DNA from: an uncultured Gammaproteobacteria bacterium
Lineage (GTDB): Bacteria > Patescibacteriota > Microgenomatia > JALYQM01
DNA length: 64,000 nt
Direction of reading: 5' to 3'
NCBI GenBank assembly: GCA_964403585.1
Contig: CAYOFQ010000001.1
Span: 648,630-712,629, forward strand
In this document: positions 1-64,000 of the stretch, in pieces
Layout of the letters: each line of letters begins with the position of its first letter
How positions within the stretch are numbered: the stretch's first letter is position 1
Notes under the pieces: generated by a model
What the model was told of the DNA's origin: nothing
Seen by the model: only the letters and a program-made list of their open reading frames with translations
Databases searched by the model: none
Position numbers and translations under genes: made by a program

Positions 1-23
1 CAATTCACCAGTATAGTACAGAC

Positions 24-929
24 TTAGGAACACGTAAAGGTAAAGGTATTGCCGGCGTGAATTACCCCCGGCTTAATGAGCTTGTTTTGAGTTGCAATTG
101 AATTCCAGGCGTAGCCGTTATTGCATTTATCCCGGGCAATGCTCCACAAGGAGTCTCCATGGACGACGGTGTACGTGATACTTCCTGCAGGTGTTTGAGG
201 AGCAGGAGTTGTTACCGATGCACCACCGACTGCCGGAGATACGGATGTCTGCGGTTTCGCAGTGGAGGCAGGTGTCGCTTGAGCAATTTGACTCTTATCG
301 GTTGATGTTGCTGAAATAAGTTCGACCTTTGGCACAGTTAAGACCTGACCTTTCTCAAGGGTGTAGACGCCGGCTAATTTATTGGCAGTAGCAATTTGCT
401 TCCACTCATAACCGGTGCCATAAAAGCGCTCTGCTAGCTTCCAGAGCGAGTCACCATTCTGCACGGTATAGGTAGCCGGAAGTGTTTTTGAATCAGCTCC
501 GCCGACTGCCGGTGCAGGAGAAGTTGTTGCTTGAGCTACCTGAGTAGGCTTTGGCGATTCGCTTGGTTTTGCAGTTGCGGTTGCTTTAGCAATTTCGGTC
601 GGTTTCGCTGTAGCAGTTGCCTTAGGTGTGGCTGTTGGTTTCGGTGTTTCGGTTGGTTTGACTGTCGTTGTAGCTTTGGGGGTGGAAGTAGGCACTTTTG
701 TAGCTTGGGCAATCGATTTGGGTGAACCGCTTACCGATGCAATCTTAGCTGTGTCGCTCGGCATTGATGATGAGACTGCTACTGACTTTTGAGTTTGTTC
801 TTTCAATAAATTCGGGGTTTGGTTGTTGAAATAATTAAACAGTAAGATACCCGAAACTACGACGACCAAAGCACCCAATCCCATACTGATCAGGGAATCA
901 TCCCATTTTTTACCGGTATCTTCTGACAT
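24..929 (-). CDS. LysM-domain secreted/membrane-anchored protein (two LysM repeats, Thr/Pro-rich linker)
   Basis: N-terminal TM helix, long T/P/A-rich low-complexity linker, and two LysM motifs (YTVQNGDSLWKLAERFYG..., YTVVHGDSLWSIARDKCNNG...). The track ORF begins at 941, but the in-frame ATG at 929 has a GGAGG SD 6 nt upstream, so 929 is the preferred start. Confidence 0.8.
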   Translation of the reverse strand: MSEDTGKKWDDSLISMGLGALVVVVSGILLFNYFNNQTPNLLKEQTQKSVAVSSSMPSDTAKIASVSGSPKSIAQATKVPTSTPKATTTVKPTETPKPTATPKATATAKPTEIAKATATAKPSESPKPTQVAQATTSPAPAVGGADSKTLPATYTVQNGDSLWKLAERFYGTGYEWKQIATANKLAGVYTLEKGQVLTVPKVELISATSTDKSQIAQATPASTAKPQTSVSPAVGGASVTTPAPQTPAGSITYTVVHGDSLWSIARDKCNNGYAWNSIATQNKLIKPGVIHAGNTFTFTCS

Positions 930-977
930 AAAAACCTCCAAAAAAGTATAGAGGGCAGAAGGTAAGTAAATTATTTG

Positions 978-1051
978 CGGACCCGAGCGGATTCGAACCG
1001 CCGGTCTTCGCCGTGACAGGGCGACGTGTTAGGCCTCTACACCACGGGTCC
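978..1051 (-). tRNA. tRNA-Asp (anticodon GTC)
   Basis: Reverse complement folds as a cloverleaf: acceptor GGACCCG/CGGGTCC, D-stem GTGT/ACAC, anticodon stem TCGCC/GGCGA with loop CTGTCAC, T-loop TTCGAAT. No encoded CCA. Confidence 0.85.
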
Positions 1052-1214
1052 AATAAATGCGAGATTAACATAATTACATTCTCGCGTCAATAAAGCAATA
1101 ACGCAGCAGACAAAAGTTGACGTGAAAAATTATGTGAAAATTATTATATTTGCAATTTCCGGCATTCTCGATATACTTATTATAATTATTATAGAGACAG
1201 GGGAGTCTATTTTT

Positions 1215-1778
1215 ATGACACCGCTTTTGATTGTGTTAGCGTTGGTCGTTATTGTTCTATTATATATCTGGTCGCTCTACAATGGCCTGGTTGTTGCTAA
1301 GAAAAGGGTCGAAGTATCGTGGAACGATATCGATATCCAGTTGAAGAAACGGTACGATTTGCTTCCTGACCTGGTTGAAACAGCCAAAAAAGCAGCGAAT
1401 CTCGACGAGAGTATTTTTACCAAAGTTGCCCAGGTGCGTTCACAGGCGATGAGTACTGCCTCAACAACTGCAGATCCAACCGTTCGTGCACAGATTGAAA
1501 GCCAACTAAGTTCGGCAATAAACGGATTGCGCGTAGCAGTTGAAGCCTATCCTGACATTAAGTCTCATACCGAACTGCTCAATCTAATGAACCTTAACCG
1601 GGACATTGAAGATAAAATTGCCTATTCACGTCAGTTCTACAATCAAAATGTTTTGGACTATAACACCAAGATTGCGGTCTTCCCGGCAGTGCTTTTTGCA
1701 CCGTCGATGGGCTTCCTGCCGGCCAAGGCCTTTGAAGCTCAGGCTTCCGAGCGCGAGGATGTAAAGGTGACCTTTTAA
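1215..1778 (+). CDS. lemA: LemA family protein
   Basis: Single N-terminal TM followed by the LemA-typical region (NDIDIQLKKRYDLLPDLVETAKKAANLDE...). The track start at 1122 is GTG; the ATG at 1215 is preceded by a GGGGAG SD, so 1215 is used. Confidence 0.8.
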   Translation: MTPLLIVLALVVIVLLYIWSLYNGLVVAKKRVEVSWNDIDIQLKKRYDLLPDLVETAKKAANLDESIFTKVAQVRSQAMSTASTTADPTVRAQIESQLSSAINGLRVAVEAYPDIKSHTELLNLMNLNRDIEDKIAYSRQFYNQNVLDYNTKIAVFPAVLFAPSMGFLPAKAFEAQASEREDVKVTF

Positions 1779-1923
1779 GCGTCGTGAGCTTAACAGGTCA
1801 TCCTGAGAGAAACGAAGGATTTTCTTAGTTTAAACGAAACCTTTATCCCGGAACGAAGTGAACGGGATTACCTTAGCTTAAGCGACGTCAGCTTAAAATG
1901 TCATCCCGGAACACAGTGAGATT
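1778..1923 (+). repeat. Imperfect direct repeats (about 43 nt units, 103 bp period, plus an internal partial copy) in the lemA-htpX intergenic region
   Basis: Unit A agcgtcgtgagcttaacaggtcatcctgagagaaacgaaggatt (1778-1821) and unit B agcgacgtcagcttaaaatgtcatcccggaacacagtgagatt (1881-1923) are about 80% identical. A third partial copy, tatcccggaacgaagtgaacgggatta, lies between them. Confidence 0.6.
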
Positions 1924-1988
1924 ACTTGAGGAAGAATCTAGAGTTTAAATTCTCATTAATTTCTCAGTAAATCGGGTATAATAAAGAT

Positions 1989-2909
1989 ATGGCTCTACCA
2001 ACCGTTTACAACCAAATCACCGACAATAAGAATAAGACCTATTATCTAATGGGCGGGTTTGTTCTATTCATTTGTCTCGTGCTGTGGATTTTTGCCCGGG
2101 CAATGAACTTCGGCTCGGTCGATGCGCTTGGTGTAGTCGGTATCGCGTTTATTATTACCGGAATTATCAATCTCTTTTCCTACTACTATTCGGATAAGGT
2201 TGTACTTGGACTTTCCGGGGCCAAAGAAATCACTGAGCGGGACAATCCGGACTTATACCATCTGGTTGAGAACCTGAGTATCGGCGCCGGAGTTCCGGTG
2301 CCCAAAATTTATGTCATCGACGACTCGGCGCCAAATGCTTTCGCAACCGGCCGTGATCCGCAACATGCCTCGATTGCCTTTACAACCGGCATCATACAAA
2401 AGCTTGAACGTGCCGAACTCGAAGGAGTTGCCGCTCATGAGTTGAGCCACGTCCGTAACTATGACACCTTATATATGACCATTGTCGTCATTCTGGTCGG
2501 AATGATTGCGCTCGTGGCGGATATTTTTATGCGCTCACTGTGGTATGGAGGGCGCGGTCGCCGTGACGATAATAGTGGGGCAGGGAGCGGTGCGGGACTG
2601 TTCCTCCTTCTTGGAATAGTCTTCGCGGTACTTTCTCCGCTTATCGCCAACCTGATCAAGCTGGCCGTATCACGACAGCGTGAATACCTGGCCGATGCTT
2701 CGGCAGCTTTACTTACCAGGCATCCGGAAGGGTTAGCTAAAGCACTCATTAAGATTGACACCGATCGGGAACCGCTGGAAGTGGCCAACAAAGCCACCGC
2801 TCATATGTATATTGTGAATCCCCTGAAAGACTGGTCGGGAAAGCTAAACAATCTTTTTTCCACTCATCCGCCGATAAATGAGCGTGTAGCTCGACTACGT
2901 CAAATGTAG
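1989..2909 (+). CDS. htpX: HtpX-like M48 zinc metalloprotease
   Basis: Multi-TM protein with an HELSHV (HExxH) motif and a C-terminal NPxxSTHPP-like region; overall M48/HtpX architecture. TATAAT at 1977-1982 sits 6 nt before the ATG, suggesting a possibly leaderless transcript. Confidence 0.85.
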   Translation: MALPTVYNQITDNKNKTYYLMGGFVLFICLVLWIFARAMNFGSVDALGVVGIAFIITGIINLFSYYYSDKVVLGLSGAKEITERDNPDLYHLVENLSIGAGVPVPKIYVIDDSAPNAFATGRDPQHASIAFTTGIIQKLERAELEGVAAHELSHVRNYDTLYMTIVVILVGMIALVADIFMRSLWYGGRGRRDDNSGAGSGAGLFLLLGIVFAVLSPLIANLIKLAVSRQREYLADASAALLTRHPEGLAKALIKIDTDREPLEVANKATAHMYIVNPLKDWSGKLNNLFSTHPPINERVARLRQM

Positions 2910-3119
2910 ATTCAATCCTATAATATTTCCCTTTATTGAGTAGCCTTTGTCATCTTGCCTTTATTGGCCGGCGTAGTAGAATCGCTTCATGGACGACGGT
3001 ATTGAAGAAATAGAAGAATACGATATAGATTACTGGGTCCTACTGTTCTCGTAGGCCCTTCCCAAACTGTGCTGGATAGCATAAAATAAAGCCTATTGTT
3101 TACTATACGAGACTCACTT

Positions 3120-3410
3120 ATGTCACTTACCAGAGACGACGTACTTCACATTGCTAAATTATCCCGAATTAAATTAACCGACGCCGAAGTAGAGAAATTC
3201 AAGGACCAGCTTTCGGCGGTACTTGGCTATATCGACAAACTAAACGAAATTGATACTTCCGGAATCGAACCGACTATTAACACCACCGGTATAATCGACC
3301 GGATGCGGGAAGATGAGTTAAAACCATCATTTACCCAGGAAGAAGCTTTGGCAAACTCACAACAGACGTATAACGGTTTTTTTGCAGTGCCCAATGTATT
3401 TGAAAATTAG
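3120..3410 (+). CDS. gatC: Asp/Glu-tRNA amidotransferase subunit C
   Basis: About 96 aa with the GatC motif (LTRDDVLHIAKLSRIKLTDAEVEKFKDQLSAVLGYIDKLNEIDTSGIEPT). The track start at 3096 is TTG; the first ATG is at 3120. Followed directly by gatA and gatB. Confidence 0.85.
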   Translation: MSLTRDDVLHIAKLSRIKLTDAEVEKFKDQLSAVLGYIDKLNEIDTSGIEPTINTTGIIDRMREDELKPSFTQEEALANSQQTYNGFFAVPNVFEN

Positions 3411-3418
3411 GAGAATGA

Positions 3419-4882
3419 ATGGATACTAAAACGCTTACCATCAAAAAAGCGCATGAAGCACTCGCGCGAAAAGAAGTTTCCTCAGTTGAGTTGACTAAGA
3501 CCTTTCTCGATAAAATCAAAAAAAATAACGAAAAGTATAACGTATACTTAACTGTTACAGAAGAAAAAGCACTGGAACAGGCCAGAAAAGTCGATTCCCG
3601 GATCGCTGCGGGAGAACAGCTTTCACCAGTAACAGGTATACCGGCGTCTATCAAGGACGTGTTTATTACTAAAGAAGTCCGAACAACGGCTTCTTCTAAA
3701 ATGCTCGACAAATTTGTTCCCCCGTACGAATCCACTACCACAACCCGCCTGTTGGACAACGGCATGGTCATGCTTGGAAAAACCAATTGTGATGCCTATG
3801 CGTTCGGGGCGTCTACCGAAAACTCCGGCTATGGTCCAACTAAAAACCCCTGGAATGAGCAAAAGGTACCGGGAGGCTCAAGTGGCGGAGCTGCAGCATC
3901 CGTAGCAGCCGATATGGCTCTCTATGCAATTGGAACTGATACGGGTGGATCGATCCGCCAGCCGGCGGCTTTGTGTGGTGTAACCGGACTCAAGCTTACT
4001 TACGGACGGGCATCCCGCTTTGGCCTGATGGCCATGGCTTCCAGTTTTGACACCCCCGGACCGATAGCCAAAACAGTCGAAGACTGCGCGTTATTGGCAG
4101 AAGCAATTTCGGGGTACGATGAGCGGGATGGTACAACCATTGAATTGGACGTTCCTAAATTTTCACAAAACATTTCACACAGTATCAAAGGCAAAAAGAT
4201 CGGAGTGCTTCAGGAATCATTTGGGGAGGGTGTGGAAGATGGTGTGAAAAAAGCATTTGAAGCTTCTACTAAAGTGCTCAAAGAACTGGGTGCCGAATTA
4301 GTTGATATCTCTCTGCCGAAACTGGCGTACGGAATCGCCGCCTACTATATATTAGTTCCATCGGAAATTTCCTCCAACATGGCCCGCTATGATGGAGTCC
4401 GGTTTGGACACCGGTCAAACAAGGGAAATTCAATGGTTGATCTGCAAATGAATTCACGGGGAGAAGTATTGGAAGATGAAGTAAAACGTCGTATCATGTT
4501 GGGCAACTACGCGCTAAGTTCAGGGTATTATGACGCCTATTATCTTAAAGCAGCCAAAGTTCGTACGGTAATTAAACATGAATTTCACCAGGCCTTCGAA
4601 AAACTGGACGCGATTATTTGTCCAACCAGCCCGACCGTTGCCTTTGATATCGGCTCTAAAGCCGACGATCCTTTAGCAATGTACCTGGCCGATATCTTTA
4701 CCTGTCCGGTCAATATCGCCGGTATTCCGGGGCTTTCTGTCCCATGCGGATTCTCCGATGGATTACCGGTTGGACTCCAGATTATTGGTAAGGCTTTTGA
4801 CGAAGAAACAATTTTGCAAATCGGTCACGCCTACGAACAGGCAACTGAATGGCACACAAAATTCCCGGAGGTAGCAGCATGA
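3419..4882 (+). CDS. gatA: Glutamyl-tRNA(Gln) amidotransferase subunit A (amidase signature family)
   Basis: Amidase signature GGSSGGAAASVAA and the conserved GatA core; SD aggag 7 nt upstream. Stop overlaps the gatB start in an ATGA junction. Confidence 0.93.
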   Translation: MDTKTLTIKKAHEALARKEVSSVELTKTFLDKIKKNNEKYNVYLTVTEEKALEQARKVDSRIAAGEQLSPVTGIPASIKDVFITKEVRTTASSKMLDKFVPPYESTTTTRLLDNGMVMLGKTNCDAYAFGASTENSGYGPTKNPWNEQKVPGGSSGGAAASVAADMALYAIGTDTGGSIRQPAALCGVTGLKLTYGRASRFGLMAMASSFDTPGPIAKTVEDCALLAEAISGYDERDGTTIELDVPKFSQNISHSIKGKKIGVLQESFGEGVEDGVKKAFEASTKVLKELGAELVDISLPKLAYGIAAYYILVPSEISSNMARYDGVRFGHRSNKGNSMVDLQMNSRGEVLEDEVKRRIMLGNYALSSGYYDAYYLKAAKVRTVIKHEFHQAFEKLDAIICPTSPTVAFDIGSKADDPLAMYLADIFTCPVNIAGIPGLSVPCGFSDGLPVGLQIIGKAFDEETILQIGHAYEQATEWHTKFPEVAA

Positions 4883-6339
4883 AATATCAGCCGATAATCG
4901 GATTAGAAGTTCACGTCGAGTTAAATACGCAGTCAAAAATGTTCTGCTCGTGCAGTGCCGAACACTTCGCCGTAGCCCCCAACACCCATACGTGCCCAAC
5001 CTGTCTTGGTTTGCCCGGGGCCTTACCGGTTGTCAACAAAGCCGCTTGTGAATATTGTCTAAAAATTGGACTGGCGCTCAATTGCGAGCTACTTGATAAT
5101 GCGGTATTCGCGCGTAAACACTACGCGTATCCCGATCTGGCAAAGGGATTCCAAATCTCGCAATACGAATTACCGTTTTGTGTAAACGGGTGGATCGAAG
5201 TCGGAGGTCGCCAAATCCGGATTAAGCGCGTCCATATGGAAGAAGATACCGGCAAGCTCCAGCATGAAAATGTAAATGGCAAGAATATGTCGCTGGTGGA
5301 TTTTAACCGTTCAGGAGTGCCGCTCGTCGAAATAGTCACCGAAGCAGATTTCCGTTCAGCTGAAGAGGTTGAAGAATATGCGCGCAAGCTCCAGCAGTTA
5401 ATGCGCTATCTTAATGTCTCAACTGCCGATATGGAAAAAGGTTCAATGCGTTTTGAAGCCAACATCTCAGTTCTAAAGACTGATGAGGATATTACAGATA
5501 AGATCCTTGAAGACCGTGAACTGCCTAAGTTTAAGGTTGAAGTAAAAAATCTTAATTCTTTTAAAGCCTTGTCCGGGGCAGTTCGCTACGAAACAAAAGA
5601 ACAGGGTGAAACGCTTGATGCCGGAAAAATACCCAGCCAGGAGACAAAAGGTTGGGATGACATAAAACAAAAAACAGTTTCTCAGCGGGAAAAAGAAGAT
5701 GCTCATGATTACCGGTATTTCCCTGATCCGGACATCTCACCGATGCTCTGGATGGAGCCAACAAAGAATGACTTATTAAAAAGTTTGCCCGAACTACCCT
5801 GGGAAAAGAAGAAGCGATTTATGGAGGACCTCGGTCTCTCTGACTATGATGCATCGTTACTTACCGACGACCAGGCGTTCGCAGCCTTTTTTGAGTGCGG
5901 ACTTGCCAAAAATAAAGCCCACGCTAAAAAACTCTCCAACTGGTTACTCGGCGAGTTCCTTCGACTGAAAAACATTCACGGCACAACCCTTGATCAGGTA
6001 AAATTCACCGCTGCGGATATCGCCGAAATAATTGAGCTGGTTGATGCCCAAAAAGTTTCCTCAACCAATGCCAAGGTTATTTTTGAAGAGCTTTTTCTCA
6101 ATGGCGGCCATCCGGCCAAAATCATGACCGATAAAGGATTGGAACAAATCACCGATACCGCTGCTGTGGAAACGGTTGTGAAAAAGGTCATTAATGAACA
6201 GCCCAAAGCAGTCGCCGATTATAAAGGTGGGAAAACAACAGTGATCCAGTTTCTGATCGGTATGGTCATGAAAGAACTTAAAGGAAAAGGTACGGTCGAA
6301 ACAATCCGGGAGTACTTGGAGAAAAATCTCGCAGAGTAG
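4879..6339 (+). CDS. gatB: Asp/Glu-tRNA amidotransferase subunit B
   Basis: MKYQPIIGLEVHVELNTQSKMFCSC... typical GatB N-terminus and C-terminal GatB/YqeY domain. GGAGG SD precedes the ATG at 4879; the track start at 4849 lies inside gatA. Confidence 0.93.
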   Translation: MKYQPIIGLEVHVELNTQSKMFCSCSAEHFAVAPNTHTCPTCLGLPGALPVVNKAACEYCLKIGLALNCELLDNAVFARKHYAYPDLAKGFQISQYELPFCVNGWIEVGGRQIRIKRVHMEEDTGKLQHENVNGKNMSLVDFNRSGVPLVEIVTEADFRSAEEVEEYARKLQQLMRYLNVSTADMEKGSMRFEANISVLKTDEDITDKILEDRELPKFKVEVKNLNSFKALSGAVRYETKEQGETLDAGKIPSQETKGWDDIKQKTVSQREKEDAHDYRYFPDPDISPMLWMEPTKNDLLKSLPELPWEKKKRFMEDLGLSDYDASLLTDDQAFAAFFECGLAKNKAHAKKLSNWLLGEFLRLKNIHGTTLDQVKFTAADIAEIIELVDAQKVSSTNAKVIFEELFLNGGHPAKIMTDKGLEQITDTAAVETVVKKVINEQPKAVADYKGGKTTVIQFLIGMVMKELKGKGTVETIREYLEKNLAE

Positions 6340-6488
6340 CTGCAATAAGCATTCCCACTGCAGAAAATTCATTTTTCGAACAAACTTTTATCCTTTTATT
6401 TTTCCCCGCAAAAATCATACAATAATCATAAGTTCCATTAAAATTATTCAAGCGTAGAGCTGGATTTAGTTTAAAGGAAGCCATAAAT

Positions 6489-9400
6489 ATGGGTGACTTT
6501 GTTCATTTGCATGTCCACACCGAATACTCCTTACTCGACGGACTCTCCAAAATTAAAGATGCCATCAAACACATTAAAAAGCATGGCATGGATGCCCTGG
6601 CCATTACGGATCATGGTTCAATGTTTGGAGTAGTTGATTTTTATAAAGCCTGTTTAAAGGAAGAAATTAAACCGATCATTGGGGTAGAAACGTACGTGGC
6701 CCGTCGTGCCCATAATCTCAAGGAAGGCCGCCAGGATGCTGAACCGTATCACCTCTTGTTGCTCGCCAAGAATTACACCGGATATAAGAACCTGATGAAA
6801 ATGATTTCCATTGCGCATATTGAAGGGTATTACTATCGTCCTCGTGTGGACAAAGCCTTACTCCGGGAATTTCATGAAGGTATTATTGCAACCTCCGCAT
6901 GTCTGGCCAATGACATCGCGCGTGCGCACATCGCGGGCAACTACGACGAAGCCAAGCGCATTGCGCTGGAGTATCAGGAGATTTTCGGTGAGGGAAACTT
7001 TTTCTTGGAAATCCAGCGGCACCACTACCGTGAGTACCTAAAGGAACATACTCCCGGCGATGAAATTTATCAGGATCTCTCGGATACTCAAATTAAAGAA
7101 GATGCCGTGTACAACGGCAATATCCGCCTTTCCCGCGAGACCGGTATCCCTCTTGTATGCACCAACGACTGTCACTATGTGAACCAGGACGATGCTGAAG
7201 CACAGGATTGTCTCATTTGTATTGGTACCGGTAAACAAATGGCCGAGACCACTAAACGGTTGCGTATGGTCGATGCCCGGGCGTACTACCTGGCTACGCC
7301 GGACGAAATGAAAGAATGGTTCAAGGAAGTACCGGAAGCCCTGGAAAATACGGTCAAGATTGCCGAGATGTGTAATCTGGAAATCCCGATTGGCAAATCA
7401 CAATTTCCGATCTTTGAAATTCCCGAAGGGTATACTCCCGACGAATATCTCCGCCACCTCACCTATGAGGGAGCCAAAACCCGACTGGATCTCAATGATC
7501 CGGTTGTTGTGCAGCGGCTAGATTATGAACTGGAAGTTATCAAAATCAAAGGCTATCCGACGTATTTCATGATCGTTGCTGATTTTATGAACTGGGCAAG
7601 CAATAACGGCATCATTACCAATACCCGTGGCTCAGCTGCCGGATCGCTGGTTTCATATGCCATGGGTATCACTTCAGTTAACCCGCTTACCTACAACTTA
7701 CCATTTGAACGATTCCTTAATCCACTTCGTCCATCCACACCGGATATTGATGCCGACATGTCCGACATTCATCGTGACGATCTTATCAACTATGTGAAGG
7801 ATCGCTATGGCCACGATCGGGTCGCGCAGATCGGAACGTTTGGTAAGTTAATGGCCCGTGCTGCAGTTCGTGACGTTGCACGTACCTTAGGAATTCCAAT
7901 CAGCAAAGCCGATAAAATTGCTAAAATGGTTCCGGAGGGATCCCAGGGGTTTGCGATGACACTCACGCGTGCCCTCAACGAATCACCCGAACTGAAACAG
8001 TGGTATGACAGCGACTCGGAAGTCCGCAAAATAATCGATCTGGCAAAAAAAGTTGAAGGAAATGTCCGCAATCCGTCAGTCCATGCAGCCGGCGTCGTTG
8101 TTTCACCGGGACCGATGACCGACTTTACCCCGTTGCGAATAGACGACGGCAAGATAATTACCCAGTATGATATGCACGGCGTTGAAGACGTGGGGCTGGT
8201 AAAGTTCGACTTTCTTGGAATCCGTAACTTGTCTATCCTGGGACTTGCGGTAAAAATGGTGAAGCAGGAAAAAGATATTGAAATTGATCTGCACAAAATT
8301 CCGCTCGACGATCAAAAAACGTTTGATCTTCTTGCCAACGGGCAAACCATGGGGTTGTTCCAGTTAGGCGGATCGGGTATGACCAAATGGCTGGTCGAAC
8401 TCAAGCCCTCCCGTATTGATGATCTCATGGCTATGGTTGCGCTTTTCCGTCCGGGACCAATGGCGATTATCCCCGAATACATTAACCGCCGGTTCCACCC
8501 CGAAGCAGTGACTTACTTTGATCCCCGCATGGAATCATTTCTGAAAATGACCTACGGTCTGATTACCTATCAGGACGACGTTCTGATGTGTGCCATTAAC
8601 ATGGCCGGATACGACTGGCTTGAAGCAGACAAGTTCCGCAAAGCTATGGGTAAAAAAATTCCCGAGGAGATGGCCAAGCAGAAAGAGAAATTTCTCAAAG
8701 GGTATGTCGAATATGGCAAGGATTACGGCGTTACCGATCAAAAAGCCCAGGACCTATGGAAATTGATTGAGCCATTCTCAGCTTACGGATTCAATAAAGC
8801 ACACGCGGCCAGTTACGGTATTGTGGCGTATCAAACAGCTTATATGAAAGCCAACTTTCCGGTTGAGTTTATGATGGCCGTTATGACCTGCGAAGCCGGA
8901 AACATGGAAACCATTACCGAAGCCGTTGCCGAGTGTAAAAACATGGGAATTGAAGTGCTGCCGCCCGATGTTAACAAGTCCGGGATCGGCTTTACCATTG
9001 AAAACAGCAAAGACATCCGTTTTGGATTAAACGCTATTAAAAATGTCGGTGAGGCCGCGGTCGAGGCTATTATCAGGGGCCGCGACGCGCATGGTGATTT
9101 TACCTCTCTATATGACTTTTGTCGTAATGTCGATTTACGTCCGGTTAACAAAAAAACCATCGAATGTTTAATTAAAACCGGTGCCATGGACGCGTATGGT
9201 ACCCGCTCAGCACAATTATCTGTCCTGGAACAAATTATGCAGGCAGCCGGCGCCGAACAAAAAAGCAAAGAATCCGGTCAGTCATCATTATTTGAAATTT
9301 TAGCGGCCGAAGCCACCGAAGACGATCCGAATGCCGGTAATACCGAAATTCCCGTACCTAATTTACCGGAAATCAATAAGAAGGAATTACTGGGGTGGGA

Positions 9401-10208
9401 AAAGGAGTTACTGGGCTTTTACCTGACCGAACACCCATTAAAGGAAGCGCTGGAAAAAATAAATCCGGTAATCAATAAGAAGATCGGCGAAATTTCAATG
9501 GAATCCGACAGCGGCAAATATGTCCGGGTTGGTGGAGCTCTGGCCGAGTGCCGCAAAATAACCACCAAAGCCAGCGGCCAGGAAATGTGTTTTATAACGG
9601 TCGAAGATGATACCGGAAAACATGAAGGTGTGGTTTTCCCGCGACTCTATGCCGAGACAAAATTCTTCTGGGAACAGGATCGTATTCTGATTATGGAAGT
9701 AAAGGTCGAAAACCGCGAGGATAAAATCTCTCTGATTGTTGATAAGGTTTGGGATTTGGACCAGGTTGCGATCATCCCCGAATTCCAGGAGCGGACAGCC
9801 AAGCCCTCCGGCGGGTATGGCGGCGGAAATTGGCCAAAGAAAGGGGAAGGCGGGAGCGACGGAGGATTTACCCGAACTAAAATCAACCCCAATGACTACC
9901 AGATCGCCGACGACGAGCCGGCAGCACCGGCACTCCTTCGTGACAAGCAGAAAGAGGAGCGTAAAACCTCAGTTTCCTTAAAACGCAGTGATGAGGGGTG
10001 TATTGAAGTACTTGTCCCACCGGGAACTACGAAGGAAAAGCTCTCCGAATTAGCCATGTTACTTCGTGAGCATAAAGGACAGGATAAAATGGCCTTGCTG
10101 GTGCCAAATGGCGATGCCGAGCCCAAAAGGATTGAAGTCCCCTATGGCATCCAATACGGTATTGAGCTCAGAGAAATGGTTGAAGACCTCTTCCTTATTC
10201 AAAAATAG
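6489..10208 (+). CDS. dnaE: DNA polymerase III alpha subunit (PHP N-terminal domain) with C-terminal extension
   Basis: PHP motif [13 protein letters not shown], polymerase core and OB-fold region are all present. Length is 1239 aa, with a Gly-rich ([19 protein letters not shown]) and charged C-terminal tail of about 100 aa that is not typical of DnaE. Confidence 0.93.
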
Positions 10209-10255
10209 AACTCATTCTTGATTTTATTAGTAGTTATGTTAAAATCTCTATCTAT

Positions 10256-10627
10256 ATGGCATTAACCTTTCAACAAACCAAAGCAGCAACCGTTCGAGAT
10301 TCATCTCATCTTTCCGATTTTCAAGTTGGAGATTCAGTTGTTTTAGACACTAAAATTCAAGAAGGCGATAAGACTCGTGTTCAGAAATTCAAAGGAATCG
10401 TTATCCGAATTTCCGGCCGCGGCGAGAACAAAATGTTCACCGTTCGCCACATAAGTTCAGGTGGAGTTGGTGTTGAAAGAACTTTCCCGATTATTTCACC
10501 CTGGATTCAGAAATTAACCGTTGAAAAGCAAGGCGATGTACGCCGGGCAAAGCTCTACTACCTCCGCGACCGCAAAGGTAAAGCCGCTAAAGTCGTTAAA
10601 GCAAAAAATATTGCTAAAACTGCCTAA
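10256..10627 (+). CDS. rplS: 50S ribosomal protein L19
   Basis: Strong match to the L19 core ([59 protein letters not shown]). Confidence 0.93.
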
Positions 10628-10647
10628 TACCCGCTATACTGTATGTA

Positions 10648-10917
10648 ATGCTGGCAGTCGGAAATATCCTCATTCTTATCGGATTCATTAAGCTCATCTC
10701 CGGAGAGTATTCCGCACTATTCTGTGCAACGTTTTACGCGATCATCACATTTATATTCCGGTTGATGGTGGGTATTGAATTTGCCGATGCCTTCACGGCT
10801 GCGCTGATCTATTTTGTTACCTCATTGCTCTATTTTTTCTTACTTAAAAAAACACAACACTATCCGCTATTTTGGTGGATAATACTGGTAGGCGGACTCT
10901 TGATCGGTCTTATATAA
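10648..10917 (+). CDS. Small hydrophobic membrane protein (hypothetical)
   Basis: 89 aa with 2-3 predicted TM helices. Lies between rplS and rnhB on the same strand. No recognisable motif. Confidence 0.5.
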   Translation: MLAVGNILILIGFIKLISGEYSALFCATFYAIITFIFRLMVGIEFADAFTAALIYFVTSLLYFFLLKKTQHYPLFWWIILVGGLLIGLI

Positions 10918-10924
10918 TAGAATC

Positions 10925-11578
10925 ATGATTACTGCCCACTCTCAATTTGAACAAACCTACTGGACCCAGGGGAAGAAATATATCGCCGGCGTCGACGAAG
11001 TTGGCCGCGGGTGCTGGGCTGGTCCGGCAATAGTAGGCGCAGTTATCTTTCCGGCCGATGTTCCGCTGAATTTTGAACTAGCCGATTCCAAACTTCTGAC
11101 TAAAAAAAAGCGGGAAGAATTAGTTGCCCAAATCCAGAATGCGGCGGTATCGTATGCCATATCCGAAGTACCGCTCGAATATATTAACTCGGTTGGCGTG
11201 GGAAAAGCTATCCAACACGGATTTAAAACCACGGTTCAATCTCTGTCCACGGTACCTGATTTTATTTTGATCGATGCGTTTAAAATAAAAGAATATCCGG
11301 CCGAGAAGCAACTCAATATTATTAAAGGCGATCAACAATCAATCTCGATTGCCGCCGCGTCTATCATTGCCAAAGTTTTTCGGGATAACCTGATGTCCCA
11401 ATTGCATAAACTTGAGCCGCGTTTTGGATTTAACCAGAATAAAGGCTACGGTACCAAATCACACCGTACTGCAATTGCGCAGTTCGGACTATCTATGTAT
11501 CACCGGACAAGTTACAATTTAGAAAAATGGCTACCCAAGAAACCCGTCAACACCACAACCGGCACCTCGGACAAATAG
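10925..11578 (+). CDS. rnhB: Ribonuclease HII
   Basis: RNase HII N-terminal motif AGVDEVGRGCWAGPAIVGAVIF together with the conserved D/E catalytic context. Confidence 0.9.
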   Translation: MITAHSQFEQTYWTQGKKYIAGVDEVGRGCWAGPAIVGAVIFPADVPLNFELADSKLLTKKKREELVAQIQNAAVSYAISEVPLEYINSVGVGKAIQHGFKTTVQSLSTVPDFILIDAFKIKEYPAEKQLNIIKGDQQSISIAAASIIAKVFRDNLMSQLHKLEPRFGFNQNKGYGTKSHRTAIAQFGLSMYHRTSYNLEKWLPKKPVNTTTGTSDK

Positions 11579-11883
11579 GCGAAGAAATTGCCGCAAAATT
11601 TCTCATTCAAAACGGCTACTCGATCGTTGACCGGAATTGGCGAACTCGTTATGGCGAGATTGATATTATTGCGCAAAAAGATCGCACCATCTGCTTTATC
11701 GAAGTAAAAACGAGAAGCAATATTGGCTACGGTTATCCTGTCGAGGCAATTACACCAAGGAAACTCCATAAAATGAACGTTACTGCGCAGCTCTATTGTC
11801 TTAAACACAGGATCAATCTTCCCTGCAAACTGATTGTCATTGAAGTGATTAAGAACAGCTGTCACTTGATCGAAATTGAGTAA
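11527..11883 (+). CDS. yraN: YraN family (UPF0102) putative endonuclease
   Basis: GEEIAAKFLIQNGYSIVDRNWRTRYGEIDIIAQK...FIEVKTRS matches UPF0102. Overlaps the rnhB 3' end by about 50 nt, so the start is uncertain. Confidence 0.8.
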   Translation: MATQETRQHHNRHLGQIGEEIAAKFLIQNGYSIVDRNWRTRYGEIDIIAQKDRTICFIEVKTRSNIGYGYPVEAITPRKLHKMNVTAQLYCLKHRINLPCKLIVIEVIKNSCHLIEIE

Positions 11884-11901
11884 CCTCTCATAATATACCC
11901 C

Positions 11902-13134
11902 ATGAGCGAACCAAGCCTCGGCGCCCCCCGGGTAGAATCACCATTCATTGATTCAAAAGATCTCGATAAAGGCTTACCTGAAATTCCGTATTTATTTGAT
12001 AGCGTCGGTGCCATAATCACCGACCGCAATTCAATTTCGGAAATTGTCGCAACACCGGACGAGCAGGTACCTCCGGCGGTTAAAGAATTCGTCCTGGCAC
12101 ATAGCACTCACTATCCCGACAATACATCCCTTATTTCACTCCGAAATAGTGAATATTTTGCGTTAACAACGCAAATGGATACGCATGATCGTAAAATCGA
12201 TGTAAAAACAGTGTTCGAAGAATTAAATACCATTACTGACCTGTGTACTCAAATGCAGGAGATCGTTACTGTGGATCAGGAAACCACTGCCGAGCAGAAG
12301 CTGGCGCTGTTGTGCTTACTGGATTACGGAAAGGGGATTTCGCTTAAGATTCTGGACAATGAATTTACTGCCGCACGGACGAAGGTCGGCCCCGATTATC
12401 AACCGGCTCTAGAGCTGGCCCAAAATTATGTTGACGCGTACTATACGTTCTTACTTCAAGGGAGCACTGTCGAAATTTTACACCTAAAAAGTAATCTTGC
12501 GGCCGTAGATGCGGCACAACTGCACAATCCTAACGATAAAAACCGTACCGGGTATGCCGATTGGGTTCGGGAAATGGATAATCCTTTGCTAATAGTTTTT
12601 CAAATAAACCGGATCTGCAATGAGCTGCAAAACGGCGTACCGTGCGACGTGATACTAACCCCGTTTCAGGGGGCTTCGGAGATCGGGTTAGCCCTTAAAT
12701 CAAGAATAAAGATGCTGGGAAACTTACCCGTTCCGGAAGTTATCCCGATTAAATATGGCGGAAAGCAGGCGCGAGCAGGCACCGCCCCCGATAAACTCTT
12801 TGCTCACGGCTTCAATCCTGACCGGCAGATACGTGGTAAACACGTGTGGATTGTGGACGATAATATTGTGACCGGCAATACGCAAGTCAGACTAAGTCAA
12901 CATATCGAGTCGCAATACGCTCCTGCTGAGATGAGAGCTTCGGTGGTGCAAGTGTCTGACGGGGAGATTAAGGAGGATTTGGAACCGCAGCTCAAGAAAC
13001 TTCTCGCCACACGCGCTGTCTCGGCAACGTTTGCCGCGTACGCTGTGCCTGAAGATGATATCGAACTCTATCGGTTTAGCCTGCCGCTTGAGCCACACCA
13101 GTTCGCTCTACAAGAGCGTGAACTCGGCAGATGA
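11902..13134 (+). CDS. Hypothetical protein with C-terminal type I phosphoribosyltransferase (PRTase) domain
   Basis: The C-terminal 170 aa or so show the PRTase fold signature (DVILTPFQGASEIGLALKSR...GKHVWIVDDNIVTGNTQV, PRPP-binding loop). The N-terminal 230 aa or so have no recognisable motif. TAATAT lies 5 nt upstream of the ATG. Confidence 0.65.
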   Translation: MSEPSLGAPRVESPFIDSKDLDKGLPEIPYLFDSVGAIITDRNSISEIVATPDEQVPPAVKEFVLAHSTHYPDNTSLISLRNSEYFALTTQMDTHDRKIDVKTVFEELNTITDLCTQMQEIVTVDQETTAEQKLALLCLLDYGKGISLKILDNEFTAARTKVGPDYQPALELAQNYVDAYYTFLLQGSTVEILHLKSNLAAVDAAQLHNPNDKNRTGYADWVREMDNPLLIVFQINRICNELQNGVPCDVILTPFQGASEIGLALKSRIKMLGNLPVPEVIPIKYGGKQARAGTAPDKLFAHGFNPDRQIRGKHVWIVDDNIVTGNTQVRLSQHIESQYAPAEMRASVVQVSDGEIKEDLEPQLKKLLATRAVSATFAAYAVPEDDIELYRFSLPLEPHQFALQERELGR

Positions 13135-13217
13135 GAGAATATTCACTTCTGATATAGTAGGACAGTATTGCATACTATAGGACAAAGTAGTATGATACCC
13201 GCTATTGTTCTTACACT

Positions 13218-13844
13218 ATGGTCGAACATGAATACTACCAGTCTTATCGGCATACCGAGTCGCTTGGAGGGAATGCAGCCCTGCGGGAGTATTGCCGGCA
13301 CGAAAATGTCAGTCCGTATGAAGTCAGTAACGGAAACACACGCTCGCTTCGCGAGATAGTGAGCGACGCAGGGTTACGCGTGGCAGTTCACGCCGAACTG
13401 CTTCCGGCTCGGGCCTGGTATGCAACCAGAGACTTTTTTCGGGCCCATGTAGACAAAGACGGCCGTATCATGGCAAAATTCCCCTGGACTAATAAAGAAA
13501 TAACAACCGAAGCAGGGCAACTCACGCACTTCTTGGCCGAAGAAACCGCCCCCATACCCGAATCAGTAATTAATAATATGCTTACTATTGCGAAGAGAAG
13601 CAGTGATTTGCAATCTCAAATCTTAGTCGGACAAATAGAACAAAACCAGCAATTATTCAAAGCAAATATTGAAGGATTCATACAAAAGTATCCGAATTTG
13701 GCGCTCCTTAATATGGGGATTACGTCTTTGCTCGTAATTTCCGGGATGCATCCCGAGTATTTACCCGCACTGGCTCCACTTGGGCTAGGTATTGCCCAAG
13801 CTACGGTAGTCGAACGCAGCCGCATATGTTGCACAGCGCTTTAG
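13218..13844 (+). CDS. Hypothetical protein
   Basis: 208-aa ORF between the PRTase-fusion gene and the ABC-like gene. No motif recognised. Coding assignment rests on ORF length and position only. Confidence 0.45.
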   Translation: MVEHEYYQSYRHTESLGGNAALREYCRHENVSPYEVSNGNTRSLREIVSDAGLRVAVHAELLPARAWYATRDFFRAHVDKDGRIMAKFPWTNKEITTEAGQLTHFLAEETAPIPESVINNMLTIAKRSSDLQSQILVGQIEQNQQLFKANIEGFIQKYPNLALLNMGITSLLVISGMHPEYLPALAPLGLGIAQATVVERSRICCTAL

Positions 13845-13944
13845 TGATCTGTACTCATATAACAGCGACGGGCAGAATGTCCATGAAGATGTAGTCAAAG
13901 CCGGTGAGCAGTTATTTCAGATATACAACGGATTATTGACTGAA

Positions 13945-16230
13945 ATGGAAGACGCCGGATTAACACCAGGCGCGTTACTTGGGTCGGCTGGTACTGCCGC
14001 TTTAGGGGACCGCGGTTTATCTGCCGTACTCATTATTGGTGGCTGGCTAGTCTCAAAAAGAATGGTCAAAAAGTCCCAAAGCGGTAGTAAAGAATTCACC
14101 GAGTGGTTTGTTAATGCCCGCAACGGGGTGATTACTAAGATGGAAGCCGCTATCGCCGATCCGGCAGTGTCACAACAAAAACTGGATGAAATCTATGAAG
14201 ACTCCCGGTCAATGGCAGCGTATATTCGTGGGCATAACGCCATGTCCTCAACCTTTGAACAAGCGTTTCCCTGGATGGTTCAGTCTGCCGCTGCGGCGTT
14301 GTCTTTTATTACCGGCATCTCACAAAATATTTCCCAGTATATTATTGCCGGACGGGTTGGTGCTGCCGAGCAAAAGAAAATGCTGCGATCAGTGAGTTTT
14401 AACCAATCACTCATGACCATAGAACGATACCATGACCGGTTACGCAAAACCTTTGAATCAATACAAACCTTTCAACAGGCATTGTGCCAGATCGAGCCCG
14501 GAGTGTGTGCCGATACCCTTGATCAGGCACTTACTCATAATGTTGAGCTGGAGGAGGCAAGTGGTAGCATCACGGTCCACCGCTTTGTTGATGCCAAAGG
14601 CGTGATGCACGAAATCGGCGATATTCCGTTTATCAAAGGCGAAGTTCACCACATTGTCGGTGAATCGGGTTCCGGAAAATCGGCGTTACTGAACTATCTG
14701 CGAATATTCTACGGCTCACATGATATCCCATTCTCCTTTGCGGCAATTGAATCTTCCGTCAAAGATCAGAGCCTTGGTTTCAGGTTAGCCAAACAACTTT
14801 GTCAGGGAAAAAATAAGCGCATGGCTCGGTACATTGAGGAACAGTTGAACGCAACAGGATTGGTGAGTACCGAAGTTCCCATCAGTCAAATCTGGGAAGA
14901 CTGGAAAGCGTATCATGCGCCGAACAGTAAACGCACCGAATCAAGAACAAACAAATTCATCGACGGAGTTGTCCTGGAGTACACTTTATTCCGCATGAAT
15001 ATTCAGAGTGACCATATTCTTGAAGAAAGTGGATCAACGGGAGAAAACCTGCGTGCACAATTAATGCTCCTGGATTTGGATGCCGATGTCATCGTTCTTG
15101 ATGAAATAATATCCAATGTCGACCCGTACAACCTGCAAAAAATGATCGAATATCTTGTCGGCGAATTAGGTGAAGATATCCACCATAAAACAGTGATCAG
15201 CGTAACGCATAAACCGGAGGTTCTCAGACTCTTTCATCAGTTAATGCCCGAGGGCACAAACCAAAATATAACCGTAATTTATCCGGATGTCAGTTTTACC
15301 GAACCGTTAAGCAACCGATTTGTTGAAGTAAACCTTGATAATGACCCGAACCAGATCGAGGCACATATTGTTGACCAAACCATCAACCGGTTTAAAGCAA
15401 TTTTTTCCAAACCGATCGCGCCAAAAGACGTACACTCGGAACTATACGATTTTTGGGAAGAATTTTCGTTGCCGTTTGAATTACCTTTGGAAGGGAAATT
15501 AAAAGTAATTGCTGCGCTAACCCAATATCGTGACTATTGGGCAGGTGTACCGTTAACGGAAATTGAACGCTACTACCTTGGCGGGCTCATTGATGTAATG
15601 ATTTACCGATTATGCCCCGATTATAACTGGCAGGAACGTCAGACCGACCCATTTTGGCGACAGGCCACCTATTTAAAGTATCAAATGTTCGCCTCGATTC
15701 CCCAAGTATATCTTGAATTTAACAAAGGAAGTTTTGAATATCATTACCTGGACGATAACGAAAGAACAACTGTGCCGAAGGACCCGATTCCACCGTTTCT
15801 GGATGCGCCCCATTCGGTTGCGGTCGAACCGGGTGCGGCTGAAACCTTGGCCGTGATCAAAACGTTAACTGCAATGGTCAGACGGATTGATTACATATTG
15901 CCTGAGGATATGTTTAAACATATCCAGGATTTTGTGTATGAAATTGACCAGCACCCGTTTATTGCTCCGTTTGGCGTACAACTCCTTTCTATTGTGCACG
16001 AATTTCAAGACATCCTGTTCGAAAACCGACTACGCCATAACGACTGTGTTGAGTATGCGGTCATTATGTTAAAACTGGCCGAGTGGGCCGGAGCTGATCG
16101 GGCGATTGTGAACCAGATCAATGCCAGTCGGGATAGTGTGCTATCGCACTTTGGTGAACTTGATAAAATAAATTTTGAGCACATCGACGTTGAATGGTAT
16201 CTCAGGAACAGTAGACAGCTTGTTGCCTAG
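13945..16230 (+). CDS. ABC-type ATPase (NBD) domain protein with large N- and C-terminal extensions (hypothetical)
   Basis: Central ABC nucleotide-binding domain: Walker A GESGSGKS, degenerate signature ESGSTGENLRAQLMLL, Walker B ADVIVLDEIISNVD, H-loop VISVTHK. This is preceded by about 230 aa with one or two hydrophobic helices and followed by about 320 aa with no recognisable domain. The track start at 13936 is TTG; the ATG is at 13945. Confidence 0.7.
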   Translation: MEDAGLTPGALLGSAGTAALGDRGLSAVLIIGGWLVSKRMVKKSQSGSKEFTEWFVNARNGVITKMEAAIADPAVSQQKLDEIYEDSRSMAAYIRGHNAMSSTFEQAFPWMVQSAAAALSFITGISQNISQYIIAGRVGAAEQKKMLRSVSFNQSLMTIERYHDRLRKTFESIQTFQQALCQIEPGVCADTLDQALTHNVELEEASGSITVHRFVDAKGVMHEIGDIPFIKGEVHHIVGESGSGKSALLNYLRIFYGSHDIPFSFAAIESSVKDQSLGFRLAKQLCQGKNKRMARYIEEQLNATGLVSTEVPISQIWEDWKAYHAPNSKRTESRTNKFIDGVVLEYTLFRMNIQSDHILEESGSTGENLRAQLMLLDLDADVIVLDEIISNVDPYNLQKMIEYLVGELGEDIHHKTVISVTHKPEVLRLFHQLMPEGTNQNITVIYPDVSFTEPLSNRFVEVNLDNDPNQIEAHIVDQTINRFKAIFSKPIAPKDVHSELYDFWEEFSLPFELPLEGKLKVIAALTQYRDYWAGVPLTEIERYYLGGLIDVMIYRLCPDYNWQERQTDPFWRQATYLKYQMFASIPQVYLEFNKGSFEYHYLDDNERTTVPKDPIPPFLDAPHSVAVEPGAAETLAVIKTLTAMVRRIDYILPEDMFKHIQDFVYEIDQHPFIAPFGVQLLSIVHEFQDILFENRLRHNDCVEYAVIMLKLAEWAGADRAIVNQINASRDSVLSHFGELDKINFEHIDVEWYLRNSRQLVA

Positions 16231-16289
16231 CTATTCCCAATTACCTCAAATAAGGGTATAATCATCTGTACGGATAAAAAGATCTCTAT

Positions 16290-18134
16290 ATGGACCAGAA
16301 AAACATCAGAAATATCGCTATTATCGCTCACGTTGACCATGGAAAAACGACCTTGGTTGATGGTTTATTGAAGCAGTCGCACGTTTTTCGTGAGAACCAG
16401 GAAGAAATGCAGCAGACGACTATTTTAGACTCAAACACACTTGAGCGAGAGCGTGGTATTACTATTTTGGCCAAGAACACGGCTATTCACTGGGCGGACC
16501 ACAAAATCAATATTTTGGATACTCCAGGTCACGCTGATTTTTCCGGTGAGGTTGAACGTGTACTAAACATGGCCGACGGCTGTCTTTTAATTGTCGATGC
16601 TGCCGAAGGCGTCATGTCACAAACGCGTTATGTACTAAAACTGGCTTTTAACGCTCATTTAACCCCGATTGTTGTTATTAATAAGATTGATAAAAAAGAT
16701 GCCCGCCCGCAGGAAGTCCTGGAAGAAGTGAATGATCTCTTTTTGGAACTTGCGCAGGATGATAACCAACTCGATTTCTCAGTAGTATATGCTATTGGAC
16801 GCGAGGGAATAGCGTCAGAACATATCGAGCAAAATCCTGATGGCACCTGGAAAATTACCAAGGCAACCGACCTTTCGTATTTATTTGAAGTAATTATCAA
16901 CAAAATCCCCGCTCCGACCGGTGATGCATCCGGCACATTTCAGATGCAGGTAACGTCGCTCGATCGTGATGATTACAAGGGCAAGTATGTTATTGGTCGA
17001 ATTATGCGCGGTAAAGTAAAGAAAAATGACCAGCTCGCAATTTTACGCCCGGACGGTACAAGTCTTACGAAGCGAGTTGAATACCTGTTTACCTACGATG
17101 GATTACACAAAGTTGAGATAGATGAAGCATCTACCGGCGATATAGTGGCCTTAACAGGGTTCACGGAAGCGAACATTGGTGATACTCTTTCCGACCTGAA
17201 CGTCAAAGAACAGTTGCCCCCGCTGCCGATCGAAGAACCGACACTCAAGATGACATTTTCAGTGAATACGTCACCATTCGCCGGCAAAGAAGGGAAATAC
17301 TCCACATCCCGTCAGCTGCGTGAACGGCTCTATAAAGAACTGGAAGCCAATGTTGGTTTGCGAGTCGAAGACGCGCAGTCAACCGATTCCTTCATTGTCT
17401 CAGGGCGCGGAGAGCTACACTTATCAGTGCTTATCGAAACGATGCGCCGTGAAGGATATGAATTTTCCGTATCCCGTCCGGAAGTTATCTTCAAAGAAGA
17501 AAACGGCCAGACAACCGAGCCATGGGAATTGCTGACGATCGATGTTCCTGATGACTACACCGGTGTAGTTACTACCGAGATGGGCATTCGTAAAGCCGAA
17601 ATGGTGAATATGTTAAGTAATGGCAAGGGCGAGACCCGCTTTGACTATAAGATTGCTACCCGTCATTTGATCGGATTCCGCAACCAGTTTATGACTCAAA
17701 CTTCAGGTAGGGGAATAATGAACTCAATTTTTCTCGGATATGAACCCAAAGGTGACGATGTTCCTTTTAATCGAAATGGTGCACTGATCACATCTGAATC
17801 AGGTGTAACCACCACGTATGGATTGGCCAATGCGCAGGAGCGGGGAATAACTTTTGTTCCACCACAGACAAACATTTATGAAGGCATGGTTATTGGTATG
17901 AATGCCAAAAAGGAAGACATGCCGGTAAATGTATGTAAAGAGAAAAAACTAACCAACATGCGTGCTTCTTCGGCAGATATCGCCGTGAAGTTAACTCCGC
18001 CTGTTATTATGTCCCTTGAACAGTGTCTGGACTTCCTGGGACCGGACGAATTACTTGAAGTTACTCCAAAATCATTACGCTTACGTAAGCGCTTCCTGAC
18101 TGACGTAGAACGTCGCCGTGCTGCACGATCCTAA
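16290..18134 (+). CDS. typA: Translational GTPase TypA/BipA
   Basis: N-terminal G-domain IAIIAHVDHGKTTLVD with the DTPGHADF switch, and an EF-G-like domain order at BipA length (614 aa). TATAAT promoter-like box at 16256-16261. Confidence 0.92.
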   Translation: MDQKNIRNIAIIAHVDHGKTTLVDGLLKQSHVFRENQEEMQQTTILDSNTLERERGITILAKNTAIHWADHKINILDTPGHADFSGEVERVLNMADGCLLIVDAAEGVMSQTRYVLKLAFNAHLTPIVVINKIDKKDARPQEVLEEVNDLFLELAQDDNQLDFSVVYAIGREGIASEHIEQNPDGTWKITKATDLSYLFEVIINKIPAPTGDASGTFQMQVTSLDRDDYKGKYVIGRIMRGKVKKNDQLAILRPDGTSLTKRVEYLFTYDGLHKVEIDEASTGDIVALTGFTEANIGDTLSDLNVKEQLPPLPIEEPTLKMTFSVNTSPFAGKEGKYSTSRQLRERLYKELEANVGLRVEDAQSTDSFIVSGRGELHLSVLIETMRREGYEFSVSRPEVIFKEENGQTTEPWELLTIDVPDDYTGVVTTEMGIRKAEMVNMLSNGKGETRFDYKIATRHLIGFRNQFMTQTSGRGIMNSIFLGYEPKGDDVPFNRNGALITSESGVTTTYGLANAQERGITFVPPQTNIYEGMVIGMNAKKEDMPVNVCKEKKLTNMRASSADIAVKLTPPVIMSLEQCLDFLGPDELLEVTPKSLRLRKRFLTDVERRRAARS

Positions 18135-18164
18135 ACTCACGCCTACCTGCCTATTATTGCACAT

Positions 18165-18193
18165 AAAAAAGGCCGATCAAACGGCCATTTTTT
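18165..18193 (+). terminator. Rho-independent terminator, bidirectional-looking (A-tract, GGCCG stem, T-tract)
   Basis: aaaaaaGGCCGatcaaaCGGCCatttttt lies immediately after typA and before the convergent gene at 18226. Confidence 0.7.
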
Positions 18194-18225
18194 CAGACAT
18201 CCTACGCGAAGAGCTTTTCTGCAGA

Positions 18226-19809
18226 TCATGTTCCCGGAGCACAGCCACCTTTGCCGGCACCGGCAGGTCGCCCGGGGTTCTCAATCTTAATCGGCATTTG
18301 TAACACACCGGTATCGGTGCCACCTTTAAGGTCAACCGAACTGGTAACCATTGCCAGACAATGCCAGCCATTCGTAAATTGCGTTGAATCGAAGGTTACC
18401 GTTCCGGTGTAGGGACCGTTACCCTCATGTAGAATCTTTCCAAAATTATCAGCCGCAAACAACGCGTCCATATTCACGCTGTGATATCCGGTTGCTATTC
18501 CACCGGATCCCGGTTTCATTGCTGTTTTAAAAGTATACGTACCTGAAATTGGTCCGTAAGGAATAGGCGATAAGAACTGTGCGTTTTCATAGTTAGCTCC
18601 GGTAAACCAGCCACGTGCCTCCAGGAACGGCGGTGTGCGGTATTGTTTGCCATGACCGTGGAACCACGCCTGCCAACCGGTAGAGGCATTAAGCCGTTCA
18701 CCATTGGTAAAATCACTGAAGAACCGGATACGGATTTCTTCATACCCCGATAAATTTGAAGTTGGCACATCGATAGGCACCCACCAGGTACACGACGAAT
18801 TCATGTCGTTGCCGTCTTTGGTGCACTGTAACGGCGGATTAAACGTTTTTGCTATCAATTGCGTTCCACTTGGTCCTTTGCCGATATCCAATTTAGACAC
18901 TTTAGAGTTATTGCCTTTGTGCATCATCAAGCGTAAATCCAAATGCAGTTTTGAGTCATTAAAATCCTGGTCTTGAGGAAAACAGGTCGCCGTATGGGTA
19001 TGTCCGCCGATACCTTTAACCGGAAGTTGGGTATTGGTTTTAATTGAGGCTGTGTCCATCCACCAGGCCTGGGTTTCCAGAAAGATACGCTTTTCCGGAT
19101 ATCGGGAACAATCGGTAGTTCCTCCAACCGGTCCACCGGTTGGATCAGGTGATGGAGAAGGGCCGGCGGTTTGAGTCGGCGACGGTGTAGTCGTTGAACC
19201 GGGGTCAGGGACAAAAATAACAATATACATCGAGTATACTCCACCGGATATGTCGGATGCCGGTCCCATATCGAACGTTCCGGCATTAACGCGACGTTTG
19301 TAAATGTCATATAGTCCGATCAACCCCTGCTCATTTTTACGCAGCAGATATTGATTAACATTGGAACTGTCGTCATTTGTTTGCCGTGAGTACTGAGAGG
19401 TGACCCAGTTGGGGGCGGAAGATTGAAATATATGTCTGGTCGCAACAAACATCGTCCCGGGTTGTGTTACGGTAACTGACCAGTGCAAACTAGGATCGTC
19501 CTTTATCTCTGCATTCGGCGTCTGAATATAGGTGCCGCCTTCCATGGCCGGATCAATTTTGAAGAAGCTGTAACGGGAATCGGTACTGTAAATGGTTGAA
19601 TTCAATTGTAAACATTTCTTTGTAAAAGTCGTGCTTCCGTAGCTGGTCATACTGCTGACATCACTCGGGCATGCAGCTGCCTGAGTTGTATCGGCTTTGC
19701 GTAAATTCTTCAAGCTCGAAGAAACAACTACGGCTATCAGAAGCATAAACAGGCAGGTGACGATTATAAAGAATATATTAACGTCGGGGTTTTTTCTTCT
19801 AGGAGCCAT
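18226..19809 (-). CDS. Secreted/TM-anchored hypothetical protein; paralog of 37821-38789, with an extra C-terminal domain
   Basis: N-terminal signal anchor followed by about 200 aa that align clearly with ORF 37821-38789 (WSVTVTQPGTMFVATRHI...NWVTSQYSRQTNDDSSNVNQYLLRKNEQGLIGLYDIYKRR...YSMYIVIFVPDPG), then a T/P-rich linker and a roughly 300-aa C-terminal domain of unknown type. Confidence 0.75.
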   Translation of the reverse strand: MAPRRKNPDVNIFFIIVTCLFMLLIAVVVSSSLKNLRKADTTQAAACPSDVSSMTSYGSTTFTKKCLQLNSTIYSTDSRYSFFKIDPAMEGGTYIQTPNAEIKDDPSLHWSVTVTQPGTMFVATRHIFQSSAPNWVTSQYSRQTNDDSSNVNQYLLRKNEQGLIGLYDIYKRRVNAGTFDMGPASDISGGVYSMYIVIFVPDPGSTTTPSPTQTAGPSPSPDPTGGPVGGTTDCSRYPEKRIFLETQAWWMDTASIKTNTQLPVKGIGGHTHTATCFPQDQDFNDSKLHLDLRLMMHKGNNSKVSKLDIGKGPSGTQLIAKTFNPPLQCTKDGNDMNSSCTWWVPIDVPTSNLSGYEEIRIRFFSDFTNGERLNASTGWQAWFHGHGKQYRTPPFLEARGWFTGANYENAQFLSPIPYGPISGTYTFKTAMKPGSGGIATGYHSVNMDALFAADNFGKILHEGNGPYTGTVTFDSTQFTNGWHCLAMVTSSVDLKGGTDTGVLQMPIKIENPGRPAGAGKGGCAPGT

Positions 19810-19864
19810 AGCTTATTTAGCGTAAAGCAAAAAAGCAGTAATTTCAAGTGGTAGTGACAAAATG

Positions 19865-19938
19865 TAGCCCCGAGGGGAATCGAACCCCTGATCTTCAGGA
19901 TGAGAACCTGACGTCCTAGGCCGCTAGACGACGGGGCC
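19865..19938 (-). tRNA. tRNA-Glu (anticodon CTC)
   Basis: Reverse-complement cloverleaf: acceptor GGCCCCG/CGGGGCT, anticodon stem TCAGG/CCTGA with loop TTCTCAT, T-arm AGGGG-TTCGATT-CCCCT. No encoded CCA. Confidence 0.8.
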
Positions 19939-20284
19939 ATATCAGTGAATAACCGGTTAATTATACAAAAAGCAGCATTATTTATCAAACACCCAATGGT
20001 TTTCTTTACATTTTTCTGCCTAAAGTATATAATAATGGTATAAGTATTAAGCAGCAGGTCTTCGTGAGCCCAGGCGAAGCAATTGTATGCATGAGCAGCC
20101 ATGCCAAACGCTTTGGGACATCAATCATATTCCGGAAAAAAGTGCCTTTGATTCACTACCATTTATAGGGGGTGCAGCACTGTTAGCAATTCCGATTTTT
20201 TCCTTAATTGGATTTATCGACCTCCAGCAGCTCTGGGGCATCGCCGGTATAACCTATTTCAGTTCCGTTGCCGCTTTCGGCAAA

Positions 20285-22798
20285 TCACTCATTGCTACCT
20301 ATTAACTGGAGTTCTTTCCACACCAGCTGGTGAGATTCTTTACCTGCCGGATTAATTGAAATTTGCTGCGTTAATTCTCTCCAGCGGGAGTGCATCTCCA
20401 GTGGATGCGCGTACTGTTCGGCATTGGCATCAGTCATCTCTTCCGTGTAATGTATAGTTCTGCGACCCGTCGATTCAATGAGAATATTTTGCTTCTCAAA
20501 CATGCGATATGTGTTTTGAAAATTAATTACCGGCTCAGTCAGATACGCATACTCTTTAATCAAATCCCACAACACATCATTCACCGCTTCGGAAGTTTCC
20601 ACTACCGGCAGTCCTAAATTTTTTGCTTCAAAGTATACAATCGGATAATCGCTCGAAGGATAACTTTGAGTCAGTGTTTGAACAATCTGTGCTATTTGAG
20701 CATCGGTTCCAGGTGTTTTTCTCAGCTTTAAAAGATTGGTACAAATCCGTTGAACTAATGACAACTGTCGGTTTGCAGCTGCAGTAACTAACGGATGGAA
20801 TGTTTCAGGATCCTGGTTTACCACAGCAGTTGAGGCTTCTTTTTGTCTTGCCGTTGATTTAGACGGCAGCGGGTTTGATGCCTGGAAAATTTCGTTGAGC
20901 GGCACCGCTACTGATTCCTGGTCAAACGATTTGCTGAGCAATTTATGCGAGAACCAGGTGTCAACAGGTGAAAGAAATCCGAACGGATTCATAAGTATCG
21001 AATCACCCGATAACGCCATCATTGTTGTCGCAACCGAAGATTCTTCAGGTAAAATTACCGTCAACTCGTCACAAAACTCGCGAACCAATGTCGCCATTCT
21101 CCAGATAACAGTGCTGTCCGCATCCTGAATAATTGGCAACAAGTAGAGCGATTTCTTTTTTCCTAACTTTCGCAAGTGGCTATAGAGATAGCGCATATCC
21201 TCCATGGATACATAGGTATTGGCCGCATAATACACGAGAACTTTTCCGTGCAGAGATTCTTCCAGGCGTTCAATCGATTCCTGTGTTCGCTCCCAGGCAA
21301 CCGGAGGTTTGCGCGGCGGAAGTGACCCGCTTTGATTTTGAGTCTTTGCTTGTGGACGTTCGGCACGTTGTTCAGGGGCTGGGAGGCGCTGCTCGCGTTC
21401 TTGCTGACGTTGGTCCCGGTCCGGCTGGCGTTGCTCCCGTTCAGGTCGTTGTTCACGCTCCGGCGGACGCTGTTCGCGGTCTGCTCGTTGTTCACGATCT
21501 GCCTGCCGAGGCGGACGTTCTGATTGAGGCATCTCTTTTGGTGCTTCCGGTGTCGTAATATCATTCTCAAAGCGGGGCTCTTCCTGCCGTGCTCGTGGCG
21601 GTTCAGTCTGTATTTTTGGCGCGGGGGGTGCCACCGTTTTTTGTTCAGCACGAGGCATCTGTTCACGCTGTTTAGGCTGCTCAGGTTGCCGTGCAGGTTG
21701 TTGTTGCGACTGCTGCTTTGGTGCTGGCTGTTCCGCCAGCTGGGGAGCTGCTTGAGCCTTCGACTCTTTTTTGGGAGCTGCTGCTACCGGCGGTGCTGGT
21801 GGTTTCGACTGCTGCTGTTGTTGTTTTGGTTGTTGAGGTACCTGCTCAGGCGGCCGCTGCTGCTGTTGCTGAGGGGCTTTTGGCTGTTGCGTCTGCTGCT
21901 TCGGCTGCGGGGGTTGCTGGGGCTGTCGTGCCGGTGCGGGTTGGGGAACCGGTGGCATTTGCTGTGCAGGTTGATTTTGATTAAACGCAGCTTGAAGCGG
22001 CGGAATTGCCGGAGGGCGGCCCGGTGCCTGACCAGGCTGCATCTGTGCATTAAGTGGCGGCAATGACGGTACGCGCTGCGGTTCAGTAGCCTGCGGCATG
22101 GATGGCATCGTTAATGGCGGTAGTACGGGTGATTTATCGGCGACAGTACCGGAAGGGTCATCAAACTGTAAACCGCTGCTCTTCAGCAGATCGTCCAGAC
22201 TCGGTAACTCAAAGGGCACATTTTGCGGATTGGCCTGCTGTCCCTGGTTACTGAAAGGAAGCGGCGGAATCTGACTCTGCTGCGGTACCGGGTTTTCAAC
22301 AGGGGGACGTCCAGGTGGTTGGTTAGGCATAGGCGCTTGACGCTGCGGAGCTGCAGGCTGAGGTGCCGGCATTGGGGCCGGTGCCTCCGGAGCCGGTGCA
22401 GTTCCGTTTGTATAACTTTCCCAGGCTAAATCAGTGATTCTTTTGTAAATCAGGTCAAAGGGCGCTTTTCGCATCTCTCCTTTAAGCCGCTGATAGCTGG
22501 TCATCGTTACCGTATTGTTGCCCATCGCGTCAACGATACTCAAGGTAACATCGGGCACATTGGGAGACGATCCTGAATCATGAACAATATTCGGCAGCTG
22601 AAAAAAACCGACTTCCCTGGCATATTGCAGGACTTCGATAACTTTCTGTCGCTCAATCTGCCGTTCGACGATATCTGTATCAGACTCAAAAATGAGCATT
22701 CGCCCATTGTCGTAAATTTCAACATCCCCGGCACGGGAGTTTGGCGGCAACATACCACCACTCATTTTTACTAGAATAGCTAGATTTGAAACAGGCAT
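20285..22798 (-). CDS. Large (837 aa) protein: N-terminal globular region, very long P/Q/A-rich disordered segment with REQR/DREQR repeats, and a C-terminal ClpP/SDH-like (serine peptidase fold) domain
   Basis: Long, clean ORF. Low-complexity PQ-rich core (…PQPAPARQPQQPPQPKQQTQQPKAPQQQQQRPP…) and tandem DREQRADREQRPPEREQRPEREQRQPDRDQRQQEREQR. C-terminal region KVLVYYAANTYV…LPEESSVATTMMALSGDSILMNPFGFLSPVD resembles the SDH/ClpP-class serine peptidase fold. Confidence 0.7.
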   Translation of the reverse strand: MPVSNLAILVKMSGGMLPPNSRAGDVEIYDNGRMLIFESDTDIVERQIERQKVIEVLQYAREVGFFQLPNIVHDSGSSPNVPDVTLSIVDAMGNNTVTMTSYQRLKGEMRKAPFDLIYKRITDLAWESYTNGTAPAPEAPAPMPAPQPAAPQRQAPMPNQPPGRPPVENPVPQQSQIPPLPFSNQGQQANPQNVPFELPSLDDLLKSSGLQFDDPSGTVADKSPVLPPLTMPSMPQATEPQRVPSLPPLNAQMQPGQAPGRPPAIPPLQAAFNQNQPAQQMPPVPQPAPARQPQQPPQPKQQTQQPKAPQQQQQRPPEQVPQQPKQQQQQSKPPAPPVAAAPKKESKAQAAPQLAEQPAPKQQSQQQPARQPEQPKQREQMPRAEQKTVAPPAPKIQTEPPRARQEEPRFENDITTPEAPKEMPQSERPPRQADREQRADREQRPPEREQRPEREQRQPDRDQRQQEREQRLPAPEQRAERPQAKTQNQSGSLPPRKPPVAWERTQESIERLEESLHGKVLVYYAANTYVSMEDMRYLYSHLRKLGKKKSLYLLPIIQDADSTVIWRMATLVREFCDELTVILPEESSVATTMMALSGDSILMNPFGFLSPVDTWFSHKLLSKSFDQESVAVPLNEIFQASNPLPSKSTARQKEASTAVVNQDPETFHPLVTAAANRQLSLVQRICTNLLKLRKTPGTDAQIAQIVQTLTQSYPSSDYPIVYFEAKNLGLPVVETSEAVNDVLWDLIKEYAYLTEPVINFQNTYRMFEKQNILIESTGRRTIHYTEEMTDANAEQYAHPLEMHSRWRELTQQISINPAGKESHQLVWKELQLIGSNE

Positions 22799-22834
22799 AT
22801 CTAAAGTTTATTAAAGTAGCAATACTCTTGTCAA

Positions 22835-22863
22835 TTGACGAGGAGTGTACGCTGATTTATAAT
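22835..22863 (+). promoter_or_regulatory. Sigma70-like promoter for tRNA-Lys(TTT)
   Basis: TTGACG (22835-22840), 17-nt spacer, TATAAT (22858-22863). The tRNA starts about 22 nt downstream. Confidence 0.6.
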
Positions 22864-22884
22864 CATTACCTAGGAAATAGCTCC

Positions 22885-22956
22885 GGGTCGGTAGCTCAAC
22901 GGTAGAGCAGCAGCCTTTTAAGCTGTTGGTTCTGGGTTCGAATCCCAGCCGACCCA
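22885..22956 (+). tRNA. tRNA-Lys (anticodon TTT)
   Basis: Acceptor GGGTCGG/CCGACCC, D-arm GCTC-AACGGTA-GAGC, anticodon stem GCAGC/GCTGT with loop CTTTTAA, T-arm CTGGG-TTCGAAT-CCCAG. No encoded CCA. Confidence 0.85.
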
Positions 22957-22996
22957 CATCATTGCTTTTATACAACCTCTTTGAAATACTATCTCC

Positions 22997-23620
22997 ATGA
23001 ATAAACTACTGATGGTGTTTTGTTTAGTCGTTATTAGTTTAACGGCCTGTACTCCTGTTAGCGAGACCGTGGTTACCCCTGCTCCCGTCACAGCATCTCC
23101 AGCCCCAACACTCGCCCGCACGGCACCACCCAAAAAATCAGGATACATTCAATATGTAAATGAGGAATTGAAATATGGTTTTAGTTATCCTCAAACAGAA
23201 CAGCTATCAAAGTGTGCCGACTCTCACTGTCTTTCGATTGATCGTATTGGGCTGGTTGTTGAATTTTTAAGCGCCGAAGAAATTTCAGGAAACGACCGGC
23301 TGGCCAGTCTAACCTACAGTGATCTGATGTGCGCCGCTTCGGGGCCGAATGCCTCGATTGATTGTAAGAATCAGTCAGCCGTAGACTTTACCAACGAACT
23401 GGGGTTTAAGGGATACAAAGTAACCCGTACTAAGGAAATTGTCGGAAAAATTTCCTCAGCGGGTATCTATACAGATAGTGTCTATGTTTATCTGTTACCG
23501 GAAGTTGTGAAAGGTCCGGGTCTAACCGACTATGCTGCAGTATTTTTTACGGTTACCCGACCGGATAAAGCCAACCTGAAGTCTCTGGAATCTATTGCCC
23601 AAACAGCCTTTACGTTGTAA
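22997..23620 (+). CDS. Putative lipoprotein (hypothetical)
   Basis: Lipobox-like signal MNKLLMVFCLVVISLTAC followed by a T/P/A-rich stretch and a domain of unknown type. Confidence 0.6.
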   Translation: MNKLLMVFCLVVISLTACTPVSETVVTPAPVTASPAPTLARTAPPKKSGYIQYVNEELKYGFSYPQTEQLSKCADSHCLSIDRIGLVVEFLSAEEISGNDRLASLTYSDLMCAASGPNASIDCKNQSAVDFTNELGFKGYKVTRTKEIVGKISSAGIYTDSVYVYLLPEVVKGPGLTDYAAVFFTVTRPDKANLKSLESIAQTAFTL

Positions 23621-23683
23621 ATTCCGGCTTGTTTTGCAAATGTAAAGACTCCAACATCTTGCGCAATCTGTTAAAATATATAA

Positions 23684-24343
23684 ATGGTAATTAATAAAAG
23701 CAAAGTTATATCCTTGCCACGCGAATATCGCGATAACGAAGACCTTTTTGTTTGCCCGTGCCCTGTGTGCGTGGAGAGAATGTATTCAGACCAAGCCGAG
23801 AAGGCGCAGGTGGAACAAGCCAAAAATATCATTGAAGAAATTTTCCAAAACTCGGCGCTTAAAGTAAAAGACTTCCAGATTCAGGTGGCCTATGCTGACA
23901 CAATTCCAACTGCTCCGGCTAATAAGCCGCGTCCGGAGACTAGAGCTTCACGTGCCGCAATTAAAGCCGTCCTGGGATTAACCACCCGTTTTAACAAGAA
24001 ATACCGTCATCCACTGGTTTGCCAGTTAAATGCATTGGCTTTAGACACACAGACGGACATTCTCCATTACGAAGCCATGGTGGAATACGGTGATTTGGTT
24101 GAAAACCAATTATGGAAGCTGGAAGCAATTGCGACTCAGGTTACGCAAATTGCAGAGATCCTCAGCCAAATTGGTACCGAAGCTTTTCTCAGTCCCGAAA
24201 GAGTTGTTGCCCTGGATAAAAAAATTGAGGTTATCTCACGATCCAATAAAATTCAGCTTAAGAAACTTTTTATCAACGCACTGAAAATACCTGAATTTGA
24301 ACCGCATTGCACATTCGAAGATTTTCAACTACCCTATTATTAA
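23684..24343 (+). CDS. Hypothetical protein
   Basis: 219-aa ORF with no recognisable motif. TATATAAATG context suggests a -10-like box adjacent to the ATG. Confidence 0.5.
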   Translation: MVINKSKVISLPREYRDNEDLFVCPCPVCVERMYSDQAEKAQVEQAKNIIEEIFQNSALKVKDFQIQVAYADTIPTAPANKPRPETRASRAAIKAVLGLTTRFNKKYRHPLVCQLNALALDTQTDILHYEAMVEYGDLVENQLWKLEAIATQVTQIAEILSQIGTEAFLSPERVVALDKKIEVISRSNKIQLKKLFINALKIPEFEPHCTFEDFQLPYY

Positions 24344-24804
24344 TGAGACATCTAAAGACAGTCGTATCTTTCCTGCTCTTGGTGGTGGCAGTCGCTTCAT
24401 TTGGGGCAATAATGTATTCCCGCCGTGAAGTAATCGGCAAAAAATACCTACGCATCAATAACACTGATGTATTTGTCGAAGTAGTGGCTACACCGCAGGA
24501 CCGGGAGAAGGGGTTAAGCGGACATGCACCTCTGGCCCAAAACGAAGGGATGCTCTTTATTTTCGATGAGCCCAAACGCTGGTCGTTCTGGATGCAGGGA
24601 ATGACATTCGGGCTGGATTTTATCTGGATAAATGATAATAAAGTTATCGATCTGCATGAAAACGTCAAGCCTCCGATGCTCACCGATAATAACCCCGAAG
24701 TATTGAGCCCCCGGCTTGATGTTCGCTATGTTCTCGAAGTGAATGAAGGATGGATCAGCAAAAATAATGTAAAAATTGGTGACCTCGTAGAATTCCACAT
24801 CTAA
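24343..24804 (+). CDS. DUF192 (COG1430) family protein
   Basis: N-terminal TM helix plus the DUF192-like core (LSGHAPLAQNEGMLFIFDEPKRWSFWMQGMTFGLDFIWIND). ATG at 24343 overlaps the upstream stop (TAATG). The track start at 24307 is an alternative. Confidence 0.65.
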   Translation: MRHLKTVVSFLLLVVAVASFGAIMYSRREVIGKKYLRINNTDVFVEVVATPQDREKGLSGHAPLAQNEGMLFIFDEPKRWSFWMQGMTFGLDFIWINDNKVIDLHENVKPPMLTDNNPEVLSPRLDVRYVLEVNEGWISKNNVKIGDLVEFHI

Positions 24805-24906
24805 TTCAAAGATAACAGTAATGCTATCCTAAACCGGACACTTGATATTGTAAGATGATTTTTGCTAGTGTAAGCCTGTTAGTAATAACTTCCCATAGGA
24901 GGCCTC

Positions 24907-25044
24907 ATGGCACATCTATTTACTACATTAGAAAACTCTCCGGCAATTCTTGTTTCGATTGTTTTCTTTATTGGGTGGACTGCCTCTTTGTGGGGTTTAC
25001 CGGCTCTGAGAGAATTACTCAAGGGAACCGCAGATTCCGAATAA
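24907..25044 (+). CDS. Possible small membrane peptide (45 aa), unannotated in the ORF track
   Basis: ATG at 24907 preceded by a canonical AGGAGG at a good distance (taggaggcctcATG). Encodes MAHLFTTLENSPAILVSIVFFIGWTASLWGLPALRELLKGTADSE, with one hydrophobic helix. Confidence 0.4.
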   Translation: MAHLFTTLENSPAILVSIVFFIGWTASLWGLPALRELLKGTADSE

Positions 25045-25100
25045 CCATTTACAGTCAATGGCATGTGCTCCTATAATAACTATACTTGGAGAGAGTAATC

Positions 25101-26762
25101 ATGTCTGAACTGCCCACAATCAAAGTAACGTATATCGTTGATACGCTTTTACCTGAAAAATGTCACGATCTCATTGCCATCCATGCTCTTTATGGCGAAG
25201 TTGATGATCAGGATGTCGGTTCATTTGCCGAAAGTCTGATCCTGAACCGCTGGACAAAAGAAGTTGTATCACGCGAAAAATATTCTCAATCCTCCCAGGT
25301 CATTACGCTTAATGAGCATAAGTATTCGGTACCTGTGTCACGATTTAGCCAGAGCCAAACCTTATTTCCTGAAAAAATACTTTCGGAAATACTTTCCGAG
25401 ACGGAAAAGATTCGTATGCATGACCCGCTCACTAAACAGGTGCTACTTATCGTTACGGGAGATAATGTCTTGCATAATGTTTCTATCCGGAAACAGAGCC
25501 ATCTGCCGATTATTCATTTTACTCGCAATACTAACCAGCCACAAAAAATTATCACCGTTCACCCCAACCATTCCGGGATAGCACACGGATTTTTCCATAA
25601 GATTTCGACAAAATCAGAACTTTCCCGGGTAAAGAGGGATACAATCATCGCAGCACCATATCGGATTCTCAAAGAGTACCGGGGCAAATGCAACGGGATA
25701 CTCATTCTAAAAGATCAAACACATTCGGGACCTTATACGATGCACTTCTCGGGCCCGCATCTGGTCGTGGAATCCGCAGATCTTAAAGACATTCCCGAAC
25801 GTACCTATATTTCGCTCAACTCATCCCGGGGTGAGATAGCCATTATTGGCAAAAACGCCCAACTGCGTTCGACTCAGCTGACAGTAACGCAGAAACGCTT
25901 AATCAGAAAAGTTGAAACGGAACAGGTAAAATTCTTCCGGGATCTTTCCGCCGGATCAAAAGGCGAGACACCTACCGTGTACGGGTATAGTTTACTTAAT
26001 CCCACCGAATTGGTCAGATCCGTGCTTGAGCGTCATCGGTCCGGAAGTTTTACGCAAGCACTGATCGATTATATAATGGGGGATTTAAGGCTAACCCCTC
26101 GTAAGCCGTTAGTATACCAGTCACTTTGTGTCAGTTTGGGAACCAAAAATGTATTTGGCAAACACGGTGGGCAGTATTTGCGGGAAAGTCCGGACTTCTT
26201 CCTTGAAGAGTTGGAAGCCCTGCACCAATTATTGTATGTCTATAATTTCTCCGATATAACCCTTACTATTCCGTTTGTAAGAACGGTAAAGGAGCTCGAA
26301 GATATTAAGAAAATAATTGCCAGGCATAAGCTGACGCGTTCGCATAAATTCAAGTTGTTTATTACTGTGCAGGTACCCGCGAACATTCTGCAGTTGAACG
26401 AATATCTCGATGCCGGTTTGGATGGCGTTATTATTGATCTGCAGTGTCTTACCGATCTTACCCTGGGAATTGATTCACATCTATTCAGGAAAGAGTACCG
26501 ACAGGCGGCCCACACATACGAGTTTATGGATGAGACATTTCGCGCTATGCGCAGTGGAGGTGTCTGGGAGATCGATGCGGAGCTGTTTAGACAAGTAAAA
26601 CTCGATGCTGCCATCAATCGAATTTTGGAACATACACGGGAAATCTGCCGCCGTCGTAAGACACCTGTTTATTTATATTTACCGGATACCTATGAAGAAG
26701 AAGTGGAGCAGGAGCTCCGTAAGCAAACTTTGCCTCATTCAGTAATTCCCGCTTATGCCTAA
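25101..26762 (+). CDS. PEP-utilizing enzyme family protein (Enzyme I / PEP synthase-like phosphohistidine + TIM-barrel domains), highly divergent
   Basis: The C-terminal roughly 300 aa align to the PEP-utilizing TIM-barrel (ITLTIPFVRTVKELEDIKKII...LFITVQVPANILQLNEYLDAGLDGVIIDLQCLTDLTLGIDSH; compare MIEVP...FFSIGTNDLTQ). The central segment DQTHSGPYTMHFSGPHLVVES...GEIAI resembles the mobile phosphohistidine domain (GGRTSHAAI...P.VVG...G.V). Several canonical catalytic positions appear substituted. ATG at 25101 has a GGAGAG SD; the track start at 25086 is TTG. Confidence 0.65.
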   Translation: MSELPTIKVTYIVDTLLPEKCHDLIAIHALYGEVDDQDVGSFAESLILNRWTKEVVSREKYSQSSQVITLNEHKYSVPVSRFSQSQTLFPEKILSEILSETEKIRMHDPLTKQVLLIVTGDNVLHNVSIRKQSHLPIIHFTRNTNQPQKIITVHPNHSGIAHGFFHKISTKSELSRVKRDTIIAAPYRILKEYRGKCNGILILKDQTHSGPYTMHFSGPHLVVESADLKDIPERTYISLNSSRGEIAIIGKNAQLRSTQLTVTQKRLIRKVETEQVKFFRDLSAGSKGETPTVYGYSLLNPTELVRSVLERHRSGSFTQALIDYIMGDLRLTPRKPLVYQSLCVSLGTKNVFGKHGGQYLRESPDFFLEELEALHQLLYVYNFSDITLTIPFVRTVKELEDIKKIIARHKLTRSHKFKLFITVQVPANILQLNEYLDAGLDGVIIDLQCLTDLTLGIDSHLFRKEYRQAAHTYEFMDETFRAMRSGGVWEIDAELFRQVKLDAAINRILEHTREICRRRKTPVYLYLPDTYEEEVEQELRKQTLPHSVIPAYA

Positions 26763-27894
26763 AATCGAAAAACTTACTGCTATAAAGATTTCGCACGACA
26801 ATACGTCTCTCCTTGGGATTCAGCTGAAGCTGGATAATGGTTTGGTAGTCCAGTCAAATTTTCCGGTGCAGGGTAATGACCCTACACATGATGTTACTAA
26901 GGCTATGACGGTTATCAATGACATAGTCGCGCAAATCGTCGAAGGACTTAATCCGCTGCGCCAAAAAGAACTTGATAAAATGATCACCGAATTAAGTGCA
27001 ATTCACGAACAGTCGGCACTACGGGCAAATATATCACTTGCTCTCTCTCTCACTATATTAAAAGCCGCCGCCGCACTTAATAATCTTGATCCGGTTACCT
27101 ATATACGTACAATATATGGTTTCGATCAAGGTAGAGAGCATCGGCCGATCCTGGTTTTTACGTGTATCAAAAATGAAGGAGGCACGGGAGCTTTTAAAGA
27201 GTTTTTCGTGATCCCTGCACGCAGTAAATCAACTTCGGAGTCATTGCTGATGTTCCGGGGTGTTGCTGCTGCATTAAAATCCGATACTCCGCTGATCACC
27301 ACTCACCATGAAATCATGAATACGGTGCAAATCGAATTATTGGAAAAACAGATACTCTGTCTGGGATTTTCATTGCACCATGATGTGTATCTCGGATTCA
27401 AGCCGGATCTCATCTATGACGAACAAAGAGGGTACCGTTGTACTGATATGCTGCAGGATGTCAGTGCCAACCAGATGGTTGAATATTACAAGGAACTCCA
27501 GACGTTATATTCACCATTAATTCAAGAAAATCTGTTTGCCTCTCATGACCTTATTTCGCTCGTAACACTCCATAAAGAGATTGGTGATCAAACAATACTC
27601 ACCGTGAGTTCCGAACGTGTCACCACGCCGGTTGAGTGCCGCAGGTATGCTGCTGCGCTGCCCACAGCGATGCTGAATTTAACGCATCAATCAGTTCCTT
27701 CGGTAACACAGTATATCGAGCTAATCGATGCCGCTAAAAAAGCTGATTGGAAGGTAATGATCGATACGAATGGCTGCAGTGATTATGGATTGTTATTCGC
27801 CCTCTCAGCTGCCGCTCAGGTGGACTTTATAAAAATGGATAGGTGTGACTTAGAAATAGAAAAGGAACTCTCATATGTTGGACAAAGCGATTAA
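26755..27894 (+). CDS. Enolase-family protein, divergent (probable pseudo-enolase lacking most catalytic residues)
   Basis: Clear enolase-specific similarity in the N-terminal and central regions (VTKAMTVINDIVAQIVEG...ANISLALSLTILKAAAALNNLDPVTYIRTIYG vs enolase VTKAVAAVNGPIAQALIG...GANAILAVSLANAKAAAA...PLYEHIAELNG, and ILVFTCIKNEGGTGAFKEFFVIPARSKSTSESLLMFRGVAAALK vs [30 protein letters not shown]...EVFHHLAKVLK). It is only 379 aa, the SGASTG loop is deleted, and the catalytic Glu/Lys/Asp positions appear replaced when compared by eye. Confidence 0.7.
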   Translation: MPKIEKLTAIKISHDNTSLLGIQLKLDNGLVVQSNFPVQGNDPTHDVTKAMTVINDIVAQIVEGLNPLRQKELDKMITELSAIHEQSALRANISLALSLTILKAAAALNNLDPVTYIRTIYGFDQGREHRPILVFTCIKNEGGTGAFKEFFVIPARSKSTSESLLMFRGVAAALKSDTPLITTHHEIMNTVQIELLEKQILCLGFSLHHDVYLGFKPDLIYDEQRGYRCTDMLQDVSANQMVEYYKELQTLYSPLIQENLFASHDLISLVTLHKEIGDQTILTVSSERVTTPVECRRYAAALPTAMLNLTHQSVPSVTQYIELIDAAKKADWKVMIDTNGCSDYGLLFALSAAAQVDFIKMDRCDLEIEKELSYVGQSD

Positions 27895-29452
27895 GCCGGT
27901 GGTACTGCTCATCTTTGATGGATTTGGTATCGCTCCGGCCAGCAACGGCAATGCGGTAACTCAGGCCAATATGCCTAACTTCCATAATTTTTCAGCACGG
28001 TTCCCGCACGGTCGGCTACAGTCAAGCGGAACCGCAGTTGGACTTACTCCCGGTGAAGTCGGTTCAACCGAGGTCGGTCACCTCAATATGGGCGCCGGGC
28101 GGGTTGTGTATCAGGATTTACCGCGGATCAATATGTCTATTTCCGAAGGAACATTTCTGACCATCCCGGCACTGGTATCTGCCGCAAATCACGCCCGCGA
28201 AAATAATTCTAATCTCCATTTAATGGGGCTGGTCAGTAACGGCAATGTGCATGCCTCTATTGAGCATCTCTATGCATTATTATGGTTTGCCCGGGCGCAG
28301 GGACTATCTCAAAATCAGGTAAAAATCCATGCTTTTTTGGATGGTCGGGATACTCCGCCAACATCGGGGAAAATGTTCCTGGCTCAAGTTGAAGAGAAGG
28401 CCAGTGCCCTACAAATTGGACAGATCGCCAGCATCGCCGGAAGATATTATGCCATGGATCGCGACAACCGATGGGAGCGTATCGAAAAAGCATACCGTGC
28501 ACTGGTTTTTGGTCAGGGTGACACAGCACATTCGGCTCAGGAGGCTATCCAAAACAGTTACAGTAAGAACGTCACTGATGAATTTGTCGTGCCAACCGTA
28601 ATCCTTGATGATCAGAACCAGCCTGTAGGCCAAATAAAAGATAACGATGCGGCGATTTTCTTCAACTTTCGTACCGACCGCCCGCGTGAGTTAACCAAGG
28701 CCATTGTTCTGGATAATTTTAATACTACCGATCGGCCCGCCTTTGACCGCGGAACTAAAGTAAGCAATCTGTTTTTCGTCACCATGACTGAATATGACCG
28801 GGAACTTACGGTGAATGGAATTGCCTTCCCACAGGAAAAAATTAACATGCCGTTGTGCCGTGTCCTTTCTAACCACGATTTACGGCATCTTCATATCGCC
28901 GAAACTGAAAAGGAACGATTTACGACATTCTTTTTCAATGGCATGCGCGAGGACCCGTTCCCGGGAGAGGAACGTATTTTTATTCCGTCACCCAAGATTC
29001 CGACATATGATTTAAAACCTGAAATGTCGAGTTTTGAAATTACCGACGCCTTTCTGAAAAAACTCGATCAGCAGTCTTTCGATTTTTGTGTTATCAACTT
29101 CGCTGCTTCCGACATGGTTGCCCATACCGGAAAGCTTGATGCCGCTATTAAAGCCTGCGAAGCCCTAGATATTTGCCTTGGAAAAATCGTCAATGCCGTT
29201 TTAAATGTTGGCGGAGCAGTGTTGCTGACAGCCGATCACGGCAACGTCGAAAAAATGATCGATGAAAACAATGTTCCGGATCCCGAACATACCAACAATC
29301 CTGTTCCGTTTTTAATTATGGCTAAAGAATTAAACTCACTCCAGCTCCCGTATGGAATTCTCGCCGATGTTGCTCCAACGATTTTGGCTTTAATGGGAGT
29401 TCCAAAGCCATCTGAAATGACCGGACGGAACTTGTTACCGAGCTCACATTAA
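27875..29452 (+). CDS. gpmI: 2,3-bisphosphoglycerate-independent phosphoglycerate mutase (iPGM)
   Basis: Near-canonical iPGM: PVVLLIFDGFG, GRYYAMDRDNRWERIEKAY, NFRTDRPRE, FAASDMVAHTG, LLTADHGN. The nucleophile context reads GSTEVGH rather than GNSEVGH, placing Thr at the Ser position. Confidence 0.88.
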   Translation: MLDKAIKPVVLLIFDGFGIAPASNGNAVTQANMPNFHNFSARFPHGRLQSSGTAVGLTPGEVGSTEVGHLNMGAGRVVYQDLPRINMSISEGTFLTIPALVSAANHARENNSNLHLMGLVSNGNVHASIEHLYALLWFARAQGLSQNQVKIHAFLDGRDTPPTSGKMFLAQVEEKASALQIGQIASIAGRYYAMDRDNRWERIEKAYRALVFGQGDTAHSAQEAIQNSYSKNVTDEFVVPTVILDDQNQPVGQIKDNDAAIFFNFRTDRPRELTKAIVLDNFNTTDRPAFDRGTKVSNLFFVTMTEYDRELTVNGIAFPQEKINMPLCRVLSNHDLRHLHIAETEKERFTTFFFNGMREDPFPGEERIFIPSPKIPTYDLKPEMSSFEITDAFLKKLDQQSFDFCVINFAASDMVAHTGKLDAAIKACEALDICLGKIVNAVLNVGGAVLLTADHGNVEKMIDENNVPDPEHTNNPVPFLIMAKELNSLQLPYGILADVAPTILALMGVPKPSEMTGRNLLPSSH

Positions 29453-29806
29453 ACTTGACAAATTTTTACAGAACAGTCACAGTGGAGTCACAACTCTATG
29501 ATAGACTATCTGCTCAAACTCTATTATTTTGCAACGAGTTCCTGCATTTATTGTGGAGGATTTGTTGAAGAATACAGTTGGAAAAAAGCATTTTGTATCG
29601 ATTGTGATAAACGAAACTAGTTATGATAAAATCTACTGCCAATATCATTCTGTTTATCGTCCTGCTCCCAATGGTTTTATTACTGCGTTTTGCAGTAGCT
29701 CAACAGGAAGAATAATAACAAGTGTTATATAAAAAGAGCCCTCATTTCTGAGAGCTCTTGGTGACTGTTACTCACTTGGCAGCAAAGTAATTGAGTCTTC
29801 AAAATT

Positions 29807-30424
29807 CTATTGATACTTACGGATCACACCAACAACTTTACCTTGAATTTGAACATCGGTTGCATAGATAGGTTGCATGGTACTGTTGGCCGGTTCAAGA
29901 CGAATACGGTTTGGCTCTTTGTAAAATCGTTTTAATGTAGCTAATCCGTTTTCAAGCAAAGCTACAACTATTTCACCGTTGCGGGCTGTCTCCTGACGCT
30001 CAATAATAACGAAATCGCCATCTAAAATCCCGTCTTCAATCATCGACTCGCCTTTAACTTGCAGTACATAAGTCGGCTTTTTACCTGAAATCATTCCTGA
30101 ACTGACTGTCATTGCTGCGTTCGGGTCGGTAAATGTAGCAATCGGCTGACCAGCGGCAATGTACCCGAGAATCGGTAACTCTACGCCTTCCAGCATATTG
30201 CCCATCTTTTTTTCCAGAACCTCAATCCCGCGCACCATACCTTCGTATTTCCTGATTAATTTTTTCTTCGTCAATGCCTGTAAATGTTCGTGAACAGTGG
30301 CCAACGACTTTACATTGATCGCATCGGCAATTTCCTGCAAGGTAGGAGAGTAGCCATTCTTCTGAATATATTGTGAAATAAAATCTAATATCTGACGCTG
30401 CTTTCGGTATACTATAACGGGCAT
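29807..30424 (-). CDS. lexA: LexA repressor (S24 peptidase)
   Basis: N-terminal winged HTH (ILDFISQYIQKNGYSPTLQEIADAINVKSLATVHEHLQALTKKKLI) and C-terminal S24 autoprotease domain with GESM Ser and KR Lys. Confidence 0.9.
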   Translation of the reverse strand: MPVIVYRKQRQILDFISQYIQKNGYSPTLQEIADAINVKSLATVHEHLQALTKKKLIRKYEGMVRGIEVLEKKMGNMLEGVELPILGYIAAGQPIATFTDPNAAMTVSSGMISGKKPTYVLQVKGESMIEDGILDGDFVIIERQETARNGEIVVALLENGLATLKRFYKEPNRIRLEPANSTMQPIYATDVQIQGKVVGVIRKYQ

Positions 30425-30488
30425 GGTATCCTCCTGCTTTAAACTAATGTATAAAAGTAATTTTTTCTCTTTTCGGTATATCCCTATT

Positions 30489-30509
30489 AAACCCGAAAGC
30501 TTCGGGTTT
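30489..30509. promoter_or_regulatory. Palindromic hairpin AAACCCGAA-agc-TTCGGGTTT in the lexA / LPXTG-gene divergent intergenic region (candidate operator or orphan terminator)
   Basis: Perfect 9-bp inverted repeat with a 3-nt loop, followed by TTTTG. Located about 65 nt upstream of the lexA start (divergent orientation). Confidence 0.45.
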
Positions 30510-30671
30510 TGTCAATACTAAATATTTGGGTTTTTGACGGGTTTTTCTAAATAATCGAAGGTAAAAAGATTTAAAATACAATTTAAATAGAGTTAAGAGG
30601 GCTAATTGTACAATGTAAATAGTGTGTTATAATAAGAGTATCATTAATTATAAGTACAAGTGTTTACATAT

Positions 30672-31121
30672 ATGAGAATCGCAGCTGGCGTTATCGGTGT
30701 ACTTTTATTATTAGCGATAATATACTTTTTTCTTCCGGCAGGAGTTAAGAGAGTCGTTAATCCATTCTATCGTCCAACAACAACTGCTGTTCGAACCTCT
30801 CCATCTCCGTCCGCAGGTGTTACGATCACCCCTCCGGTAGGATCAGCAGCTCCCGACGCGTTTGTTAATGCTACAGGGACACCACGTCCGTCAGGATCGG
30901 TACTTGCTCAGGCTACCGGTACTGCTCGTGCTACCGCCACACCACGGGCTTCAACGACCGTTGATCCATTTGCATCCGCTTCACCAAGCGGGACCCAGAT
31001 CGCGTCCGCTAATTTACCGGGCACCGGTGATGAAGAACGCAATCCTGAACTACTCGTAATCCAGCTCTTAGCCAGTATACTGGTTATAATGTTCGGGTAT
31101 AAACTGAGTAGACATCTTTAA
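30672..31121 (+). CDS. LPXTG-type cell-surface protein (sortase-substrate-like sorting signal)
   Basis: N-terminal signal/TM (MRIAAGVIGVLLLLAIIYFF) and a T/P/S/A-rich mature region. The C-terminus is LPGTG, then hydrophobic LLVIQLLASILVIMFGY, then basic KLSRHL, which is the classic sorting-signal architecture. The track start at 30660 is GTG. Confidence 0.7.
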   Translation: MRIAAGVIGVLLLLAIIYFFLPAGVKRVVNPFYRPTTTAVRTSPSPSAGVTITPPVGSAAPDAFVNATGTPRPSGSVLAQATGTARATATPRASTTVDPFASASPSGTQIASANLPGTGDEERNPELLVIQLLASILVIMFGYKLSRHL

Positions 31122-31265
31122 TATACTACTTCAAAGCCGCTAAAAATTTAATCAAATATTCTATCGGGAAAAATCATGTATGAGTAATCCAGTGGGATAC
31201 AAATTGTATATTAATACAAAGTGTACCCCACCGGGTCTCATCAGCTATGACGATTTGCGAAAAAA

Positions 31266-31949
31266 CTAGGAAGCGGTAGGGGTACAGCCGGCTGCTAATG
31301 CCGTTAATAAGGCTTGTTCGGCTTCGTTTTCAGCTGCAAGAAGAGCTTCTGCTGCATTATCAGCCTTTGCCCCAGCGGCGGCAGCTCCGGCTTTGGCATT
31401 ATTAAGCGCAGCAACCGCGTTTTCATGCGCCAACTTAGTCGCGTTAACTTCTGCCTGAAGCAACGTGATTAGCCCTTCGTCACCTGGTCTCGGATAACGA
31501 TCAATTCGCCTCAAGGCAGATGCCAATCGATCCTGGGCACCCTGATAATTTGCCCAAGCTAAGTCAACAGCAACGACTGCTTGGCGCACCCTTTCATCTG
31601 CAAGGAGACTGTCTGACTCAGCAGCATTGTACGCAGCTTCAGCGGCAGTTTTAGCAGATTCAGCTTGTTTCCAATCTGCAATCAGTTGCTCGCACTGGGT
31701 TGGCGCAACAACAGGCGCGGGCACAGGTTCGGGTAGAGCGGGTTGTCCAGGCTCAGGGGCAGGCGCAGATTCAGGCTCCTGAGGTTTTGCTTCGTCATTC
31801 GAGGAAGCCGGGCTGCCGTCGTAATTCACGACACATACTCCAGGCCCCGCCCAGACTTGACAAGATGACGAAGGCCGAGCGTACACACTCCCCGGTAGAT
31901 TTAATAATCCACCGAGGGCCAGGATCAAAGCTGCATATCGCAGTCCCAT
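31266..31949 (-). CDS. Secreted Ala-rich coiled-coil-like protein (hypothetical); locally elevated GC
   Basis: Signal peptide MGLRYAALILALGGLLNLPGSVYA, a P/E-rich linker and an Ala-rich, heptad-like C-terminal half. Sampled GC is about 55%, above the roughly 45% baseline. Confidence 0.6.
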   Translation of the reverse strand: MGLRYAALILALGGLLNLPGSVYARPSSSCQVWAGPGVCVVNYDGSPASSNDEAKPQEPESAPAPEPGQPALPEPVPAPVVAPTQCEQLIADWKQAESAKTAAEAAYNAAESDSLLADERVRQAVVAVDLAWANYQGAQDRLASALRRIDRYPRPGDEGLITLLQAEVNATKLAHENAVAALNNAKAGAAAAGAKADNAAEALLAAENEAEQALLTALAAGCTPTAS

Positions 31950-32253
31950 GATCCCCTCCTTGAAATAAGGTTGATAAAAGGCGACAGTGTAGTGTTAGGA
32001 CGAATAAGATCACTTAAATTTGAGCTCGATACTTAAAGAGAGCTTATTTATCCCAACAATACAAGTCGTTTAATTTCGCAATTGTCAAAGAACTGATGAT
32101 AAAAAGAACTAATCAACTGCCAAAGTAAGGCTAAATCACCCTACACTGAGAATTGATAAGGGTAAACTGTAGCATGAAATAGTTGAAAAGCCAATATTAT
32201 AGGCTTATTAGTGTGCCGTTGACAGCTATTAAAGGATCCTTAATCATAGAGAT

Positions 32254-33612
32254 ATGAAATCTGCTATTACTTCTTTATCCTTAGTTATTATTTTTCTGGC
32301 TGTCTCTATAGTCAGCATCCAATCTAATAATTTACCTCTAGAGCAAGACGTAGCCGGTGCGGCAGGATACTCGGCATCTACGTCAGATTGCAGAACATTT
32401 ACAATAAATGTTCCAACTCCAGGAGGAGACACTTCAATCGCAACGCAGTACTATTTAGACGCACGGGATATAAATGCAAAATTTTCTATTTACACCTCAC
32501 CTCCGTTTGAATTCAAAGATAATTCGGGGAACTTGCTCTTGAAAAAAGATGTAACACTAATCGGGAGGTTAATCCCGGCAACTTGGAATATATCTATTAA
32601 ACGGGTTATCAATAGGACTGTTCTCGCAACTATCAGTAATGTAACGTGTTCATTCCCGACCTCATTTCTTTTTACTGCGGTAGGCGACAGTGGTGCAAGT
32701 GCGAATGCAGCCAATGTTTTTAAAGGAATAGGTAAAGTCCGTCCTAATTTTTCAGTCCATCTTGGAGATATGGGATATGGAGAGATTTTACCCGAAAGCG
32801 AATGGGCAAAATTTGTAAACAATAATATTGACACAGGCGCAGGAACACAACTTTCTGCAAGCTTACCGTATATGCTGATTGCGGGTAATCATGAGTCAGG
32901 AGGAGAAAGCCCGGGTGGAGGGCTCATTGAAAATTATGCCACGTATTTAACTAACCGTGATGTGCCTATCTCAGGTACGTATTCTAAACAATACTATTTT
33001 GATTATCCTTCTTATTCTACATCAGTGACGGGACAAAAGTTGGCCCGCTTCATTGAAATTTCACCCGGGATTACATTTTCTAATGGAGGATTATTTACGT
33101 ACACAACAGGGACATCACGGTATAACTGGGTAAGTTCCACTATTGATCAGGCAAGAACTGCAGGCATTCCCTGGGTAATTGTAAGTACGCATAAAAACTG
33201 CATTACTATGGGAAAAAAAAGATGTGAAATCTCAGCTGACCTAATGAACTTGTTGATATCTAAAAGAGTTGACCTCGTATTGCAGGGACACGAGCACGAT
33301 TACCAGCGCAGTAAGCAATTAAGATTATCGTCAAGTTGCGTAGCGGTGCCAATTAATCTATATCAATCAAATTGTGTGGTTGATGATGGCAGTGACAAAC
33401 TATATACCAAAAATGCAGGTACAATCTTTGTTGTAGCTGGCACAGGTGGCAGGAATTTAGACCTTTTAAACACCGCGGATTCCGAGGCAGGTTACTTCGC
33501 AGCCACAAGTTCGCAATATGGATTTCTTAAAGTTAATGGAACTGCAACTTCTCTAAATGTATCCCAACTATCTGCTTCAGGAAGTACGATAGACTCATTT
33601 TCAATCAGGTAA
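32254..33612 (+). CDS. Secreted calcineurin-like metallophosphoesterase (purple-acid-phosphatase-like)
   Basis: Signal peptide plus the metallophosphoesterase motifs GDMGYGE, AGNHE and GHEHDYQR in canonical order. Strongly AT-rich gene (about 30-35% GC sampled). Confidence 0.75.
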   Translation: MKSAITSLSLVIIFLAVSIVSIQSNNLPLEQDVAGAAGYSASTSDCRTFTINVPTPGGDTSIATQYYLDARDINAKFSIYTSPPFEFKDNSGNLLLKKDVTLIGRLIPATWNISIKRVINRTVLATISNVTCSFPTSFLFTAVGDSGASANAANVFKGIGKVRPNFSVHLGDMGYGEILPESEWAKFVNNNIDTGAGTQLSASLPYMLIAGNHESGGESPGGGLIENYATYLTNRDVPISGTYSKQYYFDYPSYSTSVTGQKLARFIEISPGITFSNGGLFTYTTGTSRYNWVSSTIDQARTAGIPWVIVSTHKNCITMGKKRCEISADLMNLLISKRVDLVLQGHEHDYQRSKQLRLSSSCVAVPINLYQSNCVVDDGSDKLYTKNAGTIFVVAGTGGRNLDLLNTADSEAGYFAATSSQYGFLKVNGTATSLNVSQLSASGSTIDSFSIR

Positions 33613-33625
33613 ATAATACACTAAT

Positions 33626-34306
33626 CTAATTGAAAGGTTTCTTAATAACAGTAATAAGTTGAAATAACCATCCAATTGATACGACGCCGATCATATTCGT
33701 GATCAGAGATATATAACTTTCGCGAAGTTCCGGATTGGCATCAATATACCCAAGCAATCCTACCCCGGCAAACAGAGGAACTAACATTAGTATTAGAATT
33801 ACTCCAATTGGCAGATGTAGTTTATTGCCGACAAAACTTATCCCACTCATTCCCATCGTTAAAAGAAACAGCAACAGCGGTATCAAAAAAAACTCACTGA
33901 CTAATCGATAGTATTCGGGAGCGATAAAAAGGAGCGCGGTGAGTTCTGAACGATATTCACTAAACAGAAATGATTCCAGGTACACACTCAGCGCGAATGA
34001 GATCCAGAAAAACTTATACGGATAAGAAAATAACCAAGACAATAAGGTACCTTCTTTCACAGAAATTAGCTGACGCTTTTTTGGTATCGAGATTTTTTTA
34101 GGAAGTAATTGATGCAGAGAAAAAGGCACAAGTATTGCTAGGATAATTGGAAGAAAGAGGATAAAACCAGGCAACTCACCGGTGTAAAAATGAACCATGC
34201 TCCGCACGACAACAAGCACTGCAAAACCGGTCAAGGCAAAGTCAATAAATGATGTCACATATTCATCCCAATAGCCTAAATAACGTGCATACGGTTGCGG
34301 TTCCAT
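33626..34306 (-). CDS. Integral membrane protein (hypothetical, about 6 TM)
   Basis: Multiple hydrophobic helices. AT-rich like its neighbour. No motif recognised. Confidence 0.55.
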   Translation of the reverse strand: MEPQPYARYLGYWDEYVTSFIDFALTGFAVLVVVRSMVHFYTGELPGFILFLPIILAILVPFSLHQLLPKKISIPKKRQLISVKEGTLLSWLFSYPYKFFWISFALSVYLESFLFSEYRSELTALLFIAPEYYRLVSEFFLIPLLLFLLTMGMSGISFVGNKLHLPIGVILILMLVPLFAGVGLLGYIDANPELRESYISLITNMIGVVSIGWLFQLITVIKKPFN

Positions 34307-34542
34307 ACTCCTATGGTAACAAAAGCAGAAAAATAAACCAGGCAGCGAATTTTGCGACAGTTTACAATGATAGTATAATATTCCCGCTCAATTATTTTAG
34401 CGCTTCACTTTCTCAATGAGAGGAATCTGAGGAAAATAATAATTCGGCAATGCTAGTACGTTGAAAATTAATCGTCACTTGGGTTGCAGAAAAATGAACA
34501 TGAATTGTCGTGTTCAGAAACTGCAACTCAGGAGGCAACAGA

Positions 34543-35367
34543 ATGGGTAGACGAATTCGGAAAGTCCCAGGCCTGGTATGGCTGGCACTGATCGCGCTGC
34601 TGCTGGCGTCGTGTGAGGGAAGTCCCCTCACGTCGGAGCCGACAGCCCAACCGGCCATCGCAGTCACCGGCATCACCGCGGCACCGAGCCCAACCACGCC
34701 GCCAACGGACGCGCCAACGGCCACAACTGCCCCGAGCCCAACGCCGCTGCCACCCAGCCCGACCGCAACACTGACGGTAACACTACTACCGACGGGCACA
34801 CCCATCCCAGTTGAGCTGCCGACATTGATTCCTGCCACCGCGTCTCCAAACACGGTGATTCTTGGCGGCACGTTTGAGGCCGGTACATCCCAAGGCTGGC
34901 TGACATCCTCGCCCGATGTAACGAATGCCATTGGCACTACCGACGAGCACCACACTGGTGCTGGCGCACTGCAGATCAACGTCAGGGCCGGCCAAAAGGC
35001 AACCTTCATCTCTACCTGGATCGATACGGGGCGGAACTTGCCGGAGGGGGTTGATTCTCTTGGCCCTCGGGATCTGAACAACGCGCCGATGGAGGCGTGG
35101 GTGAAGGTCACCTTCGCTAGCGACAAGAAGGTAGCCATTCGCGCCTTCGCGCGCGATACTACCGGTGCCAATAACCTCGGCGAAATGGAATGGGTGAGCA
35201 GTGGTGAATGGCACAAAGTTGAACTCCTGATTGGCAGCGGCCAACAGGATAGCGGGTTTAACCCTAGGAATGTCACCGCGTTTGGCGTCATGCTCGACAG
35301 CTATGAGTATGAACTCGGAGAAGGTGACCATCTCTACATCGACGACTTGAAGATCATCGACGACTAG
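34543..35367 (+). CDS. GC-rich putative lipoprotein with T/P-rich linker and C-terminal beta-sandwich (CBM-like) domain
   Basis: Lipobox LIALLLASC and a long TTPPTDAPTATTAPSPTPLPPSPT linker. The C-terminal domain (GGTFEAGTSQGW...YIDDLKIIDD) resembles carbohydrate-binding/jelly-roll modules. Sampled GC is about 63% versus about 45% background. The overlapping minus-strand ORFs are judged to be GC artefacts. Confidence 0.65.
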   Translation: MGRRIRKVPGLVWLALIALLLASCEGSPLTSEPTAQPAIAVTGITAAPSPTTPPTDAPTATTAPSPTPLPPSPTATLTVTLLPTGTPIPVELPTLIPATASPNTVILGGTFEAGTSQGWLTSSPDVTNAIGTTDEHHTGAGALQINVRAGQKATFISTWIDTGRNLPEGVDSLGPRDLNNAPMEAWVKVTFASDKKVAIRAFARDTTGANNLGEMEWVSSGEWHKVELLIGSGQQDSGFNPRNVTAFGVMLDSYEYELGEGDHLYIDDLKIIDD

Positions 35368-35439
35368 CATCGCATAAAGTAAATCAACGCAAAACAGCGA
35401 CTGAGCTGGTGAGCAAATACACGCAACTTTATGCCTATC

Positions 35440-35472
35440 GGTAGGTGTCACTTGAAAGGGTAGACACCTACC
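35440..35472 (+). terminator. Hairpin (perfect 10-bp stem GGTAGGTGTC / GACACCTACC, 13-nt loop) downstream of the GC-rich lipoprotein gene
   Basis: Inverted repeat read directly from the sequence. The downstream T-tract is weak (ctcacttatattctt), so terminator function is tentative. Confidence 0.45.
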
Positions 35473-35557
35473 CTCACTTATATTCTTAAATAATTGAGGA
35501 TATAAATGAGGGAGTCTTGCACTAGTATTTGATGGAAGAAAAACGCATACTAATGGT

Positions 35558-35722
35558 ATGCAACGGTATAAACTTCTATTACTCTTATTTATTTGTACCT
35601 TTCTTATTACGGCAGCTACGGTAGTAATTCCGTATACCGGATTAAATTGCCCAGGATACGCCGCCACCTGCTATAACGCCGGTTCGTTACTAACTGGATG
35701 CTCTTTACCATACTCGGCTTAG
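35558..35722 (+). CDS. Possible small secreted Cys-containing peptide (54 aa)
   Basis: MQRYKLLLLLFICTFLITAATVV signal-like N-terminus, then IPYTGLNCPGYAATCYNAGSLLTGCSLPYSA. No clear SD. Below the ORF-track size cutoff. Confidence 0.3.
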   Translation: MQRYKLLLLLFICTFLITAATVVIPYTGLNCPGYAATCYNAGSLLTGCSLPYSA

Positions 35723-35812
35723 GCATTATGAAGGTATCCACGCTCATTACATCCAAGAATATCTAACATCTGTGGTGTGGACTTTCGGTTTTTATTGGGT
35801 TACAATAGAAAG

Positions 35813-37813
35813 ATGGACGAAAATACATTTCATCTTGAATCTGAGTTCAAACCAACAGGCGACCAGCCGCTGGCGATTGAAAAATTGACTAAAGGAGTTC
35901 TCGCTGGAGACAAAAATCAAACATTGTTAGGTGTTACCGGAAGTGGAAAAACATTCTCAATTGCGAACGTAATTCAGCAGGTTCAAAAGCCAACCCTGGT
36001 AATCTCTCATAACAAAACGCTGGCTGCACAACTGTATCAGGAATTCCGAGACTTTTTTCCGAAGAATGCTGTAGAGTATTTTGTTTCGTACTACGACTAT
36101 TATCAGCCGGAGGCCTATGTCCCGCAAACCGATACTTATATTGAAAAAGAAACCGAAATCAACGAAGAAATAGATAAACTTCGTCTTTCTGCCACAACGT
36201 CATTACTAACCCGTAGAGATGTAATTGTCGTTGCATCAGTCTCGTGTATCTATAACATCGGTTCACCAAAAGAATATCAGGAAGCCATTCTTACTGCGCA
36301 TGTCGGGCAATTTACCAACATGGATTTAGCCATGAAGGTGCTTTCCCGCATGTCGTATGTTCGCAATGATTTCGAGTTTCAACGCGGCATGTACCGCCGC
36401 AGAGGTGATACGCTGGATGTGTATCCGTCCTACACCGACTATTTTGTCCGTATCGAATTTCTCGGTGACCAAATCGACCGGATCAGTCAAATTGATCCGA
36501 TGAGTGGCGAAATATTGGACCGGCCAAAAATGATTTCAGTATATCCGGCTAAACACTATGTTACTCCACTGGATAAAATGCAGTCGGCAATCGAAGAAAT
36601 CCGTCGGGATCTCGAAATACGCGTTGAACAGCTGAAAGCCGAAGGGAAAACAATGGAGGCCTACCGCCTTAACCAGCGTACGAATTATGATCTGGAGATT
36701 ATTCAGGAAATCGGTTACTGCAACGGTATCGAAAACTATTCCCGCTATTTTGACGGCCGTCCTCCGGGAGCCGCGCCAAATTCGTTACTTGAATTCTTTC
36801 CCAAGGATTATCTCCTGGTTATCGATGAATCGCACATTACCATCCCGCAGATTCGCGGCATGTACAACGGCGACCAGGCACGTAAGAAGACGCTTGTCGA
36901 TTTCGGTTTCCGCTTACCGGCAGCCATGGATAACCGCCCACTCAAATTTGATGAATTTTTACGCCGGATTAATCAGACCATCTATGTATCTGCAACACCG
37001 AATGAGTATGAACTAAGTCTTTCTGATCAGGTCGTCGAACAACTTATCCGGCCAACCGGTATTGTTGACCCGGAAATAGAAGTACGACCAACCGAAGGTC
37101 AAATCAAAGACTTAATGAATGAAATTATTATTCGGGCTGAACGCAAAGAAAAGGTACTCGTTACAACCTTAACTAAGCGCATGTCCGAAGATCTCACGAC
37201 CTTCCTAACTGAGAAAAAAGTAAAAGTAGCTTATTTGCACTCCGAAGTCGAAACATTAGACCGAAGCGACATTCTGGATGATCTCCGCCGGGGAACCTAT
37301 GACGTGGTCGTCGGGGTAAACCTGCTTCGTGAGGGTCTCGATTTGCCCGAAGTCTCGCTGGTCGCGATTCTTGACGCCGACAAGGAAGGATTTTTACGCT
37401 CACATACATCACTAGTCCAAACCATGGGGCGTGCCGCCCGCCATATTAACGGTAGGGTTATTATGTATGCCGATACCATGACCAAGTCAATGAAATCTTC
37501 AATTGATGAAGTTAACCGCCGGCGCGAAGTGCAATTGGCATACAATCAGGAACACAATATTACGCCTCAACAGATTTCCAAAAAAATTCGTGAAAAGCTG
37601 ATCGACCGGATAGTCGAGGAGGAACCTGAGAAGGTCAAAGAGAATCGAGCAGAGGCTGTATATAACCAGGCGATAGCCGGTGAGTTAATACCACAGGACA
37701 AAACCAAGCTCGTAACCTATCTGACAAAGAAGATGAAGGAAGCTGCTAAAGAGTTTCGGTTTGAAGAAGCAGCGGTAATTCGGGATAAAATAGCCAAGCT
37801 CAGGGATCAGTAA
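35813..37813 (+). CDS. uvrB: Excinuclease ABC subunit B
   Basis: Helicase motifs (GVTGSGKT), a beta-hairpin region and a C-terminal UvrB/UvrC interaction motif (EFRFEEAAVIRDKI). The track start at 35777 is upstream; the first ATG giving the canonical N-terminus is at 35813. Confidence 0.93.
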   Translation: MDENTFHLESEFKPTGDQPLAIEKLTKGVLAGDKNQTLLGVTGSGKTFSIANVIQQVQKPTLVISHNKTLAAQLYQEFRDFFPKNAVEYFVSYYDYYQPEAYVPQTDTYIEKETEINEEIDKLRLSATTSLLTRRDVIVVASVSCIYNIGSPKEYQEAILTAHVGQFTNMDLAMKVLSRMSYVRNDFEFQRGMYRRRGDTLDVYPSYTDYFVRIEFLGDQIDRISQIDPMSGEILDRPKMISVYPAKHYVTPLDKMQSAIEEIRRDLEIRVEQLKAEGKTMEAYRLNQRTNYDLEIIQEIGYCNGIENYSRYFDGRPPGAAPNSLLEFFPKDYLLVIDESHITIPQIRGMYNGDQARKKTLVDFGFRLPAAMDNRPLKFDEFLRRINQTIYVSATPNEYELSLSDQVVEQLIRPTGIVDPEIEVRPTEGQIKDLMNEIIIRAERKEKVLVTTLTKRMSEDLTTFLTEKKVKVAYLHSEVETLDRSDILDDLRRGTYDVVVGVNLLREGLDLPEVSLVAILDADKEGFLRSHTSLVQTMGRAARHINGRVIMYADTMTKSMKSSIDEVNRRREVQLAYNQEHNITPQQISKKIREKLIDRIVEEEPEKVKENRAEAVYNQAIAGELIPQDKTKLVTYLTKKMKEAAKEFRFEEAAVIRDKIAKLRDQ

Positions 37814-37820
37814 TACCTGA

Positions 37821-38789
37821 CTACTGCACCATAAATATTCTCAAAATATCGTTTGACGCATTTGTATGCTTATGCGGAGCGCCGCCTGAAGCTTCCGGAA
37901 AGGCGGCATCACCAGTATCATACTGTGCAGTCATATCGGTTCCACATCCTGAAACAATCGAGGGCTTCCCTCCGGAATGAAACTTAATATAGTCGGTAAT
38001 GTTATAGAGGTGTCGTCCGTCGGTTTTATCGGTATAGACGACGTAGCAATCAGTTTCCCTATTGTGAAGCTTCGCAATCTCAAGCAGTGGGTCAGGTGTC
38101 GGCGTTGGTACCGGCGTAGGGCTTGGGGTGCGAGTCGGAGTAGGGGAGGGAGTTGGTGATACTTCCGGGCCGGGTACAATCGCAACAATATACATTGAGT
38201 AGGCCGCAGCCTGAGCATCGGAAGCTGCTCCAAAAGTAATAGTCCCTGCAGGTGCTGTCCTGGAATAAAAATCGTAAATACCAATCAATCCGAGCTCATT
38301 TTTCCGTTTTGCGTACTGATTAATATGTGAAAGATCATCGTTGGTCGAGCGCGAATAGCCGTTTTTTATCCAATTGGGTACCTGATTAATACTCGGGATG
38401 TGCCGGGTAAGAATATAGACTGTCGATTGGACTGCTGTCGTTACCGACCAACTCAACGTGGTCGAATCTTTTATTTCGGAATTGGGTGTCAATACAAAGG
38501 CAGCGTTATTAATTGACTGGTCAGGCAGGAAGAAAAGAAAGCGGCTATCCGTAGAATACATTTGAACATTATTCTCAATACAGCCTTTGTTGAATGTGTA
38601 CCCGGCAGGACTGTTTATTGAAAAAAATGAGGTTGAACATCCAATCTGAGCATCGGTGTCGTCGGTATGGTTAAGTTCAGATTTGGTTATCCTTGTTGAG
38701 GCGTAGACTCCAAAAGTCAGGATACTCCCAACCAGCACTACCACGAGTAACTCGTTCATATAAGCATTTTTCATTTTCATCGGTTGCAT
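37821..38789 (-). CDS. Secreted/TM-anchored hypothetical protein; paralog of 18226-19809, with a C-terminal cytochrome-b5-like segment
   Basis: The N-terminal 200 aa align with ORF 18226-19809 (WSVTTAVQSTVYILTRHI...NWIKNGYSRSTNDDLSHINQYAKRKNELGLIGIYDFYSR...YSMYIVAIVPGPE), followed by a TPSPTPTRTPSPTPVPTPTPDP linker. The C-terminus LEIAKLHNRETDCYVVYTDKTDGRHLYNITDYIKFHSGG resembles the cytochrome b5 heme-binding motif (...HPGG). Confidence 0.7.
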   Translation of the reverse strand: MQPMKMKNAYMNELLVVVLVGSILTFGVYASTRITKSELNHTDDTDAQIGCSTSFFSINSPAGYTFNKGCIENNVQMYSTDSRFLFFLPDQSINNAAFVLTPNSEIKDSTTLSWSVTTAVQSTVYILTRHIPSINQVPNWIKNGYSRSTNDDLSHINQYAKRKNELGLIGIYDFYSRTAPAGTITFGAASDAQAAAYSMYIVAIVPGPEVSPTPSPTPTRTPSPTPVPTPTPDPLLEIAKLHNRETDCYVVYTDKTDGRHLYNITDYIKFHSGGKPSIVSGCGTDMTAQYDTGDAAFPEASGGAPHKHTNASNDILRIFMVQ

Positions 38790-38970
38790 TACTTTTATAA
38801 TTGCCTAATTTAATGCAAAGCGCAAGAGTAAAATGTACATCAAACAGAAAAAGACAACATTCTTAGTCTGGAAATTTCTTTACAAACATGATACACTGAT
38901 TAACGCTTTATACCCGAAAATTACCAGAAAGCATCATACACTATTACTGTAAATCCTAAGGAGATTCTGC

Positions 38971-41900
38971 ATGTCCAGAGACCTCATTTCAATCAAAGGT
39001 GCACGCGAGAACAATCTTAAAAACGTCGATATAGAAATACCCAAGCATAAATTGGTAGTCTTTACCGGACTGTCAGGATCAGGAAAGTCCTCTCTTGCTT
39101 TTGATACTATTTATGCCGAAGGCCAGCGCCGGTATGTTGAATCACTTTCATCGTATGCACGTCAATTTTTAGGAGTAATGGATAAACCTGATGCAGATTA
39201 TATTGAAGGACTATCTCCGGCAATCTCTATCGATCAGAAAGCAGCTTCACATAACCCTCGTTCCACTGTGGGAACTACAACCGAAATATATGATTACCTC
39301 CGTCTACTGTTCGCCCGTGTCGGCCACCCACATTGTCCGAAATGCGGACGGGAAATTCAACACATGTCGATCGATCAGATCGTCGATTCAGCCTTCCGCT
39401 TAGCCGGAGATATAATGTCCAAGAACAAACAAGTTTCTTTGCGGGGAGCACGGCTTTTCATATTGTCTCCTGTCGTCAAAGAAAGAAAAGGCGAGTTTAG
39501 TAACTTGTTCTCTGACCTCCGCAAAAAAGGTTTTGCCCGAGCACGTATCGATGGCACCGTTCGTGACTTATCTGACGATTTCGGACTGATTAAAACCAAC
39601 AAACACTCCATCGATGCACTGGTTGACCGTTTAGTAATCTCACAGGAAATTGTTGACTTATTCACCAAACAAGCCGCTGAAGGTAAAGACGCTTTGTCTC
39701 TAGAAGACTTTGAAAAGTTACAAAGCATCCGTACCCGATTGTCACAGTCACTGGAACAAGCACTCAAGCTTTCCGAAGGAACTGCCATTGTAGCTGAAAT
39801 TCAAGACGATGACATTAATTTTCCTCAGGACCCAAAGAAAATGGAAGATCATCTCTTTTCGGAAAATTTTGCCTGTCCGTTTGACAACATTTCGTTACCC
39901 GAGATTGAACCGCGTACATTCTCTTTTAATTCACCACAGGGAGCCTGCCCTAACTGTGCGGGCTTAGGAACAGAATTAAAAATTGATGCGGATCTGATCT
40001 TGAATCCCAATCTCAGTATTTCCGAAGGGGGAATTCTACCGTGGAATCGACTCTCCAGCACTGAAACCTGGTTTACCAGAATTATAAATGAAGTAGCTAC
40101 TGCTAAAGGTTTTTCAGTAAAAACACCGATCAAGGACTTATCTGAAGAGGCAAAAAATATTCTGCTCAACGGTACCGGAACCGAAACATTTTTTGTGAAA
40201 GGTGAAAACCGGCAGGGAAGACAAACCGGATTCGAGACAACCTTTGAAGGCGTAATCCCGAATCTGTTACGCCGCTATAAAGAAACAGAATCCGATTATG
40301 TGCGCGGTGAAATTGAAAAATACATGCGCTCGGAATTATGTCCTGTTTGTGAAGGTAAACGCTTAAAGCCGGAGGCACTTTCGGTGACAATCAACAAAGA
40401 TTCAATTTATGATATCACCAATAATTCAATTAAAAATGCCTTAACCTGGGTACATTCTCTCCAAAACGGCAAGATTCTATCCGATCGTGAAACGGTAATC
40501 GGCAAACCTATTCTCAAAGAAATTGTCAACCGACTTCAGTTCTTAATTGATGTCGGCTTAGACTACTTAACTCTCAACCGTACTTCAGCAACACTCGCCG
40601 GTGGAGAAGCCCAGCGTATCAGATTGGCATCACAAATCGGCTCGGGATTAACCGGCGTTCTCTATGTGCTCGACGAGCCGTCTATCGGGTTACACCAGCG
40701 CGATAACACCAAACTTATTAAAACATTGAAGCGTTTACGCGACCTTGGTAACAGTGTCATCGTTGTTGAGCACGATGAAGAAACAATGGAAGACTCCGAT
40801 TACATATTTGATTTTGGACCGGGGGCAGGTGAACATGGAGGACAAATTATTGCCCATGGAACGCCTGAGGAAATTAAGAGCAATAAAAAATCAATCACTG
40901 GTCAATATTTATCGGGTAAAAAAGTTGTGGAAGTAGATAAAAACTTCTCAGTGAAAGAACTGATGGATTTTGATCAGCGAAGGCGTAAGAAAGTCAATGA
41001 AGCGATTGCCGAAGTAAAAATACTCGGAGCCCGGGAACATAATCTAAAAGGGATTGATGTTTCCATCCCACTGAGTAAATTTGTCTGCGTTACCGGCGTT
41101 TCCGGATCAGGTAAGTCCACTTTGGTCCACGACATATTATATAAATCGCTATCCGAACATTTCTTTCATTCCAAAGATAAACCGGGCAAACATGATACGA
41201 TCGTCGGACTGGAGGCACTGGATAAATGCGTCATGATCGACCAGTCGCCAATTGGCCGAACGCCTCGTTCAAATCCTGCAACGTATACCGGTGCGTTTAC
41301 CTATATTCGTGAGCTTTTCGCCCGGACGACTGAAGCACAGGTTCGCGGATATGGACCGGGACGGTTCAGTTTTAATGTCAAAGGCGGCCGCTGCGAAGTA
41401 TGCCAGGGAGACGGCATGATCAAAATCGAAATGCAGTTTCTTCCCGATGTGTATGTAAATTGTGACGCCTGTGAGGGGAAGCGGTATAACCGTGAAGCAC
41501 TGGAAGTGCATTATCGCGGCAAAAACATCTTTGACGTGTTAAACATGACAGTCGAGGAAGGCCTCGATTTCTTCGGAAGCATCCCGGCATTACGCAATAA
41601 ACTTGAGACCTTATACGATGTCGGTCTTGGGTATATTCGTTTGGGACAGCCCGCAACCCAATTGTCCGGAGGAGAAGCCCAACGTATTAAGCTCGCCTCG
41701 GAGTTATCAAAACGACCGACCGGCCATACCATGTACATTCTCGATGAACCGACCACCGGGTTGCACTTTGCGGATATTTCGCGCTTGTTATCAATTCTGC
41801 GACGTTTAGTGAACCACGGAAATACTGTTCTGGTTATCGAGCATAATTTGGATGTGATCAAAAACGCCGACTGGCTTATCGATCTTGGCCCGGAAGGTGG

Positions 41901-42015
41901 CGATGGTGGTGGTACTTTAGTCGCCGAAGGAGCACCTGAACTAATCGCAGAAGTAAAGGAAAGTTATACAGGCAAATACCTGAAAAAAATCTTCGACAAG
42001 CAAAAGAACGCCTGA
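38971..42015 (+). CDS. uvrA: Excinuclease ABC subunit A
   Basis: Two ABC ATPase modules ([12 protein letters not shown]; [11 protein letters not shown]), zinc-finger Cys clusters and signature motifs ([12 protein letters not shown]; [12 protein letters not shown]), at a length of 1014 aa. Confidence 0.95.
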
Positions 42016-42036
42016 CTTGTGCTATAGTAACTAGAG

Positions 42037-43851
42037 ATGAAAAATATACTTTTAGGCTTAATCCTGGTTACTATAGTAATCGTCGTGCCAAGAAGTGCTT
42101 ATGGCGCCTCAGAATTTACTGAAAAAGATGTGGTAACCTATACTATTCAGGACGATGGTACTACTCACGTTACCTACGACATAAAAATCACCAACAATAC
42201 CGCTGAATATTACACCAACAAATATTCACTCGGTATCGGCTCGCAAAAAATCAGCAACCTAAAAGCAACAGACAAATCCAGAACAATCAAAACCGAATTA
42301 AAACAGGATGCCACAACGTCAGCAATCCACCTTATGTTCGGAGATCAAATAGTAGGGAAAAATACCACCCGAAGTTTTTCTATTGAATACGATTCCACCT
42401 CGGTAACACAGAAGTTAGGAACCTCCTGGAATATTACCATACCAAGAATATTAGGTACGGATTTGGCCGAATATAGTGTTAAAGTTCTGGTGCCGGAATC
42501 ATTTGGTGCCGCCTCAACCGTATACCCAAAACCTGCACAACTGAACAAAAAAAGTGCCAGTACCGAGTATCAATTCACTACCGAGCAGCTGAAAAAGTCG
42601 GGAATAACCATGAACTTTGGAGACAAACAAGTCTATAACATGGGCTTAACATATCACCTTGCTAATTCGCAAAGTAACAGTGTCTACACGGAAATCGCGT
42701 TGCCAATGAATACCGCCTATCAGACTATCGTCTATGATTCGATTAGTCCTAAGCCAACTTCGGTGGTTGTGGATGAAGACGGCAATTACATCGCTCGGTA
42801 TATTCTCAAGCCAAAAGAAGACATCCAGGTGCAGGTCATTGCCAAAGCGATCGTATTTCTTAATAAACAACATACCGAAAAAATAACCGGAGCGGAGAGG
42901 AGCATGTATACGCAGAAACAACCGTATTGGGAAACCGACGATGAACACATTGCTTCTCTGGCAGCAAGCCTGAAAACACCGGAAAATATCTATCGCTATG
43001 TTGTAACCGGCTTGACTTACAATAGTTCAAAAGTAAATAACAATTTTGATCGCATCGGAGCAAAAAAAATTCTCAGTAGCCCGGAAAATAGTGTGTGCAT
43101 GGAGTTTACCGACCTCTTCGTGGCGATTGCGCGGGCAGCCGGAATCCCTGCCCGGGAAATTAACGGATTTGCCTATACCAATGATACAAAACTCCGACCA
43201 GCTTCACTTTCTCAGGATACTCTACACGCCTGGCCGGAGTATTATGATGAAGAACGAGGATGGATACAAGTAGATCCAACCTGGGAAAATACGACCAACG
43301 GGGTAAACTATTTTAATACATTTGACTTAAACCATATCGCCTTTGTCCGAAAGGGCAAAAGTAGTATTACGCCCTATCCGGCAGGTGCCTATAAAGGAAG
43401 CTACGATAACACCCGTGATGTCGTCATCAACTTCACGGCGGAGGAGCCGGAAATACAAAATACGATAGATACCGAAATTGAAATGTCGCAAAGTTTTGTG
43501 GCCGGGGTCACGCCAACGTGGAAGTACACCATGGTTAATAAAGGAAATACGGGGTATGTGGAACTAGTCACTGAAGAACAGGTGATTGGCGGTATACGAA
43601 CTGAGGAACAAATTCCCGTTGTCGTCCCACCATTTGGTTCGATTACCATTTCGCGAAGCGGAACTAAAACAAATTATTTGGATTCGCTCGATATCCTCCT
43701 TGCATTAAAAGTTGCGGAGAAGATTGAGTCAAAAGAGAGTAGGATTATCCCGTTTTATCGTCATTCGGTTACGCTGATCGGGTTTGCTTATTTATTAGGT
43801 GTCCCAGCCGTGGCGTTATTTTCTTATAAAGTGCTGCACAAAAATAAATAA
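42037..43851 (+). CDS. Secreted transglutaminase-like (papain-fold) domain protein with C-terminal TM anchor
   Basis: Signal peptide and a transglutaminase-core-like segment (ENSVCMEFTDLFVAIARAAGIPAREINGFAY...HAWPEYYDEERGWIQVDPT), with a C-terminal hydrophobic helix. Confidence 0.65.
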   Translation: MKNILLGLILVTIVIVVPRSAYGASEFTEKDVVTYTIQDDGTTHVTYDIKITNNTAEYYTNKYSLGIGSQKISNLKATDKSRTIKTELKQDATTSAIHLMFGDQIVGKNTTRSFSIEYDSTSVTQKLGTSWNITIPRILGTDLAEYSVKVLVPESFGAASTVYPKPAQLNKKSASTEYQFTTEQLKKSGITMNFGDKQVYNMGLTYHLANSQSNSVYTEIALPMNTAYQTIVYDSISPKPTSVVVDEDGNYIARYILKPKEDIQVQVIAKAIVFLNKQHTEKITGAERSMYTQKQPYWETDDEHIASLAASLKTPENIYRYVVTGLTYNSSKVNNNFDRIGAKKILSSPENSVCMEFTDLFVAIARAAGIPAREINGFAYTNDTKLRPASLSQDTLHAWPEYYDEERGWIQVDPTWENTTNGVNYFNTFDLNHIAFVRKGKSSITPYPAGAYKGSYDNTRDVVINFTAEEPEIQNTIDTEIEMSQSFVAGVTPTWKYTMVNKGNTGYVELVTEEQVIGGIRTEEQIPVVVPPFGSITISRSGTKTNYLDSLDILLALKVAEKIESKESRIIPFYRHSVTLIGFAYLLGVPAVALFSYKVLHKNK

Positions 43852-43865
43852 GTTATAATATATTC

Positions 43866-45176
43866 ATGCTTGAAGTCAAATCCCAACTCAAAGAAACACT
43901 TTCAACACTTCCGGAGAAACCCGGAGTGTATTTGTATCATGATTCAGATAACCGCATTATTTATGTTGGCAAAGCAGTGAACCTAAAAAACCGCGTACGA
44001 TCATATTTCCAGGCACCCGAAAAACTTGGACCTAAAACAGCCGCATTAGTTTCAAACATTGACCGAATAGAATATTGGGAAGTCGATAGCGAAATTGAAG
44101 CCTTGTTACTTGAAGCAGAGCTTATCAAACTCCATAAGCCGCGGTACAACATCATCCTAAAAGACGATAAATCCTATTTATATATCAAAATTGCTACCAA
44201 TGAAGATATTCCAAATGTCACAACTTCGCGTCGGGAAAACATCAAAGGTGTCACTTATTTCGGTCCATTCCCCAGTGCCCAAACCGCCAAAAGTGTTTTA
44301 AAAACTATCAGACGCGTATTTCACTATTGTTCGTGTAAAGCCGGGCAAAATACACAAAAGCCGTGTTTTTATAATCACATTAATCTCTGTCCTGCTCCAC
44401 GGGCAGCTGAGATATCCGAAAAAGAGTATCGCGATGAATACCTTAAACAGATTATCCTGTTCCTCAGTGGAAAAAAGAAGCAGTTGATTAAAGAACTGGA
44501 AAAAGAGATGAATGTTGCTTCCGAAGAACTAAACTTTGAAGAAGCTGCCAAAATCAAGAAAAAAATCGACGATTTACTCTATATCACACAATCTTTCCGC
44601 AAACCTGAGGACTATATTGAAAATCCAAATCTGGTTGAAGATCAGCGTACCAAAACACTCGAGGAACTTCGTCACCACGTAGCACAGTATTTACCATTAA
44701 AGAATCTCCCGCAACGCATCGAATGTTATGACATCTCTAATATTCAAGGTAAACAGGCAGTAGGCGCCATGGTCGTGTTTACCAATGCCGAACCCGACAA
44801 ACGCGAATATCGCAAGTTTAAAATCCGCGTTAAGGATACTCCGGATGATTTCACCATGATGTCCGAAATGCTCCGCCGCCGTTTTAATAACGACTGGGCC
44901 ACCCCCGATTTACTCGTCATTGACGGAGGAAAAGGGCAGTTACAAGCCGCACTGGACACCTTAAATGCCGCCGGAGTGACCATTCCGGTAATTTCCCTTG
45001 CAAAAAGATTCGAAGAGATATACCTTAAAGTAGGAAATGATTTCGAAAAAATAGTTCTGCCGCGTAATGCGAAAGCATTACAATTACTGCAACACATGCG
45101 CGACGAAGCCCACCGTTTTGGAATCACCTTCCACCGATCATTGCGAAGTAAGAAATTGTTATCTGAAAAAGTATAG
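43866..45176 (+). CDS. uvrC: Excinuclease ABC subunit C, short form (GIY-YIG + UvrBC + RNaseH-like domains; no C-terminal HhH2)
   Basis: GIY-YIG motif (GVYLYHDSDNRIIYVGKAVNLKNRVRSYF), a UVR-like motif (NFEEAAKIKKKIDDL) and an endonuclease-V-like region (ECYDISNIQGKQAVGAMVVF...YRKFKIR). It is 436 aa against roughly 600 aa for typical UvrC. Confidence 0.8.
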   Translation: MLEVKSQLKETLSTLPEKPGVYLYHDSDNRIIYVGKAVNLKNRVRSYFQAPEKLGPKTAALVSNIDRIEYWEVDSEIEALLLEAELIKLHKPRYNIILKDDKSYLYIKIATNEDIPNVTTSRRENIKGVTYFGPFPSAQTAKSVLKTIRRVFHYCSCKAGQNTQKPCFYNHINLCPAPRAAEISEKEYRDEYLKQIILFLSGKKKQLIKELEKEMNVASEELNFEEAAKIKKKIDDLLYITQSFRKPEDYIENPNLVEDQRTKTLEELRHHVAQYLPLKNLPQRIECYDISNIQGKQAVGAMVVFTNAEPDKREYRKFKIRVKDTPDDFTMMSEMLRRRFNNDWATPDLLVIDGGKGQLQAALDTLNAAGVTIPVISLAKRFEEIYLKVGNDFEKIVLPRNAKALQLLQHMRDEAHRFGITFHRSLRSKKLLSEKV

Positions 45177-45367
45177 TTCTGCAAAGCAGATTAGCTTTTT
45201 ATTGATCTAAGTAGCGAAGCGCAATTGTTTTACGAAGCTGAACTTCCGCCCTGGATAAAGATTATGAATGAATTAAGCTTGTGGTGCGTTATCCTTTAAG
45301 GAAGAGAAACTGGAGCATGTGAGGCGAGTAAAACAATTCGCAAGCGATTGATAAAACGATTATTAGA

Positions 45368-45796
45368 GTGACATCTATGAAACATATCATCCGCAACATC
45401 TTAATCGCCGTCGGCACCATCTACCTCTTAACCTACCTCAATGGCGGCTTCACCTATTCCGGCGACTACCGTACCCTCTTCCTGGCCGGATTTGTGATGT
45501 TCTTTCTGGATACTATTGTCGAACCCATACTCAATATCATCTTTATACCTATTAATTTTCTCACTGCCGGCATATTTAAATGGGTGGTGGCAGTTGGACT
45601 GTTTTATGCGCTGGTTTATTTCGTCCCTGCAGTACACATCAGTCAGTGGACCTTTCCCGGCTATTCGCTGGTTGTTCCGCGACTGAACACCGTTCAGATC
45701 CCGTCATATACCTTCGCTTTTTGGCCGAACCTCGTACTGCTTTCCTTCACCTATAACTTCATTGCCGGGCTCCTTAAATGGCTCTGCAGCGACTAG
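45368..45796 (+). CDS. Small 4-TM membrane protein (phage-holin-4-like family, hypothetical)
   Basis: 142 aa with four hydrophobic helices. Preceded by a 190-nt structured leader. Confidence 0.55.
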   Translation: MTSMKHIIRNILIAVGTIYLLTYLNGGFTYSGDYRTLFLAGFVMFFLDTIVEPILNIIFIPINFLTAGIFKWVVAVGLFYALVYFVPAVHISQWTFPGYSLVVPRLNTVQIPSYTFAFWPNLVLLSFTYNFIAGLLKWLCSD

Positions 45797-45845
45797 AAGA
45801 GCGCATTTGCACTCAAGCTGGGCTTAGTATATAATCCTCAGGTAT

Positions 45846-46064
45846 ATGAAAATATTGCAAATCATACAGATCGCTCAAATAATAGTTTCAGTGCTTTTAA
45901 TCGCAGTTGTATCTATTCAGGGTAAAGGTGCCGGGCTTTCTTCCACATTTGGGGGCGGAGCCTTATACAGCACACGCCGGGGTGCAGAAAAATTCGTATT
46001 TTACGCCACAATCGTGCTTGGAGTATTGTTTGCAGGCCTCTCACTCGCCGCATTATTTATATAA
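45846..46064 (+). CDS. secG: Preprotein translocase subunit SecG
   Basis: 72 aa with two TM helices and a Gly-rich loop (GKGAGLSSTFGGGALYSTRRGAEK), as in SecG. Confidence 0.75.
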   Translation: MKILQIIQIAQIIVSVLLIAVVSIQGKGAGLSSTFGGGALYSTRRGAEKFVFYATIVLGVLFAGLSLAALFI

Positions 46065-46089
46065 TCCATTCTGATATAATACTTTTGCT

Positions 46090-47499
46090 ATGAATAAGAA
46101 AATCCGGTTCTATTTCTGGATGCTTCAAGGATATATTCGTAAACATACCCTCAAAACTGTAATTTTTCTGGCCGTGGTTGGTGGAATTAGCTACGGAATT
46201 TCAGTATGGGTCCCTACGCTCACAAAACCAAATGACGACGTCTATATCGAGGGCTATGTGGGTGCATTTACCAAAAAACAACTACCGCCTCAAATAATGG
46301 ACTATATTAGCTACGGACTCGTTACCACCGACGCGCACGGTAATCCAGTACCTAAAGCTGCCGAATCCATTGAAGCAGATAGTTCAGGCAAAAAGTTCAC
46401 TGTTCGCTTGCGCAAGGATATCCAGTGGCATAATGGGACCCCACTCCTTTCCAAGGATCTTACCTACAATTTGGCTGATGTCCAAATCGACAGACCCGAC
46501 GATCACACGTTAACGTTTACGCTAAAAGACTCATTTGCGCCGTTCCCGACACTTCTCACCGGGCCACTGGTAAAAATTACCTCCGATGATGTCTATGGAA
46601 TAGGGGATTATTATCTTTCCAGTGTCGAATATCGGCAAACACAGTATTTAACCTCCATCGAACTTCGCTCTGAAACAAAATCGCCGCATGTTGTTAGAAT
46701 CAAATTCTATCCTACCGAACAGGATGCTATTACTGCACTGAAGCTCGGTCAGATTCACGGGTTACGTCTCACTGATGCCAATGAAGTTCAGAGCTGGAAC
46801 AATGCGGTGATCTACGAAAAAGTATCACCCAAACGCTTTGTTGGAGTATTTTTCCAACTAAAAGACCCCTTGGTTGGAGGCAAAGACGCCTTGCTGCGTC
46901 AGGTACTTGCTTCAGCCATTCAGGATGTTCCCGGCCAAATCCCGTTTATTGGACCATTTCCGCCAAACTCCTGGGCATCAACCAACACTGAAAGTAAGTA
47001 CCGAAATAACCCGGAAAAAGCCAAACAGCTACTGGAACAATATAAGAAAAATAACAAAGGTTCAACACAGGAACTGGAAGTCAAAATCTCAACGCTTCCT
47101 TCGTACAAAGACACTGCCGATTACGTAGCCTTATCCTGGGCCAATATTGGCATAAAAACCCAAATCGAAGTTGTCGAAAAAATACCCGAGAATTTCCAGG
47201 CCTTAATTATAGGACAGGAACTGCCGGCCGATCCCGATCAATACAGTTTATGGCATTCAACACAGAAACAATCGAACCTAACGAACTATGATTTCAATAA
47301 GCGGGTCGACAAAGATTTGGAAGATGCTCGTAAAACAATCGACCAGAATGTACGCAAAGAAAAATATGCCGACTTTGAAAAACAAATTCTCGAAGATGTT
47401 CCGGTAATTTATTTATATCAGCCGTACTATCAATATGTGTTGTTGAAAAAATATAATACTGAAAATGTAAAGCAGTTTAAGCAGCTTTCTTCCCAGTAG
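46090..47499 (+). CDS. Extracellular solute-binding protein, family 5 (oligopeptide/nickel SBP-like)
   Basis: N-terminal TM/signal and an SBP_bac_5-like core (KKFTVRLRKDIQWHNGTPLLSKDLTYNL...). No adjacent permease or ATPase genes were seen. Confidence 0.7.
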   Translation: MNKKIRFYFWMLQGYIRKHTLKTVIFLAVVGGISYGISVWVPTLTKPNDDVYIEGYVGAFTKKQLPPQIMDYISYGLVTTDAHGNPVPKAAESIEADSSGKKFTVRLRKDIQWHNGTPLLSKDLTYNLADVQIDRPDDHTLTFTLKDSFAPFPTLLTGPLVKITSDDVYGIGDYYLSSVEYRQTQYLTSIELRSETKSPHVVRIKFYPTEQDAITALKLGQIHGLRLTDANEVQSWNNAVIYEKVSPKRFVGVFFQLKDPLVGGKDALLRQVLASAIQDVPGQIPFIGPFPPNSWASTNTESKYRNNPEKAKQLLEQYKKNNKGSTQELEVKISTLPSYKDTADYVALSWANIGIKTQIEVVEKIPENFQALIIGQELPADPDQYSLWHSTQKQSNLTNYDFNKRVDKDLEDARKTIDQNVRKEKYADFEKQILEDVPVIYLYQPYYQYVLLKKYNTENVKQFKQLSSQ

Positions 47500-48169
47500 T
47501 TAATCGAGCACTTTTACGCTTTTGTTCCTTTAATTTTTGTTTGTGCTCATATCCGTGGAGAACATAATCAATCAGCCCGTATTTTATCGCCTCATCGGCT
47601 GACATCCAATAGTCCTTTTTCAGATCTTCCTCTATTTTTGATAACGGTTGTCCGGTTCGTTTACTCATAACTTCATAGAGAATTCCCTGCAGAATGCGTG
47701 TCTCCTGTATGCGAATATCCAAATCCGAAACGGTTCCTTTCACTGAATTGGAAACTTCGTGAAGCAGAATACGGGTATGCTCATAACAATACCGCTTACC
47801 GGGTGTGCCTGAAGCCAACAACACCGCACCTGACGAAGCACAGACACCGATACCAATAGTCCAAACATCACAGGCAAGATTATCAATACAGTCGATAATT
47901 GCCAGGAGATCAATAACACTACCACCGTATGAATTGATATACAGAAATATATCCTTTTCCGGATTCTCCTCTTCTAAAGCGAGTAGATTCGAAATTGCCA
48001 ACTGTGAAGTTTTGGCGTCAAATTCTTTGAATAAATAAATGTTTCTGGAACGCTGCTCAATATCACTATCCATTTTTCCCAGAAAATCCCCCGATGGAGA
48101 TGAATCGGGTTCATCTCCATCATAGTTATAACCATGTTTAAAGAAGGGGGATGTTTTTATCATATGCAA
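47477..48169 (-). CDS. clpP: ClpP-family serine protease subunit with N-terminal extension and Lys-rich C-terminal tail
   Basis: ClpP core (IFLYINSYGGSVIDLLAIIDCIDNLACDVWTIGIGVCASSGAVLLASGTPGKRYCYEHTRILLHEV) with Ser and His in the expected places. There is an N-terminal extension of about 35 aa (start uncertain; alternative ATG at 48073) and a C-terminal KQKLKEQKRKSARLTTGKKAA tail. No clpX is adjacent. Confidence 0.8.
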   Translation of the reverse strand: MHMIKTSPFFKHGYNYDGDEPDSSPSGDFLGKMDSDIEQRSRNIYLFKEFDAKTSQLAISNLLALEEENPEKDIFLYINSYGGSVIDLLAIIDCIDNLACDVWTIGIGVCASSGAVLLASGTPGKRYCYEHTRILLHEVSNSVKGTVSDLDIRIQETRILQGILYEVMSKRTGQPLSKIEEDLKKDYWMSADEAIKYGLIDYVLHGYEHKQKLKEQKRKSARLTTGKKAA

Positions 48170-48211
48170 TTAACTAAGCTGTAACATTATTGTATACACT
48201 AACTATATAGT

Positions 48212-48349
48212 TTAGCGAGCATTTTGTCTAGCTCTATTCTGTGCATATTTTTCTGCGCGGGCGCGACCACCGCTGCGTGCAACTCGTTTTCTTGTTTCAT
48301 CATCCGCGTAATAAAGTCCACGTGGTTTAGACTTTTGACTTCGTGCCAT
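48212..48349 (-). CDS. Small basic protein (45 aa), unannotated in the ORF track
   Basis: Perfect SD (AGGAGGcaactATG) on the minus strand. Encodes MARSQKSKPRGLYYADDETRKRVARSGGRARAEKYAQNRARQNAR. Arg-rich and reminiscent of small stress-induced (KGG-like) proteins, but family is not established. Confidence 0.45.
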   Translation of the reverse strand: MARSQKSKPRGLYYADDETRKRVARSGGRARAEKYAQNRARQNAR

Positions 48350-48502
48350 AGTTGCCTCCTAAAGTTATATCAAACATATAATAATAATATATATTAATAA
48401 TATCATAAAATATTGTCTTTTTCAACCCGAAAAATGCGAAAAAAGTAAGCATTTTTATCAGAAATCACGTGTGATATAATCATTAGCGAACACAAACTAT
48501 CC

Positions 48503-48575
48503 GCCTTCGTAGCTTAATGGATAGAGCAGCTGGCTTCGAACCAGCCGGTTGGGGGTTCGAGTCCCTCCGAAGGCA
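48503..48575 (+). tRNA. tRNA-Arg (anticodon TCG)
   Basis: Acceptor GCCTTCG/CGAAGGC, anticodon stem GCTGG/CCAGC with loop CTTCGAA, T-arm GGGGG-TTCGAGT-CCCTC. An extended -10 TGTGATATAAT lies about 25 nt upstream. No encoded CCA. Confidence 0.85.
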
Positions 48576-48713
48576 CGTCATTACTTCTTATATTTTTCTC
48601 AACTAATTTTCAGTCCGCTCTTGCTATTACAGCTATTTTTTTGTTAAAATATGCATATAATGATATAACATTATCATTAATTAATAGTAACAATACAATT
48701 TAAGGGAGGTGTT

Positions 48714-49427
48714 ATGTACACACTTAATACAACTCAGGCCATACTTAACAATGCCTTGCTGCGGTTTACGAACTACATGCCTCAGTTCATTGCAGGACTG
48801 ATATTACTCATTATCGGATTCATTGTCGCAGCGGTTGCCCGAAGTATCGCGTTACGTGTACTAAAAATATTCCGGATAGATCGCTGGATCAACAGTGCTG
48901 AGGAAATTTTCAAAAAGGCTGAAAATGCTGATACAAAGACCGCTGGCCTTTGGCCTGGAATATTAGCTCAGTTACTGTATCTGACTATTTTGGTGCTCTT
49001 CCTGATGCCTGCCTTTGATGCCTGGGGTTTAAATCGTGTTACTCAGATATTAAATCAGTTCATTTTATTCTTACCTAATATCTTTATCGCAGTGGTAGTA
49101 GGTTTTATTGGTTTGGGATTAGCTCGTCTGGTATCAGACATAGTTGAGCGCACGACATCAGATTTAGGCAGTAGCTCATCTCGTGTTCTTGCCAATATTG
49201 CCCGATATTCACTGGTATTCTTTACCGCATTAATTGTACTTAACCAGCTCGGAGTAGCAGCTAATTTAGTGCAAATTCTCTTCACCGGAATCGTTGCGAT
49301 GCTCGCAATCGCCGGAGGTTTAGCTTTTGGTATCGGTGGTCAGGATAAAGCGCGCCAGTTGCTCGACAGCTTAACACAGAAGGTCCAGGAAACCCGCCAG
49401 GTACGCGGAAACCGTACTAACGGATAA
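48714..49427 (+). CDS. Integral membrane protein (hypothetical, about 5 TM)
   Basis: 237 aa with repeated hydrophobic helices and a C-terminal polar tail. No motif recognised. Confidence 0.55.
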   Translation: MYTLNTTQAILNNALLRFTNYMPQFIAGLILLIIGFIVAAVARSIALRVLKIFRIDRWINSAEEIFKKAENADTKTAGLWPGILAQLLYLTILVLFLMPAFDAWGLNRVTQILNQFILFLPNIFIAVVVGFIGLGLARLVSDIVERTTSDLGSSSSRVLANIARYSLVFFTALIVLNQLGVAANLVQILFTGIVAMLAIAGGLAFGIGGQDKARQLLDSLTQKVQETRQVRGNRTNG

Positions 49428-49486
49428 GAGAGCGCATATTGATCTCTCTAGGCAAAATATAGTAAACTCTATTCAAGAAAAGCTAA

Positions 49487-49509
49487 AGCCAGTCATATGA
49501 CTGGTTTTT
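49487..49509 (+). terminator. Rho-independent terminator (CCAGTCA-ta-TGACTGG + TTTTT)
   Basis: Perfect 7-bp stem with a 2-nt loop and a T-run, between the membrane-protein gene and tRNA-Lys(CTT). Confidence 0.65.
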
Positions 49510-49518
49510 AGCTGTTTA

Positions 49519-49593
49519 GGGCTGGTAGCTCAGCGGTAGAGCAGTTGCCTCTTAAGCAATTGGTCCTGGGTTCGAATCCCAGTCAGCCCACCA
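49519..49593 (+). tRNA. tRNA-Lys (anticodon CTT), CCA encoded
   Basis: Acceptor GGGCTGG/TCAGCCC, anticodon stem GTTGC/GCAAT with loop CTCTTAA, T-arm CTGGG-TTCGAAT-CCCAG. The 3' ACCA is genomically encoded. Confidence 0.85.
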
Positions 49594-49622
49594 AATTTCG
49601 TTCAAATACGCTTTAATGGATT

Positions 49623-50261
49623 ATGCAAAAGGCCCCCCTTGCAAACACTCTTATATCGTGGAATACTTTGGTCATGGCCAAGAAAACTGTCACAGTAACA
49701 TCCATCGTTGTCGTCGCCATCATCGGACTAATAATTTATATGAAGAGTACCGCATCTTCAGTGCCGATCGAATCATTAGATCAAGTAGATGAAAGCCAAA
49801 AGTGGGAGAAAAATGGTTCATACGAATATCAATTGCTGCCAAACGGTACAAAAGTTGCTAAGCAAGTATTCAATAATTCCTCTATTAGCTTAGGAAAAAA
49901 TGTTATAGATAATGTGACTATGCACTACCAATTTGGAAACCCTGCCTTCAATCCTAAAAGCGGGGTTTACAATCCAGCTTTATACGAAAAAAATGACGGT
50001 GTCTATACAATTAAGGTACAAGAAATTCGGGGGTATAAAGCATTATATTTCTACTCTGAACAGTCACAGAGCAACAGAATGGCTAACTTACATTTGCTTG
50101 ATAACGATCTGCGTGATAGTCCTGCGGTGGAGGGGATGATTATTGAGAAAAAACCGGAAAGCATTTTGGAACTAGTGCACTATGCTCCTGTTGGAAAGAC
50201 CATACAAGACTTTAAGAGTGACTCTACCGCCTTCCAAAACATCGCAACCAATAGTTTATAG
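49623..50261 (+). CDS. Secreted/TM-anchored hypothetical protein
   Basis: N-terminal hydrophobic anchor (MAKKTVTVTSIVVVAIIGLIIY) and a globular extracytoplasmic region. No motif recognised. Confidence 0.55.
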   Translation: MQKAPLANTLISWNTLVMAKKTVTVTSIVVVAIIGLIIYMKSTASSVPIESLDQVDESQKWEKNGSYEYQLLPNGTKVAKQVFNNSSISLGKNVIDNVTMHYQFGNPAFNPKSGVYNPALYEKNDGVYTIKVQEIRGYKALYFYSEQSQSNRMANLHLLDNDLRDSPAVEGMIIEKKPESILELVHYAPVGKTIQDFKSDSTAFQNIATNSL

Positions 50262-50456
50262 GCAACGTTCATCTACGCGATTTGCCATCTGCATGATATA
50301 ATTCAAGCGTTCTGTCCGGAAAGAAGGGCAGATGGCACAGTTTTATGAACCACTCTCTCATAAAGAAAAATTAATCCATGCAGCGCTTATCTCTGTTTTG
50401 CTCACCATAGTCTACGCCATATTGCACATTCAATAAGAAAATAGCACAATACTAGT

Positions 50457-51056
50457 ATGAACAAAATATACTACCTTCTCCTTCTATTCCTTGTTACTTT
50501 TCTTGCCGCCTGCACTTCGAATACCCCCGTAAGTGAATCTTCTCCCGAACCCGCGGTAAATCAAAGTTCGGCAAGCTCCATGCCCTCATCTTCGGCAACA
50601 GCTTCTCCGAACCTCCTTACTTGGAACAGCTGGACTAATACAACACAAAACTATGTAGTTTCATATCCGTCAACCTGGTTTATATATAAAAACGGGGAGG
50701 CAGCCGTTGGTACAAACACGACTGCTATCTCTAACTCCGACCTTACCGTAGCAAAGAAGGCACCATCTGATTTTATGCGAATTAACATTTCTATTTTTGA
50801 CGCCACGGAAAAAACGGCAAGCGATTTAAAAACTCAATTGACTAAAGATAAGGATAACGTATTGAAAGCCGAAACAGTTAGCGTAAATGGAATGGAAGGC
50901 GTACGAATCGTAACCGAAGGGCTGGGTAAAAATACGAGCTATTATCTTATTGGTAAGAAGAACTCATATTATCTTTCTTTTGGTGCAGATTATACAGACA
51001 AAAGTACACAAGTCCAAACTGCATTACAAATAGTTGATTCCTTTAAAGAAAAATAG
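50457..51056 (+). CDS. Putative lipoprotein (hypothetical)
   Basis: Lipobox LFLVTFLAAC and an S/A/P-rich linker. Unknown domain. Confidence 0.6.
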   Translation: MNKIYYLLLLFLVTFLAACTSNTPVSESSPEPAVNQSSASSMPSSSATASPNLLTWNSWTNTTQNYVVSYPSTWFIYKNGEAAVGTNTTAISNSDLTVAKKAPSDFMRINISIFDATEKTASDLKTQLTKDKDNVLKAETVSVNGMEGVRIVTEGLGKNTSYYLIGKKNSYYLSFGADYTDKSTQVQTALQIVDSFKEK

Positions 51057-51077
51057 ATCTGATTTTAATTTAATCAA

Positions 51078-51106
51078 ATTAATAGTACTTGACCGGTACT
51101 ATTAAT
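51078..51106. promoter_or_regulatory. Perfect 11-bp inverted repeat ATTAATAGTAC-n7-GTACTATTAAT (candidate operator / stem-loop)
   Basis: Read directly from the sequence. Lies about 50 nt upstream of the IMPDH-family gene start. Confidence 0.5.
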
Positions 51107-51129
51107 TCTTGTATTAAATAATAAAGGGA

Positions 51130-51153
51130 CCCCTCATAGCAGGGGCATTTTTT
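51130..51153 (+). terminator. Stem-loop CCCCT-catagc-AGGGG + TTTTTT abutting the ATG of the downstream gene
   Basis: Terminator-like hairpin with a U-run ending at 51153. The downstream gene's ATG is at 51154. Confidence 0.5.
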
Positions 51154-52221
51154 ATGAAACAGCAATCCTTACCGTTAGCCTTATCGTACGGAGATGTATT
51201 ATTAGTTCCGCAGTATTCAACTGTCCGGTCGCGCAAAGACATTAGCCTCAAAACTAAAATAGCTTCGGGACTTGAATTGCAGTCACCCTTGATGTCAGTC
51301 AATATGGATACCGTGACCGATGTTGAAATGGCCGTCGCATTAAGCGAAAACAATGCCATCGGTTGCCTGCCGCGTTTCGATAAACCTGAGCTTCAGGCAG
51401 AAAAGATGCAGCAGATCACCAACGCAGGTGCCCAGGCTATCGGCGCGATCGAGGTTAACGGTGACTTTGTAACGCGTTCGGAGATGTTATTAAAAGCCGG
51501 AGCAGTTGGACTAACTATCGATACACCACACGCACACACAGCTTTTACCGTTGAAGCAATAAAAACGTTTAAGAGCCACTTTAAAGACATTCCGCTTATT
51601 GTTGGAACGATCGCAACGTACCAGGCGGCGTACGACCTCTTTGAAGCCGGTGCTGATGCAGTGCGTGTTGGAATCGGCGCCGGAACTATCTGTACAACCC
51701 GTATTGTTGCCGGTTCCGGAGTTCCACAAATAACTGCCATTATGGAAGCAGCACGTGCCCGCGAGCACTTCCCGGATCGCTATGTGATTGCCGATGGCGG
51801 CACATCCAGCTCCGGCGATATGGTCAAAGCACTGGCCGCCGGCGCCAGTGCCGTAATGGTCGGTTCATTGCTTTCAGGTACCGATGAAGCACCGGGAGAT
51901 ATCCTGGAGATAGGCGGAAAGCTGTATAAAGAATATAACGGTTCTACTTCACGCAAAGAAAAGCTTCGACAGATGGGCAAAGATTTAAAAGGCAAAGAGA
52001 AGCACTTTATAACCCATGTTGAAGGGGTTGAGGCCATGGTACCGTACAAAGGACCGGTCGCTCAAGTTGTGGAAAGCTTACTCGCCGGAGTCCGTTCCGG
52101 TATGAGTTACAGCGGTGCACTAACGATTGAAGAATTTTGGGAAAAAGCGGAGTTTGTCCAAATCACCGCTGCCGGATTGCGCGAAAGTCAGAGTCACGAC
52201 GTTGTACTTCAGTCGTTTTAG
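51154..52221 (+). CDS. IMP dehydrogenase / GMP reductase family protein (TIM barrel, no CBS pair)
   Basis: IMPDH-family core with the catalytic Cys loop [13 protein letters not shown] and a conserved C-terminal region. At 355 aa it lacks the CBS subdomain. Confidence 0.8.
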
Positions 52222-52272
52222 CGTATTTATGGTATAATTAGGACATAAACTTACTCGTAAAGGTGATGTACC

Positions 52273-52740
52273 GTGCTCAGAAAAATAATTTATACCGTTG
52301 CTTTTGTCCTCATAGTCTCGGCAGGATACGTTCTGCCGCCACTAATTCTCAGCGACACACCCGCCGAAGCAAGTCAGCCCGCACAACAGAAAGTCAACGC
52401 TATACATCTCCCGACACCGTCGCCTTCACCATCCATCGCAGCTGCAACCACTCCAACGGCAACTCCGGCAACAGCTGTTAGTAAAATTGCGGCCAAGACC
52501 GCAGAAAAAATTGTTACGCAGCAAGAACAATCCGTTCGGGCAGAGCAGCGTGAAGAACGGACAGAGGAGTCGTTTGAACAGGATTCAAGCCCGGAAACAG
52601 CCGTAATAGATGAGCCACAGGCGTTTGCCCTTGAACCTGAAATCGAATCCTCGGAAGAACAGGAAGATTTTCCATTGGAAGAGGAAGACATCTCCACTGC
52701 CGACACGAACGACCCCAACGATCAACCGCTGGAAGAGTAA
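52273..52740 (+). CDS. Secreted acidic low-complexity protein (hypothetical)
   Basis: Signal anchor, a TP/A-rich segment and a highly acidic C-terminal half (EESFEQDSSPE...SEEQEDFPLEEED). Confidence 0.5.
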   Translation: MLRKIIYTVAFVLIVSAGYVLPPLILSDTPAEASQPAQQKVNAIHLPTPSPSPSIAAATTPTATPATAVSKIAAKTAEKIVTQQEQSVRAEQREERTEESFEQDSSPETAVIDEPQAFALEPEIESSEEQEDFPLEEEDISTADTNDPNDQPLEE

Positions 52741-52760
52741 TATTTGGTATAATAACTCCT

Positions 52761-54131
52761 ATGCACTACTTTATTCAGACTTTTGGCTGTCAAGCCAACA
52801 AAGCCGATTCCGAGCGCATGGCCGGTGTACTTGAAGCCATGGGGTTCGAAGAAAGTAAAGAAATCCAGGCAGCTGATGTCGTGGTGTTAAACACCTGTTC
52901 AGTCCGTCAGTCAGCTGAAGACCGTGTCTACTCGCGCATGACGTCACTCCGGGAGCTGAAGAAAACAAAGCCGAATTTGAAAGTCGTCGTCGCCGGCTGC
53001 ATGATTGGTCCGCACGGGAATACGCCGCGCGACAGTAGAATAACCGAGCGTCTGCAGGGTGCTGACAAACTTGTCGGGACTCAGGATTACTCCCGCTTGT
53101 GGGAGATCTTCCGTGATTTAAAACCAACACCCGGTGAGTATTTATCGAAGCGAATTCCCTACAAAAAAATGGAGAAGGATCAGGGATTTGTACTGATTTC
53201 ATCGGGCTGCAATAACTTTTGTACGTTTTGTATTGTTCCGTACGCGCGGGGTAAAGAAATCTCCCGGCCATTCGCCGAAATTCTGGCGGAAGTACGGGAG
53301 TTAGCCACTAAAGGATATAAAAAAATAACCTTGCTCGGCCAAAATGTTAATTCCTATGGTGCTGACTTGATTCTGGGAAAGCCGCTTGGGGGAGATAGAT
53401 TACAGATTAATGAACTGAAGCGACGAAAGAAATTAGGACTACCGCTCGTTAAGACCAGCGAAGACACGGTTGCAGGACCATATGAAGACATGAATGCCGT
53501 GCAAAAAGCCGCCGATCAGGCAGGGACCTTTGTGCTGCCCGATGGTCGGACAGTAGCTCCCGTATATGTACAGCATCTCGGAAAAACCCGTGTCCCAACG
53601 CTTTTTCCCTTTCTGCTTGAAGAGGTCTGCAAAATTGATGGTGTCGAGGAACTTTCATTTTTGTCCTCTAACCCCTGGGATTTCTCCGACGAATTAATCG
53701 AAACCATTGCCCGGAACAAGAAAATCATCCGTGAATTGCATTTACCAATACAGTCGGGGGACAATGAAATCCTTAAAAAAATGAACCGCTGGTATACAAG
53801 AGAAGAATATCTGGCACTGACGGAAAGGATCAGACGGGCGATTCCTGATGTTCGCTTTACTACCGATATTATCGTTGGCTTTCCGGGTGAAACTGAAGAA
53901 CAGTTTGAAAATACGGTTGATCTGTGTAAGCAGGTCGGATTTAAAGTGGCCTATATTGCCGAATATTCAATCCGACCCGGAACAGCAGCGTCATTAATGA
54001 AGGATGATGTTAAAAACTGGGATAAAAAACGCCGTTTCCAAATTCTTGATGAATTAATCAACGGTGTTAAGCACTCCGAATTCTCTCATGTTAAGATTGG
54101 AAACACTAATCAGCGAAGCATAGCTTCCTAA
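52761..54131 (+). CDS. miaB: MiaB-family radical-SAM tRNA methylthiotransferase
   Basis: MTTase N-terminal Cys motif (FGCQANKADSERMAG...NTCSVR), radical SAM CNNFCTFC, and a TRAM-like C-terminus. Confidence 0.88.
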   Translation: MHYFIQTFGCQANKADSERMAGVLEAMGFEESKEIQAADVVVLNTCSVRQSAEDRVYSRMTSLRELKKTKPNLKVVVAGCMIGPHGNTPRDSRITERLQGADKLVGTQDYSRLWEIFRDLKPTPGEYLSKRIPYKKMEKDQGFVLISSGCNNFCTFCIVPYARGKEISRPFAEILAEVRELATKGYKKITLLGQNVNSYGADLILGKPLGGDRLQINELKRRKKLGLPLVKTSEDTVAGPYEDMNAVQKAADQAGTFVLPDGRTVAPVYVQHLGKTRVPTLFPFLLEEVCKIDGVEELSFLSSNPWDFSDELIETIARNKKIIRELHLPIQSGDNEILKKMNRWYTREEYLALTERIRRAIPDVRFTTDIIVGFPGETEEQFENTVDLCKQVGFKVAYIAEYSIRPGTAASLMKDDVKNWDKKRRFQILDELINGVKHSEFSHVKIGNTNQRSIAS

Positions 54132-54447
54132 CAGACCGCCCATTAGAACGCTTCCATGCACCCTCGTCACAGAGAATCAGATCTCCACCGGCATAATCTC
54201 CACGAAAATAGTACGCAATCCAGTTGCGCGGAACATGCGTATCCAAATTTATTTCGTGATAGACCCGAACGGCTGCCCGGTACGGGTCTTCTTCCAGGTC
54301 AATTTTACCACCGACTGTCTGGACAATATTCGGCCAGAATTTTTTCAAATGCGAACGGCGCATCACCAGGTATTTGCCGTCCTTGCGTATTAACATGTTC
54401 GCGACCATTACAACTTGATGAATATCAGGTTCGGTATTTACTGCCAT
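54106..54447 (-). CDS. NUDIX-like hydrolase (degenerate Nudix box)
   Basis: Nudix-box-like GGKIDLEEDPYRAAVRVYHEINL. The preferred start is the ATG at 54447, which avoids overlap with the upstream gene. The 3' end overlaps the miaB end by about 25 nt (convergent). Confidence 0.55.
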   Translation of the reverse strand: MAVNTEPDIHQVVMVANMLIRKDGKYLVMRRSHLKKFWPNIVQTVGGKIDLEEDPYRAAVRVYHEINLDTHVPRNWIAYYFRGDYAGGDLILCDEGAWKRSNGRSVRKLCFAD

Positions 54448-54451
54448 GTGT

Positions 54452-56425
54452 TTATTTCCAACTTGGTAGCCAATAATAATTCTCGCGCTGTTTTTCCGGC
54501 ACCAGCATTCCCGTGACATGCGGATAAAGGTACCCAAAAGTCAACACTATCAAAGCCATATATACGAATACGGCAGTTCTGCCGGTACCCTTTAACTTTT
54601 TGGCAATCGTATAGAGGGCAAAGGCGAGTAATGGATAGAAAAACGTTACCGGCGGGAAAAAGTGATAGAAGAACATAATGCGCGGCGAACGTGCCCAGGG
54701 AAGCCATAATCCGGCGAAAGCCAGGAAAAATATAAACAGTGGCACAACCTTTTTCAATAACCGCTTATCATCGTCAGCTTTGGCAAAGAGTAATTCAATC
54801 AGATGTACACCAACCAAAAAGACATATAAAAGCATGCCAAATAACATTATTTGAGGCAGTGTTCCATACACAACCACACCAATCTGATCAAAGATGCTTT
54901 TTACTTCGGTAGGACGTTGATAATTAAAGTTCCATTGCATCAGCAACAGCAGAACTGCAGGTATTAAAGCATAAAACCAGGTCTTATATCTGCCAACCAG
55001 AAAGTATGCCACGACGGCCAGCGTCGGGAAAATCATCCAGAATATTGCCGGATTACCCATCGTATAGATATCACCAATCGTGCGGTCGGTGTTATATCGT
55101 GCAAAGCTTTCCTTGCAGCGCATTGAATTCGGTGTCGCAGGTTTATCATCGCCCGGGCTGCAATATTGAACGTAGAACCATACCGGGCGCAGATCCATCG
55201 GCCACATCCACCATTGTGATTGGTATCCGTGAGTTGCTTTTAAATTCGTGTGATACCACCACATCTGCTTCTGGAGACCCCACCAGATATAATACCGTTC
55301 GGCGAAATTTTTATTCATTTGATAAAGAGGCGTCCAGAATGAGATAGCTCTGGTTTTTTCTGTTATTTCCTTACGAACTTTTTTAAGGTCACAATAATCC
55401 GGAATTGATTCGTACCCCTTACATTTGTTCTCGACGATCATTTTCTCACGATCACGCAACCCCTTGAGATCGTTTGTCCATTGCTGCGACTGCATAACGT
55501 CGGTCAGAGAGTTCCCTTTATAGTCGTATATGGGTAATGTAAATAACTGCCAATACGACAACAAATAAATTACATACGGAATAAGTACCATGCACAACAC
55601 TCCGAGCAATCCCTGGCGGAGAATCAGCGTGAGGATTGCACTGATTTTTGCTTTTCGAGCGTGTTGTGAGTGGATGAAATAATAGGTAAGCGTCAGAATA
55701 TGGTAAGCTCCCAAAATCCCAATGGTGAATAACGCCGTCCACTTTGAGGCAATTGCGCATCCCAGGAAAAAACCGGTTAGTAACCAGTTGATCAGACTAA
55801 GCTGATGATTCAATAAATGCGACGGAAGAGAAGGGTCATCTTTGCGTTTAGTAAAAAAGTAGAACGCGAAGAGCAAAAACGTTACGGCAAAAATATCATT
55901 CATTGCTGTACGAGATTGTACGAGTGGTAATAAATCGAAGGTAAACAGAAATGCGCTAATTACGCCGATCCACTTATTTCTGAATACCGAAGATGAAAGC
56001 AGAAATATTGCGAATGTTCCGATCACTCCAAAAAGAGCAGGAAAAAAGCGCCAGCCAAAGCTGGAATTCGCCAGAACCTTGTTGGTTTTTTTCTCGGCCT
56101 CCTCCTGATCTTTAGTCAAAACCTGCTCAGGGTGTGTCACTTTAGTGGGGAGTTCACCGGGACCTCCAATCATCCCGACGCCCCATGACATAATAACTTT
56201 GGCCAACGGCGGATGAGTCCATTCATAGGCTACGCCATCCGGTGGGGTTTCCCACCATACCCAGGCTTCGTAGCGATTCAACGCGTACATTTTAGCCGTG
56301 AATGCATGGTAAACTTCATCAAACACATATTCCCGAATTGAACCTAATTGCCAAAAGCGAGTAAATGTACACAGAAGTAGTACTATTACAAGCCAAAACT
56401 GCCACTTTTGAATATAGTTTTTCAT
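54452..56425 (-). CDS. GT39/PMT-family (dolichyl-phosphate-mannose-protein mannosyltransferase-like) membrane glycosyltransferase
   Basis: Multi-TM, 657 aa, with PMT-family loop-1 motifs (FDEVYHAFTAKMY ... THPPLAK) matching the DE...HPPLGK signature of protein O-mannosyltransferases. Confidence 0.75.
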   Translation of the reverse strand: MKNYIQKWQFWLVIVLLLCTFTRFWQLGSIREYVFDEVYHAFTAKMYALNRYEAWVWWETPPDGVAYEWTHPPLAKVIMSWGVGMIGGPGELPTKVTHPEQVLTKDQEEAEKKTNKVLANSSFGWRFFPALFGVIGTFAIFLLSSSVFRNKWIGVISAFLFTFDLLPLVQSRTAMNDIFAVTFLLFAFYFFTKRKDDPSLPSHLLNHQLSLINWLLTGFFLGCAIASKWTALFTIGILGAYHILTLTYYFIHSQHARKAKISAILTLILRQGLLGVLCMVLIPYVIYLLSYWQLFTLPIYDYKGNSLTDVMQSQQWTNDLKGLRDREKMIVENKCKGYESIPDYCDLKKVRKEITEKTRAISFWTPLYQMNKNFAERYYIWWGLQKQMWWYHTNLKATHGYQSQWWMWPMDLRPVWFYVQYCSPGDDKPATPNSMRCKESFARYNTDRTIGDIYTMGNPAIFWMIFPTLAVVAYFLVGRYKTWFYALIPAVLLLLMQWNFNYQRPTEVKSIFDQIGVVVYGTLPQIMLFGMLLYVFLVGVHLIELLFAKADDDKRLLKKVVPLFIFFLAFAGLWLPWARSPRIMFFYHFFPPVTFFYPLLAFALYTIAKKLKGTGRTAVFVYMALIVLTFGYLYPHVTGMLVPEKQRENYYWLPSWK

Positions 56426-56435
56426 AAGCTCCCTA

Positions 56436-57779
56436 TTAGTGTGTATGAATATGTGCTAATCGTTTTAAATAATACGGCAAGGTTACAACAAAGAACAAAT
56501 AGACAAGAACTTGGATATACGACCAGGTTGACAGCACCGATTCAACAAAATGATAAAACCGGTTGCTGCTCGGAACGCTAATACGTGACTCCTGCAGGAA
56601 GTAAAGATAGAATACATACACATAATAAAGGTTAATCCAATGTAAGAGCATGGTTATTCCATAGAGTGTCCAAACTAAAACTACCGGCCAGTAACTCTTG
56701 CGGGCGGCCGGTGCCTGGTTTAAGTAATGAAAGGTGTACAAACCCGCTGCTAAAATGAAGTAGACAAAGAGCGGGAATAAATAACGCTCGTGCATGCGGG
56801 TCATAAACATCACCGCCGAAAAGATGAAGTAAGTTGCCAGAAAAGCAGCATTTTTCTCATCAAGGTAATGTTTACGCGGGTATAAATAGCGAAATCCAAA
56901 ATAGAACCCGTAACACAGAGTTATCCCCCAGGCCAGATAGCCAATTACTCGTGCGGGGAGCCCGAGGAATAGCTGATCGGTATCCGGTTTCCAGAAACCA
57001 AAAATTCCCCAGTAATTGAAGGTATTTATTGAAGTATACGGATACACATTAATCGAACTTTCCAGCAACTTCCAAACATTCTGAAGAGCGGAAATTCCAA
57101 AAAATGGCATCGTCAAAATGTAAAATGTAACAATTCCCCACAATGCCGAGCGCATTAACAGTTTGAGGTTATACTCTTTGATAAATACCAGCAAATATAA
57201 GGGTGCCAAAACCACCGCCTGGGGCTTAATGACACCGGCAATTACGTAGACTATTATTGCGGCGGAGAATGAGCGCTGTATGAGGTAATAAAAGGAAAGC
57301 AGCAGAAAAAATACGTACACTGAATCCACCTGCCCCCAGATCGCACTATTAAGGAATGTAAACGGACCAAACATATAGGCTGCCGCTACTATCTCCGGGA
57401 GGTAATACGTTTTGAGTTTTTCCCCGGAAGCATACCTGCGGGCTACCAGGCGCATTATTTTATATAAAAGGAGTCCGGTTGCGATATCAAAAATCATCGG
57501 AACGAGCTTATGCAAAAACTCATAGGCCTCCCGAGTCGCTAAGGGAAAGAATAGATGCTTAATTGCCGCGACTACCCACATAAAATACATGTAACCGGGT
57601 GCATAATCGGTCCATATCCCACTGCCATAGAATTTAGCCGGACCGGTGGTCAGCATTTGTTCGCCCCAGGCTATGAATGAGTCCATATCAGACTTGAACG
57701 GCGGAAAAGAAGCAAAGAATAGACGGACAAGAACAGCTAACCCGACAATTGTAATTATTCGTAAATGTCTCTGGATCAT
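56436..57779 (-). CDS. GT-C-type integral membrane protein (possible mannosyltransferase, DUF2029/GT87-like)
   Basis: 447 aa, about 10 TM, with an early extracytoplasmic loop carrying acidic/aromatic residues (DMDSFIAWGEQ...WTDYAPGYMYFMW). Family assignment is tentative. Confidence 0.5.
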   Translation of the reverse strand: MIQRHLRIITIVGLAVLVRLFFASFPPFKSDMDSFIAWGEQMLTTGPAKFYGSGIWTDYAPGYMYFMWVVAAIKHLFFPLATREAYEFLHKLVPMIFDIATGLLLYKIMRLVARRYASGEKLKTYYLPEIVAAAYMFGPFTFLNSAIWGQVDSVYVFFLLLSFYYLIQRSFSAAIIVYVIAGVIKPQAVVLAPLYLLVFIKEYNLKLLMRSALWGIVTFYILTMPFFGISALQNVWKLLESSINVYPYTSINTFNYWGIFGFWKPDTDQLFLGLPARVIGYLAWGITLCYGFYFGFRYLYPRKHYLDEKNAAFLATYFIFSAVMFMTRMHERYLFPLFVYFILAAGLYTFHYLNQAPAARKSYWPVVLVWTLYGITMLLHWINLYYVYVFYLYFLQESRISVPSSNRFYHFVESVLSTWSYIQVLVYLFFVVTLPYYLKRLAHIHTH

Positions 57780-57866
57780 AGTGTGAGTATTTCCTTCTTA
57801 TATATTATATCTGAAAAAAGCACCTTGTCACTTGTATGGTATTATTATTGAGAAAGGTAGGGTAGT

Positions 57867-58703
57867 ATGAAAATTCTTATCGTCGGACGAGGCTATATAG
57901 GACAACGTTGTGCAGAAAGCTGGAATGACGCAGTTATCAGTGATGTCAGAATCCAATCTGTTGACGATATGACTAAATTAATAGAGGAACACCGCCCGGA
58001 CGCTATCTTAAATACCGCCGGGGTCACAGGTAAGCCCAATGTCGACTGGTGCGAAACGAATCAGGTTCTTACCGTTAACGGCAATACACTACTTCCATGG
58101 ATGATTGCCCAGGCATGCCAAAAGCACAATGTCTATCTACTTCATGTTGGAACAGGGTGCATTTTTTACGGACCGGCTCCGGATCCAAAGGGGTGGAAAG
58201 AAGATGATTTTGCGAATCCAATCTCGGTGTATTCGAAAGCCAAATATGCAGGTGACATCATTCTCTCAACGCTGCCCAACGTCGGAATCGCCCGAATTCG
58301 CCTGCCAATCGATTATATCCCCTCGGATAAGAATCTGATTACCCGCTTTACCAAATATAAAACCATCCTTGATGTCGAAAACAGTATTACCGTTGTCGAG
58401 GATATGATGCGGGTTTTTCATGAACTCATGGAAAAGAATGCTGAGGGAATCTTTCATTGCACTCAAAAGGGGAGTATTCATTACCGCAAGTTTATCGAGC
58501 TGTACAATAAATATATTAATCCTGAAGATCAGAAGGAATTTATTACTGAGGAAGAACTGGTTAATCGCGGCAGTGTCTCCAAAAATCGTGCAACCAATAA
58601 ACTTCAGTCGTTTAATTTGGAAAAATACGGTATCCGGATGCGGGAGACGGAAGAGATTGTGGCTGAGACAATGAAGAAATATGCGGAGCAGGTAAAGAAA
58701 TAG
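57867..58703 (+). CDS. rmlD: dTDP-4-dehydrorhamnose reductase-like (RmlD substrate-binding fold) NAD(P)-dependent reductase
   Basis: Rossmann N-terminus MKILIVGRGYIG, catalytic YSKAK (YxxxK) and overall RmlD-like topology at 278 aa. Confidence 0.7.
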   Translation: MKILIVGRGYIGQRCAESWNDAVISDVRIQSVDDMTKLIEEHRPDAILNTAGVTGKPNVDWCETNQVLTVNGNTLLPWMIAQACQKHNVYLLHVGTGCIFYGPAPDPKGWKEDDFANPISVYSKAKYAGDIILSTLPNVGIARIRLPIDYIPSDKNLITRFTKYKTILDVENSITVVEDMMRVFHELMEKNAEGIFHCTQKGSIHYRKFIELYNKYINPEDQKEFITEEELVNRGSVSKNRATNKLQSFNLEKYGIRMRETEEIVAETMKKYAEQVKK

Positions 58704-58887
58704 AACTTCGCAAGCCATTGTGCTCGGCGACACGTTTAACACTTCGCTTCGCTCGTGTTTAAACCCCTTCACTTATAGCTCAGGGTCTCGGGCTCCGCAA
58801 AGTGCGTTCGCCCTCGATCTGCTTTGCCGGCTAAGGTATGGTAAAGAGGGTCGCCTAACACTAATATCTTGCTTTATGGCATGGTCT

Positions 58888-59895
58888 TTATTGGTTCTTC
58901 GCTCGCTGAGTCTTCGGGTCAACATCCGGGCGGCCCTGTTTCAACGGCTCCCACCACCAGGCATTATCTTTATACCATTCAATAGTCTCAGTAATACCTT
59001 TTTCAAAGGTATATGAAATAGTCCAACCCATATTCAACAATTTTGACGCATTAATCGAATAGCGCAGATCGTGACCAAGCCGGTGATCTATCCGTTCAAT
59101 CCAGGACTCGTCTTTGCCAAAATGCTTCAGAATTACATCGGTGATCTCACGGTTGGTATGTTCCTCGTTGCCGCCAATACAATATCGCTCTCCAATCGTT
59201 CCTTTATGAATAATAAAGTCGATTGCCCGGCAGTGGTCTTTTACATGCAACCAGTCACGGATATTCTCTCCGTTACCCATCAGGGGAAGCTTCTTTCCTT
59301 CAATTAAGTTAGTAATAAACCGGGGAATTAATTTTTCCGGATCCTGATACGGGCCATAATTATTTGAACAGTTTGAAACGGTAACCGCCAATCCATATGC
59401 AGTTCCGTAGCTAAAGGTAAGCAGGTCGGATCCGGCTTTTGATGCCGAATACGGCATGCGGGGTTTAATTGGCGAAGTCTCACTAAAAGAAGGTTCATCC
59501 AAGGTAAGTTGTCCAAAAACCTCATCGGTGGAAACATGGTGATACCGGCTCACTTTATGTCGACGAGCTGCGTCCAGTAAAACACCTGAACCCAACACAT
59601 TCGTTTTAACAAACGTCATTGGCTCCAGTAATGACCGGTCAACATGCGATTCTGCGGCAAAGTGAACAACTAAATCAACGCCCTGCATCACCTCGTCAAC
59701 CAAAGCCGCGTCGGTAATATCACCCTTAACAAAGGTATAGTTGGGATTATTCTCGATATCTTTTAAGTTGGTTAAATGTCCTGCATAGGTTAGAACATCC
59801 AGGTTTACTACAGTATCATCAGGATGATTCTCCAGCCAGTGATGAACAAAGTTAGATCCGATAAATCCTGCACCACCGGTAATGAGTACCTTCAT
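58888..59895 (-). CDS. rmlB: dTDP-glucose 4,6-dehydratase
   Basis: MKVLITGGAGFIGSNFV, catalytic YSASK and a strong RmlB-like sequence throughout (335 aa). Confidence 0.9.
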   Translation of the reverse strand: MKVLITGGAGFIGSNFVHHWLENHPDDTVVNLDVLTYAGHLTNLKDIENNPNYTFVKGDITDAALVDEVMQGVDLVVHFAAESHVDRSLLEPMTFVKTNVLGSGVLLDAARRHKVSRYHHVSTDEVFGQLTLDEPSFSETSPIKPRMPYSASKAGSDLLTFSYGTAYGLAVTVSNCSNNYGPYQDPEKLIPRFITNLIEGKKLPLMGNGENIRDWLHVKDHCRAIDFIIHKGTIGERYCIGGNEEHTNREITDVILKHFGKDESWIERIDHRLGHDLRYSINASKLLNMGWTISYTFEKGITETIEWYKDNAWWWEPLKQGRPDVDPKTQRAKNQ

Positions 59896-59902
59896 AAACC
59901 TC

Positions 59903-60982
59903 CTAAACTTGTACTTGGCATTTCTCGCCTATGAATAATTTTATAGAAGATGTCGGGCCTTCAGAATGACCGATTTCGCTTTCGGCGCCGATCAGGCTTG
60001 AGTCAATTGGTTGAGGTACGTTAAGAATCTTAACACCGTTCATAACTACACTGTTCTCAATATCACTACCTTCGATTATGCAGTTATCACTAATAGAGGT
60101 AAATGGCCCAACAAAAGCATTATTAAGGATAACATTGTCTCCAATGGTTACAGGTCCTCGAATATGAGAGTTAATAACTTGACAATTTTTTCCGATATGG
60201 ACTCTGTTCTCAATAATTGAAGTTTCATCAGGAACACTCTCTATTTTTTCCTCGAGAGTACGATCCAAAATATATTGATTTGATTCAATCCAGTCACCGA
60301 ATTTGCCCGGATCCAGCCACTTACCCTTATATTCTAAAGCTTCAACAGTATAGCCGTGTCCAAGGAGCCAATTATAAAGTTCACCAATTTCCAACTCCCC
60401 ACGGTCGGACGGCTTTAACGGATCTTCACCCCTAAATGCTTTATAAACATTCTTATCAAAGAAATATATTCCGGGAATACCAAAATTATTGGGTGGGTTC
60501 TCCGGTTTTTCAACATATTCTAGTAATTTACCACTTTCATCTAAATACGGGACACCAAGTCGTGTATTATCTTTATGTTGAACCATCGTGACTAATGCAT
60601 TATCGGAAGAACTGTCAAAACCTTTGACCAAGTCCACAATTCCATCAAGAAAAATATTATCTCCTAAATGTAGGAAAAATTTTTCATCACCGGTAAACTC
60701 TTCGCAGACCTGGATGATATTTGCTAATCCAAGAGGTTTCTCTTGTAATATATAGGTAAAGCGAACTCCCCATTGTGAACCGTCTCCGAGTAACGACTTT
60801 ACTGAGTCATAGTAAGCCGGATCATAAGTTATCGCAATTTCATTTATACCTGCTGATTTAATTGTTTCTATCGGGTAATAAATCAGAGGCTTGTTAGCGA
60901 CCGGGATAAAGTGCTTATTAGAAGAAAACGTCAATGGCCGCATGCGAGTACCACGACCACCTGTCGGTATAATTGCTTTCAT
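59903..60982 (-). CDS. rmlA: Glucose-1-phosphate thymidylyltransferase (long form with C-terminal left-handed beta-helix)
   Basis: Nucleotidyltransferase motif MKAIIPTGGRGTRMRPLT plus a C-terminal hexapeptide-repeat-like region (359 aa). Confidence 0.85.
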   Translation of the reverse strand: MKAIIPTGGRGTRMRPLTFSSNKHFIPVANKPLIYYPIETIKSAGINEIAITYDPAYYDSVKSLLGDGSQWGVRFTYILQEKPLGLANIIQVCEEFTGDEKFFLHLGDNIFLDGIVDLVKGFDSSSDNALVTMVQHKDNTRLGVPYLDESGKLLEYVEKPENPPNNFGIPGIYFFDKNVYKAFRGEDPLKPSDRGELEIGELYNWLLGHGYTVEALEYKGKWLDPGKFGDWIESNQYILDRTLEEKIESVPDETSIIENRVHIGKNCQVINSHIRGPVTIGDNVILNNAFVGPFTSISDNCIIEGSDIENSVVMNGVKILNVPQPIDSSLIGAESEIGHSEGPTSSIKLFIGEKCQVQV

Positions 60983-61015
60983 GTAGGGCTATACTATAAA
61001 CAAATGAGTAAAATG

Positions 61016-61891
61016 TCAAATCTTCCTGGCATACACAATCATATTATCTCCAAAGAAAAGGTAAAACCAGCGGTCTTTAAAAATTTTCATCATGATGCGG
61101 GAATTCATAATTCGTTCGAAGAACGGAATATTAAAATGTTTGGCGACGCGGGCGATATAAGGGAACGTTAACCATTTACCCATACTTTGTATTTTTATCA
61201 CTTCATACCCTGATTGCTTCAGCAGTTCGGTAATCGTTTTGCGCGAAAAGAAAAAGTAGTGATGCGGTGGCGCAAAAAAATGGTTATGCGTTCCAAGCAG
61301 TTTGGCATACCAGGATCCAACATCACCGGTACCAATCACCACGAGACCATTTTTTTTAACTGATTTAGCCAATTGAGTAAGATCATGTATAGGGTCAGAC
61401 AAGTGTTCGATCAGATCAAACATAATCACAACATCAAACTCTTTATTCCCAAACTGGGCTTTATGCAGCGGTGTTGTTTGAATTCGTGACTGTAAGTGCG
61501 CCGGTGCCAGTTTAGTTATAAATTCTGAGGTGTCGATACCCCACACATCATAGCCTTGTTTTTGTGCCTCATCCATAAAAAATCCGGCCGCGCAGCCCAC
61601 GTCCAAAAGAGTGCCGGCGGGCTGCAGTTGTCTAATATTAGTTAGATAGTGATCGGCATTCTTTCGCACCATCGGTTCTTCGGCTAAATAGTTGGCATAT
61701 CCGAACTTCTCGTCCTTACCCATAAAATAGCCTTCTTTATAATACTCTGCCAGGAAGGCATCATAATTGACATCGGTTTCCAAAGCAAACAAATGGCACC
61801 CGTTGCACTGCACTATCCCAAACCCGTTTTTAGTGAATTTTCTAATAAAAACACCTCCACAGCGGAGGTAACAATAGTCTAGATGCTTCAT
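61016..61891 (-). CDS. Class I SAM-dependent methyltransferase with N-terminal Cys4 zinc-ribbon
   Basis: Cys cluster CYLRCGG...CNGCH and SAM-binding motif I LLDVGCAAGFF. Cotranscribed-looking with rmlA and rmlB, since the three are contiguous on the same strand. Confidence 0.75.
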   Translation of the reverse strand: MKHLDYCYLRCGGVFIRKFTKNGFGIVQCNGCHLFALETDVNYDAFLAEYYKEGYFMGKDEKFGYANYLAEEPMVRKNADHYLTNIRQLQPAGTLLDVGCAAGFFMDEAQKQGYDVWGIDTSEFITKLAPAHLQSRIQTTPLHKAQFGNKEFDVVIMFDLIEHLSDPIHDLTQLAKSVKKNGLVVIGTGDVGSWYAKLLGTHNHFFAPPHHYFFFSRKTITELLKQSGYEVIKIQSMGKWLTFPYIARVAKHFNIPFFERIMNSRIMMKIFKDRWFYLFFGDNMIVYARKI

Positions 61892-61939
61892 TCGTAATTA
61901 TCTTGCTATTTCAAACTATAAAATTATAATAACTATATC

Positions 61940-63817
61940 ATGCTTTTATTCCTGCTGCTCATCGTTACAATTTTTCCAACAGTAATAAGCTTTTTCCTTC
62001 TCAAAAAATACATACACTCGTTTGATTATCTCGAATATCTTGCTGCATCATTTCTTATTGGCCAGCTGGGGCTGGTCGAAATAGTTTTTGTACTTTCTTT
62101 GATTTTTGGATTCACCTTACCGCTGCTAGCGGTGGTATTGCTCGCTGTTACCGGGTTCGGCTTATATAAACTGTATTATAACCGAAGCAGAGGTAGATCA
62201 TATCTGTCGGAAAGTCTTAACTCGTTAGCGACGCGTGACAAATATATTGCCATTACTTATCTGATTTTTGCCTTTATTTTTATGGCGCTACTTTCCAAAC
62301 ACATGCTGCTTGAAAAGGACTTGGGGCTCTACACCTCACACACAACCTACGGCGACTTGCCGTATCACGTTGCCATGGTTACTTCGATGAGTGAAGGGAA
62401 TTTCCCGCCTGAAAACCCCATATATAGTGGACAACGCCTGTCGTATCCGTTTCTGACGAACTTTTATTCATCCATTTTTTATAAATTAGGGATTCCGATT
62501 CAGGCGGCTCTGATCTGGCCATTATTTTTCTTCTTCTCGGCATTAACGCTCATGGCGATGGTATTCATGCGGCGCTTTTTGGGAAGTAGTGCCGGTGCGG
62601 CCTTAGGCATGAGCATGTACTACTTAAATGGCGGTATTGGCGGTTTCGCAGTCATGCGGGATGCAATGAAAATGGAGGAGTGGATTCCGGCATTGGGGGG
62701 TGCGCTTGGCGCCGACGTGGGGGTAGGTCGACTCAACATTATTTTTACCAATAACCTCAGTAGTGTATTAATCTCACAACGGTCGCTGGCTGCCGGTTTA
62801 GCTGTGCTCAGCCTGGTGGCACTCGTACTCTGGATCGCCTTTGAGAAAAAACACGTACGTAATGAATTTATCCTTACCGGGCTCGTAATCGGACTGCTGC
62901 CGCTCTGGCACACGCATACCTTAATCGCGTTAGGTATTACCCTTCCATTTTATGCGCTGATCCTGGCTTTCCTCAGGCGGTCACTGTTAGGCACAGTCAA
63001 AGAACTACTTCCCATCTTATATTTCTCAGTACCGCTCGGAGTACTGGGGATTTTGTGGCATGTCGGGCAAGTTTTCTCGGGTGGTCATTTTTTCTCGGTT
63101 AATATCGGATGGATCGTTGGCCAGGAAGGGCAACTGGCATTCTGGTACCGGAATCTATTCTTATTTTTACCGTTATTACCGGTCGGCATCTATTTCTTGA
63201 ACAGGAAGCAGTTACTATATTTCATCCCATTTTGTATTCTACTTTTGGCAGCGAATATCTATCAATTCCAACCGCTGGTGTACGACAACTATAAAATTGT
63301 GATGATGTGGCATTTGATTGCCTGCGCGGTAGTCGCTAAAGCACTAATCTCATTTGGTGTGCAGCATAAAATAGGCGTAAGCCTTAACGCACTGCTTTTT
63401 TCACTAATAATTTTTAGTGGTGTGGTACTGGTGTTGGCCGATTATGTGACTTCATATCAATTATTTGGTCCGGAGGAGATTCAACTCTCACGTTGGGTGC
63501 AGCAGGCTATCCCTGCCAAGTCGGTAGTACTATCCGGAGCACAGCATAACTCGGTTATGAACCTGGCTGGACGCAAAATATTTTTAGGGTATGGCGGCTT
63601 TATTTGGACGCAGGGTATTGATCAAACAGTCCGTGAAGCTGAAGTTCAGCGGATGTACCATGGAGATACTGAACTTATTCATAAAAATCATATTGACTAT
63701 ATTCTCGTTGGCAATTTTGAAGAGGAACACCTAACGCCCGATAAAACGTTCCTGGAAAATACGTACCCTCTTGTCGGTTCGACTGATAACTATAAAATAT
63801 ACAAAGTAAAAAAATAG
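61940..63817 (+). CDS. Large polytopic membrane protein (possible GT-C glycosyltransferase)
   Basis: 625 aa with at least 12 TM. Conserved-looking loop YGDLPYHVAMVTSMSEGNFPPENPIYSG. Family not established. Confidence 0.5.
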   Translation: MLLFLLLIVTIFPTVISFFLLKKYIHSFDYLEYLAASFLIGQLGLVEIVFVLSLIFGFTLPLLAVVLLAVTGFGLYKLYYNRSRGRSYLSESLNSLATRDKYIAITYLIFAFIFMALLSKHMLLEKDLGLYTSHTTYGDLPYHVAMVTSMSEGNFPPENPIYSGQRLSYPFLTNFYSSIFYKLGIPIQAALIWPLFFFFSALTLMAMVFMRRFLGSSAGAALGMSMYYLNGGIGGFAVMRDAMKMEEWIPALGGALGADVGVGRLNIIFTNNLSSVLISQRSLAAGLAVLSLVALVLWIAFEKKHVRNEFILTGLVIGLLPLWHTHTLIALGITLPFYALILAFLRRSLLGTVKELLPILYFSVPLGVLGILWHVGQVFSGGHFFSVNIGWIVGQEGQLAFWYRNLFLFLPLLPVGIYFLNRKQLLYFIPFCILLLAANIYQFQPLVYDNYKIVMMWHLIACAVVAKALISFGVQHKIGVSLNALLFSLIIFSGVVLVLADYVTSYQLFGPEEIQLSRWVQQAIPAKSVVLSGAQHNSVMNLAGRKIFLGYGGFIWTQGIDQTVREAEVQRMYHGDTELIHKNHIDYILVGNFEEEHLTPDKTFLENTYPLVGSTDNYKIYKVKK

Positions 63818-63830
63818 AGTATGAACTTAA

Positions 63831-64000
63831 AAGCAGTAACAATTTCGTTAATCATCTTCACTGTGGCGTACGGAATCTACATCAATACCGCTATTTCCGG
63901 TTCAACCCCGTATAACTATTTCACCCGTCTGTCGGAAAGTTTTCTGCAGGGAAAAGTGTACCTGGAGGAAAATCCCGCCTGGCTCAACGAACTGATTCCT
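63831..64000 (+). CDS. Membrane protein, 5' partial (continues beyond window)
   Basis: ATG at 63831 and an N-terminal TM (MNLKAVTISLIIFTVAYGIYI). The ORF is open to the end of the window. Confidence 0.5.

Follow-up and report, generated by a model that had tools for sequence, protein, structure and literature searches.

Genomic islands and horizontal gene transfer (HGT) are documented as common in Patescibacteria (PMC12455944), and the locus described here leaves current views unchanged. It belongs to a known kind of locus, the ordinary islet of accessory genes. Like other genomic islets between core genes, it is variable in presence, partly atypical in composition, enriched in ORFans and in surface or secreted functions, and bordered by core genes. 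It differs from classical genomic islands in having no integrase, tRNA target, or direct repeats, in being only about 5 kb long, in consisting of independent single-gene units of mixed orientation, and in that some of its "atypical" GC content is an effect of amino-acid composition.

The original prediction had attributed the GC mosaic of this region to serial horizontal acquisition. Of that proposal, the gain slot and the anomalies of two genes (g2 and g4) stand, whereas the foreignness of two others (g1 and g3) and the new arrival of g4 do not. The explanation that we favor, with a probability of roughly 65%, is a variable slot whose GC mosaic has three causes, with g1–g3 gained and g4 a transferred or replaced allele. 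The patchy GC content is thus partly a matter of amino-acid composition and only partly of gene transfer.

Organization of the lexA–uvrB interval

The window, i.e., the whole 64-kb stretch of DNA that was analyzed, lies on a 1.57-Mb contig. The host genome is small and probably CPR/Microgenomates-like, the latter judged from its best matches (a Gottesmanbacteria MAG and contigs about 1 Mb long). Two SOS/repair genes transcribed divergently, lexA and uvrB, border an interval of five genes (g0–g4). This interval is a variable accessory-gene slot with five separately transcribed genes for envelope and secreted proteins. Its features are as follows.

29807..30424, minus strand: lexA, the left conserved flank (Pfam LexA_DNA_bind and Peptidase_S24)
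30482..30497, minus strand: 16-nt motif TTCGGGTTTAATAGGG within a TTGACA...TTTAAT promoter-like site upstream of lexA
30672..31121, plus strand: g0, small protein rich in Ala, Thr, and Pro, with TM-like segments at its two termini (start taken from the L081 gene call)
31180..31241, no strand assigned: hairpin between the convergent g0 and g1 (fold of 31125–31265, minus strand)
31266..31949, minus strand: g1, secreted ORFan with 24% Ala and an N-terminal signal-like segment
32254..33612, plus strand: g2, secreted metallophosphoesterase resembling purple acid phosphatases (PAPs), with AT-shifted codons
33626..34306, minus strand: g3, polytopic membrane protein with five TM-like segments
34352..34379, plus strand: promoter-like site of g4 (TTGCGA, 16 nt, TATAAT), a consensus match only
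34529–34534, plus strand: AGGAGG Shine-Dalgarno sequence of g4, read in the sequence
34543..35367, plus strand: g4, signal peptide with lipobox, Pro/Thr-rich linker, and C-terminal CBM-like beta-sandwich; 60% GC, GC3 0.67
35440..35472, plus strand: hairpin downstream of g4, a terminator-like site (MFE −20.6 kcal/mol, z = −3.9)
35779..35806, plus strand: conserved 28-mer upstream of uvrB, with a motif copy (35784–35799) and a TACAAT −10-like hexamer
35813..37813, plus strand: uvrB, the right conserved flank

The gene descriptions given originally (g1 Ala-rich and secreted, g2 PAP-like, g3 polytopic, g4 a lipoprotein with a CBM-like domain) agree with these assignments.

Both flanks are well conserved: LexA is 94% identical to that of the relative L083, and UvrB is 92% identical to that of L164. 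The latter alignment begins at residue 13 of the long open reading frame, and uvrB probably starts at the ATG at 35813 and not at the GTG at 35777. The pattern of the 16-nt motif has two matches in the whole window, at 30482–30497 and 35784–35799. Many relatives have related motifs upstream of lexA, where the motif is a candidate SOS operator/promoter, and the 28-mer upstream of uvrB is the same in L164 at 28 of 28 bases. The two motif copies were also considered as attachment sites and rejected, being inverted, promoter-like elements at the slot edges.

Homologues of g0 occupy the same position in L164 (57–63% identity) and L083 (33–38%), g0 being the slot's older resident. The strong hairpin between g0 and g1 (MFE −39.6 kcal/mol, z = −4.1) is likely a bidirectional terminator.

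Synteny and probable gene gain

In eleven relatives lexA and uvrB are directly adjacent, separated by gaps of 27–170 bp, and other relatives carry unrelated inserts of 0.45–6.2 kb. The order in L164 is g0, a g4 homologue, then uvrB, and in L083 it is lexA, g0, then uvrB, with no g4; genes g1–g3 are missing from both of these closest relatives. The comparison with related genomes, which had been proposed as a check, thus identifies the interval as a gene-gain slot. Since both closest relatives lack them, the most likely origin of g1–g3 is a gain in this lineage, after its split from the closest sampled relatives. On this question synteny is stronger evidence than composition. Gain is preferred to loss by parsimony on two close relatives only, both on short contigs, and the topology ((window, L164), L083) is based mainly on g0 identities.

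The opposite view, that the slot genes are old, fast-evolving residents lost in relatives, with a composition set by amino acids, expression level, or local mutation bias and with no transfer at all, seems unlikely to us. It would agree with the conserved position and divergent sequence of the slot genes (g0 33–63% and the g4 domain 26% identical, against 92% for UvrB), but it demands repeated losses, as g1–g3 are absent in both close relatives and many distant ones have lexA and uvrB adjacent.

As had been noted at the outset, no integrase, transposase, or tRNA marks the boundaries: Pfam, NCBIfam, and PHROGs searches of genes g0–g5 revealed no mobility genes (integrase, transposase, conjugation, phage), and there is no tRNA between 22.9 and 48.5 kb, the nearest ones lying at 22885 and 48503. 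Viral contigs contained no relatives of g1 or g3, and the repeats detected were short and at chance level, with no flanking direct repeats among them. The intergenic DNA is too diverged for breakpoint mapping. Homologue searches yielded no donor for any slot gene. The genes may have arrived by recombination that would involve no dedicated mobile element. The locus adds one more example of an integrase-free accessory slot, here in a genome that is small and probably of CPR type, where lineage-specific envelope proteins gather (a PAP-like phosphatase, a CBM-like lipoprotein, and ORFans).

Nucleotide composition

The window has a GC content of 44.6% (600-nt windows: mean 0.446, SD 0.041). The sliding-window profile is not uniform and the GC mosaic exists, though it is milder than supposed and its causes are mixed; the compositional boundaries do fall on gene boundaries. 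The value of about 55% proposed for g1 is close to the measured 54.7%, about 2.5 SD above the mean. The supposed AT-rich block of 30–35% turns out to be much milder: g2 has 40.5% and g3 39.1% GC, the block ranging from 36 to 41% in 300-nt windows, i.e., approximately 1–1.4 SD below the mean, and stretches of lower GC exist elsewhere (e.g., about 35% at 47851–48950). For g4, where about 63% had been proposed, the gene has 60% GC; its best 600-nt window (0.628) is the maximum of the whole window at +4.4 SD, and the 300-nt peaks reach 64%.

GC3 is more diagnostic of HGT than total GC, and a tendency toward AT richness is usual in accessory genes and ORFans. For each gene, the expected GC was calculated from its own amino-acid sequence and the codon usage of the window. 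With GC1, GC2, and GC3 of 0.69, 0.54, and 0.41, respectively, g1 has an observed GC of 0.549 against 0.576 expected under native codon usage. Its excess GC is due entirely to Ala and Pro codons, and its synonymous sites are native. As its GC3 does not exceed the native level, 55% GC is no foreign signature, and the claim that it marks horizontal acquisition fails. The gene is GC-rich through its Ala/Pro-rich protein alone. It is an ORFan, matching nothing but itself among 5.8 billion proteins, and it was not found in L164 or L083.

Similarly, g3 has a native-like composition. Its dinucleotide signature is nearer to that of the window than the signature of every sampled segment of the same length, its tetranucleotide signature is unremarkable (44th percentile), and its GC deviates mildly (z = −2.1), so that it can no longer be regarded as compositionally foreign. 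In g2, the observed GC of 0.406 against 0.457 expected (z = −6.3) reflects a synonymous AT shift. A mild shift of this kind, usual for accessory genes, is shared by g0–g3 and is strongest in g2. Measured against the 64-kb background, the tetranucleotide correlation of g2 lies at the 2.4th percentile and that of g4 at the 1.0th, so that the tetranucleotide check supports the original prediction for these two genes and contradicts it for g3. HGT would be the cause of both the AT shift in g2 and the GC shift in g4.

The original picture can be put as three separate imports, one per block, from donors of matching GC (about 55, 35, and 63%). Such a history is improbable, even though the blocks follow gene boundaries, the closest relatives lack g1–g3, and the synonymous-site anomalies of g2 and g4 go in opposite directions. 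The GC of g1 comes fully from amino acids, its GC3 refuting an import signal for that gene; the composition of g3 is native; a g4 homologue stands at the same position in L164; another GC peak of the window, at 21051–22650, is likewise driven by amino acids; and donors were not found. The main value of the analysis is methodological: total GC taken from short samples over-calls foreign DNA in Ala/Pro/Thr/Gly-rich proteins, and the codon-position split, combined with synteny with relatives, sorts foreign from amino-acid-driven GC.

The phosphoesterase and the membrane protein

The product of g2 matches the calcineurin-like phosphoesterase family PF00149 Metallophos (E = 5.3e-13, 50.3 bits against a cut-off of 21.5), and its best PDB matches are purple acid phosphatases (E = 1e-5). 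In PAPs, seven metal ligands are carried by the motif blocks GDxG, GDxxY, GNH(D/E), VxxH, and GHxH; the g2 translation contains all five, as VGDSG, LGDMGY, AGNHES, VSTH, and QGHEH. It resembles the solved enzymes of this superfamily (PDB 1xzw, 4dhl, 1kbp) in the Metallophos domain, the five motif blocks, and the signal peptide, and differs in its low identity to them. We class g2 as a PAP-like metallophosphoesterase, with putative phosphatase activity and a putative Fe(III)-tyrosinate center. No family was detected in the first ~130 residues. The best homologues are just 43–48% identical, and the closest ones often have extra PKD, Ig, or CBM-type domains that g2 lacks. The adjacent g3 matched nothing in Pfam, NCBIfam, or PHROG.

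The CBM-like lipoprotein

The N-terminus of g4, MGRRIRKVPGLVWLALIALLLASC, reads as a positively charged N-region, a hydrophobic core, and a lipobox, LLASC (the lipobox being defined as [LVI][ASTVI][GAS]C), and g4 is accordingly classed from its sequence as a bacterial lipoprotein. The model of its C-terminal domain (pLDDT 81.9, pTM 0.80) matches CBM22 4xup in the PDB (Foldseek E = 5e-8, TM 0.60–0.67), and it also superposes on CBM16, CBM4, and the CBM of an alkaline mannanase, 1wky (TM 0.5–0.65 over these families, Foldseek probability 1.0). The model thus suggests a CBM-like beta-sandwich with putative carbohydrate binding. No Pfam model matched g4 even at E ≤ 1. PF21253 Mann_GBD_bact matches 6 of 9 aligned proteins (the g4 domain and eight homologues; best E = 5e-12), g4 itself not being among them, so that the link is transitive. 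While g4 shares the fold of galactose-binding-domain-like CBMs (CBM22, CBM16, CBM4, CBM11; PF21253), and several of its homologues match PF21253, its module differs from known CBMs in being attached to no glycoside hydrolase and carried by itself on a Pro/Thr linker with a lipid anchor.

The codon usage of g4 looks foreign. Its GC of 0.601 exceeds the expected 0.531 (z = +6.7), with a GC3 of 0.67. At fourfold sites, C and G both amount to 0.34, against 0.27 and 0.23 in the background; the twofold sites have a C/(C+T) of 0.59 (background 0.38) and a G/(G+A) of 0.56 (background 0.36). In terms of known patterns of HGT and amelioration, g0–g3 show the usual accessory AT shift, and g4 shows a third-position shift as for a recent import; it departs from the usual pattern in being GC-richer than the host, the less common direction, and in sitting where a relative has a homologue. 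Amino-acid composition accounts for approximately half of the excess GC (expected GC 0.531, background 0.446), which favors the no-transfer explanation, and vertical inheritance of g4 as a very fast-evolving gene, with GC otherwise caused, is conceivable. On the other hand, the other high-GC3 genes of the window raise C-ending codons only, while g4 raises both G- and C-ending ones.

An artifact, i.e., an assembly chimera, a contaminant, or a GC-rich structured RNA instead of a gene, is very improbable. Three long overlapping open reading frames in the GC-rich region and the fact that g4 matches only itself in a word-indexed protein database might raise this suspicion. However, across the g3/g4/uvrB junctions Logan assemblies from two independent runs match the window at 100% identity; g4 is preceded by a promoter-like site and an AGGAGG Shine-Dalgarno sequence, encodes a lipoprotein signal peptide, and is followed by a hairpin that is likely a terminator; its globular domain shows GC3 > GC1 > GC2 in frame; a beta-sandwich is modeled with confidence from its remote homologues; and Rfam has no match even at E ≤ 1.

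The g4 family in other genomes

Just nine remote homologues of g4 were found among 1.84 billion representative proteins. L164 has a very divergent one in the equivalent place upstream of uvrB, the domain being 26% identical. The GC content of family genes differs from their surroundings in both directions: 57.9% against flanks of 44–45% in L163, 48% against 39% for uvrB in L164, and 41% within flanks of 61% in L168, where the gene adjoins an IS3-type transposase. Deviations both ways and a member beside a transposase again argue against a history without transfer. The family is rare, patchily distributed, and apparently mobile.

With a family member in place in the closest relative, L164, a fresh insertion of g4 into an empty site was rejected. 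This and the GC of the family, differing from that of its hosts, make g4 probably an allele that came from a higher-GC donor, either entering or substituting at a position already holding a family member.

A bolder extension, which we regard as possible though doubtful, is that the locus upstream of uvrB is a diversifying surface-protein site, where whole alleles of a rare CBM-like lipoprotein family pass between lineages that differ in GC, exchanged by recombination within the conserved flanks, g0 and uvrB (xenologous replacement). This would jointly explain the conserved position, the contrast between 26% identity of the domain and 92% of UvrB, and the foreign codon usage. If true, the locus could determine attachment to a host or substrate in a putatively episymbiotic CPR bacterium, and insertions would recur in Microgenomates at the gap between the divergent lexA and uvrB promoters, a hot spot operating with no integrase. 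The region further draws attention to anchored CBM-like proteins as a small, mobile family that has not been described before.

Gene content and GC profile of the lexA-uvrB interval

The slot between lexA and uvrB is an ordinary integrase-free accessory-gene islet that encodes envelope and secreted proteins and is flanked by conserved repair genes; islets of this kind have already been documented in Patescibacteria (PMC12455944). The slot contains five genes, g0-g4, listed here with the left flank:

29807-30424 (-), lexA, left flank of the slot
30672-31121, g0, small protein rich in Ala, Thr, and Pro that has TM-like segments at its two ends
31266-31949 (-), g1, Ala-rich secreted ORFan, 54.7% GC
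32254-33612 (+), g2, purple-acid-phosphatase-like metallophosphoesterase, 40.5% GC
33626-34306 (-), g3, polytopic membrane protein, 39.1% GC
34543-35367 (+), g4, CBM-like lipoprotein, 60% GC with 300-nt peaks of 64%

The earlier observation of a GC mosaic in this interval was confirmed in part. On a sliding-window calculation GC is not uniform, and its steps match the gene boundaries. The GC content of the window is 44.6% (mean 0.446, SD 0.041 over 600-nt windows), and its top 600-nt value is that of the g4 block (0.628, +4.4 SD). The AT-rich block had been put at 30-35% GC, which is an overstatement: g2 and g3 lie only about 1-1.4 SD below the mean, and lower stretches occur elsewhere in the window.

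Each slot gene has its own orientation. The g1 protein, 24% Ala, begins with a signal-like segment and contains a PAPEP-type linker; no match was found in family searches, and a word-indexed search of 5.8 billion proteins returned only the self-match, as it did for g4. The prediction of a purple-acid-phosphatase-like metallophosphoesterase fits g2 well at the level of its translation, which matches Pfam Metallophos (E = 5e-13) and contains all five purple-acid-phosphatase motif blocks. The best solved relatives of g2 are purple acid phosphatases (E = 1e-5), and its nearest homologues share only 43-48% identity with it across 70% of its length; where a source is named, it is Chloroflexi, Roizmanbacteria, or Actinobacteria. 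Five TM-like segments were observed in g3, for which family searches including PHROGs found no family. Finally, g4 combines a lipoprotein signal (RRIRK...LLASC) with a Pro/Thr linker and a C-terminal domain of 170 aa, and is preceded by a promoter-like site and a consensus match to the AGGAGG Shine-Dalgarno sequence. An exact-protein look-up matched the 274-aa form of g4; the forms of g4 and lexA with long ORF starts were not matched. Fold computation placed strong hairpins after g1 and after g4.

Codon-level causes of the GC differences

GC was split by codon position and compared with the value expected from each protein sequence under the codon usage of the window itself. Third-position GC (GC3) averages 0.447 (SD 0.062) across the ORFs of the window.

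Table. Observed and expected GC of the slot genes
Gene; observed GC; expected GC; z; GC3
g1; 0.549; 0.576; -2.4; 0.41
g2; 0.406; 0.457; -6.3 (lowest in window); 0.325
g3; 0.391; 0.416; -2.1; 0.38
g4; 0.601; 0.531; +6.7 (highest in window); 0.67

Ala and Pro codons account entirely for the high GC of g1. With a GC3 of 0.41 and an observed GC below the expected one, the composition of this block is an amino-acid effect and gives no ground for the foreign origin proposed for it. The composition of g3 is native-like, its dinucleotide signature being nearer to that of the window than any sampled segment of the same length and its tetranucleotide signature typical. The codon-usage anomalies of g2 and g4 are real and consistent with transfer, and the tetranucleotide correlation with the window places g4 at the 1.0th and g2 at the 2.4th percentile. 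A compositional signature that would fit horizontal acquisition, originally read across the whole block, is seen in g2 and g4 and not in g1 or g3.

Fourfold sites of g2 are rich in A (0.40 vs. a background of 0.24). About one-half of the excess GC of g4 comes from amino-acid composition and the other half from synonymous choice, and its GC3 stays at 0.57-0.75 over the full gene, the globular domain included. Translational selection was rejected as the source of this GC3, since g4 favours G-ending codons to the same degree as C-ending ones, whereas the other high-GC3 genes of the window show an increase of C-ending codons only. One of the latter encodes a 142-aa hydrophobic protein, 45368-45796 (+), with a GC3 of 0.615; its codon bias is different in kind from that of g4.

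The other GC peak of the window, 21051-22650 (55%), is amino-acid-driven like g1, with a GC3 of about 0.45. It stems from a Pro/Gln/Arg/Glu-rich low-complexity region of about 400 aa in an 837-aa protein, 20285-22798 (-), the C-terminus of which weakly matches an SDH-type Clp-like protease.

Synteny of the interval

A UvrB scan of GTDB representative genomes yielded only distant relatives (at most 65% identity), the best named one being a Gottesmanbacteria MAG with lexA and uvrB back to back. Scanning metagenomes with LexA produced 80 loci; 34 loci contain both genes, including the window's own Logan contig. Setting that contig aside, lexA and uvrB are divergent and separated by 27-170 bp in 11 of these loci, while in the rest unrelated inserts of 0.45-6.2 kb are present or uvrB is arranged differently with respect to lexA. 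Among the inserts are a gene resembling UDP-glucose dehydrogenase, polytopic membrane proteins, a 1966-aa ORF, and metabolic genes. The adjacency of lexA and uvrB is therefore probably ancestral, with the gap having been filled repeatedly and differently.

The two closest relatives came from the LexA metagenome scan and, unexpectedly, from a contig encoding a g4 homologue. In the first, L083 (94% LexA identity), which is collinear with the window, a g0 homologue alone lies between lexA and uvrB. In the second, L164 (UvrB 92% identical, 76.6% at the DNA level), g0 (57-63% identical) is followed by a 265-aa gene and then by uvrB. As g1-g3 are absent from both, parsimony favours a gain of these approximately 3.2 kb in the lineage of the window.

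Divergence between L083 and the window is very uneven: the iPGM adjacent to LexA is only 59% identical, and g0 33-38%. The gap between uvrB and uvrA is variable too. In the window it contains g5, 37821-38789 (-), whose product joins a TM anchor and a Pro/Thr linker to a C-terminal cytochrome b5-like domain (Pfam E = 2e-7); in L164 it holds an unrelated 136-aa secreted ORF, and in several relatives uvrB and uvrA are nearly adjacent.

The g4 family

An exhaustive phmmer search with the g4 domain against 1.84 billion representative proteins retrieved only nine remote homologues (E from 1e-10 to 1e-3), and an HMM of the family found no further members among all ORFs of 166 loci and the window. In most of the homologues examined, a membrane or lipid anchor at the N-terminus is joined by a low-complexity linker to the C-terminal domain. 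Pfam Mann_GBD_bact is matched by six of nine aligned proteins (the g4 domain and eight homologues); g4 itself has no match. From the single sequence, AlphaFold modelled the domain poorly (pLDDT 52). The nine-sequence alignment gave a confident model (pLDDT 82, pTM 0.80) that matches CBM22, CBM16, CBM4, and a mannanase CBM in the PDB, and this predicted fold supports the description of the domain as CBM-like.

The g4 family often differs from its surroundings in GC. At L163, a family gene of 57.9% GC, which has nearly the same third-position profile as g4, lies between flanks of 44-45%; at L164 the member has 48% GC next to a uvrB of 39%; at L168 a member of 41% GC has flanks of 61% and adjoins an IS3-type transposase. 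Taken together, these contrasts and the family results suggest that the family moves between genomes. The L164 member, P0124, is the 265-aa gene immediately upstream of uvrB; it is only 26% identical to the g4 domain, no nearer than any other family member. We infer that g4 is an allele imported into, or replaced at, a position that was already taken, and prefer this to a fresh insertion or strictly vertical descent. All that is mildly unusual is the combination of a rare, apparently mobile family of CBM-like lipoproteins, a conserved position upstream of uvrB, and extreme divergence.

The L168 member, P0131 (386 aa), lies beside an IS3-type transposase pair in the region 6094-9161 of a 2.08-Mb contig of GCA_964269775.1 and has the look of a clear compositional island within a larger, unrelated genome. 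In two more distant relatives, L003 (9572-9994) and L004 (9525-9965), a small lipoprotein or anchored ORF of 140-146 aa immediately precedes uvrB in the same orientation; neither scores with the g4-family HMM.

Putative regulatory elements at the slot borders

The uvrB gene probably starts at ATG 35813 (+). The mechanical ORF begins at GTG 35777; the alignment to UvrB of L164 and other relatives begins at ATG 35813, and a conserved promoter-like 28-mer (35779-35806) falls inside the extension. This 28-mer, identical in L164, lies upstream of uvrB and includes one copy (35784-35799, +) of a 16-nt motif, TTCGGKTTTWATWKGG; a second copy, at 30482-30497 (-), lies upstream of lexA. The copies face outward, with the slot block exactly between them, and each lies in the spacer of a promoter-like site. 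The pattern, drawn partly from these two sites, has only these two matches in the 64-kb window, and similar sequences often occur upstream of lexA in relatives. No Cheo-type LexA box, GAAC-N4-GTTC, occurs in the window. We read the two copies as putative promoter/operator elements of lexA and uvrB themselves, the motif being a candidate SOS operator of the lineage. The inserted genes would then have landed between these elements, disturbing neither.

Mobility markers and assembly

A tRNA search and domain searches found no tRNA, integrase, or transposase at the slot, as originally stated. The earlier interpretation of the interval is supported in part. PHROGs searches and viral-contig scans for g1 and g3 were negative, and Rfam detected no RNA family in the region at E <= 1. 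Flanking repeats are limited to short chance-level pairs; an AT-rich 14-nt inverted pair (34387-34400, 35485-35498) surrounds g4. Breakpoints could not be located because the intergenic DNA is too diverged: in local alignment to the window's intergenic regions, that of L164 did not outscore shuffled sequence.

Over the g3/g4/uvrB junctions, Logan assemblies of two runs show 100% identity with the window. Both independent contigs, L081 (SRR16481186) and L082 (SRR16481187), are 100% identical to the window and stop at its position 36734, inside uvrB; this shared end may be a strain-variable or assembly-breaking point.
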